From NCBI GenBank assembly GCA_045635585.1, contig JAZTWA010000011.1, positions 5,919 to 69,918 of the forward strand: a stretch of 64,000 nt of DNA. The letters are read 5' to 3'. The notes beneath the pieces are model-generated. The model saw nothing but the letters and a program-made list of their open reading frames with translations, did not search any database and was not told the DNA's origin. Position numbers and translations under genes: made by a program. Below are positions 1-64,000 of this stretch, piece by piece; the first letter of the stretch is position 1, and each line of letters opens with the position of its first letter. Origin of the DNA: Candidatus Enterousia sp. Lineage in GTDB: Bacteria; Pseudomonadota; Alphaproteobacteria; Rs-D84.

Positions 1-312
1 TATATTTATGACGGTGAATACAATTTCAGCTTTTTCTTGCTCTATGGCTAATTCTTGCAGGATGCGTTCCCATTCTTCAATTTCTTTATCAACATTTGCC
101 TTGGCAATACCGGTGCCCAGTGCTACACCACCGGCGACTGTACCAACGCCGGTGACCGCCGTTGTAATACCCGCCATTTTTTTCATGTCTGCTAATTCCG
201 CACTGATGTTTCCGCATGTGGTGCGGACATTCTCTATCGCCGCGGTCAGATTAGCATTTGCGTGCGCCACCCCCACCATCAGCGATAATAGTATCCCAAA
301 TGTTAATCGCAT
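1..312 (-). CDS. Secreted hypothetical protein with glycine-zipper-like segment (partial, runs off the window)
   Basis: Hand translation from ATG at 312: MRLTFGILLSLMVGVAHANANLTAAIENVRTTCGNISAELADMKKMAGITTAVTGVGTVAGGVALGTGIAK... It has a signal peptide (AHA), an upstream AAAGGA RBS and no stop before the window edge. Confidence 0.75.
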   Translation of the reverse strand, partial: MRLTFGILLSLMVGVAHANANLTAAIENVRTTCGNISAELADMKKMAGITTAVTGVGTVAGGVALGTGIAKANVDKEIEEWERILQELAIEQEKAEIVFTVINI

Positions 313-337
313 ATTTCTATTTCCTTTGTTATAAAAT

Positions 338-505
338 AACCGTCACAAAGCGGACGGTTGGAGGTTCGAAACTATAACTTGTAGAAAATAGCGGGCTTAT
401 TCATTATATTCACCGCCCTCCAACCCTGGTGGCTGGAGGTGTTTTTTGTCCCCGCGGACACTACAAGTTCAAGGGTTTCGACGCCCCAACACAGTCGCCT
501 GTGTC
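338..505 (-). ncRNA. C4/CI-like antisense/attenuator RNA in the leader of the 1..312 gene
   Basis: Closing stem GGTTGGAGG (356-364)/CCTCCAACC (417-425). Internal blocks at 366-372 and 376-384 are exact reverse complements of 475-481 and 461-469. A minus-strand TGnTATAAT promoter lies at ~512-520. Confidence 0.55.
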
Positions 506-609
506 ATGGGTATTATATCACATATTTGTAAAATTTTTACACAATTTTTACATGCGAAAAAATTTCTACTTGCATTGAAAATAAAAAAGCCCTATAATCT
601 GCGGCGCAT

Positions 610-683
610 TGGGGCATAGTTTAATGGTAGAACTCCGGACTCTGACTCCGTCAGTGTTGGTTCGAATCCAGCTGCCCCAACCA
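610..683 (+). tRNA. tRNA-Gln(CTG)
   Basis: Cloverleaf with anticodon loop CT-CTG-AC, T-loop GGTTCGAATCC and encoded CCA. Confidence 0.95.
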
Positions 684-690
684 TAGTTTC

Positions 691-720
691 AAAACTTGCC
701 CATCGGGGCAAGTTTTCTTT
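691..720 (+). terminator. Intrinsic terminator after tRNA-Gln
   Basis: AAAACTTGCCC-ATCG-GGGCAAGTTTT hairpin followed by a T-run. Confidence 0.7.
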
Positions 721-756
721 TGTTTCGCGATACTTTTACTGAGTTCGAAAGTTAGA

Positions 757-791
757 ATTAAAAAAGTGGCGATTTTACGCCACTTTTGAAC
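757..791. repeat. 35-bp palindromic repeat, copy 1
   Basis: ATTAAAAAAGTGGCGATTTTACGCCACTTTTGAAC; 27/35 identical to 1473-1507. Confidence 0.6.
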
Positions 792-800
792 TTTTTTAGA

Positions 801-1343
801 TTATTTATTAATCCCTAAATCTTTCATTTGTGATAAAAGCGACATATCAAGATTTTTTGAAACAGGCTTATACAATTCAAAATTATCCTTGTTATTAACA
901 AGTTCTGTCCATATATCGCCACGTCCTGTTGGACAATCTATACCCGGTTTTGGAACGTATACTTTTATGTTTCCACTCGTTATTTCCTGCATAACATCAA
1001 TTTCAATAACTCTTTTAATTGGTTTGTCCGTCAAGGAATAATAAGTCCCATCGATGTCGCACTCAAAACCGTCAGAGTCTAATTCGTATATATATGCTTT
1101 TTTGCCAGAAATATCTTGGCTTAATTTTTGAACATACAAGATATCACTTGTTCTTGGGGATTTCCATCCGTCTGCTATCAATCGCATACACGAATAATTT
1201 CTTGCACGAGCAAAATCAGGCGTTGCAAATACAGCCGTTATAGGCGTGTTTGTTGTTGGTAAATATGCATCACGGGCATGAATAACGCCATCTGTTATTT
1301 TATGTTGTGAACCATGATAAAGAGTTTTTACTTTGTTTTCCAT
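801..1343 (-). CDS. Hypothetical protein, possible Arr-like ADP-ribosyltransferase fold
   Basis: 180-aa ORF with LYHGS...VFAT...A..Y...YIYEL pattern, reminiscent of H-Y-type ARTs such as Arr. Confidence 0.5.
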   Translation of the reverse strand: MENKVKTLYHGSQHKITDGVIHARDAYLPTTNTPITAVFATPDFARARNYSCMRLIADGWKSPRTSDILYVQKLSQDISGKKAYIYELDSDGFECDIDGTYYSLTDKPIKRVIEIDVMQEITSGNIKVYVPKPGIDCPTGRGDIWTELVNNKDNFELYKPVSKNLDMSLLSQMKDLGINK

Positions 1344-1472
1344 GTTTGTAATTATACCATAAATCTGTGTTTAAAATCTATTATTTCTTGCCTAATCTCA
1401 ATCAATTTAGTTCGCGAATTGCACAGATAGCACAACCAAGATTGACAACCCCGCCAATAAAGGCGGGTTTTT

Positions 1473-1507
1473 ATTAAAAAAGTGACGAAAAATCACCACT
1501 TTCGAAC
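1473..1507. repeat. 35-bp palindromic repeat, copy 2
   Basis: ATTAAAAAAGTGACGAAAAATCACCACTTTCGAAC. Confidence 0.6.
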
Positions 1508-1637
1508 CAGATTCATGATTTTTTTTGTGGGGTTTTTTTTGTTTTTATTTTTGTTGAATATTCAAATATGTGTGCTATGAATAGATACATCATCGCAGAT
1601 GAGAATGTTTTTTCCAAAACAAAGAAAGGGGTAATTC

Positions 1638-4600
1638 ATGGCCAATATGAAAAATTTAGCGGATTTGTTAAAAGTCTGCAGCGTTTTGCCAGCCTTGGCG
1701 ATTTTGCCAGCAGCGGCGGCGGATGTTCCTGTACCGGTTGATGGTATTGTGGAATATGCAAAAATTTCAGATGTTCAAGGTGGGGTTTATAACCTTAAAA
1801 CGTTGGATGCAGATTTAGTTGTATCAAATTCTGAATTTAAAAATAATGACAATGCGGCGGGTAATGGTGGTACTATTTGGGCAACTGCAAAGCATGATTT
1901 GGCCGTAATTGCCAGTGGTTTTGAAAATAATGTGGCAAGTTCTGGTGGTGCATTAGGTGGCGGAACCACCGCAGGAATGTTAAGAATTAATGGTAGTACC
2001 TTTACAGGTAATCATGCGATTTATGACGGTGGTGCAATTTCATCTTTTGCGGGTTTGTCAATCGTTGGTGCAACATTTGATGGAAATACTGCGCAATATT
2101 CAGCAGATAAAAATGGTGATTATAATGTTGTGTCTAAAGACAGTATGCCAATCGGTGGTGGTGCGCTGGCGCTGGGGGCGGTTTCTAATACAACAATTGC
2201 ATCAATCGAATCAACAACGTTCAAGAATAATAAATCTGGTATGAATGGCGGTGCAATCGGTACACGTTTGGCAGCCAATGCGTATAATGGTGATGCAAAG
2301 CTGGATATTGATGCAACTTTTGAAAATAATTCAGCAGCGCAACATGGTGGTGCAATTTATAATACCTTTTATGCAAACAATGGTTTGAAAAAGGGTGATG
2401 GTGTAACCGTTACAGGTAATTTTACCAGTAATTCAGCAGGTAAAAATGGTGGTGCAATATACAATGACGGTACCATGGATAGTGACGATAAAATTGCCGC
2501 AACCATGACATTAACTGATGCAAAGTTTACAAAAAATGATGCAGCAGGTTCTGGTGGCGCAATTTATAATTCTGGTGTGTTAAGTGTATCAGGTACTGAA
2601 TTTACAGAAAATAATGCGGGCAGTTGGTCTGGGGCCATTTATAATGGAAATGGTGGTTCACTGGTTATCAAGGGATCAAAGTTTACAGGAAATACAGCGG
2701 CATCAGCAGGTGCGGTTGTATCAGGTACAGCGGCGATAAAAACAGAAATTTCCAATACTGTATTTGCAGATAATTCAGCAGGTTCTATGGGGGCTGTGGG
2801 GTTGTTTTCTGGTGGAACGTTGACAGATGTTACATTTAAAAACAATAAATCCACAGATGCAGAAGATTCAGGCGCAGGGGCATTGTTCTTGGGGGCGGTT
2901 TCCAAAACCTTTGTAACACGTGCAACGTTTATGGGTAATGAATCTGCGGCTGATGGTGGTGCAATTGCAACACGTGAAAAGGATTTGGGTAATAATTCTG
3001 CGGCAAAGTTGGATATTGTTAATTCTTCGTTTAATTCAAATGTTGCGGCAAGAAATGGTGGTGCAATTTATTCAACGTTCTATAACAGTGTATCTGATGT
3101 TGATAATGTTTATATCACAAATACACGTTTCGTTAGTAACGAAGCAATCAATGGTGGTGCAATCTATAACGAAGGTGAAGCCGATTTAGGCAAGAACTTT
3201 GCGTCAATGAAATTGGATAATGTTTTATTCAGTGGAAATTCCGCCGCAATGCTGGGTGGGGCGATTTATAATGGTGCAGGTGGTGCAATTACATTAACAG
3301 GTGATAATACATTTGTTGGTAATACCGCCGGCAAGAAAAATGGTCGTAACGACATCTATAACTTGGGGGCACTGAATATCGAATCTGGTACAACCACAAT
3401 TAATGGCGGTATCACTGGTACTGGTACATTGACATTGGCCCAGGGGGCAACATTGGATATCGGGACAACAACCGTCAGTCAAGATGTTTTGAATATTGAT
3501 GGTACAGTGAATGCGTCTGTATTAAGTGAACGTACATATGGTCGTTTGCTGGGTACGGTTAATGCCGGTGAAAATGCAACGTTAAAGTTGAATGTTGGTT
3601 CGGTTGGTACATATAAAATCTTTGATGGCGATGGCGCCACATCAATCAGTATCGATGCAGGTAAGGCATATGTTGTTGAAAATAACGGTAAAGATGGTAT
3701 TACGGTTGCTGTAAAAGCAGCAGATGCTTTGGTTGCAGAAACGGGTATCAGTAAAAATACAGCCGGTGTTTTAACGGGGTTGGTACAATCTGATACAGAT
3801 CGTGCATTTCATAAATTGTCTTTGATGGCACAAGAATCATTGAATTCTGGTGATACGGATGCCATGGAAAAAGAGCTGGCTAAAATGAATCCAGATTCTG
3901 GTGCGGTTGCACAATCTGTGTCTGCGTCGGTTCAGAATCAGGTGGCGTCTGTTGTTTCGGGACGTGTTGCAAATGTTGTAGGACGTGCCGGTGGGGATAC
4001 ACCAAAAAATACAGGATTCTGGATGCAGGGACTGTTTAACAAATCAGAAATGGATAATCAATTCCATGCATATACGCGTGGGTTGGCATTGGGTTCTGAT
4101 ATCATGCTTGGAAAGTCATTGGTTTTGGGGGCAGGGTATATGTATAACAATACTGATGTTCATATGGATAATGACAATGATTCAGAAATTGATAGCAATA
4201 CCTTGTTATTGTATGCACATTATAAACCATCACAGTGGTATGTTGGTGCAATGTTGAACTATACAATGTCTGATTATACAGATAGCAAAACACCGTATGG
4301 TATGACATTTGCAACAAATTATGATTCTGATGCAATCAGTGGTCAGGTTGTAACAGGTTATGATTTTGCATCGGGTGTATCGCCAATGCTTGGATTACGT
4401 TATACACATATGACACAAGATGCTTACTATAATGGACCATTGTATGTCAAAGAAATGAATACAGATTATTTGACGGGTTTGGCGGGTATTAAATATGCGC
4501 GTGCATTCAGTGTTAAAGAAAATCTGAAGGTTCGCCCAGAGGTACAGATTGCGGCAAAGTATGACATGTTGACAGATGATGCGGTTGCAACTGTTGTTAT

Positions 4601-4778
4601 CCCAGGTGTGTCTGCGTATCAGGTGGCCGGTGAACAAATGGCGCGCTTTGGCGGTGAATTTGGTCTGGGGGCATCTTTGCTGTATAATGGTATAGACTTG
4701 TCAGTAATGTATAACTTGGAATTGCGTCAGGATTATACATCTCATACAGGCTTGATTAAGTTCAGAGGTCGTTTCTAG
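1638..4778 (+). CDS. Autotransporter with Pmp-like GGA(I/L)/FxxN repeats
   Basis: Signal peptide, many GGAI and FxxN motifs in the passenger domain, and a C-terminal beta-barrel ending in F. Confidence 0.9.
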   Translation: MANMKNLADLLKVCSVLPALAILPAAAADVPVPVDGIVEYAKISDVQGGVYNLKTLDADLVVSNSEFKNNDNAAGNGGTIWATAKHDLAVIASGFENNVASSGGALGGGTTAGMLRINGSTFTGNHAIYDGGAISSFAGLSIVGATFDGNTAQYSADKNGDYNVVSKDSMPIGGGALALGAVSNTTIASIESTTFKNNKSGMNGGAIGTRLAANAYNGDAKLDIDATFENNSAAQHGGAIYNTFYANNGLKKGDGVTVTGNFTSNSAGKNGGAIYNDGTMDSDDKIAATMTLTDAKFTKNDAAGSGGAIYNSGVLSVSGTEFTENNAGSWSGAIYNGNGGSLVIKGSKFTGNTAASAGAVVSGTAAIKTEISNTVFADNSAGSMGAVGLFSGGTLTDVTFKNNKSTDAEDSGAGALFLGAVSKTFVTRATFMGNESAADGGAIATREKDLGNNSAAKLDIVNSSFNSNVAARNGGAIYSTFYNSVSDVDNVYITNTRFVSNEAINGGAIYNEGEADLGKNFASMKLDNVLFSGNSAAMLGGAIYNGAGGAITLTGDNTFVGNTAGKKNGRNDIYNLGALNIESGTTTINGGITGTGTLTLAQGATLDIGTTTVSQDVLNIDGTVNASVLSERTYGRLLGTVNAGENATLKLNVGSVGTYKIFDGDGATSISIDAGKAYVVENNGKDGITVAVKAADALVAETGISKNTAGVLTGLVQSDTDRAFHKLSLMAQESLNSGDTDAMEKELAKMNPDSGAVAQSVSASVQNQVASVVSGRVANVVGRAGGDTPKNTGFWMQGLFNKSEMDNQFHAYTRGLALGSDIMLGKSLVLGAGYMYNNTDVHMDNDNDSEIDSNTLLLYAHYKPSQWYVGAMLNYTMSDYTDSKTPYGMTFATNYDSDAISGQVVTGYDFASGVSPMLGLRYTHMTQDAYYNGPLYVKEMNTDYLTGLAGIKYARAFSVKENLKVRPEVQIAAKYDMLTDDAVATVVIPGVSAYQVAGEQMARFGGEFGLGASLLYNGIDLSVMYNLELRQDYTSHTGLIKFRGRF

Positions 4779-4796
4779 AGACGGGTTTCGTAAAAT

Positions 4797-4822
4797 AAAA
4801 ATCCCCCAATCGGGGGATTTTT
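4797..4822. terminator. Bidirectional terminator between the autotransporter and grpE
   Basis: AAAAATCCCCC-AATC-GGGGGATTTTT. Confidence 0.75.
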
Positions 4823-4835
4823 ATTTGTAAAAATT

Positions 4836-5342
4836 TTATTTGCATACGACAACCATTGCGGTGCGTAATACAGTGTCGCCAAACATATATCCAGATTGCA
4901 TTTCGTCTGTGATTGTATTTGGTTGTGTATCTGGGGTTGATACCAGCTGAATTGCGTTGTGTAACATTGGGTTTAATGTTTCGCCAATAGATTTAATTTT
5001 GGTAATACCAATTTGTTCAAACGCGGATTCCAATGCACGTGCCATTGATTGAATCCCGGCATCGTCGGGGTTGTGTTTTAATGCCGCGTCAACAGCATCC
5101 ATTACGGGCAGAATTTTTTCTGCGACAGACATCGCACGATTACGTGCGCGTGATTGTGCATCCAATTCTGCACGACGGCGCGTATTTTCTAGTTCCGCAG
5201 CCAAACGCAAATATTTATCGTTTAATTCGGATAATTGTTTCGTTAACTGTTCGATTTCTGGACTTTGTTTGGGCGCAGATTGTGTGTCAGGTGCGTCATC
5301 AATTGAAACCGTATCTATTTTTACATCTTTTTCATCATTCAT
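4836..5342 (-). CDS. grpE: Nucleotide exchange factor GrpE
   Basis: YLRLAAELENTRRR and GYMFGDTVLRTAMVVV motifs. Confidence 0.95.
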   Translation of the reverse strand: MNDEKDVKIDTVSIDDAPDTQSAPKQSPEIEQLTKQLSELNDKYLRLAAELENTRRRAELDAQSRARNRAMSVAEKILPVMDAVDAALKHNPDDAGIQSMARALESAFEQIGITKIKSIGETLNPMLHNAIQLVSTPDTQPNTITDEMQSGYMFGDTVLRTAMVVVCK

Positions 5343-5374
5343 TTTATTTACCTGTGTTCTTGGATACTATATAA

Positions 5375-6079
5375 CTATTTTACACTGGTTATTATAGGTA
5401 TGAAATCGTCGCTTTTCAAGGATGCGCCACCGACCAATACGCCATCAACATTTGATATGGACATAATTTGAGCCGCATTTGTCCCTTTGACCGATGCGCC
5501 ATATAATATTGGTGTGCCATTTAATCCCATGTCTGACAAGGTTTTTGCAATCAGGGTATGTGCATCTGCAATTTCTTCGTCTGTTGGTGTTAATCCCGCC
5601 CCGATTGCCCATCGTGGTTCGTATGCAATAATTATATCTGAATTTACGTTGGTTGGAATGCTTTCGCGAATCCCAGATTCAATAATTTCCATTGTTCTTC
5701 CGGCTTGTTTTTCGGCCATTGTTTCGCCGACACATATAATTGGTGTTAAACCATTGGCCAATGCTAATTCTGCTTTTTGTCGTACAGTGGCATTTGTGTC
5801 GCCATGGTATTCGCGACATTCACTGTGTCCGATAATTACATATTTGGCATTTGTGTCGGCAATCATAGATGCAGAAACTTCGCCAGTAAAGGCACCATGT
5901 GTGTGCGCGCTGACATCTTGGGCGCCCAATGAAATTTTACCAGAATTGGTGCATAACATTGTATATGGTACGCATAAAATTACCTGATTTGGCGTTTCCA
6001 GTTTTGATAGATCGTTAATCATTGATTCCAGATTTGAACGAGTGCCGTTCATTTTCCAGTTGCCTGCGATAATTTTCAT
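5375..6079 (-). CDS. tpiA: Triosephosphate isomerase
   Basis: IAGNWKMN, IIGHSE, AYEPRWAIG, LVGGASL; start placed at MKIIAGNWK. Confidence 0.97.
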   Translation of the reverse strand: MKIIAGNWKMNGTRSNLESMINDLSKLETPNQVILCVPYTMLCTNSGKISLGAQDVSAHTHGAFTGEVSASMIADTNAKYVIIGHSECREYHGDTNATVRQKAELALANGLTPIICVGETMAEKQAGRTMEIIESGIRESIPTNVNSDIIIAYEPRWAIGAGLTPTDEEIADAHTLIAKTLSDMGLNGTPILYGASVKGTNAAQIMSISNVDGVLVGGASLKSDDFIPIITSVK

Positions 6080-6145
6080 AAAAAAGCCTTTTTTTCGTTG
6101 ATTTTTTGTGTTTGCTTTTGCTATGGTAGCGCAAAAGGGGAACAA

Positions 6146-7558
6146 ATGCTAGAATATTTAAGAAATGCATCGGAAAAACCGGTCGCGAAAATTTTAATTG
6201 CTTTATTGGCCTTTTCATTCGTTGGATGGGGGGTTGCAGAATGGATTTTTGGAAATGTTGCGGGTGATAACACCTTGGTAAACGTTGGGAATACTGAAAT
6301 TTCAGTGCAACAGTTTAATTCGGAAAAGTCGCGCGAAATGGCCAAAATGTCTCGTGAACAACAGCGTGCGTTGTATACAGATGCGGATGCACAGCATGAA
6401 TTTAGTCAGCGTATTTTAACGACACTGGCAACCCAACAAATGGCAGAAAATCGTGCAAACGATTTGGGTTTTGTGGTCAGTGATAAACGAATCGCACGTG
6501 AAATTCGTGAATTCCCAGAATTTCAGGTTAATGGTGAATTTTCGCCATATGCGTTTGATTCGATTTTAAATAATTCTGGTTACAGTGAAGCGGCATTTGC
6601 GGATGTTTTGCGTGGTCAGGTTTTACGTTCAATGACTTTGGGGGCGATTTCTGAACCTGTGGCGGTGCCGGAATTTGCAGTGCGTGCGGCATATAATGCA
6701 CGTTATGGTGAACGCGATATTGAGTATGCAACAATAAAGTATGCTGATTTCAATGTTGATACACCATCAGACAAGGAATTGGCAGATTTTTATAAGCAAA
6801 ATCCACAGATGGTCCCAGAAACACGTCAGGTATCATATGTATTTATTGCGGCGGATATGGCAACACCCGATAAATATGATGCGGGTTATCAGACCGCGGT
6901 AAAGGTTGAAGACGATATTATTTCTGGTGAAACGATGAAAGATGCGGCGCAAAAGCATGGGGCAAAATATGTTGCATTGAATGCGTTTGGTCGTGATAAT
7001 CGTCCGGTTGATGCAATTTTGACCGATAAGATGGTTGAAAAAATCTTTGATATGGATCAGGGCTTGGAAAGCGAAATGATTGAATTAAAAGATGGTTTCT
7101 TGTTCGTGCGTGTTGATAATATTAACCCATCACATGTTGCGGAATTTGAAACAGTTAAAAAGTCATTGATTGCAGATTGGAAAAAATCACAACAGAAAAA
7201 GCAGGCATATGTTCGTGCAAATGATATGTTGGTCGATTTGAATAAAAATGAAAAATTATCAAATAAAAAATCGGCAACAGTGTCACGTATGTCTGGGGCG
7301 CCAACAGAAGTATTGGTGGCGGCATTCCGTAACAATGTTGGTCAGAATGCAATTGTCGAAGGCAGTGATGCGTTTTATGTTTTGTCTGTAAAAAAGGATA
7401 CTTTGCCAAAGGTCGATGACAAGAAAATGGCAGATGTTCGTAAAGAATTACAGAATATGTCTGAAAAATCATTGATGGATGATTATAATTCTTTTTTGAT
7501 GCGTGAATATCCGGTTGAAATTAATGACAAGGTATATAAACGTGTCTTTACAAAATAA
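6146..7558 (+). CDS. PpiD/SurA-N-domain periplasmic chaperone
   Basis: MLEYLRN..KILIALLAFSFVGWG N-terminal anchor and PETRQVSY motif; divergent from tpiA. Confidence 0.85.
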   Translation: MLEYLRNASEKPVAKILIALLAFSFVGWGVAEWIFGNVAGDNTLVNVGNTEISVQQFNSEKSREMAKMSREQQRALYTDADAQHEFSQRILTTLATQQMAENRANDLGFVVSDKRIAREIREFPEFQVNGEFSPYAFDSILNNSGYSEAAFADVLRGQVLRSMTLGAISEPVAVPEFAVRAAYNARYGERDIEYATIKYADFNVDTPSDKELADFYKQNPQMVPETRQVSYVFIAADMATPDKYDAGYQTAVKVEDDIISGETMKDAAQKHGAKYVALNAFGRDNRPVDAILTDKMVEKIFDMDQGLESEMIELKDGFLFVRVDNINPSHVAEFETVKKSLIADWKKSQQKKQAYVRANDMLVDLNKNEKLSNKKSATVSRMSGAPTEVLVAAFRNNVGQNAIVEGSDAFYVLSVKKDTLPKVDDKKMADVRKELQNMSEKSLMDDYNSFLMREYPVEINDKVYKRVFTK

Positions 7559-7588
7559 ACAAAAAGCCACCAAAATGGTGGCTTTTTG
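7559..7588 (+). terminator. Intrinsic terminator
   Basis: AAAAGCCACC-AAAAT-GGTGGCTTTTT. Confidence 0.7.
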
Positions 7589-7660
7589 TTTGGTTATAAA
7601 ACGATTGACAGTTTATTTCTTTTTTTGATAGTGTTGGTGTGTACATAGGGGATTATTAGG

Positions 7661-8116
7661 ATGAAATGTTTTCTTATAATATTATTGTGTTTTGTAACGT
7701 TGTCTGTAGATGCTGCAGTAATAAGTTGTTTTAAGGAACCAGATGAAAGCTCTAATTGTGTGCCAGGTGCGGTTGAAGATTATAGTGTGTTATGGTCTGC
7801 AACGTGTGGTGATGCCGCGATACAAGGTGTATCAATGTGTGCTGTGCCATCGGGTTCGGAAGAAACGGATAATAAACCCGTAATGGATGATTTAATTATT
7901 CATCAAACGAGATTATATATTTCGACAAAATCTTATGGTTATGTTAGATCATCGTGTTATTGTCGTGTCTTTTTTCCTCAGAATTATGATTGGGTTGAGA
8001 TAAAAAATATGGCGTCTGATCCGGATAATCCAGTGCCGGATGATTCTGATTTATGCGATAAACAATGCGCATCAGAGTGTTCAAAGAGTGTGAATAGATT
8101 ATTTAAATATATGTAG
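7661..8116 (+). CDS. Secreted Cys-rich hypothetical protein
   Basis: Signal peptide; CYCRVFFP and CDKQCASEC motifs. Confidence 0.7.
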   Translation: MKCFLIILLCFVTLSVDAAVISCFKEPDESSNCVPGAVEDYSVLWSATCGDAAIQGVSMCAVPSGSEETDNKPVMDDLIIHQTRLYISTKSYGYVRSSCYCRVFFPQNYDWVEIKNMASDPDNPVPDDSDLCDKQCASECSKSVNRLFKYM

Positions 8117-8118
8117 AT

Positions 8119-8850
8119 TTAGTATGGACTTATTCCTTCGTTGATTGTGAATGAACCGCGTGTGTCGGACATTTCAGAATTGTTGGGTATGTACATATGG
8201 CATATTGTGTGCGATTTCCCATCCATACAGGATTGTAGATTACGTGTTTCTGTTGTTGTACCGTCTGGGCATGATTGTGTGGAGTATTTTCCCAGTGTTT
8301 CTGTTATTTGTGCTGTGTAACCATCGGGGCAGATTTTGTCTTGTTTTTGGGTAACGCTAGGTATTGTATCAATTGTGTTTTCTGTTTTAGTAAAAAGGTT
8401 TGCGCATCGTTGTGTGCAGTTTGTATGTAACAGGAAAGATGAAACTGTCAGACCATTATAACCTGATGGATTTTCTTTTGTTGTGGCTTTTATTTGTAAT
8501 ACGGGTACGGTTACAATACATAAACAAGCAAATTTACAATAAGCGCATTTATTGTTATCATCAGCGGGGCCCGATGATTTGTGTGATGGTTTATTGTTTA
8601 TTGTGTTTCCTGTTGGAATGGCAAACCCTTTGACAACAAATTTTTCAAGTGGATTTTCTGGATTAGCGCATGAAGCTGCAAATGTTGTAGAGGTTGACAA
8701 TGTTGAGGTATCCCAAGTTGGTATATACGAATCATTACAGTAATCTTGGTTGTAGTTAGAAATACACTTTTTTACCGTTGTTGTGTCGGCGGCATGGACC
8801 GAAAAAGCGGGTGTTAGTATAAGTGTCAAAAATACCAAATATTTATTCAT
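8119..8850 (-). CDS. Secreted Cys-rich hypothetical protein
   Basis: Signal peptide (VHA); CLCIVTVP, CTQRCA and CPDG motifs. Confidence 0.7.
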   Translation of the reverse strand: MNKYLVFLTLILTPAFSVHAADTTTVKKCISNYNQDYCNDSYIPTWDTSTLSTSTTFAASCANPENPLEKFVVKGFAIPTGNTINNKPSHKSSGPADDNNKCAYCKFACLCIVTVPVLQIKATTKENPSGYNGLTVSSFLLHTNCTQRCANLFTKTENTIDTIPSVTQKQDKICPDGYTAQITETLGKYSTQSCPDGTTTETRNLQSCMDGKSHTICHMYIPNNSEMSDTRGSFTINEGISPY

Positions 8851-8853
8851 TTT

Positions 8854-9054
8854 TTATTTTTGTTTAAAGTGATTTTGTATTGCAAAGTACATGTCTAATA
8901 TTTTATCGATTTTACCGATTTTGGCAAAGCGTTTTTCTTCGCGTTTTTCGGCGTGTGCTAATTTTTTTGCATCATATTCCGATAACATTTGTTCGATTTC
9001 TGGATTTTTTATCCGATAATTTGGATCTGTTATTGCAATTGGTGTTTTGTTCAT
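8854..9054 (-). CDS. Small hypothetical protein
   Basis: 66-aa ORF with GGAG RBS, packed between virB11 and the Cys-rich gene. Confidence 0.6.
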   Translation of the reverse strand: MNKTPIAITDPNYRIKNPEIEQMLSEYDAKKLAHAEKREEKRFAKIGKIDKILDMYFAIQNHFKQK

Positions 9055-9083
9055 TTTTTTATCTCCGATTGTTACATATTTTT

Positions 9084-10043
9084 TTATACAACTGCAGTTA
9101 CTGCGCGCAGTGCGCCGTCGCGTGATAATTGTACAACACGAATTTTCTTTTTCATTTCGCGGATTAAATCGGTACGATTATATGCCGGTTGGGTGTGCAA
9201 AATACGGTCGGCAAATGCCGCGTATGCTGCATCAGGACTTTCCGCATGTATTGTTGTATAAAAGTGGTCGTGGCCCGTTCCCAACATTTCCCACAATACC
9301 GATGCATTGTCGGTTGATATTTCGCCACCAATAATTACATCTGGGGTCATACGAACAACCAAGTCCAAAAGACGTGCATAGTTAAAGTTATTATTTTGTT
9401 CGGTTCGTGACAAGACAAAGTGTACACGATTTTCCTGGGGAACACGAATTTCACGTGCGTCTTCGACGGTAATGACACGACTGTTTTTATCAATTAACGT
9501 TAACATATGATTTAAAAATGTTGTTTTCCCAGTTGCGGTTGCGCCCGATATTAAAATGGGACTGCCATCATTTATGGCAGACATTAATTTTTCATATGGA
9601 TCATCGGGACGAATGGTTTTTCGCGGTTTGACTTGTAATAATTTGTGGCCACGACGCAGATGATAGTTTTCAAAACTGGTGTCATGGGCGCCACCGCCAC
9701 GAATATTTAATGCAACGCCGCCAGTAATATCTTGTTCATCATATTGGACATTTGGACCCGCAATCGCAGTAAAACGATGATTCCCAGGTAATGTTGCATA
9801 TACGACCGGTATGCCATGAATTGGATCAAATGGGCGTTCGTATATGTTGGCAATTGTGTGAATCAAATCAACCAAATATTGTTTGCTTAATATTTCAGCA
9901 TTGTATGCAACCCATGGAACGCGTGAACCATGCAGTCGCATCCATACCTGGCCAGCGTGATTGATGGCGATTTCTTCGACAAATGACGGTTTATAAAATT
10001 CCGCCAATGGTTTTAATAAAGATTCCAATACAACATTTGACAT
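9084..10043 (-). CDS. virB11: VirB11/CpaF-family secretion ATPase
   Basis: EEIAIN, Walker A GATATGKTT, TVEDARE, RMTPDVIIGGE, GH..TTIHA. Confidence 0.85.
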   Translation of the reverse strand: MSNVVLESLLKPLAEFYKPSFVEEIAINHAGQVWMRLHGSRVPWVAYNAEILSKQYLVDLIHTIANIYERPFDPIHGIPVVYATLPGNHRFTAIAGPNVQYDEQDITGGVALNIRGGGAHDTSFENYHLRRGHKLLQVKPRKTIRPDDPYEKLMSAINDGSPILISGATATGKTTFLNHMLTLIDKNSRVITVEDAREIRVPQENRVHFVLSRTEQNNNFNYARLLDLVVRMTPDVIIGGEISTDNASVLWEMLGTGHDHFYTTIHAESPDAAYAAFADRILHTQPAYNRTDLIREMKKKIRVVQLSRDGALRAVTAVV

Positions 10044-10120
10044 TGTTGTAATTTTATCATAAATCCCCGCTTGAATCAAAAAAGTTTATTTGTTAAAATC
10101 AAAAAAAAGAGAGATTGAAT

Positions 10121-10684
10121 ATGAAAAAATCATTTTTATTTACTGTTTTATGTGCGGTTGCCTTGTCTGGGTGTATGAATAAATCTGATGTCCCGTATAA
10201 TGAACGCGACTTTGCCCAGGGTGGGGCAGATGCGCCGCTTTATAATGAGAGGACCAGTGAATTTATGCAATCTGATAATCAGTATGCAAATATCGATTCG
10301 TATAAACCAAAGACGGCCGCAGAAAAAGAACAAAATTCAAATCGTTGGAATACATCACGTATGGAAACCCGTTGGCAGGAATATAAGGGTGCCATGGTAC
10401 GTGTTCAGATTTTGTTGGGGAATACTGATTTGCGTGAAATGCGTTTGCGTATGATGCAAAATGCAGATGGTATGGATATTGATGGCGATTCGCGTACGGT
10501 TTTGGCCGCGGTGGCTGATTATGAAATGAAACGTATTTGTGGACGTAATGCCGACAGTATTGTTATGGTTTATGACAGACCGTCTTTTGATGTAATGCGT
10601 CCAACGCCATATTTCGATTATCGAATCGAAGCCGAAGGTGCGACAATGCGTGAATATGGTTTCAGATGCGTTTATAACAATTAA
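10121..10684 (+). CDS. Hypothetical lipoprotein
   Basis: Lipobox LSGC after a hydrophobic signal. Confidence 0.75.
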   Translation: MKKSFLFTVLCAVALSGCMNKSDVPYNERDFAQGGADAPLYNERTSEFMQSDNQYANIDSYKPKTAAEKEQNSNRWNTSRMETRWQEYKGAMVRVQILLGNTDLREMRLRMMQNADGMDIDGDSRTVLAAVADYEMKRICGRNADSIVMVYDRPSFDVMRPTPYFDYRIEAEGATMREYGFRCVYNN

Positions 10685-10716
10685 TTCTTGATAACAAAAA
10701 AACAAAGGGGAAAAAT

Positions 10717-11043
10717 ATGAAAAAGTTAGCAAGTGTTTTGGGCGTTTGTGCTGCGTTTGGTTTGACAGCATGCGATAGCAATGCTGGTGCAAAAAATGGT
10801 GATACTGTTGTAATTAATTTTGCGGGTTTCTTGGACGGTGTTCAATTCCCAGGTGGTACAGCAGAAAATTACCCATTGAAATTGGGCAGTGGTCAATTTG
10901 TTCCAGGGTTCGAAGAACAAGTTGTTGGTATGAAAGAAGGCGAAGAACGTGATATCAATATCACTTTCCCAACAGAATATGTTCCTGATTTGGCTGGAAA
11001 ATCGGTTGTGTTCAAGGTAAAAGTGGTTGATATTGTTGATTAA
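10717..11043 (+). CDS. FKBP-type peptidyl-prolyl isomerase lipoprotein (trigger-factor-like domain)
   Basis: Lipobox LTAC, then GDTVVINFAG..F.GG..E...LGSGQFVPGFEEQ..GMK.GEE..I.ITFP.EY..DLAGK...FKV. Confidence 0.85.
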   Translation: MKKLASVLGVCAAFGLTACDSNAGAKNGDTVVINFAGFLDGVQFPGGTAENYPLKLGSGQFVPGFEEQVVGMKEGEERDINITFPTEYVPDLAGKSVVFKVKVVDIVD

Positions 11044-11171
11044 TTTTATCTTTTGTAAATTAAATGCCCCATATGGGGCATTTTTTTGTACTTATTTGTG
11101 CTACGTTCCGAACCGACCGGTTCTTCGTCCGCCCAAGGCATAAAAAAAATCCCCATTACGGGGATTTAATC

Positions 11172-11256
11172 TGGTGGCCCTGGTCGGACTCGAACCGACA
11201 CTCCTTGCAGAACTTGATTTTGAGTCAAGCGCGTCTACCAATTCCGCCACGGGGCC
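11172..11256 (-). tRNA. tRNA-Leu(CAA)
   Basis: Reverse-strand cloverleaf with long variable arm, anticodon CT-CAA-AA and CCA end. Confidence 0.95.
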
Positions 11257-11273
11257 AGATGCACTGCGATAAA

Positions 11274-11642
11274 TTATGCAGCCTGTTTTGCATCAACTTT
11301 TTTGACCAAACGTGCACTGCGATTCGCCTTGTGTGTTGGCTTTTTAGCAGGTGCAGCAGGTTTGCCAGCCTTCTTTTCAATGGCTTTTTTAATTGCAGCC
11401 ATGTCTTCTGTCAAACGTGATACAGGTTTTGCCATTACATAGTTGTCCAAACCGCCATGCTTGGTCAATGTACGCAAACCAGCAGTTGAAATACGTAATG
11501 AAAAATCACGTCCCAGAATATCACTGTGGAACTTTAATACTTGCAAATTTGGCAAGAATGTACGTTTCGTACGACGATGAGAGTGGGAAACGTTCATCCC
11601 AACTTCTGTTTTCTTACCTGTAACTTTACATACACGTGGCAT
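11274..11642 (-). CDS. rpmB: 50S ribosomal protein L28 with C-terminal extension
   Basis: MPRVCKVTGK...NVSHSHRRTKRTFLPNL. Confidence 0.95.
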   Translation of the reverse strand: MPRVCKVTGKKTEVGMNVSHSHRRTKRTFLPNLQVLKFHSDILGRDFSLRISTAGLRTLTKHGGLDNYVMAKPVSRLTEDMAAIKKAIEKKAGKPAAPAKKPTHKANRSARLVKKVDAKQAA

Positions 11643-11729
11643 AATACTTAATCCTTAATTAATAGCGAACCCAAATTTATAACAAAAATATAGAAAAGTC
11701 AAGTATTGTTTTCATATTTTTATTTGTTT

Positions 11730-13154
11730 TTATTTGTGCCCATATCCCAATAGGTCGATTATTGTTTTGGCTGGGGTAAATGTAGATGCCGGAATTTCAA
11801 CAAAAACACTGTTCCAATATGCCATTGCACCGTTCCATAATCCCGGACGTTCCATTGCACGTAATGGGCGGCCATTTTTGGATTTTTCAGATATGAAACC
11901 CGCAGAATAGTCAATAAAATCATCTAAATTAAATTTGTTGCCTTTGTAATCGTATGGCATACATATCAGGTCAACTGGATTAAAATATTCGCCGTTTGTC
12001 ATTATGTGTTTTTGGTCGGGCGATATTTGGCTGGATTCTACAATTTGTAATGTTTCTGTGCCATCTTTTTCTTTTATCCAGAATGGGCCACCGCCAGGTG
12101 CGCCAGTGTTTCTAATCATGCCACATATGCGCAGTGGGCGGTTTAATATTTTTGCAATATCCGAATCGGCAAATTTGCGTATTCCCAGATTTTGTTCGAT
12201 AAAATTACGTATCTGGATTATGTCGGCGGTGCCATTATCCAGTGCTGTTTGATGTTCGAATATTTGTTTTTGGATTTTTATCGCCAAGCCAGCCAATGCA
12301 CGTTTGTGCAAGATTGTATCGTTACGTAATTGGTCGTTACATACATTATCAATGTTCTTGATAAAGATAATATCCGAATCGATTTCGTTTAAGTTTTTTA
12401 TTAATGCGCCGTGGCCCGCCGGACGGAATAACAGTGTGTTATCATCGTTTCTGAAAGGGGTGTTGTCGGGGTTTACCGCAATTGTGTCTGTTTCGGATTT
12501 TTGTGTTGATATTGATATATTGTACTGTGTTCCATAGCGTGATTGATAGATTGGTATAATCTTATCCAAGTGTTTGAGAAAGCCATCAATGTGTTCAGGT
12601 GAAACGGTAAAGTGTATATTTGTTTCGCCATTAGATGATGCGTATTGGGCCCCTTCGACAAGATGTTCTGCAATTGCGCTGCGAGTTTCTGTTTGATATT
12701 TATGAAATGTTATAAGTCCTTTGGGCAGGTTGCCATAGTTCAGGCCTGTTTCTGTTATTATATGTTCGATAATGACTTTGTCTGATGCATTAGTTGGCAG
12801 TATTTGTATCAGTTCATCATAAAATGCAAAATCTTTTAAATTATCCAGTGTCGTTTGGGTGATTTTGTTTATGTTATTTGTTTCCAAGAATTCGAATAAG
12901 TCCTTGGACATGCGTGTTGCTGCCCCCGATGCGGGTACAAATTTTGTTATCTTGTAATTGTTCTGAACGGATTCATAATATTTGGCGTATTCATCTGATA
13001 ACATTGGGAAAATACCATTGTTTATTGTTGCCGCAGATATAATTGACGCAAAAGGAAAGCCGCGTTTGAAATCGGATATTTGCATGTCAACGTCTGATAA
13101 TGAAAGTCCATGTGATTGTATTTGTTCAATGTCGGTTTGGGAAAATTGTGCCAT
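11730..13154 (-). CDS. DUF4301-family protein
   Basis: KFVPASGAATRM, FRPAGHGAL, FIKNIDNV, GGGPFW and PGLWNGAMA motifs; start placed at MAQFSQ. Confidence 0.85.
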   Translation of the reverse strand: MAQFSQTDIEQIQSHGLSLSDVDMQISDFKRGFPFASIISAATINNGIFPMLSDEYAKYYESVQNNYKITKFVPASGAATRMSKDLFEFLETNNINKITQTTLDNLKDFAFYDELIQILPTNASDKVIIEHIITETGLNYGNLPKGLITFHKYQTETRSAIAEHLVEGAQYASSNGETNIHFTVSPEHIDGFLKHLDKIIPIYQSRYGTQYNISISTQKSETDTIAVNPDNTPFRNDDNTLLFRPAGHGALIKNLNEIDSDIIFIKNIDNVCNDQLRNDTILHKRALAGLAIKIQKQIFEHQTALDNGTADIIQIRNFIEQNLGIRKFADSDIAKILNRPLRICGMIRNTGAPGGGPFWIKEKDGTETLQIVESSQISPDQKHIMTNGEYFNPVDLICMPYDYKGNKFNLDDFIDYSAGFISEKSKNGRPLRAMERPGLWNGAMAYWNSVFVEIPASTFTPAKTIIDLLGYGHK

Positions 13155-13288
13155 TATTGGTCCTTTTTTTTGATGATAGTACATTTTTATATGGCTGGCA
13201 AGTTTGTGTTTGGGGATTTGTTCTTGTGTCTTGAAAGGGGATTTTGTGGCACTATATATAGAGAAAATAGTAACAAAAGGAACAATAT

Positions 13289-15346
13289 ATGAATCCAGAT
13301 GATTTACAAGAAACACCACAACAGGCGATTGAAAAGTACACAACTGATTTTACCAAGTTGGCATCAGATGGTAAATTAGATCCCGTGATTGGACGTGATG
13401 AAGAGATTCGACGCAGTATCCAAGTGTTAAGTCGCCGAACAAAAAACAATCCGGTATTAATTGGAAATCCTGGTGTGGGGAAAACGGCAATTGTTGAAGG
13501 GTTGGCAACACGTATTATTTCGGGGGATGTGCCAGAAAATTTGTTAAAAAAACAATTGTTAAGTTTAGATATGGGGGCGCTGATGGCTGGGGCGTCGTAT
13601 CGTGGCCAATTTGAAGGGCGATTAAAGGCGATTTTAAAAGCTGTCAAAGATGCGGACGGAAAAATTATTTTATTTATTGATGAATTGCATACTTTGGTTG
13701 GTGCCGGTAAAGGTGAAGGCAGTATGGATGCAGCAAATTTGTTAAAACCAATGTTGGCGCGTGGTGAATTGCACTGTTTGGGTGCAACGACATTGGATGA
13801 ATATCGTCAATATATTGAAAAAGATCCGGCTTTGGCGCGACGTTTTCAGCCGGTTTATGTTGATGAACCCAGTGTTGATGATACGATTTCGATATTACGT
13901 GGACTGAAAGAAAAGTACGAAGGACATCATGGGGTGCGAATCGCAGATGCTGCGTTGGTATCGGCGGTAAAATTATCGAATCGGTATATCACAGATAGGT
14001 TTTTGCCAGACAAGGCAATTGACTTGATTGACGAAGCCGCGGCACGTGTGCGTATCGAAATTGCGTCAAAGCCTGATAAATTAGATGAAGTTGATAGGCA
14101 TTTGGTTCAATTAAAGATAGAACAGCAGGCGTTAAAAAAAGAAAAAGATGATGAATCAAAAAAACGTCTGAAAGATTTGGAAAATATTATTGCAGGGGTT
14201 GAAGCGGAATCTGAAACACTGACCGCCCAATGGCAAGCTGAACAACAAAAAATGCGTGGTTTGTCTGATGCAATGGCTGCATTAGATGCGGCCAAGGCCG
14301 AAGTGGCAACCGCAATGCGTAATGGTGATTATGAAAAGGCATCTGCGTTGCAATATGGAAAAATTCCAGAATTAGAAGAAAAAATTAAGGCCATGAATGA
14401 AGATGCGCGCGAATACAAAACGGTTCTTCCGGAACATATTGCCGCGGTGGTTAGTAAGTGGACTGGGGTGCCTGCAGACAGATTAAATGCCGAAGAACAG
14501 TCAAAATTGTTAAATATTGAAGATGAATTACGTAAACGTGTGGTGGGTCAGGATGTTGCATTGGGGGTTATTGCGCGTGCAATTCGTCGCAGTCGCGCCG
14601 GTTTGGGCGATCCCAGACGTCCAATGGGCAGTTTTATGTTCTTGGGGCCAACGGGGGTTGGAAAAACAGAAGTGGCCAAAGCATTGGCAGAATATCTGTT
14701 TAATGATGATACGGCCATGACGCGAATTGATATGAGTGAATATATGGAACCGCATTCTGTTTCGCGTTTGATTGGCAGTCCCCCGGGGTATGTTGGTTAT
14801 GAACAGGGTGGGGTATTGACCGAAAGTGTGCGTCGTCGCCCATATCAGGTTTTATTGTTTGATGAAATCGAAAAGGCAAATCCTGATATATTTAACGTTT
14901 TTTTACAAATTTTGGATGACGGACGTTTAACAGATGGTCAGGGACATGTTGTAAACTTTACAAATACAATTATTATTATGACCAGCAATTTGCCTGATAT
15001 GGCGGCGGTTAAAAAACATTTCAGACCCGAATTTATTAATCGTGTCGATGAAATTGTATTCTTTAATCCGTTGGGCAAAGATGTTATGGCCGGTATTGTT
15101 AAAATTCAATTGCGTGGATTGGAAAAGAGATTGGCAGAACGCAGAATATCTATGTCTGTTACAGACAAGGCGATTAAATGGTTGGCAGACAATGGGTATG
15201 ATGCGGTATTTGGTGCACGTCCATTGAAACGATTGATAACATCTGCGGTTGAAGATAAGGTTGCGGACTTGATATTGTCTGGGGCCGTTATCGAAGGCAG
15301 TACAGTATATATCGATGTTCATGGTAAGGAATTGACTGTAAATTAA
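13289..15346 (+). CDS. clpB: ClpB disaggregase lacking the N-terminal domain
   Basis: Two AAA modules ([16 protein letters not shown]) and a coiled-coil M-domain; only 685 aa. Confidence 0.92.
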
Positions 15347-15402
15347 ATATAACGCTTTATCTGAAATTATGTGTAATAAAAAATCCCCATGATGGGGATT
15401 TT

Positions 15403-17214
15403 TTATTTCTTGGATTTACGTGATTTTGTGTTTGTTGATGAAAACTGGATATCACGCAATTTTTTATATTCACCGTTTAATTTACATAATTCTGTGTCGG
15501 TACCCATTTCAACAATTTGACCATCTTTGATTACGCAAATCATGTCTGCATCCAAAATTGTAGACAGGCGGTGTGCGATTACAAATGTTGTACGGCCGCG
15601 CATCATTTCTGTTAATGCCGATTGAATTAACTTTTCGCTTTGTGTGTCCAGCGCAGATGTTGCTTCGTCCAATAACAGAATAGGGGCATCTTTTAATATT
15701 GCGCGTGCAATTGCAATACGTTGGCGTTGGCCGCCGGACAGTAATGCGCCGCCTTCGCCGACATTTGTATTATATTTTTCTGGAAATTCATTGATAAATT
15801 CATCGGCGTTTGCCATACGGGCCGCAGATACGACCATGTCATCAGTGGCATCGGGGCATCCGTATTTTATATTGTCAGCAATTGTGCCGTTAAACAGAAA
15901 TACAGATTGAGATACGTCAGCAATACTGTCGCGTAATGATTTTAAGGTGTATTTGCGGATGTCTGTTTTGTTTATTGTGATTTTGCCAGTTTGTGGGTCG
16001 TAAAAACGTTCCAGCAAATTAAACAAAGTTGTTTTGCCGCCGCCCGATGGGCCAACCAGTGCGCAAACATGCCCTGCGGGTACGTGTAAGTTGATGTTTT
16101 TAAGTAAAGGTTCGTTTTCGTTGTACGCAAATGATACGTTCTTGAATTCAACAGACAGTTTTTTTGATTTTAATTCACGTGCATCAGGTGCATCGGTGAT
16201 GTCTGGTTTGCTGTCCAAAAATTCAAATAATACTTCGGCCGCCAATAGGCCGTGTTGGATTGTGTCGCCAGTGCTGGTAATGCTTTTTGCGGGTTTGTAT
16301 GCCGCGGTTAATGCCAGCAAGAATGCGGTAAAGTCACCAGTTGTGATGGCGCCACTGGTTATAAAATGGCCGCCCATTATCATGGCAATGCACAGACCAA
16401 TTGAAATCATAAATTCCATTAATGGTGATCGAAGGGCGTTGGTTTGTGTGCTTTTGTATGCGTTGACAATCGAATCGTTCAAAACGCGTGAAAACTTCTT
16501 TTGTTCGCGTTCTTGGGCGGCAAAAGACTGAATTGTTTTTATTCCATGCAATGTTTGATTAATTTGTTGTGATACGTTATTTGCAATGCCGAATGATTGA
16601 CGTGATAATTTGCGGCGTTTGCGCATGATTAATACCATTGGAATCATTACCGCAGGTGCCAAAAATAATAAAACAACGCACATTTGGTATGCGTAATATA
16701 CCATTAATGCCAATGTCATAATTAATGTGGCAACGTTTTGTACAACTTTGATAACGTTATTGGTAACCAGATTCAGTACCGCAGTTGATTGAACGGTAAA
16801 ATAGTTCAGGTTTTTCCCAATGCCATCGCCATAAAAGCGTGCGATATTCATGTGGGTCATGTGGTGATAGATTTTATTTTGCAGGCGTGCGCTGGCCAAC
16901 AGGCCGCCTTTGGATATTATTAATGCCTTGGCATATGTAAACGCGCCTTTGGCACCAAATGCGATAATAACCTGAATCCCCAGCCAGTATATGGCGGCCA
17001 TACTTTTTTCAATAAAAGCCTTGTCCACCACCTGTTGAACCAGTGTGATTGTGTATGCTTCGGCCCCGGCGGCCAATACGGTGAATATTATACCGAATAA
17101 TAACCATTTCCAATATGGTGCGCCAACTTCGCGCCATACGCGTCCATATAATGACCATTTAACACGTTTGTTATCCTGGTCGCCTTTGATAAAGGATTTG
17201 ATTTTTTTTGTCAT
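15403..17214 (-). CDS. MsbA-like ABC exporter (TMD+NBD)
   Basis: TM region, GPSGGGKT, LSGGQRQR, LLLDEATSALD. Confidence 0.88.
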   Translation of the reverse strand: MTKKIKSFIKGDQDNKRVKWSLYGRVWREVGAPYWKWLLFGIIFTVLAAGAEAYTITLVQQVVDKAFIEKSMAAIYWLGIQVIIAFGAKGAFTYAKALIISKGGLLASARLQNKIYHHMTHMNIARFYGDGIGKNLNYFTVQSTAVLNLVTNNVIKVVQNVATLIMTLALMVYYAYQMCVVLLFLAPAVMIPMVLIMRKRRKLSRQSFGIANNVSQQINQTLHGIKTIQSFAAQEREQKKFSRVLNDSIVNAYKSTQTNALRSPLMEFMISIGLCIAMIMGGHFITSGAITTGDFTAFLLALTAAYKPAKSITSTGDTIQHGLLAAEVLFEFLDSKPDITDAPDARELKSKKLSVEFKNVSFAYNENEPLLKNINLHVPAGHVCALVGPSGGGKTTLFNLLERFYDPQTGKITINKTDIRKYTLKSLRDSIADVSQSVFLFNGTIADNIKYGCPDATDDMVVSAARMANADEFINEFPEKYNTNVGEGGALLSGGQRQRIAIARAILKDAPILLLDEATSALDTQSEKLIQSALTEMMRGRTTFVIAHRLSTILDADMICVIKDGQIVEMGTDTELCKLNGEYKKLRDIQFSSTNTKSRKSKK

Positions 17215-17342
17215 AGTGTTTTTATTATAAGATTCTATAAACAAAATGTCTATGTTTTTTGGTTTGTTATATTGGTTGAGGATAAAAATATTGACATATT
17301 TTTTATTTGTGGTATTGTTGAGTGTTTAAGAGAAAAATATAG

Positions 17343-18224
17343 ATGGTTAAAAAAGATTATTTTGGCAGTATTGGTATGGCGCTTTCTTGTACATTGTTTT
17401 TGGAAGGTGCCTTGAAAAAGTATAAAAAAACTGCGGGTGTCGTTGATGAAGATATGTTGCAGTTGATAAAAGATTGGAACAAGGTTTTGTTAACTTTGTT
17501 AAAAGATGATAAGTATAAACAAGGATTAGGGGCGATTGGGAATAAGTTGTTGAAGAAAACTTTAATGTCCAAGGATTTTTTGCCCAAATGTATTGAAGAT
17601 GCGCATGATGTCAGTGTTCAGGCGTTGCATTATGCATTGCGATTTCAAGAAAGTGTTGCGTTTTTAAATTCAAAATTGGCAGAAAATAAAGATTTGTCTT
17701 TTTGTGATTTGGGGTGTGGTTTGTCGCCATTGGGGGCAGTATTCCAAACGAAATATGATTTATCAAATATTTATTGTATTGATTTGATGCCAGAAATTGC
17801 AGAATTATATACCGAAGCCGCGTATAAATTGGGTGGAAAAATGCCTTCTTTTGTTGATTGGGAAACGGCAAAAAATCTTGCCAAAAATGGTAAAGATACG
17901 GAATTAAATACATTGGTTTCTGTTGGGTGTTTGCCACATATGGATATTGATGTTCAAAAACAGTATTTGCGTGAAATAAATAAAAAGTTTGATAATTTCT
18001 TTGTTGAGATAAAGTATAAACAGCAAGATTCTGTTGATGGGGCCAGTACAGCATTCAGTTTGTCGGAACTGCAAAAATTGCGTTTGGATGTAGAAAATGT
18101 TGATAGTATAGAAACAGCAATGGTTCGTAATAGTGTGCGGTATCTTATGAAATTTGTACATTTGAAGTCGAATCGTAAGGATTTTTTGGAAAATCGCAGC
18201 AGAAGTTTATTCTTAAGCAGATAA
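17343..18224 (+). CDS. Hypothetical protein, class I SAM-methyltransferase-like
   Basis: DLGCG motif I followed by a YCID acidic strand. Confidence 0.55.
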   Translation: MVKKDYFGSIGMALSCTLFLEGALKKYKKTAGVVDEDMLQLIKDWNKVLLTLLKDDKYKQGLGAIGNKLLKKTLMSKDFLPKCIEDAHDVSVQALHYALRFQESVAFLNSKLAENKDLSFCDLGCGLSPLGAVFQTKYDLSNIYCIDLMPEIAELYTEAAYKLGGKMPSFVDWETAKNLAKNGKDTELNTLVSVGCLPHMDIDVQKQYLREINKKFDNFFVEIKYKQQDSVDGASTAFSLSELQKLRLDVENVDSIETAMVRNSVRYLMKFVHLKSNRKDFLENRSRSLFLSR

Positions 18225-18299
18225 ATAAAATTTTTCTGTTGACATTTGTTTTTATAATAGGTAAAATGCCTTCGCTTTCATTTGAAAGTGCAAAGTTTT

Positions 18300-18375
18300 G
18301 GGGTTGTAGCTCAGTTGGTAGAGCACCTGCTTTGCAAGCAGGGGGTCGTCAGTTCGAGCCTGATCAGCTCCACCA
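18300..18375 (+). tRNA. tRNA-Ala(TGC)
   Basis: Cloverleaf, anticodon TT-TGC-AA, CCA end. Confidence 0.95.
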
Positions 18376-18449
18376 AAACAAAAGGAAAGGGGATGTAAGT
18401 CCCCTTTTTAAGTAAAACAGATAAAATGCGTTAAAGGGGGTGAATACAT

Positions 18450-18656
18450 ATGGTGAAAGTTCTGGTTCGTGATAACAATGTTGAACAGGCATTACGCGTT
18501 GCAAAACGTAAATCACAAAAAGAAGGTCTGTACCGCGAAATGAAAGAACGTCAGCGTTTTGAAAAACCTACTACTAAACGTAAACGCTTGAAAGAAGAAG
18601 CGGTTCGCAACGAAAAGAAACGACAATCAAAACAACGTATGGTTTGCGGTTACTAA
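18450..18656 (+). CDS. rpsU: 30S ribosomal protein S21
   Basis: [13 protein letters not shown]...FEKP. Confidence 0.95.
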
Positions 18657-18707
18657 TTCAAAAAAATCCCGCCAATTGGTGGGATTTTTTGTTTCTGTTT
18701 TTTTGTT

Positions 18708-19436
18708 TTACATAACAAAATCTTCGCCCAAATATACTTTTTTTACCATTTCGTCTTGTACGATTTCTGGTGTTGTTCCATGCTTTAATATTTTTCCGCC
18801 ATGTAAAACATAACTGCGGTCGGTGATGCCCAATGTTTCGCGTACGTTATGGTCGGTAATAATTACACCCAGGCCGCGATTTTTTAATTGGGATACCAAG
18901 CTGCGAATTTCGTTAACGGCAATCGGATCAATGCCGGCAAATGGTTCGTCTAGTAAAATAAACTTTGGGTCGTTTGCCAATGCGCGGGCGATTTCAACAC
19001 GTCTGCGTTCGCCGCCTGATAATGCGGTGGCCGGACTGCGACGCAGTCTGGTGATAGAAAATTCTTCAAGTAATGAATCCAATTTTTGTTTGCGTTTTTT
19101 GCGATCTGGTTCAACTACTTCCAAAATAGCCATGATGTTTTGTTCAACGGTTAATCCGCGAAATACGCTGTTTTCTTGGGGTAGGTATCCGATGTGCAAA
19201 CGTGCGCGCTGATAAAAAGGCAGGTGTGTAATATCTTGGGAATTTAAAAATATTTGACCACCCGTTGCCGCCAATTGGCCGGTGATGCAATAAAAGGCGG
19301 TGGTTTTGCCAGCGCCGTTTGGCCCCAATAATCCCACAGATTCCCCTTGGCGGGCAATCATTGATATGTCTTGGATTACCATGCGTTTGCCGTATGATTT
19401 AGATAGATGTTCAATTTTTAATACAGATTGCTTCAT
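18708..19436 (-). CDS. lptB: LPS export ABC transporter ATPase
   Basis: GPNGAGKTT, GYLPQE, LSGGERRRVEIARAL, DEPFAGIDP, ITDHNVRETL. Confidence 0.95.
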   Translation of the reverse strand: MKQSVLKIEHLSKSYGKRMVIQDISMIARQGESVGLLGPNGAGKTTAFYCITGQLAATGGQIFLNSQDITHLPFYQRARLHIGYLPQENSVFRGLTVEQNIMAILEVVEPDRKKRKQKLDSLLEEFSITRLRRSPATALSGGERRRVEIARALANDPKFILLDEPFAGIDPIAVNEIRSLVSQLKNRGLGVIITDHNVRETLGITDRSYVLHGGKILKHGTTPEIVQDEMVKKVYLGEDFVM

Positions 19437-19912
19437 AACTTTATTACCAATTCTTGGGTTCGGACTTTGTCGCCATTGCTGGAATCAACGCGAACGTTTC
19501 CGGTTAATATAATTTTCTTTTGTGTGCGATTAAACTGGCCACGCTTTGCAGATATGTTGTCTGTTATTTTTGTCCCGTCTGATGTGCGACGTACAACGCC
19601 AGATACAGTATCTAAAAAGATTGTATCAGGATTTTCATATTCTTGATATCCTGTTTTTGCGCGAATTTCAAATGGTTCGCCGTTTTCGTCTGTGCCAACA
19701 AATGATGCACCAGACATTTTAAACTGGTTGCTGACAATATCTGTCATATTAATTGCGGATATCGGGGTCCATAATAGTTGTTTGGTAAATAGTGAACCCG
19801 CCACCAATGCGGCAACCATTACCAGCCCCCAGCCAGTAAAAAAGAATTGCCACAGGCGCTTTAATCGTCTGTGCTTTGACAGTATTATAAAATTACGTTT
19901 ATCTTTAATCAC
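19433..19912 (-). CDS. lptC: LPS export protein LptC (start uncertain)
   Basis: Single N-terminal TM and beta-jellyroll-like LTGNVRV; overlaps the lptB start. Confidence 0.7.
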   Translation of the reverse strand: MIKDKRNFIILSKHRRLKRLWQFFFTGWGLVMVAALVAGSLFTKQLLWTPISAINMTDIVSNQFKMSGASFVGTDENGEPFEIRAKTGYQEYENPDTIFLDTVSGVVRRTSDGTKITDNISAKRGQFNRTQKKIILTGNVRVDSSNGDKVRTQELVIKL

Positions 19913-19999
19913 GTTGGATAGTTTAGCGCGAGAATAATAAAAATGCAATTTTTATATTTATCTGGTGTTTTTTTTATGTTATAATACCAGACAAGAGAG

Positions 20000-20824
20000 A
20001 TGAAAAAATCCATACTTTTTTTTGTAGGTGTGTTTTTTGTCGCGCATAGTGCGGGATTGGCGGCTGTTGCAATAAAAAAAGCGGCTCCGGTTGCAACACA
20101 ACAGGCTGAAAAAATGGACAGTGCGGCCAGTTTGTTGGGGACTGTTGTTAATTTGGTGTCAACAGTTCAGCAATTAAATCAGCAACAAAAAGCGCTGACG
20201 GCAGAATGTGTGCCCAGCAACCAAGAAATTAATTTTGTGAATAAAATGGTCAAAGAATGGGCGATGACGGGTGCTTTGTCTGCGGACGAAGCGTTTACTG
20301 TATTGGGGGGTGTGCAGATGCGTTGTTCGCGTCCTGATGGTGAATACCAAGAATCTTTGAATGATGCGGCGGCATTAGATGATTTTAGTTTTGTTTGTTA
20401 TGATTATTTTGGGACGGCTGCAGATGAAGGTATGATTTGGGCGCGATATCCCAAGGCGGTCTTGGCATCGTATTGTAAAGATGGTTCTTTGACGTGCAAA
20501 GAAAAGATACAGGTTTCAAATGTTTATGATGTATTTAATCTGATTGATTTTGATGAAGTGGATTATTATGGAAATGAAGAAATAAAAATGGCCAGTGTTT
20601 TGATGGATAAAATTGAAAAGTGTTCAAATGCCAAGTTGAGTGCGCGTAAAAAAGCACTTTGGGGTGATTTTTTGGTTAATACAATGAGTGGGGTTGGTCA
20701 AAAAACAAATACTGGTAATATTATGCAGGCGGTTAGTGGTATAGCCGCGTCATCGGGTAATGGGGGCGGCGGTATGTTGCAGTCGTTAGGTGGGGTCGCA
20801 ACACAGATGTTATTGCCACAATAA
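20000..20824 (+). CDS. Secreted hypothetical protein
   Basis: Signal peptide, several Cys, Gly-rich C-terminus. Confidence 0.7.
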   Translation: MKKSILFFVGVFFVAHSAGLAAVAIKKAAPVATQQAEKMDSAASLLGTVVNLVSTVQQLNQQQKALTAECVPSNQEINFVNKMVKEWAMTGALSADEAFTVLGGVQMRCSRPDGEYQESLNDAAALDDFSFVCYDYFGTAADEGMIWARYPKAVLASYCKDGSLTCKEKIQVSNVYDVFNLIDFDEVDYYGNEEIKMASVLMDKIEKCSNAKLSARKKALWGDFLVNTMSGVGQKTNTGNIMQAVSGIAASSGNGGGGMLQSLGGVATQMLLPQ

Positions 20825-20889
20825 GATTTTCTTTAATTGTTTGAAAATTTGTTAATTTTTTCTTGATTTTTTCTATGTTTTTGGCTATT

Positions 20890-21003
20890 ATCGGGGCACG
20901 CACGTTGTGCGAAGAACACAACCGTTATGCAAAATTTCTGTCCAAATCATTGAATTTGGTCTGCGCATACGGCGAGGATAATAACAGAAAAAAGGATAAA
21001 ATC
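20890..21003 (+). promoter_or_regulatory. Probable rpsB (S2) leader
   Basis: Structured GC-richer 5' UTR (GTTGTG/CACAAC, CCGT.ATGC/GCATACGG) ahead of rpsB-tsf, where autoregulatory leaders are common. Confidence 0.45.
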
Positions 21004-21855
21004 ATGGCATTGCCAACATTTACAATGAAACAGTTGATGGAAGCTGGTGTACACTTTGGGCACCATACACGTCGCTGGAATCCGTTGATGACACCATACG
21101 TTTATGGCGTTAAAGATAAAATTCATATCATCAATTTGAATAAAACTGCACCGTTGTTGCATCGTTCTTTGGTTGCATTGGAAGCAATCGCAGCCGCAGG
21201 TGGTAAGGTTTTGTTTGTTGCAACAAAACATCAGGCCAAAGATATTGTTAAAGATGCGGCAGAACGCTGTGGTCAGTATTATGTAAACAACCGTTGGTTG
21301 GGTGGTATGTTGACAAACTGGACAACGGTTTCTCAGTCAATCCGTCGCTTGAAAAAAATGGAAGCAGATATCGAAAATGCAGAAAAATTGGGTCTGACCA
21401 AGAAAGAAGTTGGTGTTATGACCAAAGAAGTTGAAAAACTGCGCGGTATCTTTGGTGGTATTATGGATATGCATGGTACACCACAGGCAATGATTGTTAT
21501 CGATGTTCCACGTGAAATGAATGCGGTACGTGAAGCCAAGAACTTGGATATTCCAACAATTGCAATTTGTGATACAAATGCAAACCCAGAAATGGTTGAC
21601 TATCCTGTGCCTGGTAATGATGATGCCGCACGTGCGACACAATTGTATTGCGATTTGTTCGTAGATGCGATTTTGTCAGGTATCGAAAAACGCTTGGGCG
21701 GGGCAGCTGGTAAAAAAGTTGAATCTGATATGGCCGCCGAAGCAGCAGATGAATTGGAATCTGAAATCAAAGAAAAAGAATTGAAAATCAAATCCAAAAC
21801 ATCCGAAGCGCGCGCAGAACGTCGTGGCAAATTGGCCGATAAGGCAGATAAATAA
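21004..21855 (+). CDS. rpsB: 30S ribosomal protein S2
   Basis: EAGVHFGH, RWLGGMLTN, PGNDDA. Confidence 0.97.
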   Translation: MALPTFTMKQLMEAGVHFGHHTRRWNPLMTPYVYGVKDKIHIINLNKTAPLLHRSLVALEAIAAAGGKVLFVATKHQAKDIVKDAAERCGQYYVNNRWLGGMLTNWTTVSQSIRRLKKMEADIENAEKLGLTKKEVGVMTKEVEKLRGIFGGIMDMHGTPQAMIVIDVPREMNAVREAKNLDIPTIAICDTNANPEMVDYPVPGNDDAARATQLYCDLFVDAILSGIEKRLGGAAGKKVESDMAAEAADELESEIKEKELKIKSKTSEARAERRGKLADKADK

Positions 21856-21942
21856 TATCTGATAGTCTATAACATGGGGGCGATTGTCCCCATGTTGTAC
21901 AAAGAGTTTTAATTTTTAAATCATATACATGGGAGATTACAC

Positions 21943-22812
21943 ATGGCAGAAATTACAGCAAAATTAATTCAAGAATTGCGCGAAAAAACATCCGCAGGTA
22001 TGATGGATTGTAAAAAAGCCTTGATGGAAAATGATGGTGATATCCAAGCGGCAGCAGATTGGTTGCGTCAGAAAGGTATTGTAAAGGCGGCGTCCAAAGC
22101 AGGTCGTGTCGCGGCATCAGGTTTGGTAACAGTTGTAAAATGCGATAATATGGGCTGTGTTGTCGAAGTTAATGCAGAAACAGACTTTGTTGCAAAAAAT
22201 GAAAAATTCCAGAAATTGGTTGCAGATGTTGCTGCAAAAGCTTTGGAATTGAATGGTGATTTTGATGCAACAATGGATGCAGTTAAAGATGATATTGCGG
22301 CAACAATTTCAACAATTGGTGAAAATATGAACTTGCGTCGTGTTGCCAAAGTTAATGGCGATAAGATTTTTGCATACGTTCATAATGCATTGGTCCCAGG
22401 TATGGGGCAAATTGGTGTTGCAGTTGCAATTAATGGTTCTGATGCGAAAATTGACGAAGTTGGTTCCAAAGTTGCAATGCACGTTGCAGCATCAAAACCA
22501 GAATTTATGACAATTGCAGATGTTAACCCAGAAGCGGTTGAACGTGAAAAGAAAGTCTTTGTTGAATCTGGTGCAACTGCGGGTAAACCTGAAAATATCG
22601 TTGAAAAAATGGTTATGGGTCGTATTCAGAAATATTATGGTGAATCTGTATTAGAAGAACAACCATTTGTTATGGATCCTTCGAAAACTGTAAAACAAGT
22701 TATTGACGAAGCAGGTGGTAAGTTGGCCGGCTTTGCGTACTTTGTTTTGGGTGAAGGTATCGAAAAACGCGAAGATAATTTGGCGGACGAAGTTGCCAAA
22801 ATGTTGGGATAA
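21943..22812 (+). CDS. tsf: Elongation factor Ts
   Basis: LREKTSAGMMDCKKAL, ETDFVAKN. Confidence 0.97.
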   Translation: MAEITAKLIQELREKTSAGMMDCKKALMENDGDIQAAADWLRQKGIVKAASKAGRVAASGLVTVVKCDNMGCVVEVNAETDFVAKNEKFQKLVADVAAKALELNGDFDATMDAVKDDIAATISTIGENMNLRRVAKVNGDKIFAYVHNALVPGMGQIGVAVAINGSDAKIDEVGSKVAMHVAASKPEFMTIADVNPEAVEREKKVFVESGATAGKPENIVEKMVMGRIQKYYGESVLEEQPFVMDPSKTVKQVIDEAGGKLAGFAYFVLGEGIEKREDNLADEVAKMLG

Positions 22813-22950
22813 TTATTCTGATCTTTTCGTAAAACATATAAAACGACCCCATTTGGGGTCGTTTTATTGTTTTGAGTTTGTTTTTTGTGCTTTACTAATT
22901 TTGTAAAAAAACGTATAATACAAGAGATTAAACAAGGAAAGGTTTGGCCA

Positions 22951-24597
22951 ATGAATAAAAAATCTGGGGTTGCAACATGGGTTGTGTCGCGTATGTTGAT
23001 TATGGCGGGGGTCGCGATGATGGCGGCATGTGCCAAGACGTCGAACAATGATATGATGTATATGGCCGGTGGTCCAACACCAACGGTTGATTATGTCGAA
23101 TCGTTGGATGTTTATTCCGCACCACATCAGGATTCTTTTTTGAACCAGTTGGCGATGAATTATCGTTCGTATGCGATATATAATGCACGTACTAGCGGAT
23201 ATTCCGATATGGGTGAGTTATTCGCAAACAAGGCGGTCGCTGCATTCAGTGGTGAAGTGCCGTTCCCAGAATCTTTGGATAATTGGCCTGTGGAAAATGA
23301 ACAGGAAGCATTTGAATTATATACTGCATATAATAATTTGATGGATCAATTGAAAAATGATGCGTCGTATGCGAATCCTGAATTGGCCGCAGAAGCCCAG
23401 GCAAAGTTTGATTGCTGGTTGTCGGCCAGTGCAAGTGGCCAATTTGCAACCGCACAACAATGTCGCGATAGATTCGAAAAAACAATGAATGCATTGGCAA
23501 ATTGTGGTGGTGGACGTGTTGTGCAAAATTCACAACAGGTTACAGAAGAAACAACAGTTGTAACCGATGGTAATACAGTTATCGAAACAACAACACAGCG
23601 CAGTGCCGGAAAGTTTTATCCTGATACACGTAATATGGCCGCAGTCAAGGGAGCCAGTGGGGCGCGCGAAGGTGTAATTGTTGTAAATAATGTTAATGTG
23701 CCAGAACATTTGATTAATCCTGTGCCGGTTCAGCCGATGGTATTCAACCAGAATATTTATGGTGGGGATAAAAGCGTTACACGCAGCGTAAGTGATAATA
23801 GTATTAAAAATAGCAATAATAACTTGACGGCCACAACCGATTGCCCAAATGGTGATGCACAATGTGCGCCAGTTGCTCCTGTCGCAGAAGCGGCCCAGCC
23901 ACAGATGCTTGCTGTTATGGTGACAGAAAAAGAACAGGCGCCGGTTGTTTGTCCAGAATGTGAAAAGTCTGCAGGATCTCAGCCTGTTATTCAGCAAATA
24001 CCAATGATTGGTGATGAATTGGTTACACGTGATGAATTCATTAATATGATGATGGCAATGCGTCAAGAATTGGCTGCGATTAATGAAAGATTGGATAAAT
24101 TGCAGGCCGCTGCGGGTGAAAAAACAATGATTAAGGTTCAACAGATTCCATTGGAACCAACCCAGCATGTTATGGAAGAAGTTTTTGAAGTGCGATTCGA
24201 TTTTAACAAAGCTACAATTAAGCCTGAATATCAAGAATTGATTCAAAAATTGGCATCTGCAACCCAAGAAAATAAAAATATCAAGGTGTCGGTTGTTGGG
24301 CATACTGATACAGCAGGTTCCAGCAATTATAACTATGCTTTGGGTGGACGTCGTGCCGAAGCGGTACAAAAAATGCTGATTAAATATGGAATACCGGCCA
24401 GTCAAATTGTCGCCGTTTCTGCGGGCGAAGAAGATTTAGCTGTTCCAACACCAGATAATACACCAAATGCGGCAAATCGCCGTGTGCGTGTTGTTAAAGA
24501 AGTTCACTATACCGAACCTGCAAAGCCTGTACCAGTTGAAATATCGGTCGAAGAATATGCGGATGCGACGTGTGGTGAATATGGTTGTGAACAGTAA
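22951..24597 (+). CDS. OmpA-family lipoprotein
   Basis: Lipobox MAAC, AQAKFDCW N-domain, and a C-terminal OmpA domain (FDFNK, GHTD, NRRV). Confidence 0.85.
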   Translation: MNKKSGVATWVVSRMLIMAGVAMMAACAKTSNNDMMYMAGGPTPTVDYVESLDVYSAPHQDSFLNQLAMNYRSYAIYNARTSGYSDMGELFANKAVAAFSGEVPFPESLDNWPVENEQEAFELYTAYNNLMDQLKNDASYANPELAAEAQAKFDCWLSASASGQFATAQQCRDRFEKTMNALANCGGGRVVQNSQQVTEETTVVTDGNTVIETTTQRSAGKFYPDTRNMAAVKGASGAREGVIVVNNVNVPEHLINPVPVQPMVFNQNIYGGDKSVTRSVSDNSIKNSNNNLTATTDCPNGDAQCAPVAPVAEAAQPQMLAVMVTEKEQAPVVCPECEKSAGSQPVIQQIPMIGDELVTRDEFINMMMAMRQELAAINERLDKLQAAAGEKTMIKVQQIPLEPTQHVMEEVFEVRFDFNKATIKPEYQELIQKLASATQENKNIKVSVVGHTDTAGSSNYNYALGGRRAEAVQKMLIKYGIPASQIVAVSAGEEDLAVPTPDNTPNAANRRVRVVKEVHYTEPAKPVPVEISVEEYADATCGEYGCEQ

Positions 24598-24616
24598 TTT
24601 TTGTTGACAATATTAC

Positions 24617-24645
24617 TTGACAAAAAGTTTTTGCTGGTATATATT
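24617..24645 (+). promoter_or_regulatory. Sigma70-type promoter of the small ORF
   Basis: TTGACA-N17-TATATT. Confidence 0.6.
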
Positions 24646-24683
24646 GTTGGCGTCAGAGAGATGTTTTTAAAGAGGCATTTGAA

Positions 24684-24851
24684 ATGACTGATATGGTAAA
24701 AAAATTTAATATTGGTGCGGCAGCTCTGGGACAGGGTGATGCCAAAGCACGTGGATTCAAAAAAGGTGTCGAAGCGATTAATTTGGCTGCAATCTTTCAG
24801 GCGCGTGGAATCACATTTGGTGCACCAGATATGACGGGTAATGAAATGTAA
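24684..24851 (+). CDS. Small protein (55 aa), not in the ORF track
   Basis: MTDMVKKFNIGAAALGQGDAKARGFKKGVEAINLAAIFQARGITFGAPDMTGNEM; AGAGG RBS, own promoter and terminator. Confidence 0.65.
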   Translation: MTDMVKKFNIGAAALGQGDAKARGFKKGVEAINLAAIFQARGITFGAPDMTGNEM

Positions 24852-24870
24852 TTTCTGGTCGATACAATTG

Positions 24871-24905
24871 AAAAAAAGACCGCGGGATTTCTGCGGTCTT
24901 TTTTT
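24871..24905 (+). terminator. Intrinsic terminator
   Basis: AAAGACCGCGG-GATTT-CTGCGGTCTTTTTTT. Confidence 0.75.
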
Positions 24906-24944
24906 GTATGTTTGTAAAAAAAAATGCCCATTCGGGCATATTTT

Positions 24945-25397
24945 TTAAAATGGAATATCATCGCCAATTTCGGCCACAGATATTTCTTCGCGTGGTTGGG
25001 GGGCAGATGGTGCGCCATAATCGCCGGATGTGCCATCTACGGCTTTTGAGCCACTTAAAATAACCATTTGGCCAGCAAATTGGTTTAATACAACTTCGGT
25101 TGTAAAGACGTCTGCGCCTTGTTGGTTTTGCCATTTGCGTGTACGCAATGAACCTTCGAGATATAATTTTGTGCCTTTTTGTAACATGCGTTCTGCAACT
25201 TCGACCAAGTTTGGGTTAAAGATAACAACGCGATGCCATTCGGTTTGTTCTTTTTGTTCGCCTGTTGCGCGGTCGCGCCAACGATCAGATGTTGCCAATG
25301 AAAAACTGACTACTTTTTGACCGCTGCCCATTGTGCGAACCTGGGGTTCTTGGCCAATATTGCCGACCAATATTACTTTATTAATGCTGCCTGCCAT
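24945..25397 (-). CDS. ssb: Single-stranded DNA-binding protein
   Basis: SINKVILVGN, TEWHRVV, C-terminal DDIPF. Confidence 0.97.
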   Translation of the reverse strand: MAGSINKVILVGNIGQEPQVRTMGSGQKVVSFSLATSDRWRDRATGEQKEQTEWHRVVIFNPNLVEVAERMLQKGTKLYLEGSLRTRKWQNQQGADVFTTEVVLNQFAGQMVILSGSKAVDGTSGDYGAPSAPQPREEISVAEIGDDIPF

Positions 25398-25480
25398 ATC
25401 ACTTCCTTTGGTTTTTGTTTTTTATGTGTTCATTTGACCAAGATTGGCAGAAAAATGCAAGGGATTTTTATTGTTTTTAT

Positions 25481-27325
25481 TTAAAAAGCAATTTTATGTT
25501 TTGATACAAAATATATTTCGTCTGTGCCATATGCATTATCGACAAATCCCATTGTCATATTTTTATATGTAATATTGTATTCAAAAGATGGGTTGCCAGA
25601 TATGTCAACTTTATAATTTTGGAATATATATTCACCATTATTTGCGCGTCCGCTTGGTGTGTGCAGGTACATGTTGCCATTTATTATTGTTTCGGGTATG
25701 CCAATTGATAATTTAAAATCGCCATGTTTTATACCAAATGTTGCTGTCGTAGAATATATATCTGAAAATTTAGTTATGATTGATTCCGTAGATGCTTTTG
25801 GTGCACTGTGTCCGATGCTTGCGTTAAAAAATATTGTGTTGTTTCCAAATTCAAATTCGTCAGATATTCCGATAAATTGTGTTTGGTTGTTATTTTCGGT
25901 TTGTAAAAAACCGGCACCCGATAATAGTTTGCTGTTACGAAAACCAAATGTGATATTTTTAAATTCTGCGACATTTAAATTTGTATCACGTATGTGGTCC
26001 ATACCGATGCTACGATTTTTGATTTTGATGTTATTGTTCATCTGTGTGTCAAATGCGCGTCCAAAGGAATCAATAAATGAAAATTTTAGGTTCTTGGATT
26101 TGATTCCATGTCCGATTGGCGCGCTGACACGTGCGGTATTTAAAGAAACTGTCATTTGTTCTGATATTGGTACCAGTGTTGCACCGACGGGGCGGGTGGC
26201 TGCTTCTAGGTCTAGCATGCCATGTCCGTATATTTTATCAATACCCGTTTCGCCCAAATCGCGTGCGGTTGCAAATAATAATTTTGTGATTTCTGTTGAT
26301 TTCATGTATGGAAATGCTTCGCGAATAACAGCGATTGCGGCCGATACGATTGGTGCGGCAAAGCTGGTACCGTTCAATGGGTCTGATGATACAGGGGAAT
26401 CAATGTTGGCGCCAGGGGCAGTTATACAATAATCTTTTGTTATTCCACATGCGTTACTGAATGTCGCGAGTTTTCCGGCTTCACTGTCCCATGCGACAAC
26501 ATTTACAATATGGCCGTTTAATTCTGATACGTGTAATGGTATTGATGATAATGCACTGGATTGTGCAGAAAAATCATTGCCGGCCGCCCATACAAATATC
26601 GCGTCATTGTTTTTTGCAACGTTTGTCAGTGTGTTGATAAAGTGTGTGCTGGTTATGCGTTCGATGTCGCGTTTGTTTTTTATTTGTGTGGCCAAAAGAC
26701 TGGATGACCAGCTGAAGTTGTATATGTTGGCGCCACTGGCGGATTGAATTGTGTCGGCGATTTCGTCGTATGATACAAAGTTGTCGTATCTATCAGATAT
26801 TTGATATGATTTAACTGTTGCATCGGGGGCAATATGACCAGATGATAGGTGTGCGACATTTTTGCCATGCCATGTGTTCTTTCCAGAATCCAGTACAGCA
26901 ATGGTTGAATTTTTTCCGGTAAAGCCACGTGCCAATGAATATGCCAAACGTATATCGTTATATTCATTGAAATTTCGTGAATATTCTGATTTGTGTATAA
27001 TTGATGACAAGTGTGCAGAATCAATATCAGAACCAACCATGTTATATGTTTGTAATGTTGGTTGGGCGGTTGATTTTTTTTCTGTGTCAGATGATGATTT
27101 TGATAGCAAAGCGATTGTGCCACCAATTACAGCCAGTGCGCCACCACCAATCGCGGCAGTTGTTGCAAATGATAATTTTGAATCTTGTGAATCTGGTATG
27201 TTGTTGCTACATTCGTCCGGATTGTATCGACGGTATATTTCATCGCCACAATCATTGGCAAATACAGGCATGCATGTAACAAGCATGCATAGAAAAACTG
27301 ATAAAAATCTGAACGTTTTATTCAT
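25481..27325 (-). CDS. Secreted S8 (subtilisin-like) serine protease with probable C-terminal beta domain
   Basis: VLDSG, HG, AAGN, GTSFAAP catalytic set; signal peptide; terminal F. Confidence 0.88.
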   Translation of the reverse strand: MNKTFRFLSVFLCMLVTCMPVFANDCGDEIYRRYNPDECSNNIPDSQDSKLSFATTAAIGGGALAVIGGTIALLSKSSSDTEKKSTAQPTLQTYNMVGSDIDSAHLSSIIHKSEYSRNFNEYNDIRLAYSLARGFTGKNSTIAVLDSGKNTWHGKNVAHLSSGHIAPDATVKSYQISDRYDNFVSYDEIADTIQSASGANIYNFSWSSSLLATQIKNKRDIERITSTHFINTLTNVAKNNDAIFVWAAGNDFSAQSSALSSIPLHVSELNGHIVNVVAWDSEAGKLATFSNACGITKDYCITAPGANIDSPVSSDPLNGTSFAAPIVSAAIAVIREAFPYMKSTEITKLLFATARDLGETGIDKIYGHGMLDLEAATRPVGATLVPISEQMTVSLNTARVSAPIGHGIKSKNLKFSFIDSFGRAFDTQMNNNIKIKNRSIGMDHIRDTNLNVAEFKNITFGFRNSKLLSGAGFLQTENNNQTQFIGISDEFEFGNNTIFFNASIGHSAPKASTESIITKFSDIYSTTATFGIKHGDFKLSIGIPETIINGNMYLHTPSGRANNGEYIFQNYKVDISGNPSFEYNITYKNMTMGFVDNAYGTDEIYFVSKHKIAF

Positions 27326-27494
27326 GATTTTTCCTTTGTTGACGGTATAAACACCACCACACTATTAATATAGTACAAACAAAACGTTTGTCAAGCAATT
27401 GAAGGATAGTAATATAATTGTTTGGTTTTCTTGCAAGGGGGCAAAAATCATGTTATGATTTTGTCGATAAATAATGAAAAACGGGGATTGTGTT

Positions 27495-28703
27495 ATGCAA
27501 AATGATTTGTTGCGTGAATTAGAAGCGCGCGGTTTTATCAATCAGGCGTCAAATATGGATGGGTTAAATGATGCATTAAATGCGGGGCGCGTTACGGCAT
27601 ACTGGGGTACGGATCCAACCGGCGATTCGTTACACGTTGGACATTTGGCATCTTTGATGTTGATGCGTTGGTTTCAGAAATATGGACATCGTCCAATTAC
27701 ATTGGTTGGTGGGGCGACTGGCCGTATTGGCGATCCGTCGGGTCGTGATAAGGGACGTCCAATGTTGACAGATGAACAGATTGAAAAAAATTGTGCTGGT
27801 TTGCGTAAGTCTATTGCGAAATTTATTAGTTTTGATGGCGATGATGCGATTATGGTTGATAACTATGATTGGATGCGTGGATATAGTCATTTGGATTTTT
27901 TGCGTGATTTTGGAACTGATTTTACTGTACCGCGTATGTTGTCAATGGAATCAGTAAAGCGCAGATTGGATAATGGTATGACGTTCTTGGAATTCAATTA
28001 TATGACTTTTCAGGCGGTTGATTTCTTGGAACTTTATAAAAAATATAATTGTACTCTGCAATTCTGTGGTGCAGATCAGTGGGGTAATTCAATCATGGGA
28101 ATTGAATTGATTCGTAAAAAGTTGGGTAAAGAAGCATTTGTGTTATCTACATCACTGATTACGGATGCAAATGGTAACAAAATTGGAAAATCTGCGGGAA
28201 ATGCGGTTTGGGTAAATGAAGATAAGACGTCGCCATATGAATACTATCAATATTTTAGAAATATTTCTGATGATTTGGTGGATACGTTCTTAAAAATATT
28301 TACAGAAATACCATTGGATGAAATTGCAAAATTGTCTGCATTACAGGGGGCAGAATTAAATGAAGCCAAAAAGGTTTTAGCATTTGCGGCAACGGAAATA
28401 GCGCATGGTCGTGATGCGGCCCAGGCGGCGGCGGATACTGCGGCGGCTTTGTTTGGGGGTGGTGCAAATCTTGAAAATATGCCAAGTGTTTCAATTGATA
28501 TGCCATCTGATATGGGGGTTTTGGACTTTTTATGTGCTGCGGGCTTGTTCGCATCAAAATCAGAAGCAAGACGTATGGTCGAACAGGGTGGAATTCAAAT
28601 TGATGGAAGTAAAGTAACCGACCCAAAATCTGTGATCGGTATGGCAGATGAATTTATGGTACAAAAAGGTAAAAAAACTTTCTTGAAAGTATTAAAAAAG
28701 TAA
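27495..28703 (+). CDS. tyrS: Tyrosyl-tRNA synthetase
   Basis: DPTGDSLHVGH, GADQWGN, KIGKS, S4-like tail. Confidence 0.97.
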   Translation: MQNDLLRELEARGFINQASNMDGLNDALNAGRVTAYWGTDPTGDSLHVGHLASLMLMRWFQKYGHRPITLVGGATGRIGDPSGRDKGRPMLTDEQIEKNCAGLRKSIAKFISFDGDDAIMVDNYDWMRGYSHLDFLRDFGTDFTVPRMLSMESVKRRLDNGMTFLEFNYMTFQAVDFLELYKKYNCTLQFCGADQWGNSIMGIELIRKKLGKEAFVLSTSLITDANGNKIGKSAGNAVWVNEDKTSPYEYYQYFRNISDDLVDTFLKIFTEIPLDEIAKLSALQGAELNEAKKVLAFAATEIAHGRDAAQAAADTAAALFGGGANLENMPSVSIDMPSDMGVLDFLCAAGLFASKSEARRMVEQGGIQIDGSKVTDPKSVIGMADEFMVQKGKKTFLKVLKK

Positions 28704-29776
28704 TGAAGAAAATTGTTTTATTTTTTTCTTTGTTCTTTTTAATTTCTGGACCAGTGTTTGGGGCCAGTGAATTGTCCAAAATAAATGCACAGATAAAACA
28801 AACAGAACAGCAGAATAAAAAATTAGAACAACAAGTTCAGACGTCTGAACGTGAGGTGTCGCGTACAAAAAAAGATTTGGTTCGGGCTGCAGATAGGGTT
28901 AATGCCTTGGAAGAACAACGCGCAGAAATGGCGAAAAAAATTGCAGAATTAGATAATAGACGTGAAAAAATTGAATTTGATATGGAACAAAATAGAGAAC
29001 GTATTGCGGATTCTGCTGCGGGGATTTTATTTGTGGCATCTCACCCAAGTTTCGATTCGGATAGTATGCGTGAATATGTTCTGATGTCTGCGGTTTTATC
29101 AGGAATGGCGAATCGGTTTGATGCAGAAATCGAATTGGCGGAAAATCAAATCAAAGAATTGGAAAAAATTCGTGATGTGCGTGCAACGGAAAAAGAAAAG
29201 TTGGATCGTACCGCGCAAAGATATGCAAATGAAAAAAAGCAGTTGGATCAATTGTTGCGAACACGCAGTGCGCAAAATGAAAAATTAAAAAGTCAGCATT
29301 CGGCATTACAAAAGAAATTACGTGATTTGTCGGCACGTGCAAAAAGTATATCTGAATTGTCGGCGGGGGTCGGCAGTTCGGAAATGTCGCAAGATGCACG
29401 TTTTTCAAAGCGTAAATTAAATCTGCCTGTGCGTGGACGTATTGTTGTTCGGTTTGGTGAAAAGACGGCATTGGGATTGGTGTCTGATGGGTGGCGCGTG
29501 CGTACGCGTGGTGATGCGATGGTTATGGCGCCTGCTGATGGTGTGGTGAAATTTGCAGACAGTTTTCGTGGTTTTGGTCGTGTTGTAATTATGTCACATA
29601 AAAATGGTTATAATACGGTGATGACAAATTTGGGTAATATTGATGTTATGTTGGGGCAAGAAGTTTTAGCAGGTGAACCGATTGGACGTATGAATCCAGA
29701 TAAACCAGAAATGTATTTAGAGGTTCGTCGTGGAAATAAGGCGGTAGATCCGGCAAGATTGTTTAATGAAAAATAA
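28703..29776 (+). CDS. envC: EnvC-like murein hydrolase activator (M23 domain)
   Basis: Signal peptide, long coiled coil, and a degenerate M23 domain (APADG, YLEVR, VDP). Confidence 0.85.
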   Translation: MKKIVLFFSLFFLISGPVFGASELSKINAQIKQTEQQNKKLEQQVQTSEREVSRTKKDLVRAADRVNALEEQRAEMAKKIAELDNRREKIEFDMEQNRERIADSAAGILFVASHPSFDSDSMREYVLMSAVLSGMANRFDAEIELAENQIKELEKIRDVRATEKEKLDRTAQRYANEKKQLDQLLRTRSAQNEKLKSQHSALQKKLRDLSARAKSISELSAGVGSSEMSQDARFSKRKLNLPVRGRIVVRFGEKTALGLVSDGWRVRTRGDAMVMAPADGVVKFADSFRGFGRVVIMSHKNGYNTVMTNLGNIDVMLGQEVLAGEPIGRMNPDKPEMYLEVRRGNKAVDPARLFNEK

Positions 29777-29798
29777 AAAAGGTCCCAATTTGGGGCCT

Positions 29799-30731
29799 TT
29801 AACGTGTGTTGCTTTTGAATGATTGCTCAATAAATTCTATCTTTTTCATTTGTTCGCGAATAAAGGCGACTTTTGCATTATTGTTGTCTAAACCTTTTGG
29901 GGTTGTGGTGTTGATTTTAATGTCATCAGACGCTTTGATTATTCGACGTAATAGGGCGCATATAATACGGTATTTCATTATCGCACGCAGATTTGGGTTA
30001 CGAATGCTGGGCATGTTATATAATTCTTTGTTGTGTAATTTTGAATATGCTTCATAGACTTGGTTCCAGATATCTAGTTCGATTTGTATTGGACCAAAGA
30101 TATCGCGATATATGAATTGATAATCTGCTTCGGCAAAGTCAATAAAGGAAAGGATATTGCTCTTTGGGTCGTATAAAACATTCCCAGAATTTAAATCACC
30201 ATGTGACCATGCGGCACGTGTGTCGTATTCGAAATTTCCGATTTCATCACGAATGCGTCCCAAGAACATGGTTTCAGATGTTGTAAACATTTTTTCCATT
30301 TTGTTGTTTACAAAATTGTCTAGTCTTTTGAATTTTATGTCGTCTGATATTTTATGACGGACAATATCGTCAATTGGCATTAATTCATTCATGTCAACCA
30401 AAAACGCAGCAATACCATCGATGATTTCATAGCGTTGACGATTGTTCAGACTTTTAAAAAGTTCGGGTGTTAAATGTTCGCCAGGGGCACGTTCTTCCAG
30501 TAATTGATATTCATCATCTTTGATATATGTCATGCGTGGAATGTTATAACGTGGATTGCCGACATCGGCAATTGCATCAATAACAGATTTTGTGCGTCGC
30601 TGTTTTTTCAGCCATTCATTACAACCGGATTCGGTTGTATTTGGCAGTGGACGTTTCATGACAAATTTGGGGCCAAAATCTGCGATGTATGTTTCGCGAC
30701 CATGTATAAGATTATTTAACTTGTTTGACAT
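29799..30731 (-). CDS. Aminoglycoside-phosphotransferase/kinase-like protein
   Basis: HGDLNSGN Brenner motif and IDFAE. Confidence 0.75.
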   Translation of the reverse strand: MSNKLNNLIHGRETYIADFGPKFVMKRPLPNTTESGCNEWLKKQRRTKSVIDAIADVGNPRYNIPRMTYIKDDEYQLLEERAPGEHLTPELFKSLNNRQRYEIIDGIAAFLVDMNELMPIDDIVRHKISDDIKFKRLDNFVNNKMEKMFTTSETMFLGRIRDEIGNFEYDTRAAWSHGDLNSGNVLYDPKSNILSFIDFAEADYQFIYRDIFGPIQIELDIWNQVYEAYSKLHNKELYNMPSIRNPNLRAIMKYRIICALLRRIIKASDDIKINTTTPKGLDNNNAKVAFIREQMKKIEFIEQSFKSNTR

Positions 30732-30744
30732 TTTGTTAATTTCC

Positions 30745-31455
30745 CTAACGACTGTTGCTTAATTTATCAATAAATAGGTCTTGGGTTCGTGACATACATT
30801 TGTACATATATGTATAGTATGTTTTCTTGTCGCCTTGGATTGCGGAACGTAATGCGTTCATATATTCTTTGTTGTCGGTCGATACATTAAATGCAATTGG
30901 ACGATATCCACGTGTAATCAAGAACCAATTCATTAACATACGTGCGGTACGTTTATTAAAGTCTGTAAATGGTTGCAGAACAATTAATTCATAATGGGCA
31001 TCAAATGCACGTTGCAAAATTGTTTGTTTCCCTGTGTTTAAACGATATAAAATATCATCAATGCGCTGGCGTGTGATTTCTGGGGTTGGTTGGGCAGGGA
31101 CCAATGTTTGCAAGATTGAAACGCATTTTGTGCGTATTCTGCCGGGGGTTACATCTGTGTTTTGTGCCAACGAGTAATGTATGTCCATGACATCGGATAT
31201 TGTAAAGTTTGCAATGTTTTTGCGTGCAACAATCATGTCCCATGTTTCGCCAATGTTATGAATGCTTTCGCTGCTGGTTTCAAGGCGTAATAATTGGTCG
31301 CTGCACTGGTTTAAAACAAGCGTTTCTTTGATAAATGCACTTTTTATCCATGCGACATCGTCCAGATGTTTGGCACGTTTGTGTAACAATTCTGTTATCA
31401 AATTGCGTTTGTTTTCAATGCTTTTTTTTATATTGTATGCTTCTTTTTTGGTCAT
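30745..31455 (-). CDS. Fic/Doc-family protein with non-canonical motif
   Basis: QPFTDFNKRTAR versus canonical HPFxxGNGRxxR; DIH..L and PGRIR upstream. Confidence 0.8.
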   Translation of the reverse strand: MTKKEAYNIKKSIENKRNLITELLHKRAKHLDDVAWIKSAFIKETLVLNQCSDQLLRLETSSESIHNIGETWDMIVARKNIANFTISDVMDIHYSLAQNTDVTPGRIRTKCVSILQTLVPAQPTPEITRQRIDDILYRLNTGKQTILQRAFDAHYELIVLQPFTDFNKRTARMLMNWFLITRGYRPIAFNVSTDNKEYMNALRSAIQGDKKTYYTYMYKCMSRTQDLFIDKLSNSR

Positions 31456-31608
31456 CTTAACACCTGTTATTGTTGTTATAAATATAATACGTAAATAAGA
31501 TTTGTCAAGTTTTTGTGTAAAAAAAATTCCTTCTTTTTTTTATTTTAGTATTGATAATCGGGCATTTTTTGTTTATGCTGGGGCCGTAATTAATGAAAGG
31601 ATTGATAT

Positions 31609-33012
31609 ATGTTCAAGAAAGTTTTGTTGTTGTTGATGTTATTGGTTCCGATGATTGCGGATGCGGCACCAAAAAATAAGAAAAAAGAAGAACCTGTTGT
31701 TCATTTGACTGATGAACAAATTTATGAAGAATTAAAAAAGTTGGCCTTGGTCTTCGAAGTGGCACGTGAAAACTTTGTCGAAGAAGCCGATGAAAAAAAG
31801 ATGTTAGAAGCGGCGATGAATGGAATGTTGGCAGAATTGGATCCGCATTCTTCGTATTTGTCGGCAGATGACTTTAAAGAATTTAATGATAAATCACATG
31901 GTGAATTTGGTGGATTGGGTATTCAGGTTACTAGTGATAAGGGGGCAATTCGTGTAATTTCACCAATTGATGATACACCGGCGGACAAGGCGGGGATTAA
32001 AGCAGGGGACTATATCACACATATTGATGGTGAACAGGTTTTTGATTTGACATTGAATCAGGCGGTAAAAAAAATGAAAGGACGCCCAGGGACCAAGGTT
32101 AAATTGACGATTGTATCAGATGATGGTGAATCAAATACTTTGACGTTGAAACGTGATATTATTAAAGTAAAATCAATCAAGTTTTCAGATAAAATAACAG
32201 CGACCGCGGACCCTGATGACAAAGATGTGCCACGTGTCGGTTATGTCAGAATTTCTGATTTTGGTGTTACAACCGCACGCGATTTAAAAGAAGCATTGGA
32301 AAAGTTAGAAAAAAAAGATGTTGTTGGTTATGTTGTTGACGTTCGTAACAATCCGGGTGGATATTTGACTGCGGCGATTGATGTGGCAGATGCGTTTTTG
32401 GATTCTGGTGAAATTGTTTCAACGCGTGGTAAAAAAGAAACTGATATTGAACGCAGTATGGCAACCCCTGGTGATATGGTAAACGGAAAACCAGTTGTGG
32501 TATTGATAAATCATGGATCCGCATCGGCATCTGAAATTGTGGCAGGTGCGTTACAGGATAATGGTCGTGGTTTGGTTATGGGGTCGCAATCATTTGGTAA
32601 AGGCAGTGTTCAACAGCAAAAGCCATTGGGTGATGGAACCGCAATTCATATCACAATTGCGCGTTATTATACTCCGTCGGGGCGGTCGATTCAAAATGAA
32701 GGTATTACCCCAGATGTTGAAGTTCTGCAAAGCAAGGTTGAAGTCATAGAAAAGAAAGAAAGTATGTATTCAGAAGCATCTTTTAAGAATTCTTTGAAAA
32801 ATGACAAGGCTAAGAAAAAGAATAAAAAATCATTAAAAGATGAAGATAAAGATAATGATGATGATGAAACACCTTTTGAAGAATTGACAGATGAAGAAAA
32901 AGATGCGCGTGATTATCAGTTGCAACGTGCAATGGATATGGTAATCGCAATGTCTAAGATTAATAATTCTGGTAAAAAAACAGAAGAAAATAAAACGTCT
33001 GATAAAAAATAA
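31609..33012 (+). CDS. ctpA: S41 carboxyl-terminal processing protease
   Basis: LDPHS, PDZ domain, DVRNNPGG, SASASEIVAGALQD, FGKGSVQ. Confidence 0.95.
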   Translation: MFKKVLLLLMLLVPMIADAAPKNKKKEEPVVHLTDEQIYEELKKLALVFEVARENFVEEADEKKMLEAAMNGMLAELDPHSSYLSADDFKEFNDKSHGEFGGLGIQVTSDKGAIRVISPIDDTPADKAGIKAGDYITHIDGEQVFDLTLNQAVKKMKGRPGTKVKLTIVSDDGESNTLTLKRDIIKVKSIKFSDKITATADPDDKDVPRVGYVRISDFGVTTARDLKEALEKLEKKDVVGYVVDVRNNPGGYLTAAIDVADAFLDSGEIVSTRGKKETDIERSMATPGDMVNGKPVVVLINHGSASASEIVAGALQDNGRGLVMGSQSFGKGSVQQQKPLGDGTAIHITIARYYTPSGRSIQNEGITPDVEVLQSKVEVIEKKESMYSEASFKNSLKNDKAKKKNKKSLKDEDKDNDDDETPFEELTDEEKDARDYQLQRAMDMVIAMSKINNSGKKTEENKTSDKK

Positions 33013-33038
33013 AAAATGGGGCCAGGGCCCCGTTTTTT

Positions 33039-33698
33039 TTATCTGGTGCGACCTATCAAGATTCCGTTTTCGCCGATAATCCAATCGCATAATCCCATTT
33101 CAAGACATTTTGGTGCGCCTAAAAAGCCGTATTCGTTATTCATATAGCTTTTTAATTGTTTGTTGCTCATATTAGTGTGCGCAAGATATGTGCTTTGTAA
33201 TTTTTCCTTGTTTATTGCAATTCGTTTTATCTTTCTGGTGATATCTTCTTCGGATTCAATGTTGGCATATGCAGTGCCATAATGAATCAAGTGTTCACCT
33301 GTATGGGACATAATACGAAATCCTGGGGTGCCTTGGATTGCCAGCATGCTGCCACAACTGTATGCACATGATAAAACTGTTGTTCGAATAATTGCACCAC
33401 GATGTTTGGCAATATTTAATAATGCCATTATGTTACTTAATACGTGTTCTTCGCCACCACATGAATCAATAAAAACATCAATGATTGGATTTTTGATGTT
33501 GCTGATGTCGTATGGTGATTTGATAACTGTGCTGGTGTCCCATTGGGGCATTGGTTTGAATGAATGGACCGTATTGCCAAGGTGACCAATTAATTCGCCC
33601 ATGTTTCTTAGGTTAAATGTACTTAAAATGTATATGGCATTATTTTCGCACATATAAGAATTAGAATGAGATGCATTTAATGTAATATCTGTTGCCAT
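33039..33698 (-). CDS. Divergent ClpP-like protease
   Basis: IDSCGG, AYSCGS (catalytic Ser), LIH, GLCD; start placed at MATDIT. Confidence 0.75.
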   Translation of the reverse strand: MATDITLNASHSNSYMCENNAIYILSTFNLRNMGELIGHLGNTVHSFKPMPQWDTSTVIKSPYDISNIKNPIIDVFIDSCGGEEHVLSNIMALLNIAKHRGAIIRTTVLSCAYSCGSMLAIQGTPGFRIMSHTGEHLIHYGTAYANIESEEDITRKIKRIAINKEKLQSTYLAHTNMSNKQLKSYMNNEYGFLGAPKCLEMGLCDWIIGENGILIGRTR

Positions 33699-33837
33699 GT
33701 TACGGTCCTTTTTATATTTTGTTTTGTTTTTACACAAAGATAATGTTTGTCAACAAAAAACTTTTGAACTAGTTCTTGCGTTGGTCGGGTTTTGGGGGTA
33801 TGATTTATCAGATATAAAAAAGTCATAGGAAGTAAGA

Positions 33838-36800
33838 ATGTCTAAATTAATTGTTGATGGAAATTGGGCAGCGGCTGATGTCGCGTACAGATGTGTTGAT
33901 TTTGCAGCGATTTATCCAATTACACCCAGTAGTACAATGGGTGAATTGGCGGATGAATGGTCGTTTCAGCATAAAAAGAATATTTGGGGCGCAATACCGC
34001 AAATAATTGAAATGCAATCCGAAGCAGGGGCGGCTGGGGCTATGCATGGGGCCTTGCAGATGGGCAGTTTGGCAACAACATTTACTGCATCCCAGGGGTT
34101 GTTATTGATGGTGCCAAATATGTATAAGATTGCTGGTGAACAGACGCCGTTCGTTATGCATGTGGCGGCACGTGCATTGGCAACACATGCGTTATCAATC
34201 TTTGGCGATCATAGTGATGTTATGTCGGTGCGTTCGACGGGTTTTGCAATGTTGTCGTCGCATAATGTACAACAAGCACATGATATGGCCGCAATTGCAC
34301 ATGCGGCAACGATTCGTGCACGTGTGCCGTTCTTGCATTTCTTTGATGGTTTTCGTACCAGTCACGAAGAATCCAGATTGACCAGAATCGAAGATGATGT
34401 ATTGCGTACAATGATTCCTGAAAAATTGGTTTTAGAAAATCGTCAACGTGGTATGTCGCCAAATAATCCAACAATTCGTGGAACGGCCCAAAATCCTGAT
34501 GTTTATTTCCAGGGACGTGAGGCGGCAAATCCACTGTATAACGATACACCACGAATTGTTCAAGAATGTATGGATGAATTCGCCAAATTAACCGGTCGTA
34601 AATATAATTTGGTGGATTATGTTGGTGATGAAAATGCTGAAAATGTTATCGTTGCGATGGGCAGTGCGCTGGAAACAATTGAAGAAACTTTGCCACATTT
34701 ACCACGTGGGTTGGGGTTGGTAAAAATTCATCTGTATCGACCATTCCCAGTCGAAGCTTTTTTAAACGCATTACCAAAATCGGTTAAAAGAATTGCTGTG
34801 TTGGATCGTACCAAAGAACCGGGCAGTATTGGTGAACCGTTGTTCCAAGATGTTAAATCGGTTGTTGGTGATGGTATCGCGGTCTTTGGTGGCAGATATG
34901 GATTGGGATCCAAAGAATTTAAACCACGCGATGTCAAGGCGGTGTATGAAAATTTGATGCAGAATACGTTAAAGCATAACTTTACGGTTGGTATTGATGA
35001 TGATTTGATGGGATTGTCATTGAAAACGGATGCGGCATTTGCGGTTGAAGATCCTAATTTTAAAACTGCAATTTTATATGGAATTGGCAGTGATGGTACC
35101 GTTGGTGCGGTAAAAAATATCGTAAAAATTGTTGGTGAAAATTCTGATTTGTATCCACAATCATATGCGGTTTATGATTCAAAAAAATCAGGCGGTCTGA
35201 CGGCATCACACATTCGTTTTTCAGATGCGCCAATTAAAAGCCAATATTTGGTTGAAGTTGCGGACTTCATCAGTGTATCAAACTTTATGATTGCACAACG
35301 ATTTGATGTTTTTCGTGGATTGCGTTCAGGTGGTACGGTCATGATTAATACGTCATTGGAACCTGATGTGGCATTTGCAAACTTGCCACGTGATACCCAA
35401 GAACATTTGATGCGAATTCGTGCGAATGTATATTTCTTGGATGCAAATCGTGCGGCATCTGAATTGGGATTGGGAAATCGTATTAATACATTTATTATGT
35501 TGAATTTCTTTAATTTGACAAACGTTATTGATCCAAAATTGGCCGCAGATAGTGCAAAGGTTGCAATCGAAAAAACATATAAAAAGAAGGGAATGGATGT
35601 CGTTAAGGCCAATTGGGCGGCAGTGGACAAGGCGGCAGATTATTTGAAAAAATATAATATGCCATCATCCGTTTCGAATTTTGCGCCGGACTTTATTCCA
35701 TCTATGACATTGGATACGCCTTCGGTGATTGCGGGGACATTGGGTGAAATGGCGGCCCAACGTGGTGATGCGATACCTGTGTCGCGTTTCAAGATTGATG
35801 GTGATTTTGGTGCGGGGCAATATCCGGTTGGTACATCAAAATATGAAAAACGTGCCATATCAGACAAGGTTGCAACAGTTGATTTGGATAAATGTATTCA
35901 ATGTGGAAAATGTGCAATGTTGTGCCCGCATGCGGTTATTCGTATCAAAGCGTTAACCGAAGAACAGGCAGAACAGGCGCGTGCCAAGGGTATTCGTGTT
36001 GTGCCAATGAAAACACCTGAATTGGGTGCAAATATGTACTTTACGGTTAATATTTCGCCTGCGGATTGTACAGGCTGTAATATTTGTGTGAAAAATTGTC
36101 CAACGGGTGCCTTGTCAATGGTGCCGGCACGTGATGTAATGGCGGAACAGCAGGCGGCATTTAATGCGGCAGAACAGTTGCCAGATATCCCACGTGAACG
36201 CTTGAATTTGAATATTCCAAAACATGTAGAATTATTGCCACATTACTTTGAATTCCCAGGGGCATGTGCTGGATGCGGTGAAACACCGTATGTAAAGTTA
36301 TTGTCGCATTTATTTGGGGACAGAATGGTTGTGGCAAATGCAACGGGATGTTCTTCTATTTATGGGGCGAATTTGCCGACAACCCCATGGACCAAAGATA
36401 AAAATGGACGTGGTCCCGCGTGGTCAAATTCTTTGTTCGAAGATAATGCAGAATATGGATTGGGAATGCGTTTGGCATTAAACCAAAAACGTGAAAATTT
36501 AAGGTCTTTATTATTCGAAGTTGGAATTGATAATGTCGAACGTTTGTTTGATGAAACAGATGTTGAAAAACAGCGACAAATCGAATCGGATTTGCGGACA
36601 CAATTGTCCAAAATCGATGGCCCACGTGCACGTCTGGCGGAAAGTTTGTTGGGTGAAGTTGTAAATAAATCAGTATGGATTATTGGTGGCGATGGATGGG
36701 CATATGATATTGGTTATGGTGGATTAGATCATATATTACATAGTGGTGAAAATGTAAATGTTTTGGTTTTGGATACCGAAGGATATTCAAATACGGGTGG

Positions 36801-37347
36801 ACAACAGTCTAAATCCACACCGTTCGGTGCCAGTATGAAATTTGCAATCGGTGGTAAAAATCATGCCAAAAAGGATTTGGGAATGATTGCAATGATGTCG
36901 GGTGCATATGTTGCTCAAATTGCTATGGGTGCAAATCAGGCACAGGCAATACGCGCATTCCGTGAAGCAGAATCTTTTGATGGTCCATCAATAATATTGG
37001 CGTATGCACCATGTATCGCACATGGGTTCGCGTTGCAAAATGGTCCGGAACATCAAATGCAAATGGTGCAGACGGGGGCGTGGCCGTTGTTCCGATTTGA
37101 TCCGCGACTGATTGCAGATGGGCGTAATCCGTTAACAATGGATTCAAATGTTGATGCTGTGGCACCGTTGGAAGACTTTCTAAAGACAGAAAGTCGATTC
37201 GGGGCGGCACGTGCAACAAATCCACAATTTGATAAATTGGTAGATATGGCCAAGGCAAATAATATGTATAAAAGCGAATTGAAAAAGCATATTGCTCAGT
37301 TTGCGATGATGAATCAGCCAACTGTTAAAGAGAACGGAGAAGGGTAA
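33838..37347 (+). CDS. nifJ: Pyruvate:ferredoxin (flavodoxin) oxidoreductase
   Basis: YPITPSS, two CxxCxxCxxxCP clusters, GACAGCGE, GGDGWAYDIG. Confidence 0.97.
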   Translation: MSKLIVDGNWAAADVAYRCVDFAAIYPITPSSTMGELADEWSFQHKKNIWGAIPQIIEMQSEAGAAGAMHGALQMGSLATTFTASQGLLLMVPNMYKIAGEQTPFVMHVAARALATHALSIFGDHSDVMSVRSTGFAMLSSHNVQQAHDMAAIAHAATIRARVPFLHFFDGFRTSHEESRLTRIEDDVLRTMIPEKLVLENRQRGMSPNNPTIRGTAQNPDVYFQGREAANPLYNDTPRIVQECMDEFAKLTGRKYNLVDYVGDENAENVIVAMGSALETIEETLPHLPRGLGLVKIHLYRPFPVEAFLNALPKSVKRIAVLDRTKEPGSIGEPLFQDVKSVVGDGIAVFGGRYGLGSKEFKPRDVKAVYENLMQNTLKHNFTVGIDDDLMGLSLKTDAAFAVEDPNFKTAILYGIGSDGTVGAVKNIVKIVGENSDLYPQSYAVYDSKKSGGLTASHIRFSDAPIKSQYLVEVADFISVSNFMIAQRFDVFRGLRSGGTVMINTSLEPDVAFANLPRDTQEHLMRIRANVYFLDANRAASELGLGNRINTFIMLNFFNLTNVIDPKLAADSAKVAIEKTYKKKGMDVVKANWAAVDKAADYLKKYNMPSSVSNFAPDFIPSMTLDTPSVIAGTLGEMAAQRGDAIPVSRFKIDGDFGAGQYPVGTSKYEKRAISDKVATVDLDKCIQCGKCAMLCPHAVIRIKALTEEQAEQARAKGIRVVPMKTPELGANMYFTVNISPADCTGCNICVKNCPTGALSMVPARDVMAEQQAAFNAAEQLPDIPRERLNLNIPKHVELLPHYFEFPGACAGCGETPYVKLLSHLFGDRMVVANATGCSSIYGANLPTTPWTKDKNGRGPAWSNSLFEDNAEYGLGMRLALNQKRENLRSLLFEVGIDNVERLFDETDVEKQRQIESDLRTQLSKIDGPRARLAESLLGEVVNKSVWIIGGDGWAYDIGYGGLDHILHSGENVNVLVLDTEGYSNTGGQQSKSTPFGASMKFAIGGKNHAKKDLGMIAMMSGAYVAQIAMGANQAQAIRAFREAESFDGPSIILAYAPCIAHGFALQNGPEHQMQMVQTGAWPLFRFDPRLIADGRNPLTMDSNVDAVAPLEDFLKTESRFGAARATNPQFDKLVDMAKANNMYKSELKKHIAQFAMMNQPTVKENGEG

Positions 37348-37775
37348 TGAAAAGATTTTTAATACTTTTCTTGGTTGGATTGGCCGGATGTACATTTCAG
37401 ACCAAGCATCGTGGATATGTTTTTCCGGAAAATGTGGAAACGGTGGTGGCCAAGATAAAAACAACAGATGATTTGTTAAAAGAAATTGGTGCCCCACAGG
37501 TTAAAACAATTTATGGTGATGAGGTTTGGGTTTATTACGGAACAGATGAAAATTATCGTGGGCCGTTGGCTCCCACCTTTACGGATAAAACTGTCTTGTT
37601 GGCATGGGTGCGTGGGGCGCGTGTAACGGATGTGCGTGTGTTGCATGATGCGGAATTGCCTGATGTAAGAATCGCAGGCGGTGAAACAGAAATTCCGGCC
37701 GCAATTGAATTAAATGCCTTGGAAGAATTGTTTAATAATATCGGACGATTTAGTCCAGCGGGATTAGGACAATAA
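37347..37775 (+). CDS. bamE: Outer membrane assembly lipoprotein BamE
   Basis: Lipobox LAGC, HRGY, IG.P, W.YY, LFNNIGR. Confidence 0.75.
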   Translation: MKRFLILFLVGLAGCTFQTKHRGYVFPENVETVVAKIKTTDDLLKEIGAPQVKTIYGDEVWVYYGTDENYRGPLAPTFTDKTVLLAWVRGARVTDVRVLHDAELPDVRIAGGETEIPAAIELNALEELFNNIGRFSPAGLGQ

Positions 37776-37842
37776 AAAAACACCCATTACAATGGGTGTT
37801 TTTATGTTGTTAATTTGTTTCTTTTGGTGTATAATGACAAGC

Positions 37843-38382
37843 ATGAAAGGAAAGATTTTTTTAGTTTCATTGGTTTCAATGTTTGTGTGTGCCGCGGCAA
37901 ATGCTGGGTTCACATGTGGGGTTGGCTATGTCTATGTTGAAAATGCCAAAAAAGTTAACGGTGTTATGGTTGCAGAATGCCAAAAGTTGTGGTGCCGCGA
38001 TCTGGAAACCGGTAAATCAATGGGAAGTGGTGAAAGACCGGCCAGTGGTTATCAGTCCACAAATTCGCCAATGGAAGTTTGTGATGCAGAAAACAACTGT
38101 ATAGAATGTTGGGGGGCACGTCGTTGGTGTGCAGGTGAAGCCATGGGGGATTGGAATTCTGAATATGGCGCATATACACGTGGTGGCGATAATGCAACGT
38201 ATCAATCATATCAAAAGGGTGGTTGCTTTGCATGGCGTTTGGAAAAGCCAAATTGTGGTCCAGAAGAAACGGCGGTTTTGCAAGATGGCGCATGGGTTTG
38301 TGCACGTTCCAGTGGTGATTCCGATATCAGTCGTGAATCAAGTATGCGCAGAACGGGAACGTTTAGACGAATTTCAAAGTAA
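37843..38382 (+). CDS. Secreted Cys-rich hypothetical protein
   Basis: Signal peptide (ANA), ~10 Cys, Trp-rich. Confidence 0.7.
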   Translation: MKGKIFLVSLVSMFVCAAANAGFTCGVGYVYVENAKKVNGVMVAECQKLWCRDLETGKSMGSGERPASGYQSTNSPMEVCDAENNCIECWGARRWCAGEAMGDWNSEYGAYTRGGDNATYQSYQKGGCFAWRLEKPNCGPEETAVLQDGAWVCARSSGDSDISRESSMRRTGTFRRISK

Positions 38383-38495
38383 AAATTATTATTCTGGGGC
38401 AACCCAGAATTTTTTTTGACAATTATTTGTTTTTCGGCTTTTTTATGGTATAATGTTTTGGGTAGAGAGAATGGCAAGCGTAAAAAGGTATCCGT

Positions 38496-39056
38496 ATGCC
38501 AAGTAAAAAATTAGATTTTAAAACAGGACAGTATGTTGTTTATCCAACGCAGGGTGTTGGAAAGTTATTACGTATCGAAGAACAAACAATTGCCGGTCAA
38601 AAGGTTAAATTGTTGGTTATTGATTTTGAACGTAATCACATGACATTACGTGTGCCGATGGAACGTGCTGAAATTTCGGGCTTGCGTCCGTTGATAACCA
38701 CAAAAAAAATGGATGAAGCGATTGCATCTGCCAAGGGTAAGGCCGGTGCAAAACGTATGATTTGGGCGCGTCGTGCGGCACAATATGAAGAAAATATTAA
38801 TTCTGGTGATCCGATGAAGTTGGCCGAAGTTGTGCGCGATTTGCAACGTCGTAGTGCCGCTGATACGATGACTTTTTCTGCACGTCAGTTATATTTGCGC
38901 GCATTGGAACGCATGGCCCAAGAATTTGCCGTTTTGCATAAAATGGATTTGGATGATGCGTCAGATAAAATCGAAGATATTTTGGGAATCCCAAAAGAAA
39001 TTGATTTGAATGCAGCAGATGTTGATGAAGACGAAATTGATGAAGAAGATTCATAA
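38496..39056 (+). CDS. carD: CarD-family transcription regulator
   Basis: VVYPTQGVG, WARRA, INSGD..LAEVVRDL. Confidence 0.9.
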   Translation: MPSKKLDFKTGQYVVYPTQGVGKLLRIEEQTIAGQKVKLLVIDFERNHMTLRVPMERAEISGLRPLITTKKMDEAIASAKGKAGAKRMIWARRAAQYEENINSGDPMKLAEVVRDLQRRSAADTMTFSARQLYLRALERMAQEFAVLHKMDLDDASDKIEDILGIPKEIDLNAADVDEDEIDEEDS

Positions 39057-39081
39057 AAAAATCCCGCATTTGCGGGATTTT

Positions 39082-39459
39082 TTATTTTGATTCAATAATT
39101 ACCATTGCAACACAGTAATTGTTTTGATCGCTGATGGATAGATGTACGCGTGCATCAGCACCGGCCAATTCTTTTAATGCGACCTTGGCACCACCGGAAA
39201 TTAATAATTCAGGACGTCCCATATCGTTATGAATGACAGATACATCAGAAAATGCGATGTCGTCACCAAATCCGGTTCCCAATGCTTTTAGGCATGCTTC
39301 GCGTGCCGCCCAAAAGTTTGCCAGATGACGTTCTGAATTTGCGTTGTCGTTATCGGCATATTCTAATTCTTTTTTTGTGAAAATGCGTTGTTTTTTGAAT
39401 GCAGACCAGTCTAAAAAGCGGTCGCATTCAACCAAATCAATTCCTGTTCCGATTATCAC
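39082..39459 (-). CDS. acpS: Holo-ACP synthase
   Basis: GTGIDLVE, AAREACLKALGTG, GRPEL, HLSISD. Confidence 0.92.
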   Translation of the reverse strand: MIIGTGIDLVECDRFLDWSAFKKQRIFTKKELEYADNDNANSERHLANFWAAREACLKALGTGFGDDIAFSDVSVIHNDMGRPELLISGGAKVALKELAGADARVHLSISDQNNYCVAMVIIESK

Positions 39460-39585
39460 TGATTTCTCCCTTTGGTGATTTATATATCTTGATATGGCAT
39501 ACTAGTAATATTTATCCGATTCGTGCAAGTACAAAATAGAAGTTTTTCATATAAATAAAAAAATGCCCCCATTGTGGGGGCGGGT

Positions 39586-39693
39586 TTACTTATTACATGT
39601 TTTTTTGTCGCATTCTGGTTTCTTTTGGTCGCATGTATTTTGTGCCATGTTGCAATGTTTGCATTTTCCAGATTTGTTTTCAGATTTTGACAT
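39586..39693 (-). CDS. Small Cys/Lys-rich peptide (35 aa), not in the ORF track
   Basis: MSKSENKSGKCKHCNMAQNTCDQKKPECDKKTCNK; AAAGGA RBS; hairpin terminator at 39565-39581. Confidence 0.55.
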   Translation of the reverse strand: MSKSENKSGKCKHCNMAQNTCDQKKPECDKKTCNK

Positions 39694-39853
39694 GATGTTT
39701 CCTTTGTTTTAATTGTTAATTGATTGTTTGTCCGGACATATGTAATCATATATGTATTATGCGTGTGCGACAATACGCGTGTTTTCCCAAATAAAAATAT
39801 GCTAAAAAAGTATTTGTATTTTATGATGTTTAATTATAATATCTGTTGGTCGT

Positions 39854-39930
39854 CGGGGTGTAGCTCAGCCTGGTAGAGTACTTGCATGGGGTGCAAGGGG
39901 TCGCAAGTTCGAATCTTGTCACCCCGACCA
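39854..39930 (+). tRNA. tRNA-Pro(GGG), integration target
   Basis: Cloverleaf, anticodon AT-GGG-GT, CCA end; its 3' end is duplicated downstream. Confidence 0.95.
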
Positions 39931-41403
39931 CTTTTCATTTGTGGTCAAATTCACCAGCATATCAAACGGTTTATTCAAGGAATACAGCAGTTTTCCGTCT
40001 TTTAGTGTGCAGTTCGAAAGTAGTAAGTTCAGCAGTGCACGTTTTTGTTCGACTTTCGAACTTTTAAATAATTCGCCAGCCATTGAAACAACCAAAAAGA
40101 CCGATTCTATCGTGGTTATAAATGATTTGTCCGCTGCGATGTGTGACCGCTGTCTGTTTTGGATGTCGAATATTTCTTTTTCCAGTTCGGAGCGTTTTGT
40201 GTCGTATTCGGTCTGTGTAATACTTTGGTTTAAAAGTAAGTCTAGCAGACGTGACTTTTTATCGTTGGCACGTTCTAATTGTTTGGCCAAGTCGTTCAAT
40301 GACTGGTTCAGGAACTCGTTTTCTGCCTGAATGGATGTTTTTAAAGCATCGACTATTTCCTGCATTATGTTTTGTGGGATTGATAATCTGTCGAATACTT
40401 CGGTTTGAATCTGTTCAAATATTTTCTGTTCGTTGACCGGCGGTTGTTGGCAGTTGCCTTTGTAATGAGAGCATTTCAAATATGTGTATGTTTTTCCGCT
40501 GGGTTTGGTTTTCAAGTCGCTGGATATTGCACAGCCACAATCTGCACAACGAATTAAACCGCCAAATGCGAATGGAATTTTTGCATATTTCTGTCGTTTG
40601 CTGGCTTTTTGGGTCATAACGGCCTGGCATTTGTCAAACAATTCTTTGCTTATTATGGGGTCGTATATGTGTGCGTATAAGTGACCCTTGACCCGCATAA
40701 CGCCATAATAAAATGGGTTAGTTAATAATTTCTGGATTAGTGATTTGTTTAGTGGTGCATTTTTCAGTCTGCTGGTTAGCCCAATATTTTTTGCCTGTTG
40801 AACCATTGCCCCAAGTGTGTAAAGTCCGGATGCGTATAATTCGAACAGTCGTTTGACTTTGAATGCGCGTTCTTGGTCAATAATAATTGTTGGATGATTG
40901 TTGTTATCACGGGCATTTTTGTAGCCAATGGGTGCCAAACTCTGCCATATCCCCTTGCCAGTGTTGTAATTGATACTGCGTTTAACATTATCACGCAGGT
41001 TTCCGACATAGGTCTTTGATGTGAAAACGCCTAAGTCCCATCTGGCGATATCGGCACTGTTTGAATCCTTGTGTATAACCAGGTTTTCACGAACAAAATG
41101 GATTTCTATTTTATCTGCATTGCGTAATTCGTCTAAATCGACGGATTCCTTGAATCCACGTTGCACACGGTCAATGGTATCTGCCACAAGTGCGACCTTA
41201 TGGGGCAATCCCTGGATATAACGCAATATTTCTTCGAATTTTTTGCGTTCGGATTTTGTGGAACTTTCAACAAGTTGGAATGTTTTTAATATTTCAAGGT
41301 CTTTTCTGGCACAGTAATTGCGTAAATTTTCTGTCTGGGCATCAATAGACATTCCCTCGGCTTGTTCTCGGGATGATACTCGTGCCAGCAGGACCGCATA
41401 CAT
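39919..41403 (-). CDS. Large serine recombinase (integrase)
   Basis: ARVSSREQ catalytic Ser, DRVQR, APIGY, recombinase domain, CADCG zinc ribbon, coiled coil; the stop lies inside the tRNA. Confidence 0.95.
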   Translation of the reverse strand: MYAVLLARVSSREQAEGMSIDAQTENLRNYCARKDLEILKTFQLVESSTKSERKKFEEILRYIQGLPHKVALVADTIDRVQRGFKESVDLDELRNADKIEIHFVRENLVIHKDSNSADIARWDLGVFTSKTYVGNLRDNVKRSINYNTGKGIWQSLAPIGYKNARDNNNHPTIIIDQERAFKVKRLFELYASGLYTLGAMVQQAKNIGLTSRLKNAPLNKSLIQKLLTNPFYYGVMRVKGHLYAHIYDPIISKELFDKCQAVMTQKASKRQKYAKIPFAFGGLIRCADCGCAISSDLKTKPSGKTYTYLKCSHYKGNCQQPPVNEQKIFEQIQTEVFDRLSIPQNIMQEIVDALKTSIQAENEFLNQSLNDLAKQLERANDKKSRLLDLLLNQSITQTEYDTKRSELEKEIFDIQNRQRSHIAADKSFITTIESVFLVVSMAGELFKSSKVEQKRALLNLLLSNCTLKDGKLLYSLNKPFDMLVNLTTNEKWSG

Positions 41404-41404
41404 T

Positions 41405-41737
41405 TTACATGCCCGCCACGTTAATCACTGGTTTTGTGCCAGTTTGTTTGAACGGAATGATTTTCATCAGTTCGTCTTCTGGAATGGCACGTCTTGCAGC
41501 GACCATATCTAAACGGTTCTGTAAACGCAGGAAATATCCCTGGGATAGGCCGAAATAACGCGTTAAACGTAAATCTACCTGGGCTGAAATGCCACGTGTG
41601 CCGTGGACAATGCCGTGTATGCAGTTCGCAGGCATGTCGATTGCACGTGCCAGCGCATTCATAGATAAGCCCAGCGGTTCCATAAATTCTTCACGTAAGA
41701 TATCGCCAATATGTCCGGTTTCAATATAATTGGTCAT
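41405..41737 (-). CDS. higA: HigA antitoxin (HTH)
   Basis: HIGDILREEFMEPLGLSMNALARAI...LRLQ. Confidence 0.92.
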   Translation of the reverse strand: MTNYIETGHIGDILREEFMEPLGLSMNALARAIDMPANCIHGIVHGTRGISAQVDLRLTRYFGLSQGYFLRLQNRLDMVAARRAIPEDELMKIIPFKQTGTKPVINVAGM

Positions 41738-41796
41738 AGAAAACGTCCTTTTTTGTTAACTGTATTATACATTATGTAATAGATAATGTCAAGTGT

Positions 41797-42078
41797 TTAA
41801 TGATAATCCACAATTTCGACATTGTTCGCCTCGTTTTCGTTCCAGACAAAGCAAATTCGGTATTGTTGATTTATACGAATACTCCATTGGCCTTTGCGTT
41901 TGCCACCAAGAGTTTCCAGCATGTTGGACGGCGGTATCCGCAGGTCGTCAATATTTTCGGCCGCATCCAGCATTGTTAATTTGCGGAATGCCCGTTCTTG
42001 TATGTTTGTTGGCAGTTTTTTTGAACGTTCACCGTTAAAAATCTTTTCGGTTTCTTTGTCATTAAAAGATTTAATCAT
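41797..42078 (-). CDS. higB: HigB (RelE-family) toxin
   Basis: MIKSF...DLRIPPSNMLE.L.G.RKGQWSIRINQQYRICF...VEIVDYH. Confidence 0.93.
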   Translation of the reverse strand: MIKSFNDKETEKIFNGERSKKLPTNIQERAFRKLTMLDAAENIDDLRIPPSNMLETLGGKRKGQWSIRINQQYRICFVWNENEANNVEIVDYH

Positions 42079-43214
42079 CGTGTTTCCTTTTGTAATTCCG
42101 GGTAATCGGCCAACTTAACGGCTTTAAATTCTGCCAATTCGGTTTCAATCTGTTTGAAAATATTGTATAAATAGTTTCCAGTTAAATCAACCGGTTTTAA
42201 GCAGTTTGATAAATGCCTGTATGTGCGTCCAGATGGGGATAATACCTGGTGCAGGGAACGTATTCCGTGTTCTTTGATATAGCCCAGTGCACCGCAACAT
42301 TTTATGGTATCTGATTCTTTTAATCCGCAGGAACGCAGTTGTGTGAATATTGCCTGGGGGCTTTGGCTTGCTGTGATGACAATGTTTAATGATGGTCGTA
42401 TGAATTTGTCCCAGAAATGTAATAGAACTGATTGGGCGGTTGTCGCAGAAAATAGTTCTTTGAATGTCAGGTTGTTGACGGGGATATTGCATTCCTGCAA
42501 TGTGTTTTTTATGTGTCGTCTGTTGTTTAGTCGGCATTCCATTCGCATAATTTGTGCCTGGGGTTTTAATTGGTTGAATAGGTCCAGTTGAATTGCGTTG
42601 TCGGATTCGATTGCCCGGTTTTCGCTGATGCGTGCATGTTCTAAATCTTTAACCTTGTCATAGAATGTTAATTCGCAGTGATTGGTGTGAAATCTGACCG
42701 CTTGGCCGTCATTGCGAAAATCTGTGTCGCCCAGGTCCCAGCGTTTTGAAACTTTCAGTTTGTGTATGGTGTTTATGACCAGCGCACAGGTTGATTTGTT
42801 TTCCAGCACGATGTTTTTGCCATAATGTATGCCTGTGACGGTGGCATTAATCAATGTATTGTATGTTAGTATGATTCCCATTGTCGCCAGTTGGTAATGC
42901 AACATCTGTATGACGGTTTGAAAATCGCTGGGGAGCATTTCATCAAAATTATTCCCAAATATCAGTTTGGGCAACGACAGTTCGATTTTTAATGCGATTG
43001 AAAAGCCGCCTTGTCGGATTCGTTTGGACAGTGTTAAGCGTGGTTTATATTCGTTGTCGTGTTTGCTGGGGTTTAAAAAGCATTCAAAGTGTCCACGTGC
43101 CCCCAGAATGTAATATGGTGGCTCGAACAGTCCACGTGCGCTGGGACTGAATTTATCATAGTCAACGATTTGAAATTGTTCAAATGGTATGCTTAGGATG
43201 ACCGTATCAATCAT
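42075..43214 (-). CDS. Putative replication initiator, phage/plasmid II/X-like
   Basis: MIDTV, LKIELSLPKL..GNN, FYDK and R.E.RL pattern resembling gene II/X replication proteins; located in a mobile element. Confidence 0.55.
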   Translation of the reverse strand: MIDTVILSIPFEQFQIVDYDKFSPSARGLFEPPYYILGARGHFECFLNPSKHDNEYKPRLTLSKRIRQGGFSIALKIELSLPKLIFGNNFDEMLPSDFQTVIQMLHYQLATMGIILTYNTLINATVTGIHYGKNIVLENKSTCALVINTIHKLKVSKRWDLGDTDFRNDGQAVRFHTNHCELTFYDKVKDLEHARISENRAIESDNAIQLDLFNQLKPQAQIMRMECRLNNRRHIKNTLQECNIPVNNLTFKELFSATTAQSVLLHFWDKFIRPSLNIVITASQSPQAIFTQLRSCGLKESDTIKCCGALGYIKEHGIRSLHQVLSPSGRTYRHLSNCLKPVDLTGNYLYNIFKQIETELAEFKAVKLADYPELQKETR

Positions 43215-43368
43215 ATTTGTGTCTCTTGGGCTGTTGTGCGTTGACCTGCATCAGGATTTCAACAAATTTAACCAGGCGTTGACTTGCGTTTAATGCGTCC
43301 TGGTCAGACAGGGATTGTCCAGGATATAGTGTTTTTAACTGCAAAGATAACGCTTGCGTGTTTGTCAT
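43207..43368 (-). CDS. Small hypothetical protein of the element
   Basis: MTNTQALSLQLKTLYPGQSLSDQDA...; overlaps the rep start. Confidence 0.55.
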   Translation of the reverse strand: MTNTQALSLQLKTLYPGQSLSDQDALNASQRLVKFVEILMQVNAQQPKRHKYD

Positions 43369-43412
43369 ACCAACAATGTAAATGGCACGACAGGTGTAAA
43401 GCAAAGGGTCAA

Positions 43413-43438
43413 TGGGTCGGACCCTTTGGGTCGGACCC
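43413..43438. repeat. Tandem palindromes TGGGTCGGACCC x2 (operator or origin candidate)
   Basis: Exact 12-bp direct repeat at 43413-43424 and 43427-43438; each copy contains GGGTC-G-GACCC. Confidence 0.7.
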
Positions 43439-43526
43439 AAAACAAATGCGAAAATCTGGGCTTTTTTATTAGAAAACTTTTTCTGGAAACGGTATAAAAA
43501 CGGTGTTTTGCGAATCGTGGGGCGTG

Positions 43527-44237
43527 CTATGCGTGGCCTTTTTGGGATTCTGGCAAACGGATAATTGTCGCCATATATTCCGCCAAAGATTGTGATGGTC
43601 TAAGGCCATGTTCTGTCATTTTTTGTATAATAACATCGGTTAAAATCTTTTTTAATGGCTGGTTGGTGTCGGTGATTTTTAACTCGTTTATAACCTCGAC
43701 CATTATTTCCATGTATGGTGTGGAATATCGTTTTTCAATGGCATTAAATGCGGTTGTAGAATGTCTAGAATGAAACTCACGTTTCAAATCCTGAAATGGT
43801 ATGTATATGTCGGTGTATGTTGTGTCGTTTATTTGGATTGTATTTTTACCAATGTCCAGTTTAACCGTATTTGGAATATTGGTTATTTGTTGGTGTTGGG
43901 GCTGTTTATCGGGTGTTGAAACCATGCCATAGGCATTTATATCGCCATCATAAAGGGCCAGTTTTAATTTAGCGGCGGCATCGTATATTTGTTTAGAATA
44001 ATCTTTATCGGCCTGGGTAGTAAAACGCAGTGCGATTTCTGAAAATATTGGTGTGGTTTCAAAATCTGGGTGCAACAGTGCGTGGCGTTTGAATCCAAGT
44101 GCATTTGCACGGATTTGTTCCATCGGCGGAATTTTAAACGCAATCCATTCACAGGCCTGTTGCAGGGTGCAGTTTTCAAAGATTTCTGTTCTGTGTTTCA
44201 TAATGCGTAATGGTATCGCAAAAAGTGGCTGTTTCAA
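43527..44237 (-). CDS. Hypothetical protein of the element (possible regulator)
   Basis: 236-aa ORF with helical C-terminus (SLAEYMATIIR); start uncertain. Confidence 0.6.
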   Translation of the reverse strand: MKQPLFAIPLRIMKHRTEIFENCTLQQACEWIAFKIPPMEQIRANALGFKRHALLHPDFETTPIFSEIALRFTTQADKDYSKQIYDAAAKLKLALYDGDINAYGMVSTPDKQPQHQQITNIPNTVKLDIGKNTIQINDTTYTDIYIPFQDLKREFHSRHSTTAFNAIEKRYSTPYMEIMVEVINELKITDTNQPLKKILTDVIIQKMTEHGLRPSQSLAEYMATIIRLPESQKGHA

Positions 44238-44285
44238 GGGATTTTACATTGAAATTGTTTTTTGCGAAAAAGTATGTTAAACTGA

Positions 44286-44515
44286 CGGACAGGACCAATC
44301 GGGAAAGTTGTGTCCGGGGCCGTAGAAAGCCCAGTTTTTATCCGGTGCAGAATGCATCGTTTCCAACATGGTGTTGACTGCACCGTTTTTGACCCTGACT
44401 TGTATGTCGGGGGGCTGTTGTCATAGAACAGGCATATTGCCAAAAGCAGCAGGAATCAAATGATAAAAACTGATTTTTCTAACCCCCCGACCGCCATCCC
44501 GTTGGCGGTTTAATT
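44286..44515 (+). ncRNA. Candidate structured non-coding RNA/leader upstream of mod
   Basis: Multiple perfect stems, an 11-bp closing stem, and an alternative 9-bp pairing next to a terminator-like hairpin. Confidence 0.45.
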
Positions 44516-44535
44516 TTTACACAATGGGGTGGGTT

Positions 44536-46431
44536 ATGAAATCGCTGATAGAGGCATTGCCAGACGTAGTAAAACAGGGGCGACGTGAGGTTGAACAGAT
44601 TTTGGCACGTGCACAATCTGATAACAAAATGATGTTGCAAACAAATGAATATGTTCTGCCCGCCCGTGATGAAAGCGGTTTGTTTCGTGGCACAATTCGT
44701 GCATGCTGTCCACCCGATAATACCAGCGCAGAATATTGTGAAACAGACGGTTGGTTTAACCGATTGATAAACGGTGACAATCTGTTTGCGATGCAGGCAT
44801 TATTGACCGGCGACCCGGCAACCGGGCTGTCCAGTATGCGTGGTAAAATAGACCTGATATACATCGACCCCCCGTTTGATAGTAAGGCGGATTATCGGAC
44901 AAAAATAACACTGCCCAATGGGGATGTGGAACAAAAACCAACGGTGTTGGAACAATTTGCATATTCAGACACTTGGTCAGATGGCACAATATCGTATCTG
45001 AAAATGTTGTATCCACGTTTGGCGTTGATGAAAGAACTGTTGTCCGACCAGGGGGCTATATATGTTCATTGTGACTGGCACGCTGGGCATTATTTGAAAA
45101 TAATTTTGGATGACATTTTTGGAAAAAATAACTTTGTTAATGAAATTGTTTGGGGATATGCCACTGGTGGTGCCAGTAAAGAGTTTTATGGCAGGAAACA
45201 CGATTTGATTTTGTATTATAGAAAAAATGTAGATAATTATTTGTTTTATCCAGAACTTATAAAAGAACAACGAACAGAAAAATCATTGAAACGGGCACAA
45301 AATCAAAATGGTGCAAGAATCAGTAATACAGACGATAAAAAACTTCCAACAGATTTATGGTGTGATATTAACGCATTGAACCCAATGGAAAAAGAACGCG
45401 TAGATTATGCGACACAGAAGCCAGAAAAATTATTAGAAAAAATTTTACTCGCTTCATCCAATGAAAATTCTATTGTGGCGGATTTCTTTGGTGGGTCTGG
45501 AACGACCGCAGCGGTTGCCGAAAAGTTGGGACGGCGTTGGATAACATCTGACCTGGGCAAGCCGTCATGTATGATTATGCGTAAACGTTTGATTGATATT
45601 CCGGATTGCAAGCCATTCTTGTATCACAGTATTGGTGATTATTCGCGTGAGGCATTTTTGTCTGATAAACAATTTCGCCGTGTGTCCGACCTGGCACGTG
45701 TTGTTATGGGGTTGTATGGCGCATTACCGTTTGATGTGGCGGATGCGCCATCCAACCTGGGGCATATTCGCAATAGCAGCACCTTGGTATATGTGGACAG
45801 CCCAAACAAGGTGACCAATGCAAACACGGTTAAACGTGCGCTGGAACTGCGTGAATCATATATGGGCGGTTGGAACAAGGTTGTTGTCCTGGGGTGGAAC
45901 TTTGCATTTGATATTGGTGCTACTATCCAGGGGCTGAATAAATCAGAATGCGAAGTCCTGGTTATTCCACCAGATTTGTTGGATATGTTGCGTAAAAAGG
46001 GGTATGCAGACTTGGTTAACAGCGGGAAAATAACATTTTCATCACTGCAATATTTAACCATTAAACGGCCGTTGGTTGTGCCGGCCAATGAAGACGGCCA
46101 GGTTAAGATAACTGTTGAATTGGATAATTATGTGCTGTTATCACCGGACAGTTTGCCATTGGACGATAAAGCCAAGGCAAAGGTTCAACAGGTTATGGCA
46201 GAACGCCCATTGGATTTGATTGAATATTGGTCGATTGACCCGGATTATGACGGGCAAACTTTCCGTTCTGTATGGCAGGATTATCGTGAAAACACCGCAA
46301 ATGACGGCGATGCCGTGCGTGTGGTGCACAATGCCGAAATTATCACCCCAGCGCACCCAGGCAAACGCAAGATTTGTGTCAAGGCCGTGGATGTATTCGG
46401 GTTTGAATCAATGGTTGTTGAGGAGGTATAA
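44536..46431 (+). CDS. mod: Type III R-M methyltransferase (Mod)
   Basis: YIDPPF motif [16 protein letters not shown] motif I, long C-terminal domain; upstream of res. Confidence 0.9.
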
Positions 46432-46432
46432 A

Positions 46433-46807
46433 TTGCAATCTAAACAACGTGAAATTTTGCAATATGTAAAACAAATACCGGGTGTAAAAGATATTGATAT
46501 ATGCGGACGGGATGGGGTTAGGCACAATAACATTCAAAAAGAATGGGCGCAAAGGGTGTTGTATGAAACACGGGCGCATTTAGAAGAGTTGTTAAGACGT
46601 GGATATATTTCGTGTGATGAAAAGATGTATTCAAACGGTAAGTCGTTCACGAATATAAAAATTACATCAAAAGGCAACTGGTATTTTTGTAAAAAAATAA
46701 TCGCAAAGGGGGCTTATGTGATTGTATTCACTGTGCCTGTTGCGGTTGCGGCCTGGATAAGTTTGGCAGACGCAATAATAAAATTATTTAATAAAGGGGT
46801 AGCATAA
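46433..46807 (+). CDS. Small wHTH-like protein with C-terminal TM helix, between mod and res
   Basis: TTG start after GAGGAGG; LEELLRRGYI...ITSKG wHTH pattern; hydrophobic AYVIVFTVPVAVAAWISLA; TAATG coupling to res. Confidence 0.7.
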   Translation: MQSKQREILQYVKQIPGVKDIDICGRDGVRHNNIQKEWAQRVLYETRAHLEELLRRGYISCDEKMYSNGKSFTNIKITSKGNWYFCKKIIAKGAYVIVFTVPVAVAAWISLADAIIKLFNKGVA

Positions 46808-49743
46808 TGGCATCACCAACAAATTCTGGAACACGTGATATTCCATTAAAATTCGCCAAGGGGTTAACTGAATTGGTTAATACCGAATGGGAAAACGGGC
46901 ATTTTCTGGCCACTGTATCGCCAATAACAGCCGACCTGTTGCGGTATTGGTTCGACCCATCATTTTGTGATGTTCGTGACCGCAATTTTCATGATGGCCA
47001 ACGTCAGGCGATTTTGAACGCAATATATGTGCACGAGGTTTTAAAGTCCAATTCTGTGGTTGATATGTATGCACACCTGTCCAATGTGACTGATACGTCC
47101 TATGTTGACCAGAACTTTACAGACGTTATAACCGCCGATAAATATCGCTATCCAAAGTATTGTGTTAAAATGGCAACCGGAACGGGTAAAACGTGGGTGC
47201 TGAATGCGTTGTTGATATGGCAGTATTTGAATGCTAAATATCAAACCAGTAATGGCGTAAAATATACCAAGAACTTTCTGTTAATTGCACCGGGACTGAT
47301 TGTATATGAACGTCTGTTAGATGCGTTTCGTGGCAAAGAAATTGCCCTTGGACGGCGTGATTTTGAAACATCTGACCTGAAAAGCAACCAGGAATTGTTT
47401 GTGCCTGAAAAATATCGCCAAGATGTATTTTCATTTATTCAAAATGCGGTGGCGGATAAAAAGGAAATTGGCAACAAAACAACTGGCGGCGGCATAATTG
47501 CAATAACGAACTGGCATAAATTGAACGAAGATACGCCGGATGGTGAATCCGAAACCCAAATTATGGGTTTTGACTTTGGTGACACACAAAATATGGCATC
47601 TGAAATCTTGCCTGTGACACCGGGTGTTGCCAGTGGTAATGCATTGGATGCGCTGGATGCAAAATACCTGCGTGGTGGGGTAATTGAATATCTGGCAGGT
47701 TTATCAGACCTGTGTGTATTTAATGACGAAGCACACCACATCCACGAAAGTAAATCGAACGGCATCGTGGCCGAGGTTGAGTGGCAACGTGCATTGAATA
47801 CCATTGCGGACCCCAAGGGCAACAGTTTTATTCAAATCGACTTTTCTGCGACCCCGTATATTGTGACGGGCGGTGGCAAGAACAGAACCAAACACTTTTT
47901 TCCGCACATTGTGACCAATTTTGAATTGGCGACTGCGATGAAAGCCGGTTTTGTCAAAACCTTTATTCTGGACAAGCGTAAGGAATTGGGGGCGTTGTCT
48001 AATGCAGAAATTGAATTCAAGGCCGTGCGTGAGGGCAAACAGGTAATCGGCCTGTCTGAGGGGCAACGTTTAATGTTGCGTGCTGGGCTGTCACGTTTAA
48101 ATATATTGCGTGAAGATTTTGAGAACTTTAACGCCAAAAAATCGCCAAAAATGTTGGTCGTTTGCGAAGATACAGATGTGTCGCCGTTTGTGGTGGACTT
48201 TTTGCGGTCCGAGGGATTGGCCGAAGACGATATTATGCGTATTGATTCCAACCGCAAAGGTGAAATCCCACCAGAAGAATGGGAACAAACAAAACAGCAG
48301 TTATTTAACATGGACAAGTCTGACAAGCCCAAGGTTGTTGTCAGTGTTATGATGTTGCGTGAGGGGTTTGATGTTAACAGTATTTGCGTTATTGTGCCCC
48401 TGCGTTCATCCGAGGCACCAATATTGCTGGAACAGGTTTTGGGACGTGGATTGCGTTTAATGTGGCGTGAACCCGAATTCCAAGACAGCAAGGCAGAAAA
48501 CAGACATAACATATATGACCTGAAACAACAACCAGTTAATTATCTGGATACTTTGTTTGTTATTGAACATCCGGCGTTTGAAAAATTCTATGATGACCTG
48601 GATAAAAGTTTGTTGGTTGAAGAACCTGCAACCCGTCCTGGTGGTAAAGGCAAGGCGTTGGGTGATATGATTTCTGTTGGTTTGAAACCGAACTTCGCAG
48701 AATTGAATTTGTTTTGGCCACGCATTGTAAAAGACAAAGAAGAAACTATGTCAGGCGATGTTATATCTGTTGAAAGCATGAACCAATGGGACGGGGCAAG
48801 ATTGGGCGATTTGAAAAAATTGGTGCCAAATGATAATGATGAACGTTTCGTTGGGGTTGAAATGCAGGTCAAAACCCGCTTTGGTGAATACAGGGTGCGT
48901 GGCGATATATTTAACGCAAAGTCATACAATGAATATCTGCAAAAAATGCTGAACACAATTATTGTGAATATGGCCAAGATGAGCAGCAAGGGGCATAAAG
49001 CCGAACTGCCATTGATGCAGATTGACCAGGCGTTGTTAATGCGAACCATCGATAAGTATATCCGGACCCGTCTGTTCGGCCAGGAATTTGACCCATTAGT
49101 AGACGGGAATTGGCGTGTGCTGATATTATCAAACGGGCAAATATTGCAACACACCCTGACAGAACTGTCCAAGGCGGTTTATGAAATGCACACCAGAATT
49201 GATGTGGCCGAGGCAGTTGTGGAAAAACATTGGTTTTCGCAAGTTGATACAATGTTTGGGCGTGAAAATTTTGCGTTGGATATAAAAAAGTCGATTTATG
49301 AAAAAACGTTCTATCCGTCAACAACAAAACTGGAAAAAGATTTTCTGGAATATTGTGATGCGGACAGTGCCGTTGAACGTTTGATAAAAATTGATGAACA
49401 CAAGCATCCGTTTGCGCACCTGCGTTATTTACGCCAGGACGGCATGTTGGGAACCTATCATCCGGACTTTATGGTAAAAATCGGCAATAAAATGTATGTC
49501 GTAGAAACCAAAGGTGATGACAGGGCAAAAACGGCCGATGTGTGCAGTAAAGAAACCAGTGCGGTTGACTGGGTGGCCAAGATAAATGAATTGCCCGAAT
49601 CAGAACGTATGGGCTGTGAATGGTCGTATGTGTTATTGACTGGCAGTAATTTCTATGCCTTGCGTGACCAAAATGCCAACATTCAGGACATATTGTCGCA
49701 CAGCAAACTAACACGCACCCGTGCACAAGGCACATTGATATAA
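46807..49743 (+). CDS. res: Type III restriction helicase/endonuclease (Res)
   Basis: MATGTGKT, DEAHH, FSATP, LREGFD, QVLGRGLR, and a C-terminal PDF..ETKG nuclease. Confidence 0.92.
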   Translation: MASPTNSGTRDIPLKFAKGLTELVNTEWENGHFLATVSPITADLLRYWFDPSFCDVRDRNFHDGQRQAILNAIYVHEVLKSNSVVDMYAHLSNVTDTSYVDQNFTDVITADKYRYPKYCVKMATGTGKTWVLNALLIWQYLNAKYQTSNGVKYTKNFLLIAPGLIVYERLLDAFRGKEIALGRRDFETSDLKSNQELFVPEKYRQDVFSFIQNAVADKKEIGNKTTGGGIIAITNWHKLNEDTPDGESETQIMGFDFGDTQNMASEILPVTPGVASGNALDALDAKYLRGGVIEYLAGLSDLCVFNDEAHHIHESKSNGIVAEVEWQRALNTIADPKGNSFIQIDFSATPYIVTGGGKNRTKHFFPHIVTNFELATAMKAGFVKTFILDKRKELGALSNAEIEFKAVREGKQVIGLSEGQRLMLRAGLSRLNILREDFENFNAKKSPKMLVVCEDTDVSPFVVDFLRSEGLAEDDIMRIDSNRKGEIPPEEWEQTKQQLFNMDKSDKPKVVVSVMMLREGFDVNSICVIVPLRSSEAPILLEQVLGRGLRLMWREPEFQDSKAENRHNIYDLKQQPVNYLDTLFVIEHPAFEKFYDDLDKSLLVEEPATRPGGKGKALGDMISVGLKPNFAELNLFWPRIVKDKEETMSGDVISVESMNQWDGARLGDLKKLVPNDNDERFVGVEMQVKTRFGEYRVRGDIFNAKSYNEYLQKMLNTIIVNMAKMSSKGHKAELPLMQIDQALLMRTIDKYIRTRLFGQEFDPLVDGNWRVLILSNGQILQHTLTELSKAVYEMHTRIDVAEAVVEKHWFSQVDTMFGRENFALDIKKSIYEKTFYPSTTKLEKDFLEYCDADSAVERLIKIDEHKHPFAHLRYLRQDGMLGTYHPDFMVKIGNKMYVVETKGDDRAKTADVCSKETSAVDWVAKINELPESERMGCEWSYVLLTGSNFYALRDQNANIQDILSHSKLTRTRAQGTLI

Positions 49744-50144
49744 CATACCTGTATACCATCCCCCCCCTATGGGTAAGGGGATAGGTGTGTGGGCACATAT
49801 AGAAAGAATGCTTTTTTTTACAAGGCGGGTCGGGAAATTTCTCGGCCTGTTTTGATGTGCCAATTCTTACCGTATTCGTTTTCTATGTTTTCAATGATGA
49901 TATTTAATGCCGGACGCAGATTTAGAATGTCGTTGTAATAAATAGTTCGAAATTCGTCCGATATCCCCGACCATAAAAATTCAAACCGTCCAAAATGGGC
50001 GGTTTTAATTTTTATCAGTGGGTATTTCAGTTCGATACATTATACACATTTGTGTGTATCAAGTTCGACAATGAGTAAATGAGCCAAATGAAATGCCGGC
50101 GAATTGTTACGAATGCCCCGCGGTCCGTTAATTGACGGACAAGG

Positions 50145-50164
50145 GAATCTTGTCACCCCGACCA
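50145..50164 (+). repeat. 20-bp duplicate of the tRNA-Pro 3' end (second att-like site)
   Basis: GAATCTTGTCACCCCGACCA, identical to 39911-39930. Confidence 0.9.
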
Positions 50165-50200
50165 TAAAATTCAAACCGCCTATTTTGGACGGTTTTTCTT

Positions 50201-50635
50201 TTATGGACATATTTGTGGGATTAGATCTGCAATTTGAATACTTTGTGCGTACGCACGTGCAGAAGGAACCGCGCATGGATCGCAATCACGACGGCGTTCG
50301 CCAATTCGACATGCAAATGCGACATCTTGGCATATTCCATATGTGTGTGCAGTAATTTTTTCGTTCATGTAATCGTTTGCAATTTGCCAATATCGGGTGG
50401 GAACTGATTTTGGGTCGTATGCCCACATTTTCATAACAATATTTGTGGCGCGCTTTGTGCATGAATCATGGCCACTGATGTGTGTGATTGTTGGTGTTAT
50501 GTTGTTTCGTGGATCTGAATTTGTGCGTTTGATTATTACCCATGCGATTATACATATACAAATTACGGTTACCAAAAATAACAGTATATAATGTGCGATT
50601 GTAAATGGGCTGGTGTTTGGGTTGGATCGTGCCAT
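50201..50635 (-). CDS. Membrane-anchored Cys-containing hypothetical protein
   Basis: N-terminal TM helix and CDPC motif. Confidence 0.65.
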   Translation of the reverse strand: MARSNPNTSPFTIAHYILLFLVTVICICIIAWVIIKRTNSDPRNNITPTITHISGHDSCTKRATNIVMKMWAYDPKSVPTRYWQIANDYMNEKITAHTYGICQDVAFACRIGERRRDCDPCAVPSARAYAQSIQIADLIPQICP

Positions 50636-50777
50636 TTTTATACCTTGGTTGTGTTGTGATACGTTTTTATCATAGCATATTATAGAATACAAAAATACGG
50701 ATTTATATTCCCAGAATTTATTGCAAATTTAAAAAAACTGATATATTATTGTGCTGACGTTTCAAAGGGGACATGTA

Positions 50778-51662
50778 ATGTTTGTAACAGAAAAATTAAA
50801 GACGTTCTCTTGGGTTAATGTGGGAAATCCAGATCATACCGATTTTGAAAAATTACAGACAGAATATAAAATTGATGAAGATACTATATCGGATATTTTA
50901 GATCCCGATGAACAGCCACGTGTCGAAGTTGAAGATGATTACAAGGTTGTAATCGTACGTTTTCCAATTATTAATCGTGAAACTGCCACGTTATGGCATA
51001 CAGAACCATTATCTATTATTTTTTCCGCAAATCGTGTAATTACAGTGTGTCGAAAACGTTGTGATTTGTTGGACAAGATTAAAAAGTCTGAAAAAACATC
51101 GCGTGAAGAATTTATTTTAAATATTATGTATTATATTGCGGAATCTTATTTGCGCATGTTAAAAGAATTGAATAAACGTGTTTTGGATTCTAAACGTGTT
51201 TTGCAAGAACAAATTCGTAAAAAGGAATTATTGGATTTGTTAGAGGTTGAAAATAGTTATACGCTTTATATGGCCGGCATCAAGGGCAATATGGCTGTTA
51301 TGGATAAATTGGAAAAAATGCGCGGCTTTGTCAAAAACGACGATGCCAAGGAATTGGCCGAAGATGCGCGTATCGAATTGGCCCAGGCAACCGAAGTGGT
51401 AATGTCTTATAGTAAAATGTTAAAATCAATTAAAGAAACCTTCGAAAGCATTATTAATATGGATTCAAATACGAATATTAATCGATTGACGATGTGGAAT
51501 ATTATTTTGGTTGTCCCAACGGTTATTGTTGGATATTTTGGTATGAATCTGGATTTGCCATTTGCTGAATACACTGAAACGGCAACGGCTGTATTTATAT
51601 TTATTATGGTTTTATTATTGGGGTTTGCGGCTTTTGGTTTATTAAAACGCAGAATTATATAA
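50778..51662 (+). CDS. corA: CorA-family magnesium transporter
   Basis: DPDEQPRVE, two C-terminal TMs with GMN. Confidence 0.92.
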   Translation: MFVTEKLKTFSWVNVGNPDHTDFEKLQTEYKIDEDTISDILDPDEQPRVEVEDDYKVVIVRFPIINRETATLWHTEPLSIIFSANRVITVCRKRCDLLDKIKKSEKTSREEFILNIMYYIAESYLRMLKELNKRVLDSKRVLQEQIRKKELLDLLEVENSYTLYMAGIKGNMAVMDKLEKMRGFVKNDDAKELAEDARIELAQATEVVMSYSKMLKSIKETFESIINMDSNTNINRLTMWNIILVVPTVIVGYFGMNLDLPFAEYTETATAVFIFIMVLLLGFAAFGLLKRRII

Positions 51663-51689
51663 AAAAAATGGGGCATGTTTTCCCCATTT

Positions 51690-54464
51690 TTATTTTCCCC
51701 ATGATTTATCAATTACGTATTCTGCAACCAATGGGACGGATAACTTTGTTATGTTTTCCATTGTGTGTTTTATTTTTTCGGCGAAATCAATCGCATCTGC
51801 TTCATTACATTCAAATACGATTTCGTCATGAACCTGTAAAATCATGCGAATTTTATCACGATTTGGTATGATAATATCATTATAGATAACAATCATTGCA
51901 CGACGCATTATGTCGGCTTCGAAGCCTTGGATTGGGGCATTGATTGCCGCGCGTGTTGCATATGTGCGCATGCGTGGATTTTTTATTTCTGGCAATTCAA
52001 TGCGACGGCCCCACGGTGTATAAACGCATGCATGTTCGTTGGCAAATTTTTTGGTGTTTTCGATATATGTTTGAATTTCAGGCAGGCCCGCCATATACGA
52101 ATTTATAATTTTTTGTGCGTCTGTACGTGATGTGCCCAATTGTCCCGCCAATCCAAATGATGATATGCCGTATATTATTGAAAAGTTTACGGTTTTTGCT
52201 GCACGACGTAATTCTTTTGGTACGGGTTTTGATTCTGGTATGTTGAAAACCTTGCGGGCGGTTTGACTATGAATATCTGTATTTGCATTAAATGTGTCTT
52301 TAAATGTTTTTATATTTGCAATATCTGCCAGTAGTCTTAATTGAATTTGAGAATAGTCAACAGATATTAATACATTGTTTGGACGTGCAATAAAACATTT
52401 TCTGATTTCTTCGCCCAGTTGTGTTTTTATTGGAATGTTTTGTAGGTTGGGATCGCGACTGGATAGACGGCCGGTATTTGTACTGGTTTGAAGATATGTG
52501 GTATGAATTCGATTGTCAGATGCAATTTGGTGTGGCAATGCGTCCGCGTATGTTCCAGCCAGTTTTGCGATTGAGCGCCATGATAGTATTTTTTCAATAA
52601 TAGGGTGCGCATCGATTAAATCGTTCAGTGCGTTTGCATCTGTGGAACGACGTTTATTTGCAGGCAAGGATAATTCGTCGAATAATATTGTGGCCAATTG
52701 TTTTGGACTGGCAATATTAAATTCATGACCCGCCAATTCATGTATTTCTTGGCCAAGAATTTGTAATTGTTTATGGAATACGATGGAAAGTTCTTTTAAT
52801 TTTGTGCGGTCAATTAATACCCCAATGCGTTCCATTTCCATTAGTATGGGCATTAATGGTAAATCACATGTTTCATAAAGATGGCGCAACTTTGTATCAG
52901 AATTTAATTCGGGACGCATCAAATTGTATAACGCCAGACATATACAGGCATCTTCGGCGGCGTATGGTGTGGCGATTTCGATTGGTAGTGTATCAAATCG
53001 CATATCTTCGTTACGTGTTTTCGCCGGAAATAGTGATGTAAATTTTATAGTATCGTGTTCCAAGTATTTTAAAGATAATTCATCTAAGCCATGTCCATGT
53101 AATGTGCCATGCAATATGTATGATAATAACATGGTGTCGTCGAAGGGGGCAATTTTTGATGTGTCCCATCCAATATTGGACAGTATGTGTAAGTCGTATT
53201 TCAGGTTGTGGCCGACCTTGGTAATAGATGGGTTGGTTAATATTGGCCATAATTTGTTATATACGGTTTCAATTGGCAATTGATTTGGTGCCAATGTTTC
53301 ACCAGAAAATAAATCTGATGAGTGTGTATGATGACCAATGGGAATATATACACCATGGTTTTCGTCGGTTGCCAATGATATCCCCACAATTTTTGCCGTG
53401 ATTTGATTCAAACCGGTGGTTTCTGTGTCGATTGCAATAATACTTTTGACGGTTGTTAAAAATTTATCCAGTTCTGGTACGGTTGTAATTGTTTCGTATG
53501 ATAATATTTTGTTTTTTTGTATTTGTTTAGATTGTGTGTCCAATGTTGGTGTTGGAATATCGCATGCATTACCAGAAAAACTGAAAGCAGGTTGGGCGGG
53601 GACGTCCGATACTGGGAACATTTTTTCAATTTTAGTTGCCAATGAATTGCTTTCCAGTTCTTGTCTTACAAAATCCAGCGCACCACGAGTATTAAATACA
53701 AATGGATGAATAATCAGGTCAGATAAATCAACGTCTGTTTTCAATGTAACCAAACGTTTTGATATGTATGCCATTTCACGATTGTCGCGCAGTAATCCGC
53801 GAATGCGTTCGTTTTTTACATTGTCAAGGTTGGCGTAAAGATTATCCAAATTACCGAATTCATTAATTAATTCGGCGGCTTTTTTGGGACCAATCCCAGG
53901 GACACCAGGTACGTTGTCAGACGAATCGCCCATTAATGATTGAACGTCAATTACACGTGATGGCGATACACCAAATTTTTCAAAAACAGCGGGTTCATGA
54001 ATTTCGCGTTGTTTCATGCCGTCATATAAAAATACGCAATCTGATACTAATTGCATTAAATCTTTATCGCTGGTTATGATACGGGTGGCATCAATAGATT
54101 TACAATTTTGTGTTGCCAATGTTGCGATTACATCATCTGCTTCGACGTTTGGAACACATAATACTGGCATGCCAAGTGCATTTAATGCCTGACGTACCAA
54201 TAGACCTTGGGAAATTAGGTCGGTCGGTGTTTCCGAACGGTTCATTTTATATTGTGGATATATTTCTTGGCGAAATGTGATGCGTGATGCATCAAATACA
54301 CATACAAATGAATCGGTGGGTTTTGCCGCAGATAGTATCGGCAATATCATATTCAAGAAACCATATACCGCACCAGTTGGTGTGCCATCGGTGCGACTTA
54401 GTCGGCTGTGTGCACCATAATATGCACGAAATAGTAATGAATTGCCGTCGATTAATGTCAGCAT
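51690..54464 (-). CDS. polA: DNA polymerase I
   Basis: 5'-3' exonuclease (IDG, EADD), DTETTG, TGRLSS.DPNLQN, QVHDE. Confidence 0.97.
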   Translation of the reverse strand: MLTLIDGNSLLFRAYYGAHSRLSRTDGTPTGAVYGFLNMILPILSAAKPTDSFVCVFDASRITFRQEIYPQYKMNRSETPTDLISQGLLVRQALNALGMPVLCVPNVEADDVIATLATQNCKSIDATRIITSDKDLMQLVSDCVFLYDGMKQREIHEPAVFEKFGVSPSRVIDVQSLMGDSSDNVPGVPGIGPKKAAELINEFGNLDNLYANLDNVKNERIRGLLRDNREMAYISKRLVTLKTDVDLSDLIIHPFVFNTRGALDFVRQELESNSLATKIEKMFPVSDVPAQPAFSFSGNACDIPTPTLDTQSKQIQKNKILSYETITTVPELDKFLTTVKSIIAIDTETTGLNQITAKIVGISLATDENHGVYIPIGHHTHSSDLFSGETLAPNQLPIETVYNKLWPILTNPSITKVGHNLKYDLHILSNIGWDTSKIAPFDDTMLLSYILHGTLHGHGLDELSLKYLEHDTIKFTSLFPAKTRNEDMRFDTLPIEIATPYAAEDACICLALYNLMRPELNSDTKLRHLYETCDLPLMPILMEMERIGVLIDRTKLKELSIVFHKQLQILGQEIHELAGHEFNIASPKQLATILFDELSLPANKRRSTDANALNDLIDAHPIIEKILSWRSIAKLAGTYADALPHQIASDNRIHTTYLQTSTNTGRLSSRDPNLQNIPIKTQLGEEIRKCFIARPNNVLISVDYSQIQLRLLADIANIKTFKDTFNANTDIHSQTARKVFNIPESKPVPKELRRAAKTVNFSIIYGISSFGLAGQLGTSRTDAQKIINSYMAGLPEIQTYIENTKKFANEHACVYTPWGRRIELPEIKNPRMRTYATRAAINAPIQGFEADIMRRAMIVIYNDIIIPNRDKIRMILQVHDEIVFECNEADAIDFAEKIKHTMENITKLSVPLVAEYVIDKSWGK

Positions 54465-54544
54465 TTTATTGCACCTTTGGGTTTGGTTATGGTTAATTTT
54501 GGGGGCTTGTCGCCCCCAAAAATTGTTTATGTTGTTTATGTATT

Positions 54545-55087
54545 TTAGAATACATAACGTAATTTTACACGACCTTCGTACTGTAACAAATCTGGATCGA
54601 TGCCGTTTGCCATTTCAAACATATTTGGTGCATATAATACGCGACCTTCGATGTCCAAATTTACCGGCAATACAGGCAGGTCCAGTGTTAGACCCAGCAT
54701 GCCTTGGTATGCCATTGTGTCATCTATTTTGATGGTGTGGGCATACTTGCTATCAAATGTCATACCAATACCTGCACCAATGTATGGTTTAATAACAGGT
54801 GTTGGTAATTTAAAGTATGCGTTAACCAATCCCAAATTCATATAGGCATCTTTGGCATCAATATAGTTATATTCCAGTTCAATGCGGAACATTGGAATGT
54901 CCATACCCAAAATTGCGCCGTATGATTGTGATGATTTTGATATATGGTTGTCGTCAATAAATGCGGTATAGCCACCAAATCCATATGTGCCACCTGCGTA
55001 AACATCAAACAAAAGATTTGCGTTTGCGGCACCTGATATTAACATTAATGATGTCGCAGTTAAAATACCGAATGATTTTACTTTCAT
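54545..55087 (-). CDS. Outer-membrane beta-barrel protein
   Basis: Signal peptide, R.ELEY, PYIGAGIG, terminal YVF. Confidence 0.8.
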   Translation of the reverse strand: MKVKSFGILTATSLMLISGAANANLLFDVYAGGTYGFGGYTAFIDDNHISKSSQSYGAILGMDIPMFRIELEYNYIDAKDAYMNLGLVNAYFKLPTPVIKPYIGAGIGMTFDSKYAHTIKIDDTMAYQGMLGLTLDLPVLPVNLDIEGRVLYAPNMFEMANGIDPDLLQYEGRVKLRYVF

Positions 55088-55133
55088 ATTTTTCTCCTTT
55101 GTATGATAATATGATAGAAAAAGGGTGCTGGAT

Positions 55134-55655
55134 ATGCAAGAAAATAAACAGTTTTTAGTTGTTGGGTTGGGTAACCCAGGAACAGAATATTCTAATACGC
55201 GTCATAATGTTGGTTTTATGGCGGTGGATAAATTGGCGGATGGGGCAGATGGTTGGAAAAATGAAAAAAATGCACTGGTCAAGAAAGTAGATGTTGATGG
55301 AAAACGGGTGATTTTTGTAAAACCCCAGACGTTTATGAATAATAGTGGTGTGGCAGTTCAAGCACTAATGACTTTTTATCGGGTGCCATTGGAAAATATT
55401 ATTGTTATTCATGATGATATGGATATTTCAATCGGGCAAGTGCGTGAAAAAATTGGTGGTGGCAGTGCGGGACACAATGGTATTCGATCAATTGATGCAC
55501 ATGTTGGACGTGAATATAAACGCATAAGAATTGGGGTCGGACATCCACGCGATTTTGATTTGCCAATGAATCCTGCGGATTGGGTTTTGGGAAAGTTTGG
55601 ACCACAACAATTACAGGTAATCACAGAAACAATTAATCAAATTTCTTTATTTTGA
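55134..55655 (+). CDS. pth: Peptidyl-tRNA hydrolase
   Basis: VGLGNPG..Y..TRHNVG, KPQTFMN, HDDMD, GHNG. Confidence 0.96.
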   Translation: MQENKQFLVVGLGNPGTEYSNTRHNVGFMAVDKLADGADGWKNEKNALVKKVDVDGKRVIFVKPQTFMNNSGVAVQALMTFYRVPLENIIVIHDDMDISIGQVREKIGGGSAGHNGIRSIDAHVGREYKRIRIGVGHPRDFDLPMNPADWVLGKFGPQQLQVITETINQISLF

Positions 55656-57425
55656 TGTGCCGGTTACTATTTTCTTGAATATTTCTGCAGGGACTGTTCC
55701 ACCGGTTATTTTTGAATCCATTGGTGTGAAATCGTCATTGCCCATCCATATGCCAATTATAATGTTCGGTATCGCACCAATAAACCATGCATCGCGATTG
55801 TCGTTGCTGGTGCCGGTTTTACCACCCAATACGTTTGAAGTGCGCGCACGACCGCCAGTTCCACCAACGGCAATTACATCGGATAGTAATTTTTGCATGT
55901 GTTCAACCGTTTGTGGTTGCAATACTTGAATTGGTTCAGATGGATTGCGCAGGTATATTATATTGCCCGACATATCTGTAATTTTTTCAATGGAATATGG
56001 TCGGACAGAATATCCATTATTCCAAATAACTGCGTATATGTTTGTTAAATCCAATAGCGTCATTTCAGATGCGCCTAAAACAGTGGAATATTCGCGACGA
56101 AGTTTTGTGCCAACGCCCATACGGCCCGCCATGTCTAAGATCGAATCGATTCCGTATTCCTGGGTTAATTTTAATGGTACAGAATTTACACTTTTGGCAA
56201 AAGCAGTTGCCAGTGTAATGTCGCCATAATATTTTTCATTATAATTTTTGGGGTTATAATCGCCAATGGCAAAACGAGAGTCGTTTACAAAGGTGTCTGG
56301 GGCCATTCCGTTTTCCAATGCAACTAGATATACAATGGGTTTAAATGCACTGCCGGGTTGACGTGGGGCGGTTGTACGGTTAAATTGACTGGTTTGATAA
56401 TCGGTGCCACCAGACATGGAACGCAGTGCGCCCGATGGTTCAATTGCGATAATGGCACCTTGGGTATCGGTTAAGTTATTTGATAATGTTGTGGCAATTT
56501 GTTCTTGTAAGTTTGTGTCCAGTGTTGTGTGTACATACATGTCGGATTCAAATTCGCCAATGGTTGATTGCAATTCGTCCATTACAAAGTCTGTCCAATA
56601 TCTATATTTGTTTGTGTTGGGGGTGGGAATTGCGCCTGTTAAATTTTGCGCCGCATAACGTGCCTGATTTAATGTGATATATCCTTGGCGTACCATTTCT
56701 TGTAATACCAGACGGGCACGCGCAATATTTTTTTCAGGGTTACGCAGGGGACTGTACGTTGTGGGGGCTTTTAACATGGCAGCAATTTGTGCTGCCTGAC
56801 CAATTGATAGTTGGTGGGCGGGAATTTGAAACATGGCGCGTGCAGTAGCATCAATGCCACGCATGCCACCGACCAATGATACGCGGTTCATATATAAATC
56901 CAAAATTTGGTTTTTAGTAAAACGATTTTCAAGCCAGTATGATAAGATTAGTTCTTGAACTTTGCGGGAAATCTTTTTTTTGCGTGATAAAAAGATGTTT
57001 TTTGCGGTCTGTTGGGTTATTGTAGATCCACCCGATGATATACGGCCCAAAGCCAAATTAGATATCATGGCACGTGATATGCCACGTATGTCGATTGGAC
57101 CATGTGTGAAAAAACGTTTGTCTTCAATTGCGATTATTGCCTGCCATACATGGGGGGGCAGGGTGTCAACCGATACAGGTGTTCCCATAATACGATTGGC
57201 ACTGCGTATTTCGTTACCGTCTTTGTCCAAAAATATAATTGCGGCATCGCGTGTTTCGTGCAGAATGTGGTCCAGTGATGGCATGCGCATGTAAATATAT
57301 GAAATATAACCTAGTACCAGTATGATACAGATTAGGCATATGTTTAATAAATACACCAATATGCGACGTTTAAGAGATATTGTCGGCTTTGTTATTTTTG
57401 GTTCTGATATATTGTGTTTTACCAA
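55647..57425 (-). CDS. Class A penicillin-binding protein (start uncertain)
   Basis: EDKRF, GGSTITQQ, RK..E, SAFK, SVN, KTG. Confidence 0.92.
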   Translation of the reverse strand: MVKHNISEPKITKPTISLKRRILVYLLNICLICIILVLGYISYIYMRMPSLDHILHETRDAAIIFLDKDGNEIRSANRIMGTPVSVDTLPPHVWQAIIAIEDKRFFTHGPIDIRGISRAMISNLALGRISSGGSTITQQTAKNIFLSRKKKISRKVQELILSYWLENRFTKNQILDLYMNRVSLVGGMRGIDATARAMFQIPAHQLSIGQAAQIAAMLKAPTTYSPLRNPEKNIARARLVLQEMVRQGYITLNQARYAAQNLTGAIPTPNTNKYRYWTDFVMDELQSTIGEFESDMYVHTTLDTNLQEQIATTLSNNLTDTQGAIIAIEPSGALRSMSGGTDYQTSQFNRTTAPRQPGSAFKPIVYLVALENGMAPDTFVNDSRFAIGDYNPKNYNEKYYGDITLATAFAKSVNSVPLKLTQEYGIDSILDMAGRMGVGTKLRREYSTVLGASEMTLLDLTNIYAVIWNNGYSVRPYSIEKITDMSGNIIYLRNPSEPIQVLQPQTVEHMQKLLSDVIAVGGTGGRARTSNVLGGKTGTSNDNRDAWFIGAIPNIIIGIWMGNDDFTPMDSKITGGTVPAEIFKKIVTGTSK

Positions 57426-57522
57426 TGTGTTATTCCTTTTGATATGTATTTTATCATAAAAATCTTGCCATGGACCAGTGTTTATAATTATAATCCTAGC
57501 ATACAAATAAAGGAAAGGATAT

Positions 57523-58191
57523 ATGAAAAAAATTGCATTGTTATTGATGATGGGATTGGTTGTGTTGCCTGTTTGTGCCGAAGAATATTTAGATGATTAT
57601 ACGGAATATGCTGAATATGATGTAATTGAAACATCTACAAATAACAAAAGATATGAAACTTATTTGGGATTGCGTGTTCATAAAAATGAAAGTCTGGCAT
57701 TGAAATATGATATACACAGTGGCAGAAATTCAACAATCCGTGAAGATAATTTTGGAATAGGGGCCGTTATTGGAAATAGATTAAGTAATCATGTGATGGT
57801 TGAATTTGAAACAGCGTATACAGGAATTGAAAAAAATAAACGCGGTCGTGGATTTGATTTTGATATTTGGGCAAATATGTTTAATGTGTATTTCTTTCAA
57901 GAATATGCTGATGCAATTGCCCCGTATGCGGGTGTGGGAATTGGATTTGCCAGTATTTGGGGTGATGTTGATACTGTGATCGGAAATATGTCTGATAGTG
58001 TTTTTGATTTGTCGTATCAGGCAATGATAGGTGTTAATTTTGCGCTGAATAATCGTGTGGATTTGAATTTGGGTATCAAATATCAATACTATGGCGAAGT
58101 TGAACATAATTTAAATGGATCTGAATTTGCGGTAACTGATGTTGATGCAACTGAATTTTACTTTGGTGCGGCTTATAAATTTGGTCTGTGA
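57523..58191 (+). CDS. Outer-membrane beta-barrel protein (opacity/porin-like)
   Basis: Signal peptide, PYAGVGIG, terminal YKF. Confidence 0.8.
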   Translation: MKKIALLLMMGLVVLPVCAEEYLDDYTEYAEYDVIETSTNNKRYETYLGLRVHKNESLALKYDIHSGRNSTIREDNFGIGAVIGNRLSNHVMVEFETAYTGIEKNKRGRGFDFDIWANMFNVYFFQEYADAIAPYAGVGIGFASIWGDVDTVIGNMSDSVFDLSYQAMIGVNFALNNRVDLNLGIKYQYYGEVEHNLNGSEFAVTDVDATEFYFGAAYKFGL

Positions 58192-58200
58192 ATATTATAA

Positions 58201-60264
<2,064 letters not shown>

Positions 60265-60322
60265 AAAAAGCGCCCGAATGTGTATTGGGCGCGGACATGA
60301 AACTTTGTTCGGTTGTTTTTTT

Positions 60323-60538
60323 TTAGCGTTCGTTACGATTTACCGGACGGTCGATTAACATCCAGATTAACCATATTAATGCTGCTATACCGATAATCGC
60401 ATAGACGATATTGCTGGCCAATGTTGCAGGGCCAAACAAAAAAGCAACCAAGTCAAAACCAAAGATTCCAACCAAACCCCAGTTCAGGGCGCCGATGAAT
60501 GTCAATGGTATAAGAACATAGTTTGTAAGTCCTCTCAT
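60323..60538 (-). CDS. DUF378 small membrane protein
   Basis: IGALNWGLVGIFGFDLVA motif. Confidence 0.85.
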   Translation of the reverse strand: MRGLTNYVLIPLTFIGALNWGLVGIFGFDLVAFLFGPATLASNIVYAIIGIAALIWLIWMLIDRPVNRNER

Positions 60539-60743
60539 CTGTTTTTTCTCCTTTTCAAGGTTCTTTGTACTTGTCTTGTAAAAGACAATGTTATTATAAA
60601 CGTTTTGTTTTTGACTTGCAATCGTAATACTTGATTTGGGAAAAGGTTCCTGAATCCGGATAATATGCTTTGTACCAGTACACGTTGCCGAATTATTTGT
60701 TGTGTTGAATATGTTTGGTCTTGTATGTATAATGGAATACGAA

Positions 60744-61403
60744 ATGAAGTTAGAATCCAAAGGAATCTTGATAGGTTTAAAACCATTAAATGAACGTGAC
60801 GTGGTTGCGACAATCTTTTCATATGAACATGGTTTGGTGCGTGGGCTTATGCGTGGTGCGCAAATTGCAAAAAAAAACAGACCCTTGGTCGGGCAAACTG
60901 GCGATATGATATGGAATGCGCGTTTGGATTCACAATTGGGTGTTTTTCATTGGGATGCAGAAAAAAATATGGTTGCAAATTTGATGCAAAATCCAAAGTT
61001 GTTGGCCTATATGAATTCTGCAATGGCGATAATATCAGATTTATTGCCAGAACGCGAAGATTATAAAGAATTGTATGATGATACGATTAATTTGCTGAAT
61101 AATTTGGCATTTGATGGCGGTGATGCATATTTGAAATGGGAAATTTCCTTGTTGCGCCAGTTGGGGTATGCGTTGGATTTGTCGTCTTGTTCGGGATGTG
61201 GTTCGATTGATGATTTAAAATATTTATCACCACGTACAGGGCGGGCGGTATGTATGAATTGCGCCACACCGTATATTAATAAATTGTATAAGTTACCTTT
61301 AAACTTGGATATCACATTACGTTTTTTGGAAAATGTATGTATGCAACAGGGGATTAGGGTACCCTTGATGCGTGAAATGTTGAAAAAACAGTTTGATACT
61401 TGA
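60744..61403 (+). CDS. recO: DNA repair protein RecO
   Basis: WNARL..QLG, LGYALDLSSC..CG, SPRTGRAV. Confidence 0.9.
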   Translation: MKLESKGILIGLKPLNERDVVATIFSYEHGLVRGLMRGAQIAKKNRPLVGQTGDMIWNARLDSQLGVFHWDAEKNMVANLMQNPKLLAYMNSAMAIISDLLPEREDYKELYDDTINLLNNLAFDGGDAYLKWEISLLRQLGYALDLSSCSGCGSIDDLKYLSPRTGRAVCMNCATPYINKLYKLPLNLDITLRFLENVCMQQGIRVPLMREMLKKQFDT

Positions 61404-61472
61404 TTTATTTCTTGCGCTTTGCATAAAATTTGCTATTGTACGTGTGTTCAAACACATAAAGGAGAAAAAATC

Positions 61473-62297
61473 ATGACTTGGACAATTTTGGTACTGGTAT
61501 TGGCTATCGCGTTGTATGTGTTCGGCGGCAAAATGGTAAAACAAAATGCCAAGAAAGCATCAGCGGGTGCAGAATACGCAAAAAAAGTAATTAAAATCGT
61601 TGCGATTTTATTGGTTGCAGGCAGTGTTTGCCGTCTGTATACACCATATTATCTGACATCGGTTAACCCAGCAATCATTCAGGAAATGGTTGAAGCAATG
61701 CAGGCACAGCAGAACGCTGAAAAGAACAAAGCGATTCGCAAGTTTGTTCGTGGCAATGCAGATGCAATGATGGCAGATGCGCCAATTTTGGGTAACCCAG
61801 AAGCAGAAAAGACAATCTATGTATGGACTGCGGCATCATGTGGTTATTGCCGTCGTGTACATGGTGAATTGGATCGCGTGTTGAATGAACGTGATGATGT
61901 TCGTGTTGTTATCAAAAACTTCTCTATCCATGGAACAATGTCTGATGGCCCAGCACGTGCGATGATTGCTGCAAAAATGCAAGATAATGCAAAGGCTGCA
62001 AAATTGGTCGATTTGATTATGACACGTGAATATCGTCCATCAGAAAAAATTGATGACCAAGACAAATTGGCAGAAGCAATTGAAAAGAATATCATGAAAT
62101 TTGCTGAAGAAGCCGGTTTGGATACAGCACAATTGAAAAAAGATATGACCAGTGATGTTGTTGCACGCGAATTGGGTCACGTACGTGATTTGGCACAGCG
62201 TTTTGAAATCACAGGTACACCATTCTTGATTATCGGTGAAGAAGCATTCCCAGGTGCAATCCCAGCTGATCAAATCAAGGCTGCATTGGATAAATAA
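61473..62297 (+). CDS. DsbA/Com1-like thiol-disulfide oxidoreductase
   Basis: CGYC active site and GTP cis-Pro loop; N-terminal TMs. Confidence 0.88.
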   Translation: MTWTILVLVLAIALYVFGGKMVKQNAKKASAGAEYAKKVIKIVAILLVAGSVCRLYTPYYLTSVNPAIIQEMVEAMQAQQNAEKNKAIRKFVRGNADAMMADAPILGNPEAEKTIYVWTAASCGYCRRVHGELDRVLNERDDVRVVIKNFSIHGTMSDGPARAMIAAKMQDNAKAAKLVDLIMTREYRPSEKIDDQDKLAEAIEKNIMKFAEEAGLDTAQLKKDMTSDVVARELGHVRDLAQRFEITGTPFLIIGEEAFPGAIPADQIKAALDK

Positions 62298-62456
62298 TTC
62301 ACTGCAAATAATTCATTGGATTTTAAAGCACCCCAATGGGGTGCTTTTTTATTTTATTTGGGTTGTTTTTCATATTTTTTTATCTATATATATGATAAAT
62401 TCGCGAATCGGGTTTTGTTATGGTATAATTTCACAGAAAATAAAGAGGTTTTATAT

Positions 62457-63038
62457 ATGGCACTGATACCAATGGTTATCGAAGAATCACCACGTGGGGA
62501 ACGTTCGTTTGATATTTATTCCCGCTTGTTGCGTGATCGTATTATTATGATTAATGGACAAATTGAACCAGTGATGGCAAACAGTATTGTTGCACAGTTG
62601 TTGTTCTTGGAATCAGAAAATCCAAATGCTGATATTTCTGTGTATATTAATAGTCCGGGGGGCGATGTTTCGGCCGGATGGGCAATTATGGATACAATGC
62701 ATTATATCAAGGCACCTGTATCGACAATTGGTATGGGGTTGGTTGCATCCATGGGGGCTGTTTTGCTGGCCGCAGGCCAAAAGGGTAAGCGTTTTGTTTT
62801 GCCTAATACACAGATTATGATTCATCAACCGTTGGCTGGTGCCCAAGGACAGATTACTGATATGGAAATTCAAATGAATCAATATCAGAAAAATAAAAAG
62901 ACATTGATTAAACAGATGGCTGAATTTACAGGACGTAAAGAAAAAGAACTGTTCGAAGCAATGGAACGTGATAATTGGATGTGTCCAACCGAAGCCAAAG
63001 ATTTTGGTTTGGTCGATGGAATTTTGGAACGCAAATAA
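62457..63038 (+). CDS. clpP: ATP-dependent Clp protease proteolytic subunit
   Basis: DIYSRLL, YINSPGG, ASMG, MIHQP. Confidence 0.97.
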
Positions 63039-63067
63039 TCAGATAAAACATTTCGGGAATTATAATT

Positions 63068-64000
63068 ATGAGTGACGAAAAAACACCAAAAACAGAAAAT
63101 AATCAGCAATTTTGCAGTTTTTGTGGCAAGGCTGTTTATGAAGTAAAAAAATTGGTCAGTGGTCGTAATGTTTGCATTTGTGATGAATGTATCAATTTGT
63201 GTAATGATATTATGGCCGATGATAATCGACGTGAAATTGGTAAAGATGCGGCCAAGTTGCCAACACCATCACAGATTTATAATTTCTTGAATGAATATAT
63301 TATTGGTCAAGATACGGCCAAACGCACATTGGCGGTTGCGGTTTATAATCATTTTAAACGTCATATGGTTGCGGTAACAAATGATGTTGAAATTCAAAAG
63401 TCGAATGTTTTATTGATTGGTTCGACCGGTACGGGTAAGACATTATTTGCGCAAACGTTGGCACGTATTTTGGATGTGCCTTTTGCAATTGCTGATGCAA
63501 CAACCCTGACCGAGGCGGGATATGTTGGTGATGACGTAGAAAGTGTTTTGACACGCTTGTTACAGAATGCAAACTTTGATGTCGAAAGGGCCAGTCGTGG
63601 TATTATTTATATTGATGAAATTGATAAGATTTCACGTAAATCTGAAAATCCATCACTGACACGCGATGTTTCGGGTGAAGGTGTTCAACAGGCATTATTG
63701 AAATTAATCGAAGGTACGGTTGCAAATGTTCCGGCCGGTGGTGCAGGGCGCAAGCATCCGGGTGAAGCCACTGTTCAGTTAGATACCAGCAAGATTTTAT
63801 TTATCTGCGGTGGTGCATTTGATGGTTTGAACAAGATTATTGGTAATCGCACATGTGCGCGTCGTGGAATTGGATTTGGGGCGCATGTTGAATCGAATGA
63901 AGAACGTGCAAATAAAAATTTCTTGGCGGATGTTGAACCCGAAGATTTGGTAAAGTTTGGGATTATTCCGGAATTAATTGGTCGTTTGCCTGTTATTACA
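63068..64000 (+). CDS. clpX: ClpX ATPase (partial, runs off the window)
   Basis: Hand translation shows [39 protein letters not shown]. Confidence 0.95.

Follow-up and report, generated by a model that had tools for sequence, protein, structure and literature searches.

The locus described here raises the question whether a recombinase can carry two different C-termini, one while its genetic element resides in the host DNA and another once that element has been excised. For inserting large DNA in one direction, serine integrases are the main tools. What sets their direction and how it can be reversed is under active study (PMC11722253), and a natural family with an integration-dependent C-terminus would provide ready-made isoform pairs for testing the control of direction. 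The DNA analyzed, referred to as the window, is a stretch of 64,000 nucleotides from Candidatus Enterousia sp. and contains an integrative island of about 10 kb, consisting of positions 39931-49964 and one copy of a shared core at each end. The features at its two boundaries are the following:

39854..39930, plus strand: tRNA-Pro(GGG), the integration target (ARAGORN; Rfam tRNA, 59.6 bits)
39907..39913, plus strand: GTTCGAA in the T-loop of the tRNA, B arm, 8 nt before the core and 14 nt before CCA
39919..41403, minus strand: predicted large serine recombinase, integrated (short) form, 494 aa (ORF and Pfam domains)
39922..39930, no strand assigned: attL core CCCCGACCA, whose minus-strand codons W-S-G close the coding sequence of the integrated integrase
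49818..49964, minus strand: predicted 3' end detached from the integrase gene, with 48 codons and a TAA at 49818-49820 (translation, relatives, pN/pS and the homologue P0005)
49945..49951, plus strand: GTTCGAA mimicking the T-loop, P arm, 13 nt before the core and 19 nt before CCA
49965..49973, no strand assigned: attR core CCCCGACCA, at which the island ends on its far side

Judged from its domains, the open reading frame 39919-41403 encodes a large serine recombinase composed of resolvase, Recombinase and a zinc ribbon with an inserted coiled coil. Pfam assigns PF00239 to residues 4-115 (E = 3.8e-13), PF07508 to residues 182-265 and PF13408 (Zn_ribbon_recom) to residues 280-332, and R8, S10, Q14, R53, D78, R79 and R82 are invariant in an alignment of 87 sequences (A1). 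The catalytic domain is matched by that of TP901-1, and the nearest solved relative is the A118/LI integrase, whose C-terminal domain, including the coiled-coil part, aligns with residues 224-421 of P0005. The 494-aa protein ends ...NEKWSG, and its TGA stop codon (39919-39921) falls inside the tRNA-Pro gene, which is left intact by the insertion and whose last 9 nt are the shared core. Note that in an Rfam search of the window the tRNA alone scored above threshold, with a match to sRNA-Xcc1 staying below it.

Read on the minus strand from 49973 to 49818, the second core again encodes W-S-G, followed by 48 residues and a TAA. The first-pass annotation of this DNA had claimed that this core carries the integrase frame on for 48 codons to a stop at 49818-49820, and translation bears this out; the positions it gave for the integrase stop, both cores and the GTTCGAA copies likewise agree with the sequence, ARAGORN and ORF calls throughout. 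By itself the open frame is not significant, as 48 open codons are expected by chance with P of about 0.065 from the base composition and 0.26 when places and frames are drawn at random from the window, with coding frames among them, so that the case rests on comparison.

A search of 328 genomes of the order detected the tail in 23, and in 21 genomes other than that of the window it lies at the far end of the element, on the same strand and in the same register. In all 22 tail loci that were read in detail the order is host terminator, core, tail; 21 of these loci have an open frame of 41-51 codons, and one has an open frame of 31. Integrase and tail share one strand at a distance of 4.7-9.2 kb in genomes G221, G004, G165 and G230. 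For the head of the tail (codons 4-20) pN/pS in frame was 0.15-0.68 over 15 pairs, as compared to 0.35-3.4 with a median of about 1 in shifted frames, and for the distal part (codons 21 to end) it was 0.39, 0.46 and 0.41 versus 0.87-1.13, the pairs being relatives of one another and not independent samples. The integrase body yielded 0.18-0.37. The distal tail of the window compared to that of G221 gave a Fisher p of 0.0003, and an opposite trend was seen between the distal tails of one close pair, G055 and G244, with about 5.5 nonsynonymous versus 0.5 synonymous changes. The integrase of G055 is internally deleted. The sequence Y-Y-x-D-I is preserved through synonymous changes, and the tail is under purifying selection as a protein. 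The conservation at the far end of related elements that the first-pass annotation had put forward as a check is thus borne out, with 21 other genomes and purifying pN/pS values. Part of this conservation nevertheless resides at the level of the DNA and not of the protein, as the Arg codon of the tail is CGA in all 22 loci. Distal tails of distant family members cannot be aligned to each other.

According to the published rule for the attachment sites of serine integrases, the binding motif lies 5 bp closer to the center in attB than in attP (PMC3783163). In all six junction sets, GTTCGAA precedes CCA by 14 nt on the B side and by 19 nt on the P side, and the same spacing of 14 versus 19 recurs in the viral contigs L076 and L077; TTCGAAC is found at the equivalent place in four of five distant long-form lineages. 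The 5-nt offset between tRNA arm and element arm, which the first-pass annotation had pointed out, is thus real and general, and it fits the published rule as far as the excerpts of PMC3783163 describe it. No consistent motif emerged for the B' and P' arms when their symmetry was analyzed. On the minus strand the P-arm GTTCGAA forms part of the tail codons F-R-T, a case of dual coding in which the F/L-R-T codons would represent both protein and part of the enzyme's own putative binding site. Large serine recombinases cross over at a central dinucleotide of 2 bp, in a one-way reaction that is reversed by a directionality factor; here, the stretch of shared identity places the probable crossover in the final 6-7 nt of the tRNA.

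Closely related copies of the island were found in other genomes. Integrases with 98-99% identity reside in the tRNA-Pro(TGG) of loci L001, L002, L003 and L005, where their ending is WSGRKDSNLRHLGPKPSTLPD, and in the three loci that reach the far end, L001, L002 and L004, a tail with 98-100% identity lies there on the same strand. Homology among the window, L001, L002 and L004 ends at the attR core (49965..49973), and the flanks outside the core differ from insertion to insertion. With integrases 98-99% identical across five species-level genomes and at least four junction types, the island has moved recently, which implies that excision does occur.

Besides the integrase, the island contains a toxin-antitoxin pair, a backbone of three genes and, as cargo, a type III restriction-modification system; a host flank follows it:

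41405..41737, minus strand: HigA-like HTH antitoxin (PHROG 1381, E = 1.2e-16), in one minus-strand gene row with the integrase and immediately upstream of it
41797..42078, minus strand: HigB-like toxin of the RelE family, from a type II toxin-antitoxin pair (Pfam PF05015, E = 3.7e-26)
42075..43214, minus strand: 379-aa backbone protein, common to L001, L004 and G221
43207-43440, minus strand: backbone ORF of 77 aa, kept in L001, L004 and G221, no Pfam or PHROG match
43527-44237, minus strand: backbone ORF of 236 aa, kept in L001, L004 and G221, no Pfam or PHROG match
44524-46431, plus strand: type III mod gene, cargo (Pfam families PF01555 / PF04851 found across the mod-res pair)
46807-49743, plus strand: type III res gene, cargo (the same two families across the pair)
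49974..50205, plus strand: host flank outside the island (sequence and terminator calls)
49983-50005, plus strand: displaced tRNA terminator, in the host flank
50145-50164, plus strand: 20-bp repeat of the tRNA end, in the host flank
50173-50195, called on the minus strand only: second terminator-like hairpin, in the host flank

The restriction-modification cargo is found in L001 and is missing from L004 and G221. Pfam and PHROG searches with the 379-aa backbone protein gave no match; in an Atlas feature search it was nearest to clusters with PF05144 (Phage_CRI) in 17-26% of their members, a lead by which it is possibly a rolling-circle replication initiator. The host flank further contains a remnant of about 170 bp, to which segments in L001 and in the contig C6 of the same genome are related, and a third copy of CCCCGACCA lies inside the 20-bp repeat.

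A contiguous long form exists in a relative. This protein, P0005, shares 80% identity, has 543 aa and runs without interruption into a homologous tail; it is a single instance, one protein on one 7-kb contig. In a set of 120 homologues, 77 terminate in antisense tRNA and long tails occur in 18; 68 end in W and the antisense T-loop and nine stop within three residues of W. The long tails, found in 17 homologues and P0036, have R-T at W+8/+9. The viral contigs L076 and L077 share 4606 nt without a difference and split at the core, one way into antisense tRNA-Gln and the other into a tail ORF, with the same DNA geometry but with the core read in a different frame. The tRNA targets of these serine integrases comprise Pro, Gln, Arg and Asn, and the same design extends across the family and several of these targets. 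Gene callers give these integrases odd ends such as ...DSN... that are read off antisense tRNA, and spurious small ORFs are called at attR; moreover, a core of 9 bp would escape programs that look for islands by tyrosine integrases and long repeats.

In the 90% cluster of the window integrase none of the 15 members listed was long (40 of 57 were read), with sizes of 494, 496, 512 and 515 aa. The tail profile A2 gave 24 matches of 42-159 aa and no full-length enzyme among 1.84 billion representatives, targets that are clustered at 50%, whereby long forms could be hidden; the 12 matches that were read are all attR junction ORFs. Word-index searches with the tail alone gave nothing apart from P0005: P0001 had no match among longer proteins, and residues 488-543 of P0005 matched only P0005. 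A metagenome scan with P0005 found seven loci and no new long form among the five examined, of which four had readable gene ends, all integrated (twice in tRNA-Gln and twice in tRNA-Asn), and one ran off its contig. A search for the circle junction in the contigs of four runs, as the first-pass annotation had suggested, revealed no joint that leads back across the element. One joint of low support, on one contig with 34 letters on its shorter side, skips from 39935 to 50308 and was left unused. The central proposal of that annotation, two forms of integrase according to integration state, nevertheless gains support from the comparison of sequences, as the tail is conserved, P0005 is contiguous and long and tRNA-ended forms alternate in the family.

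The best explanation overall is, very probably, that the island is moved by a large serine recombinase with attP inside the 3' end of its own gene and a C-terminus set by integration state. As the recombination site lies inside the integrase gene, the tail would be carried only when the island is excised. The crossover would fall among roughly the final six nucleotides of the tRNA (C-R-A-C-C-A). The tRNA remains whole, and the cut in the integrase gene follows its W-S-G codons. From the circle a 542-aa enzyme with the 48-residue tail would be made, whereas the integrated form would lead to an immediate stop in the antisense tRNA. The T-loop motif GTTCGAA, present in the tRNA arm and in the tail-coding arm and placed 5 nt further out in the latter, provides what serine integrases require for the discrimination of attB and attP. 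The long form is presumably the integrating enzyme, and by analogy to Mx8 there is a somewhat better than even chance that loss of the tail alters the activity or stability of the island-resident enzyme.

Excision might instead proceed through the 20-bp repeat at 50145-50164, an alternative named in the first-pass annotation by which the stop codon would never be changed. This repeat is longer than the core (20 bp versus 9 bp) and is followed by the second terminator-like stretch. Independent insertions, however, are alike only up to the 9-bp core, L002 has no repeat of this type within the 230 nt of flank inspected, and serine integrases require matched half-sites, not long identity (PMC3783163). 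At the same tRNA, G014, a relative without the island, has a repeat-bounded segment of about 150 bp, and G003 has a clean empty site. Since homology between the insertions stops at the core and an island-free relative carries a similar remnant, excision at the repeat is very improbable; the 20-bp repeat belongs to a separate remnant and not to the island.

The swap may serve as a directionality switch, in which the tail-bearing enzyme of the circle only integrates and the tail-less enzyme of the island can excise attL x attR without a separate factor. The direction in which the recombinase works would then depend on whether its own element is circular or integrated. We regard this as rather unlikely. 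In its favor, integrase and tail alone are common to all element types (WIN/G221, G004/G165 and G230), so that no universal candidate for a directionality factor is visible; the tail begins where the zinc-ribbon domain ends; and excision does occur, given the recent movement with its several species and junction types. It is in this region that published work locates the control of directionality: the factor contacts DBD2 as well as the coiled-coil base, and C-terminal fusions of the integrase are functional (PMC11722253). Directionality factors are diverse and small, however, and their absence by BLAST is therefore weak evidence; the backbone ORFs of 77 aa and 236 aa could be the directionality factors of this island. 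It is likewise doubtful that the tail is a degradation tag, with a short-lived free integrase from which integration removes the tag, as happens to the repressor and integrase of BPs-type phages. By an eye tally, six of 33 distinct long-form tails end in an ssrA-like -[LIV]AA, in six distant lineages (P0036, L061/63, L064, L070/71, L074 and L083-85), and BPs-type systems use tags of exactly this kind (PMC9262239), but none of the nine tail types in the genus has such an ending (PAL, PTL, TYG, THM, HIA, IRI, ILS, YII/IRI and IRL). The ssrA tag of the host tmRNA is AANDNVRLAMAA, ending MAA, and the window tail ends RPAL. Because of this -MAA ending, the suggestion of the first-pass annotation that -PAL might be a degron finds no support in this clade. 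The swap may also be a mere by-product, with attP overlapping the gene end as the enzyme reads the T-loop motif of the tRNA and with both forms equivalent, which we consider improbable as well. The most conserved tail residues, F/L-R-T, do coincide with the DNA motif, including the fixed CGA in 22 of 22 loci; L076 and L077 keep the DNA geometry while the frame of the core differs; and the endings supplied by the tRNA show free variation in length, with anything between 0 and at least 21 residues. A by-product would, however, not account for codons 21 to end, which at 60-150 nt from the core are too distant for any plausible att arm and have pN/pS of about 0.4 in frame versus about 1 out of frame, nor for the preservation of Y-Y-x-D-I through synonymous changes or for the length of the 18 long tails, all at least about 24 residues except for P0120 (14 residues, its end may be cut).

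In the order of its domains (resolvase, recombinase and a zinc ribbon into which a coiled coil is inserted), as well as in the 5-bp shift of the motif, the island enzyme resembles the phage-type serine integrases A118/LI, phiC31, Bxb1 and SPbeta SprA. Papers on serine integrases, however, treat attP as a separate site of 40-50 bp and do not mention a position within the gene (PMC3783163, PMC11722253), whereas the island has attP within the gene and a tRNA end as its target. According to a database paper of 2015, tRNA genes are not known as targets of serine integrases (PMC4383910); contrary to this statement, tRNA genes are targets here, with the T-loop apparently read as the distal binding motif. 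Our literature search, made on the texts of the papers, found none on a gene-spanning attP in serine integrases; supplementary att-site tables of serine-integrase surveys might list tRNA targets. The design has so far been found in print only for tyrosine integrases, an unrelated class. Mx8 has a tRNA gene as its target, and SSV1-type integrase genes extend across attP and are split by integration at a tRNA gene.

In Mx8, attP lies inside the int coding sequence, and integration provides a new 3' end, an altered C-terminus and changed behavior (PMC6070905, PMC4383910); SSV1-type archaeal integrases are named as a further case of a gene that spans attP (PMC4383910). BPs-type mycobacteriophages have attP inside a gene whose viral and prophage C-termini differ, a tRNA target and no directionality factor evident in the excerpts (PMC9262239, PMC8092301). 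The island shares all these traits with the BPs type, but there a repressor is remodeled next to a tyrosine integrase and an ssrA-like tag is removed, whereas here it is the integrase itself that would be remodeled, with no such ending in the clade. SSV1-type enzymes are tyrosine recombinases of archaeal viruses and plasmids whose gene is cut into two large parts, in contrast to the last 48 of 542 codons that are detached in the island. The island also resembles IntP and IntX of Mx8, as in both systems attP lies inside the integrase ORF and the C-terminus is changed by integration; Mx8 Int, however, is a tyrosine recombinase, and the island enzyme is a large serine recombinase without arm-type sites. 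The island integrase thus works like the Mx8 and SSV1 kind but, being a serine recombinase, stands outside those protein families.

The island's integrase gene ends inside a tRNA gene, where it overlaps the first copy of the core shared by both island ends:

39854-39930, tRNA-Pro(GGG)
39919-41403, minus strand, integrase reading frame of 494 aa, ending ...NEKWSG
39919-39921, TGA stop of the integrase, within tRNA-Pro(GGG)

All three large serine recombinase domains are present in the 494-aa frame, and among solved structures the A118/LI integrase is closest to it in sequence. The core 9-mer CCCCGACCA forms the final nine bases of tRNA-Pro(GGG), with a second copy at 49965-49973 and a third within a 20-bp repeat at 50145-50164. 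Starting at the second copy, the minus-strand frame runs through W-S-G and 48 further codons, the tail, to a TAA at 49818-49820. The distance between GTTCGAA and the core is 8 nt in the tRNA arm against 13 nt in the element arm. When the window sequence was read again, each coordinate of the first-pass annotation was correct. From base composition the chance of 48 open codons is about 0.065, and the case must therefore rest on comparison with related sequences.

Integrases 98-99% identical to that of the window occur in five further species-level genomes of gut Alphaproteobacteria, two of the records being labelled Candidatus Enterousia. The gene enters tRNA-Pro(TGG) and ends WSGRKDSNLRHLGPKPSTLPD in four of these loci (L001, L002, L003 and L005), and enters non-tRNA sequence in the fifth, L004. 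Three of the loci extend to the far end (L001, L002 and L004), and all of these have the tail on the same strand at 98-100% identity; in each, similarity to the window ends exactly at the core, with a different flank beyond. A clean empty site is found in the related genome G003, with tRNA-Pro(GGG), terminator and a corA-like gene whose counterpart lies at 50751 in the window. In G014, which lacks the island, the tRNA is followed by a terminator, a segment of about 115 bp, a 16-bp repeat of its own end and another terminator. Because G014 carries a repeat-bounded segment without the island and G003 is cleanly empty, we take the 20-bp repeat at 50145 to bound a separate small remnant, and excision at this repeat, the alternative set against the two-form reading from the outset, fails.

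Between attR, the far-end junction, and the native flank (49974-50205) lie the displaced tRNA terminator, a segment of about 170 bp, the 20-bp tRNA-end repeat and a second terminator. The segment holds a near-palindrome at about 50026-50070 with TTCGA at both ends, and could be a miniature element or what is left of another one; comparable segments with repeats at their bounds are present in G014 (L017), L001 and, at tRNA-Pro(TGG), on contig C6 of the own genome. On C6 a second island of about 11 kb (about 340-11574) lies downstream of tRNA-Pro(TGG). The 3' end of this tRNA recurs twice more, marking the island's bounds, and nothing but a tyrosine-recombinase-like match that is weak and below threshold (22.8 bits) is seen next to the tRNA. 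The tRNA that the window's island targets in other genomes is thus occupied by something else in its own. Two junctions are odd: in L004 (11470-11600) the frame runs ...WSATYRENPYF... into non-tRNA sequence with a T-arm-like hairpin, and the same integrase in protein P0158 reads ...WSVGI and stops. Identity to attP, the circle site, ceases after TGGTCGG in L004 and likewise, as judged from the peptide alone, in P0158; both may be secondary sites or rearrangements.

A six-frame search across 328 genomes of the order found the tail in 23; 22 of these loci were read, G163 being left out as a partial match with two stops. All 22 have the order host terminator, core, tail; 21 of them have an open frame of 41-51 codons, and the remaining one an open frame of 31 codons. 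Four genomes (G221, G004, G165 and G230) have an intact integrase, 59-80% identical, on the tail's strand at a distance of 4.7-9.2 kb; these four enter tRNA-Gln or its antisense remnant and end WLGQLDSNQH or WLGRTDSNHDKENQNLLSYH. The G055 island (L060, C7:68200-76500) has an internally deleted integrase matching only residues 1-77 and 293-494, and at its far end the detached tail keeps an open frame of 46 codons.

Table. pN/pS as uncorrected proportions; the pairs are kin and not independent samples, and synonymous sites are near saturation.
Tail head, codons 4-20, 15 pairs: in frame 0.15-0.68; shifted frames 0.35-3.4, median about 1
Tail distal part, codons 21 to end, three divergent pairs: in frame 0.39, 0.46, 0.41; shifted frames 0.87-1.13
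Integrase body: in frame 0.18-0.37

Fisher tests gave p = 0.002 for the head and p = 0.0003 for the distal part (window versus G221), while the close pair G055/G244 shows the opposite, with about 5.5 nonsynonymous versus 0.5 synonymous changes. As the first-pass annotation had proposed to check, the tail frame is kept in related elements, open in the 22 loci and with in-frame pN/pS below that of shifted frames, and on this pattern the tail is to be regarded as translated sequence under selection.

Homologues of the integrase (120 among the matches listed, 40-99% identical) were sorted by their endings. In 68, W is followed by the T-loop read in reverse (D-S-N = GAT TCG AAC); nine stop within three residues after W, like the window gene; 24 have other endings, several with the T-loop signature after a non-W residue; and one is partial. 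Long tails with R-T at W+8/+9 were found in 17 listed homologues plus P0036. The 543-aa P0005, 80% identical, runs past W-L-G into a homologue of the window's tail. In 35 viral-contig loci, integrated copies lie in tRNA-Gln, tRNA-Arg and tRNA-Pro, and free copies are long-tailed. The plainest example comes from two contigs, L076 and L077, which are identical over 4606 nt and diverge at the core (4595-4700), past which one reads antisense tRNA-Gln and the other a tail ORF; their core frame is S-L-A, unlike the W-x-x clade. Together they show one phage-like element in its integrated and its free form. The shared cores of only 6-9 bp are far below the 31-letter words of the Logan contigs, and we infer that actual attP molecules underlie the contigs that run from the gene through the core into the tail.

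For the window's own island, none of the 15 cluster members listed is a long form, and no circle joint was present in the contigs of four runs. The tail profile, run against 1.84 billion representatives, matched only proteins of 42-159 aa, and the 12 read were all junction ORFs; a metagenome scan added integrated copies only. Gene callers produce spurious small proteins at attR (P0122-P0145, 42-159 aa) in which host flank runs into the integrase tail, and P0127 shows two attR-type junctions in tandem. With the long form P0005, the L076/L077 pair and a tail conserved as protein, the proposal of two integrase forms set by integration state gains support from comparative sequence, and the island anatomy together with the two forms is very probably as described.

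In six of six junction sets (tRNA-Pro GGG and TGG, tRNA-Gln CTG and TTG) GTTCGAA precedes CCA by 14 nt in the tRNA arm and by 19 nt in the element arm, a spacing also found in L076/L077 despite their different core frame; TTCGAAC stands at the expected position in four of five distant long-form lineages. The proposed 5-nt offset between attB, the empty host site, and attP agrees with the published rule that the zinc-ribbon motif is 5 bp closer to the centre in attB (PMC3783163). All 22 tail loci use CGA for the arginine of the tail's R-T, which points to a DNA-level constraint on top of the protein one; Y-Y-x-D-I is preserved via synonymous changes. As attL, the tRNA-side junction, and attR share only TGGTTG in Gln-type elements, and TGGTCGG is the sole shared stretch at the window element's two odd junctions, crossover would fall within roughly the final six bases of the tRNA.

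The integrase closes a minus-strand gene row, with a HigB/HigA toxin-antitoxin pair (41405-42078) directly upstream; with 1 nt between antitoxin stop and integrase start, its expression may follow HigBA autoregulation. The 379-aa backbone protein (42075-43214) has no Pfam or PHROG match, and in a language-model feature search its nearest clusters carry Phage_CRI, a family of rolling-circle replication initiators, in 17-26% of members. As a lead, it could be a replication initiator, in which case the circle may replicate. In the intergenic region that separates the backbone genes from mod, 44405-44500 matches the Rfam family sRNA-Xcc1 weakly (29.6 bits, E = 0.079; gathering score 53).

That the tail swap has some regulatory consequence we judge slightly better than an even prospect. 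In published structures (PMC11722253), directionality control sits at the zinc-ribbon domain and coiled-coil base, so that a tail starting there would be well placed to matter; C-terminal fusions to integrase work, according to the same paper. Across the three element types no gene besides the integrase is common to all and no universal directionality factor is visible, though such factors are small and diverse. That the swap is a directionality switch seems unlikely to us. A degron in this clade is comparably doubtful: the host ssrA tag is AANDNVRLAMAA, and no similar ending occurs among the nine tail types of the genus, but in the rest of the family a tally by eye gives -[LIV]AA as the ending of six out of 33 distinct long-form tails. 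Such -LAA, -IAA or -VAA ends are seen in P0036 and in distant free forms on viral contigs (L061, L063, L064, L070, L071, L074, L083-L085), and integrated relatives of these integrases have lost the ssrA-like ending.

Among known systems, Mx8 and SSV-type integrases are likewise encoded across their own attP with a state-dependent C-terminus (PMC4383910 and PMC6070905); theirs are tyrosine integrases, whereas the window's is a serine recombinase. BPs-type phages use the same design for their repressor (PMC9262239 and PMC8092301), whereas here it is the integrase itself. PMC4383910 states that serine integrases were not known to target tRNA genes, and a literature search of article main texts returned no account of an attP lying within a serine integrase gene at a tRNA. 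In the island the design takes the form of an attP-spanning serine integrase gene at a tRNA, in a 0.93-Mb gut alphaproteobacterial genome.
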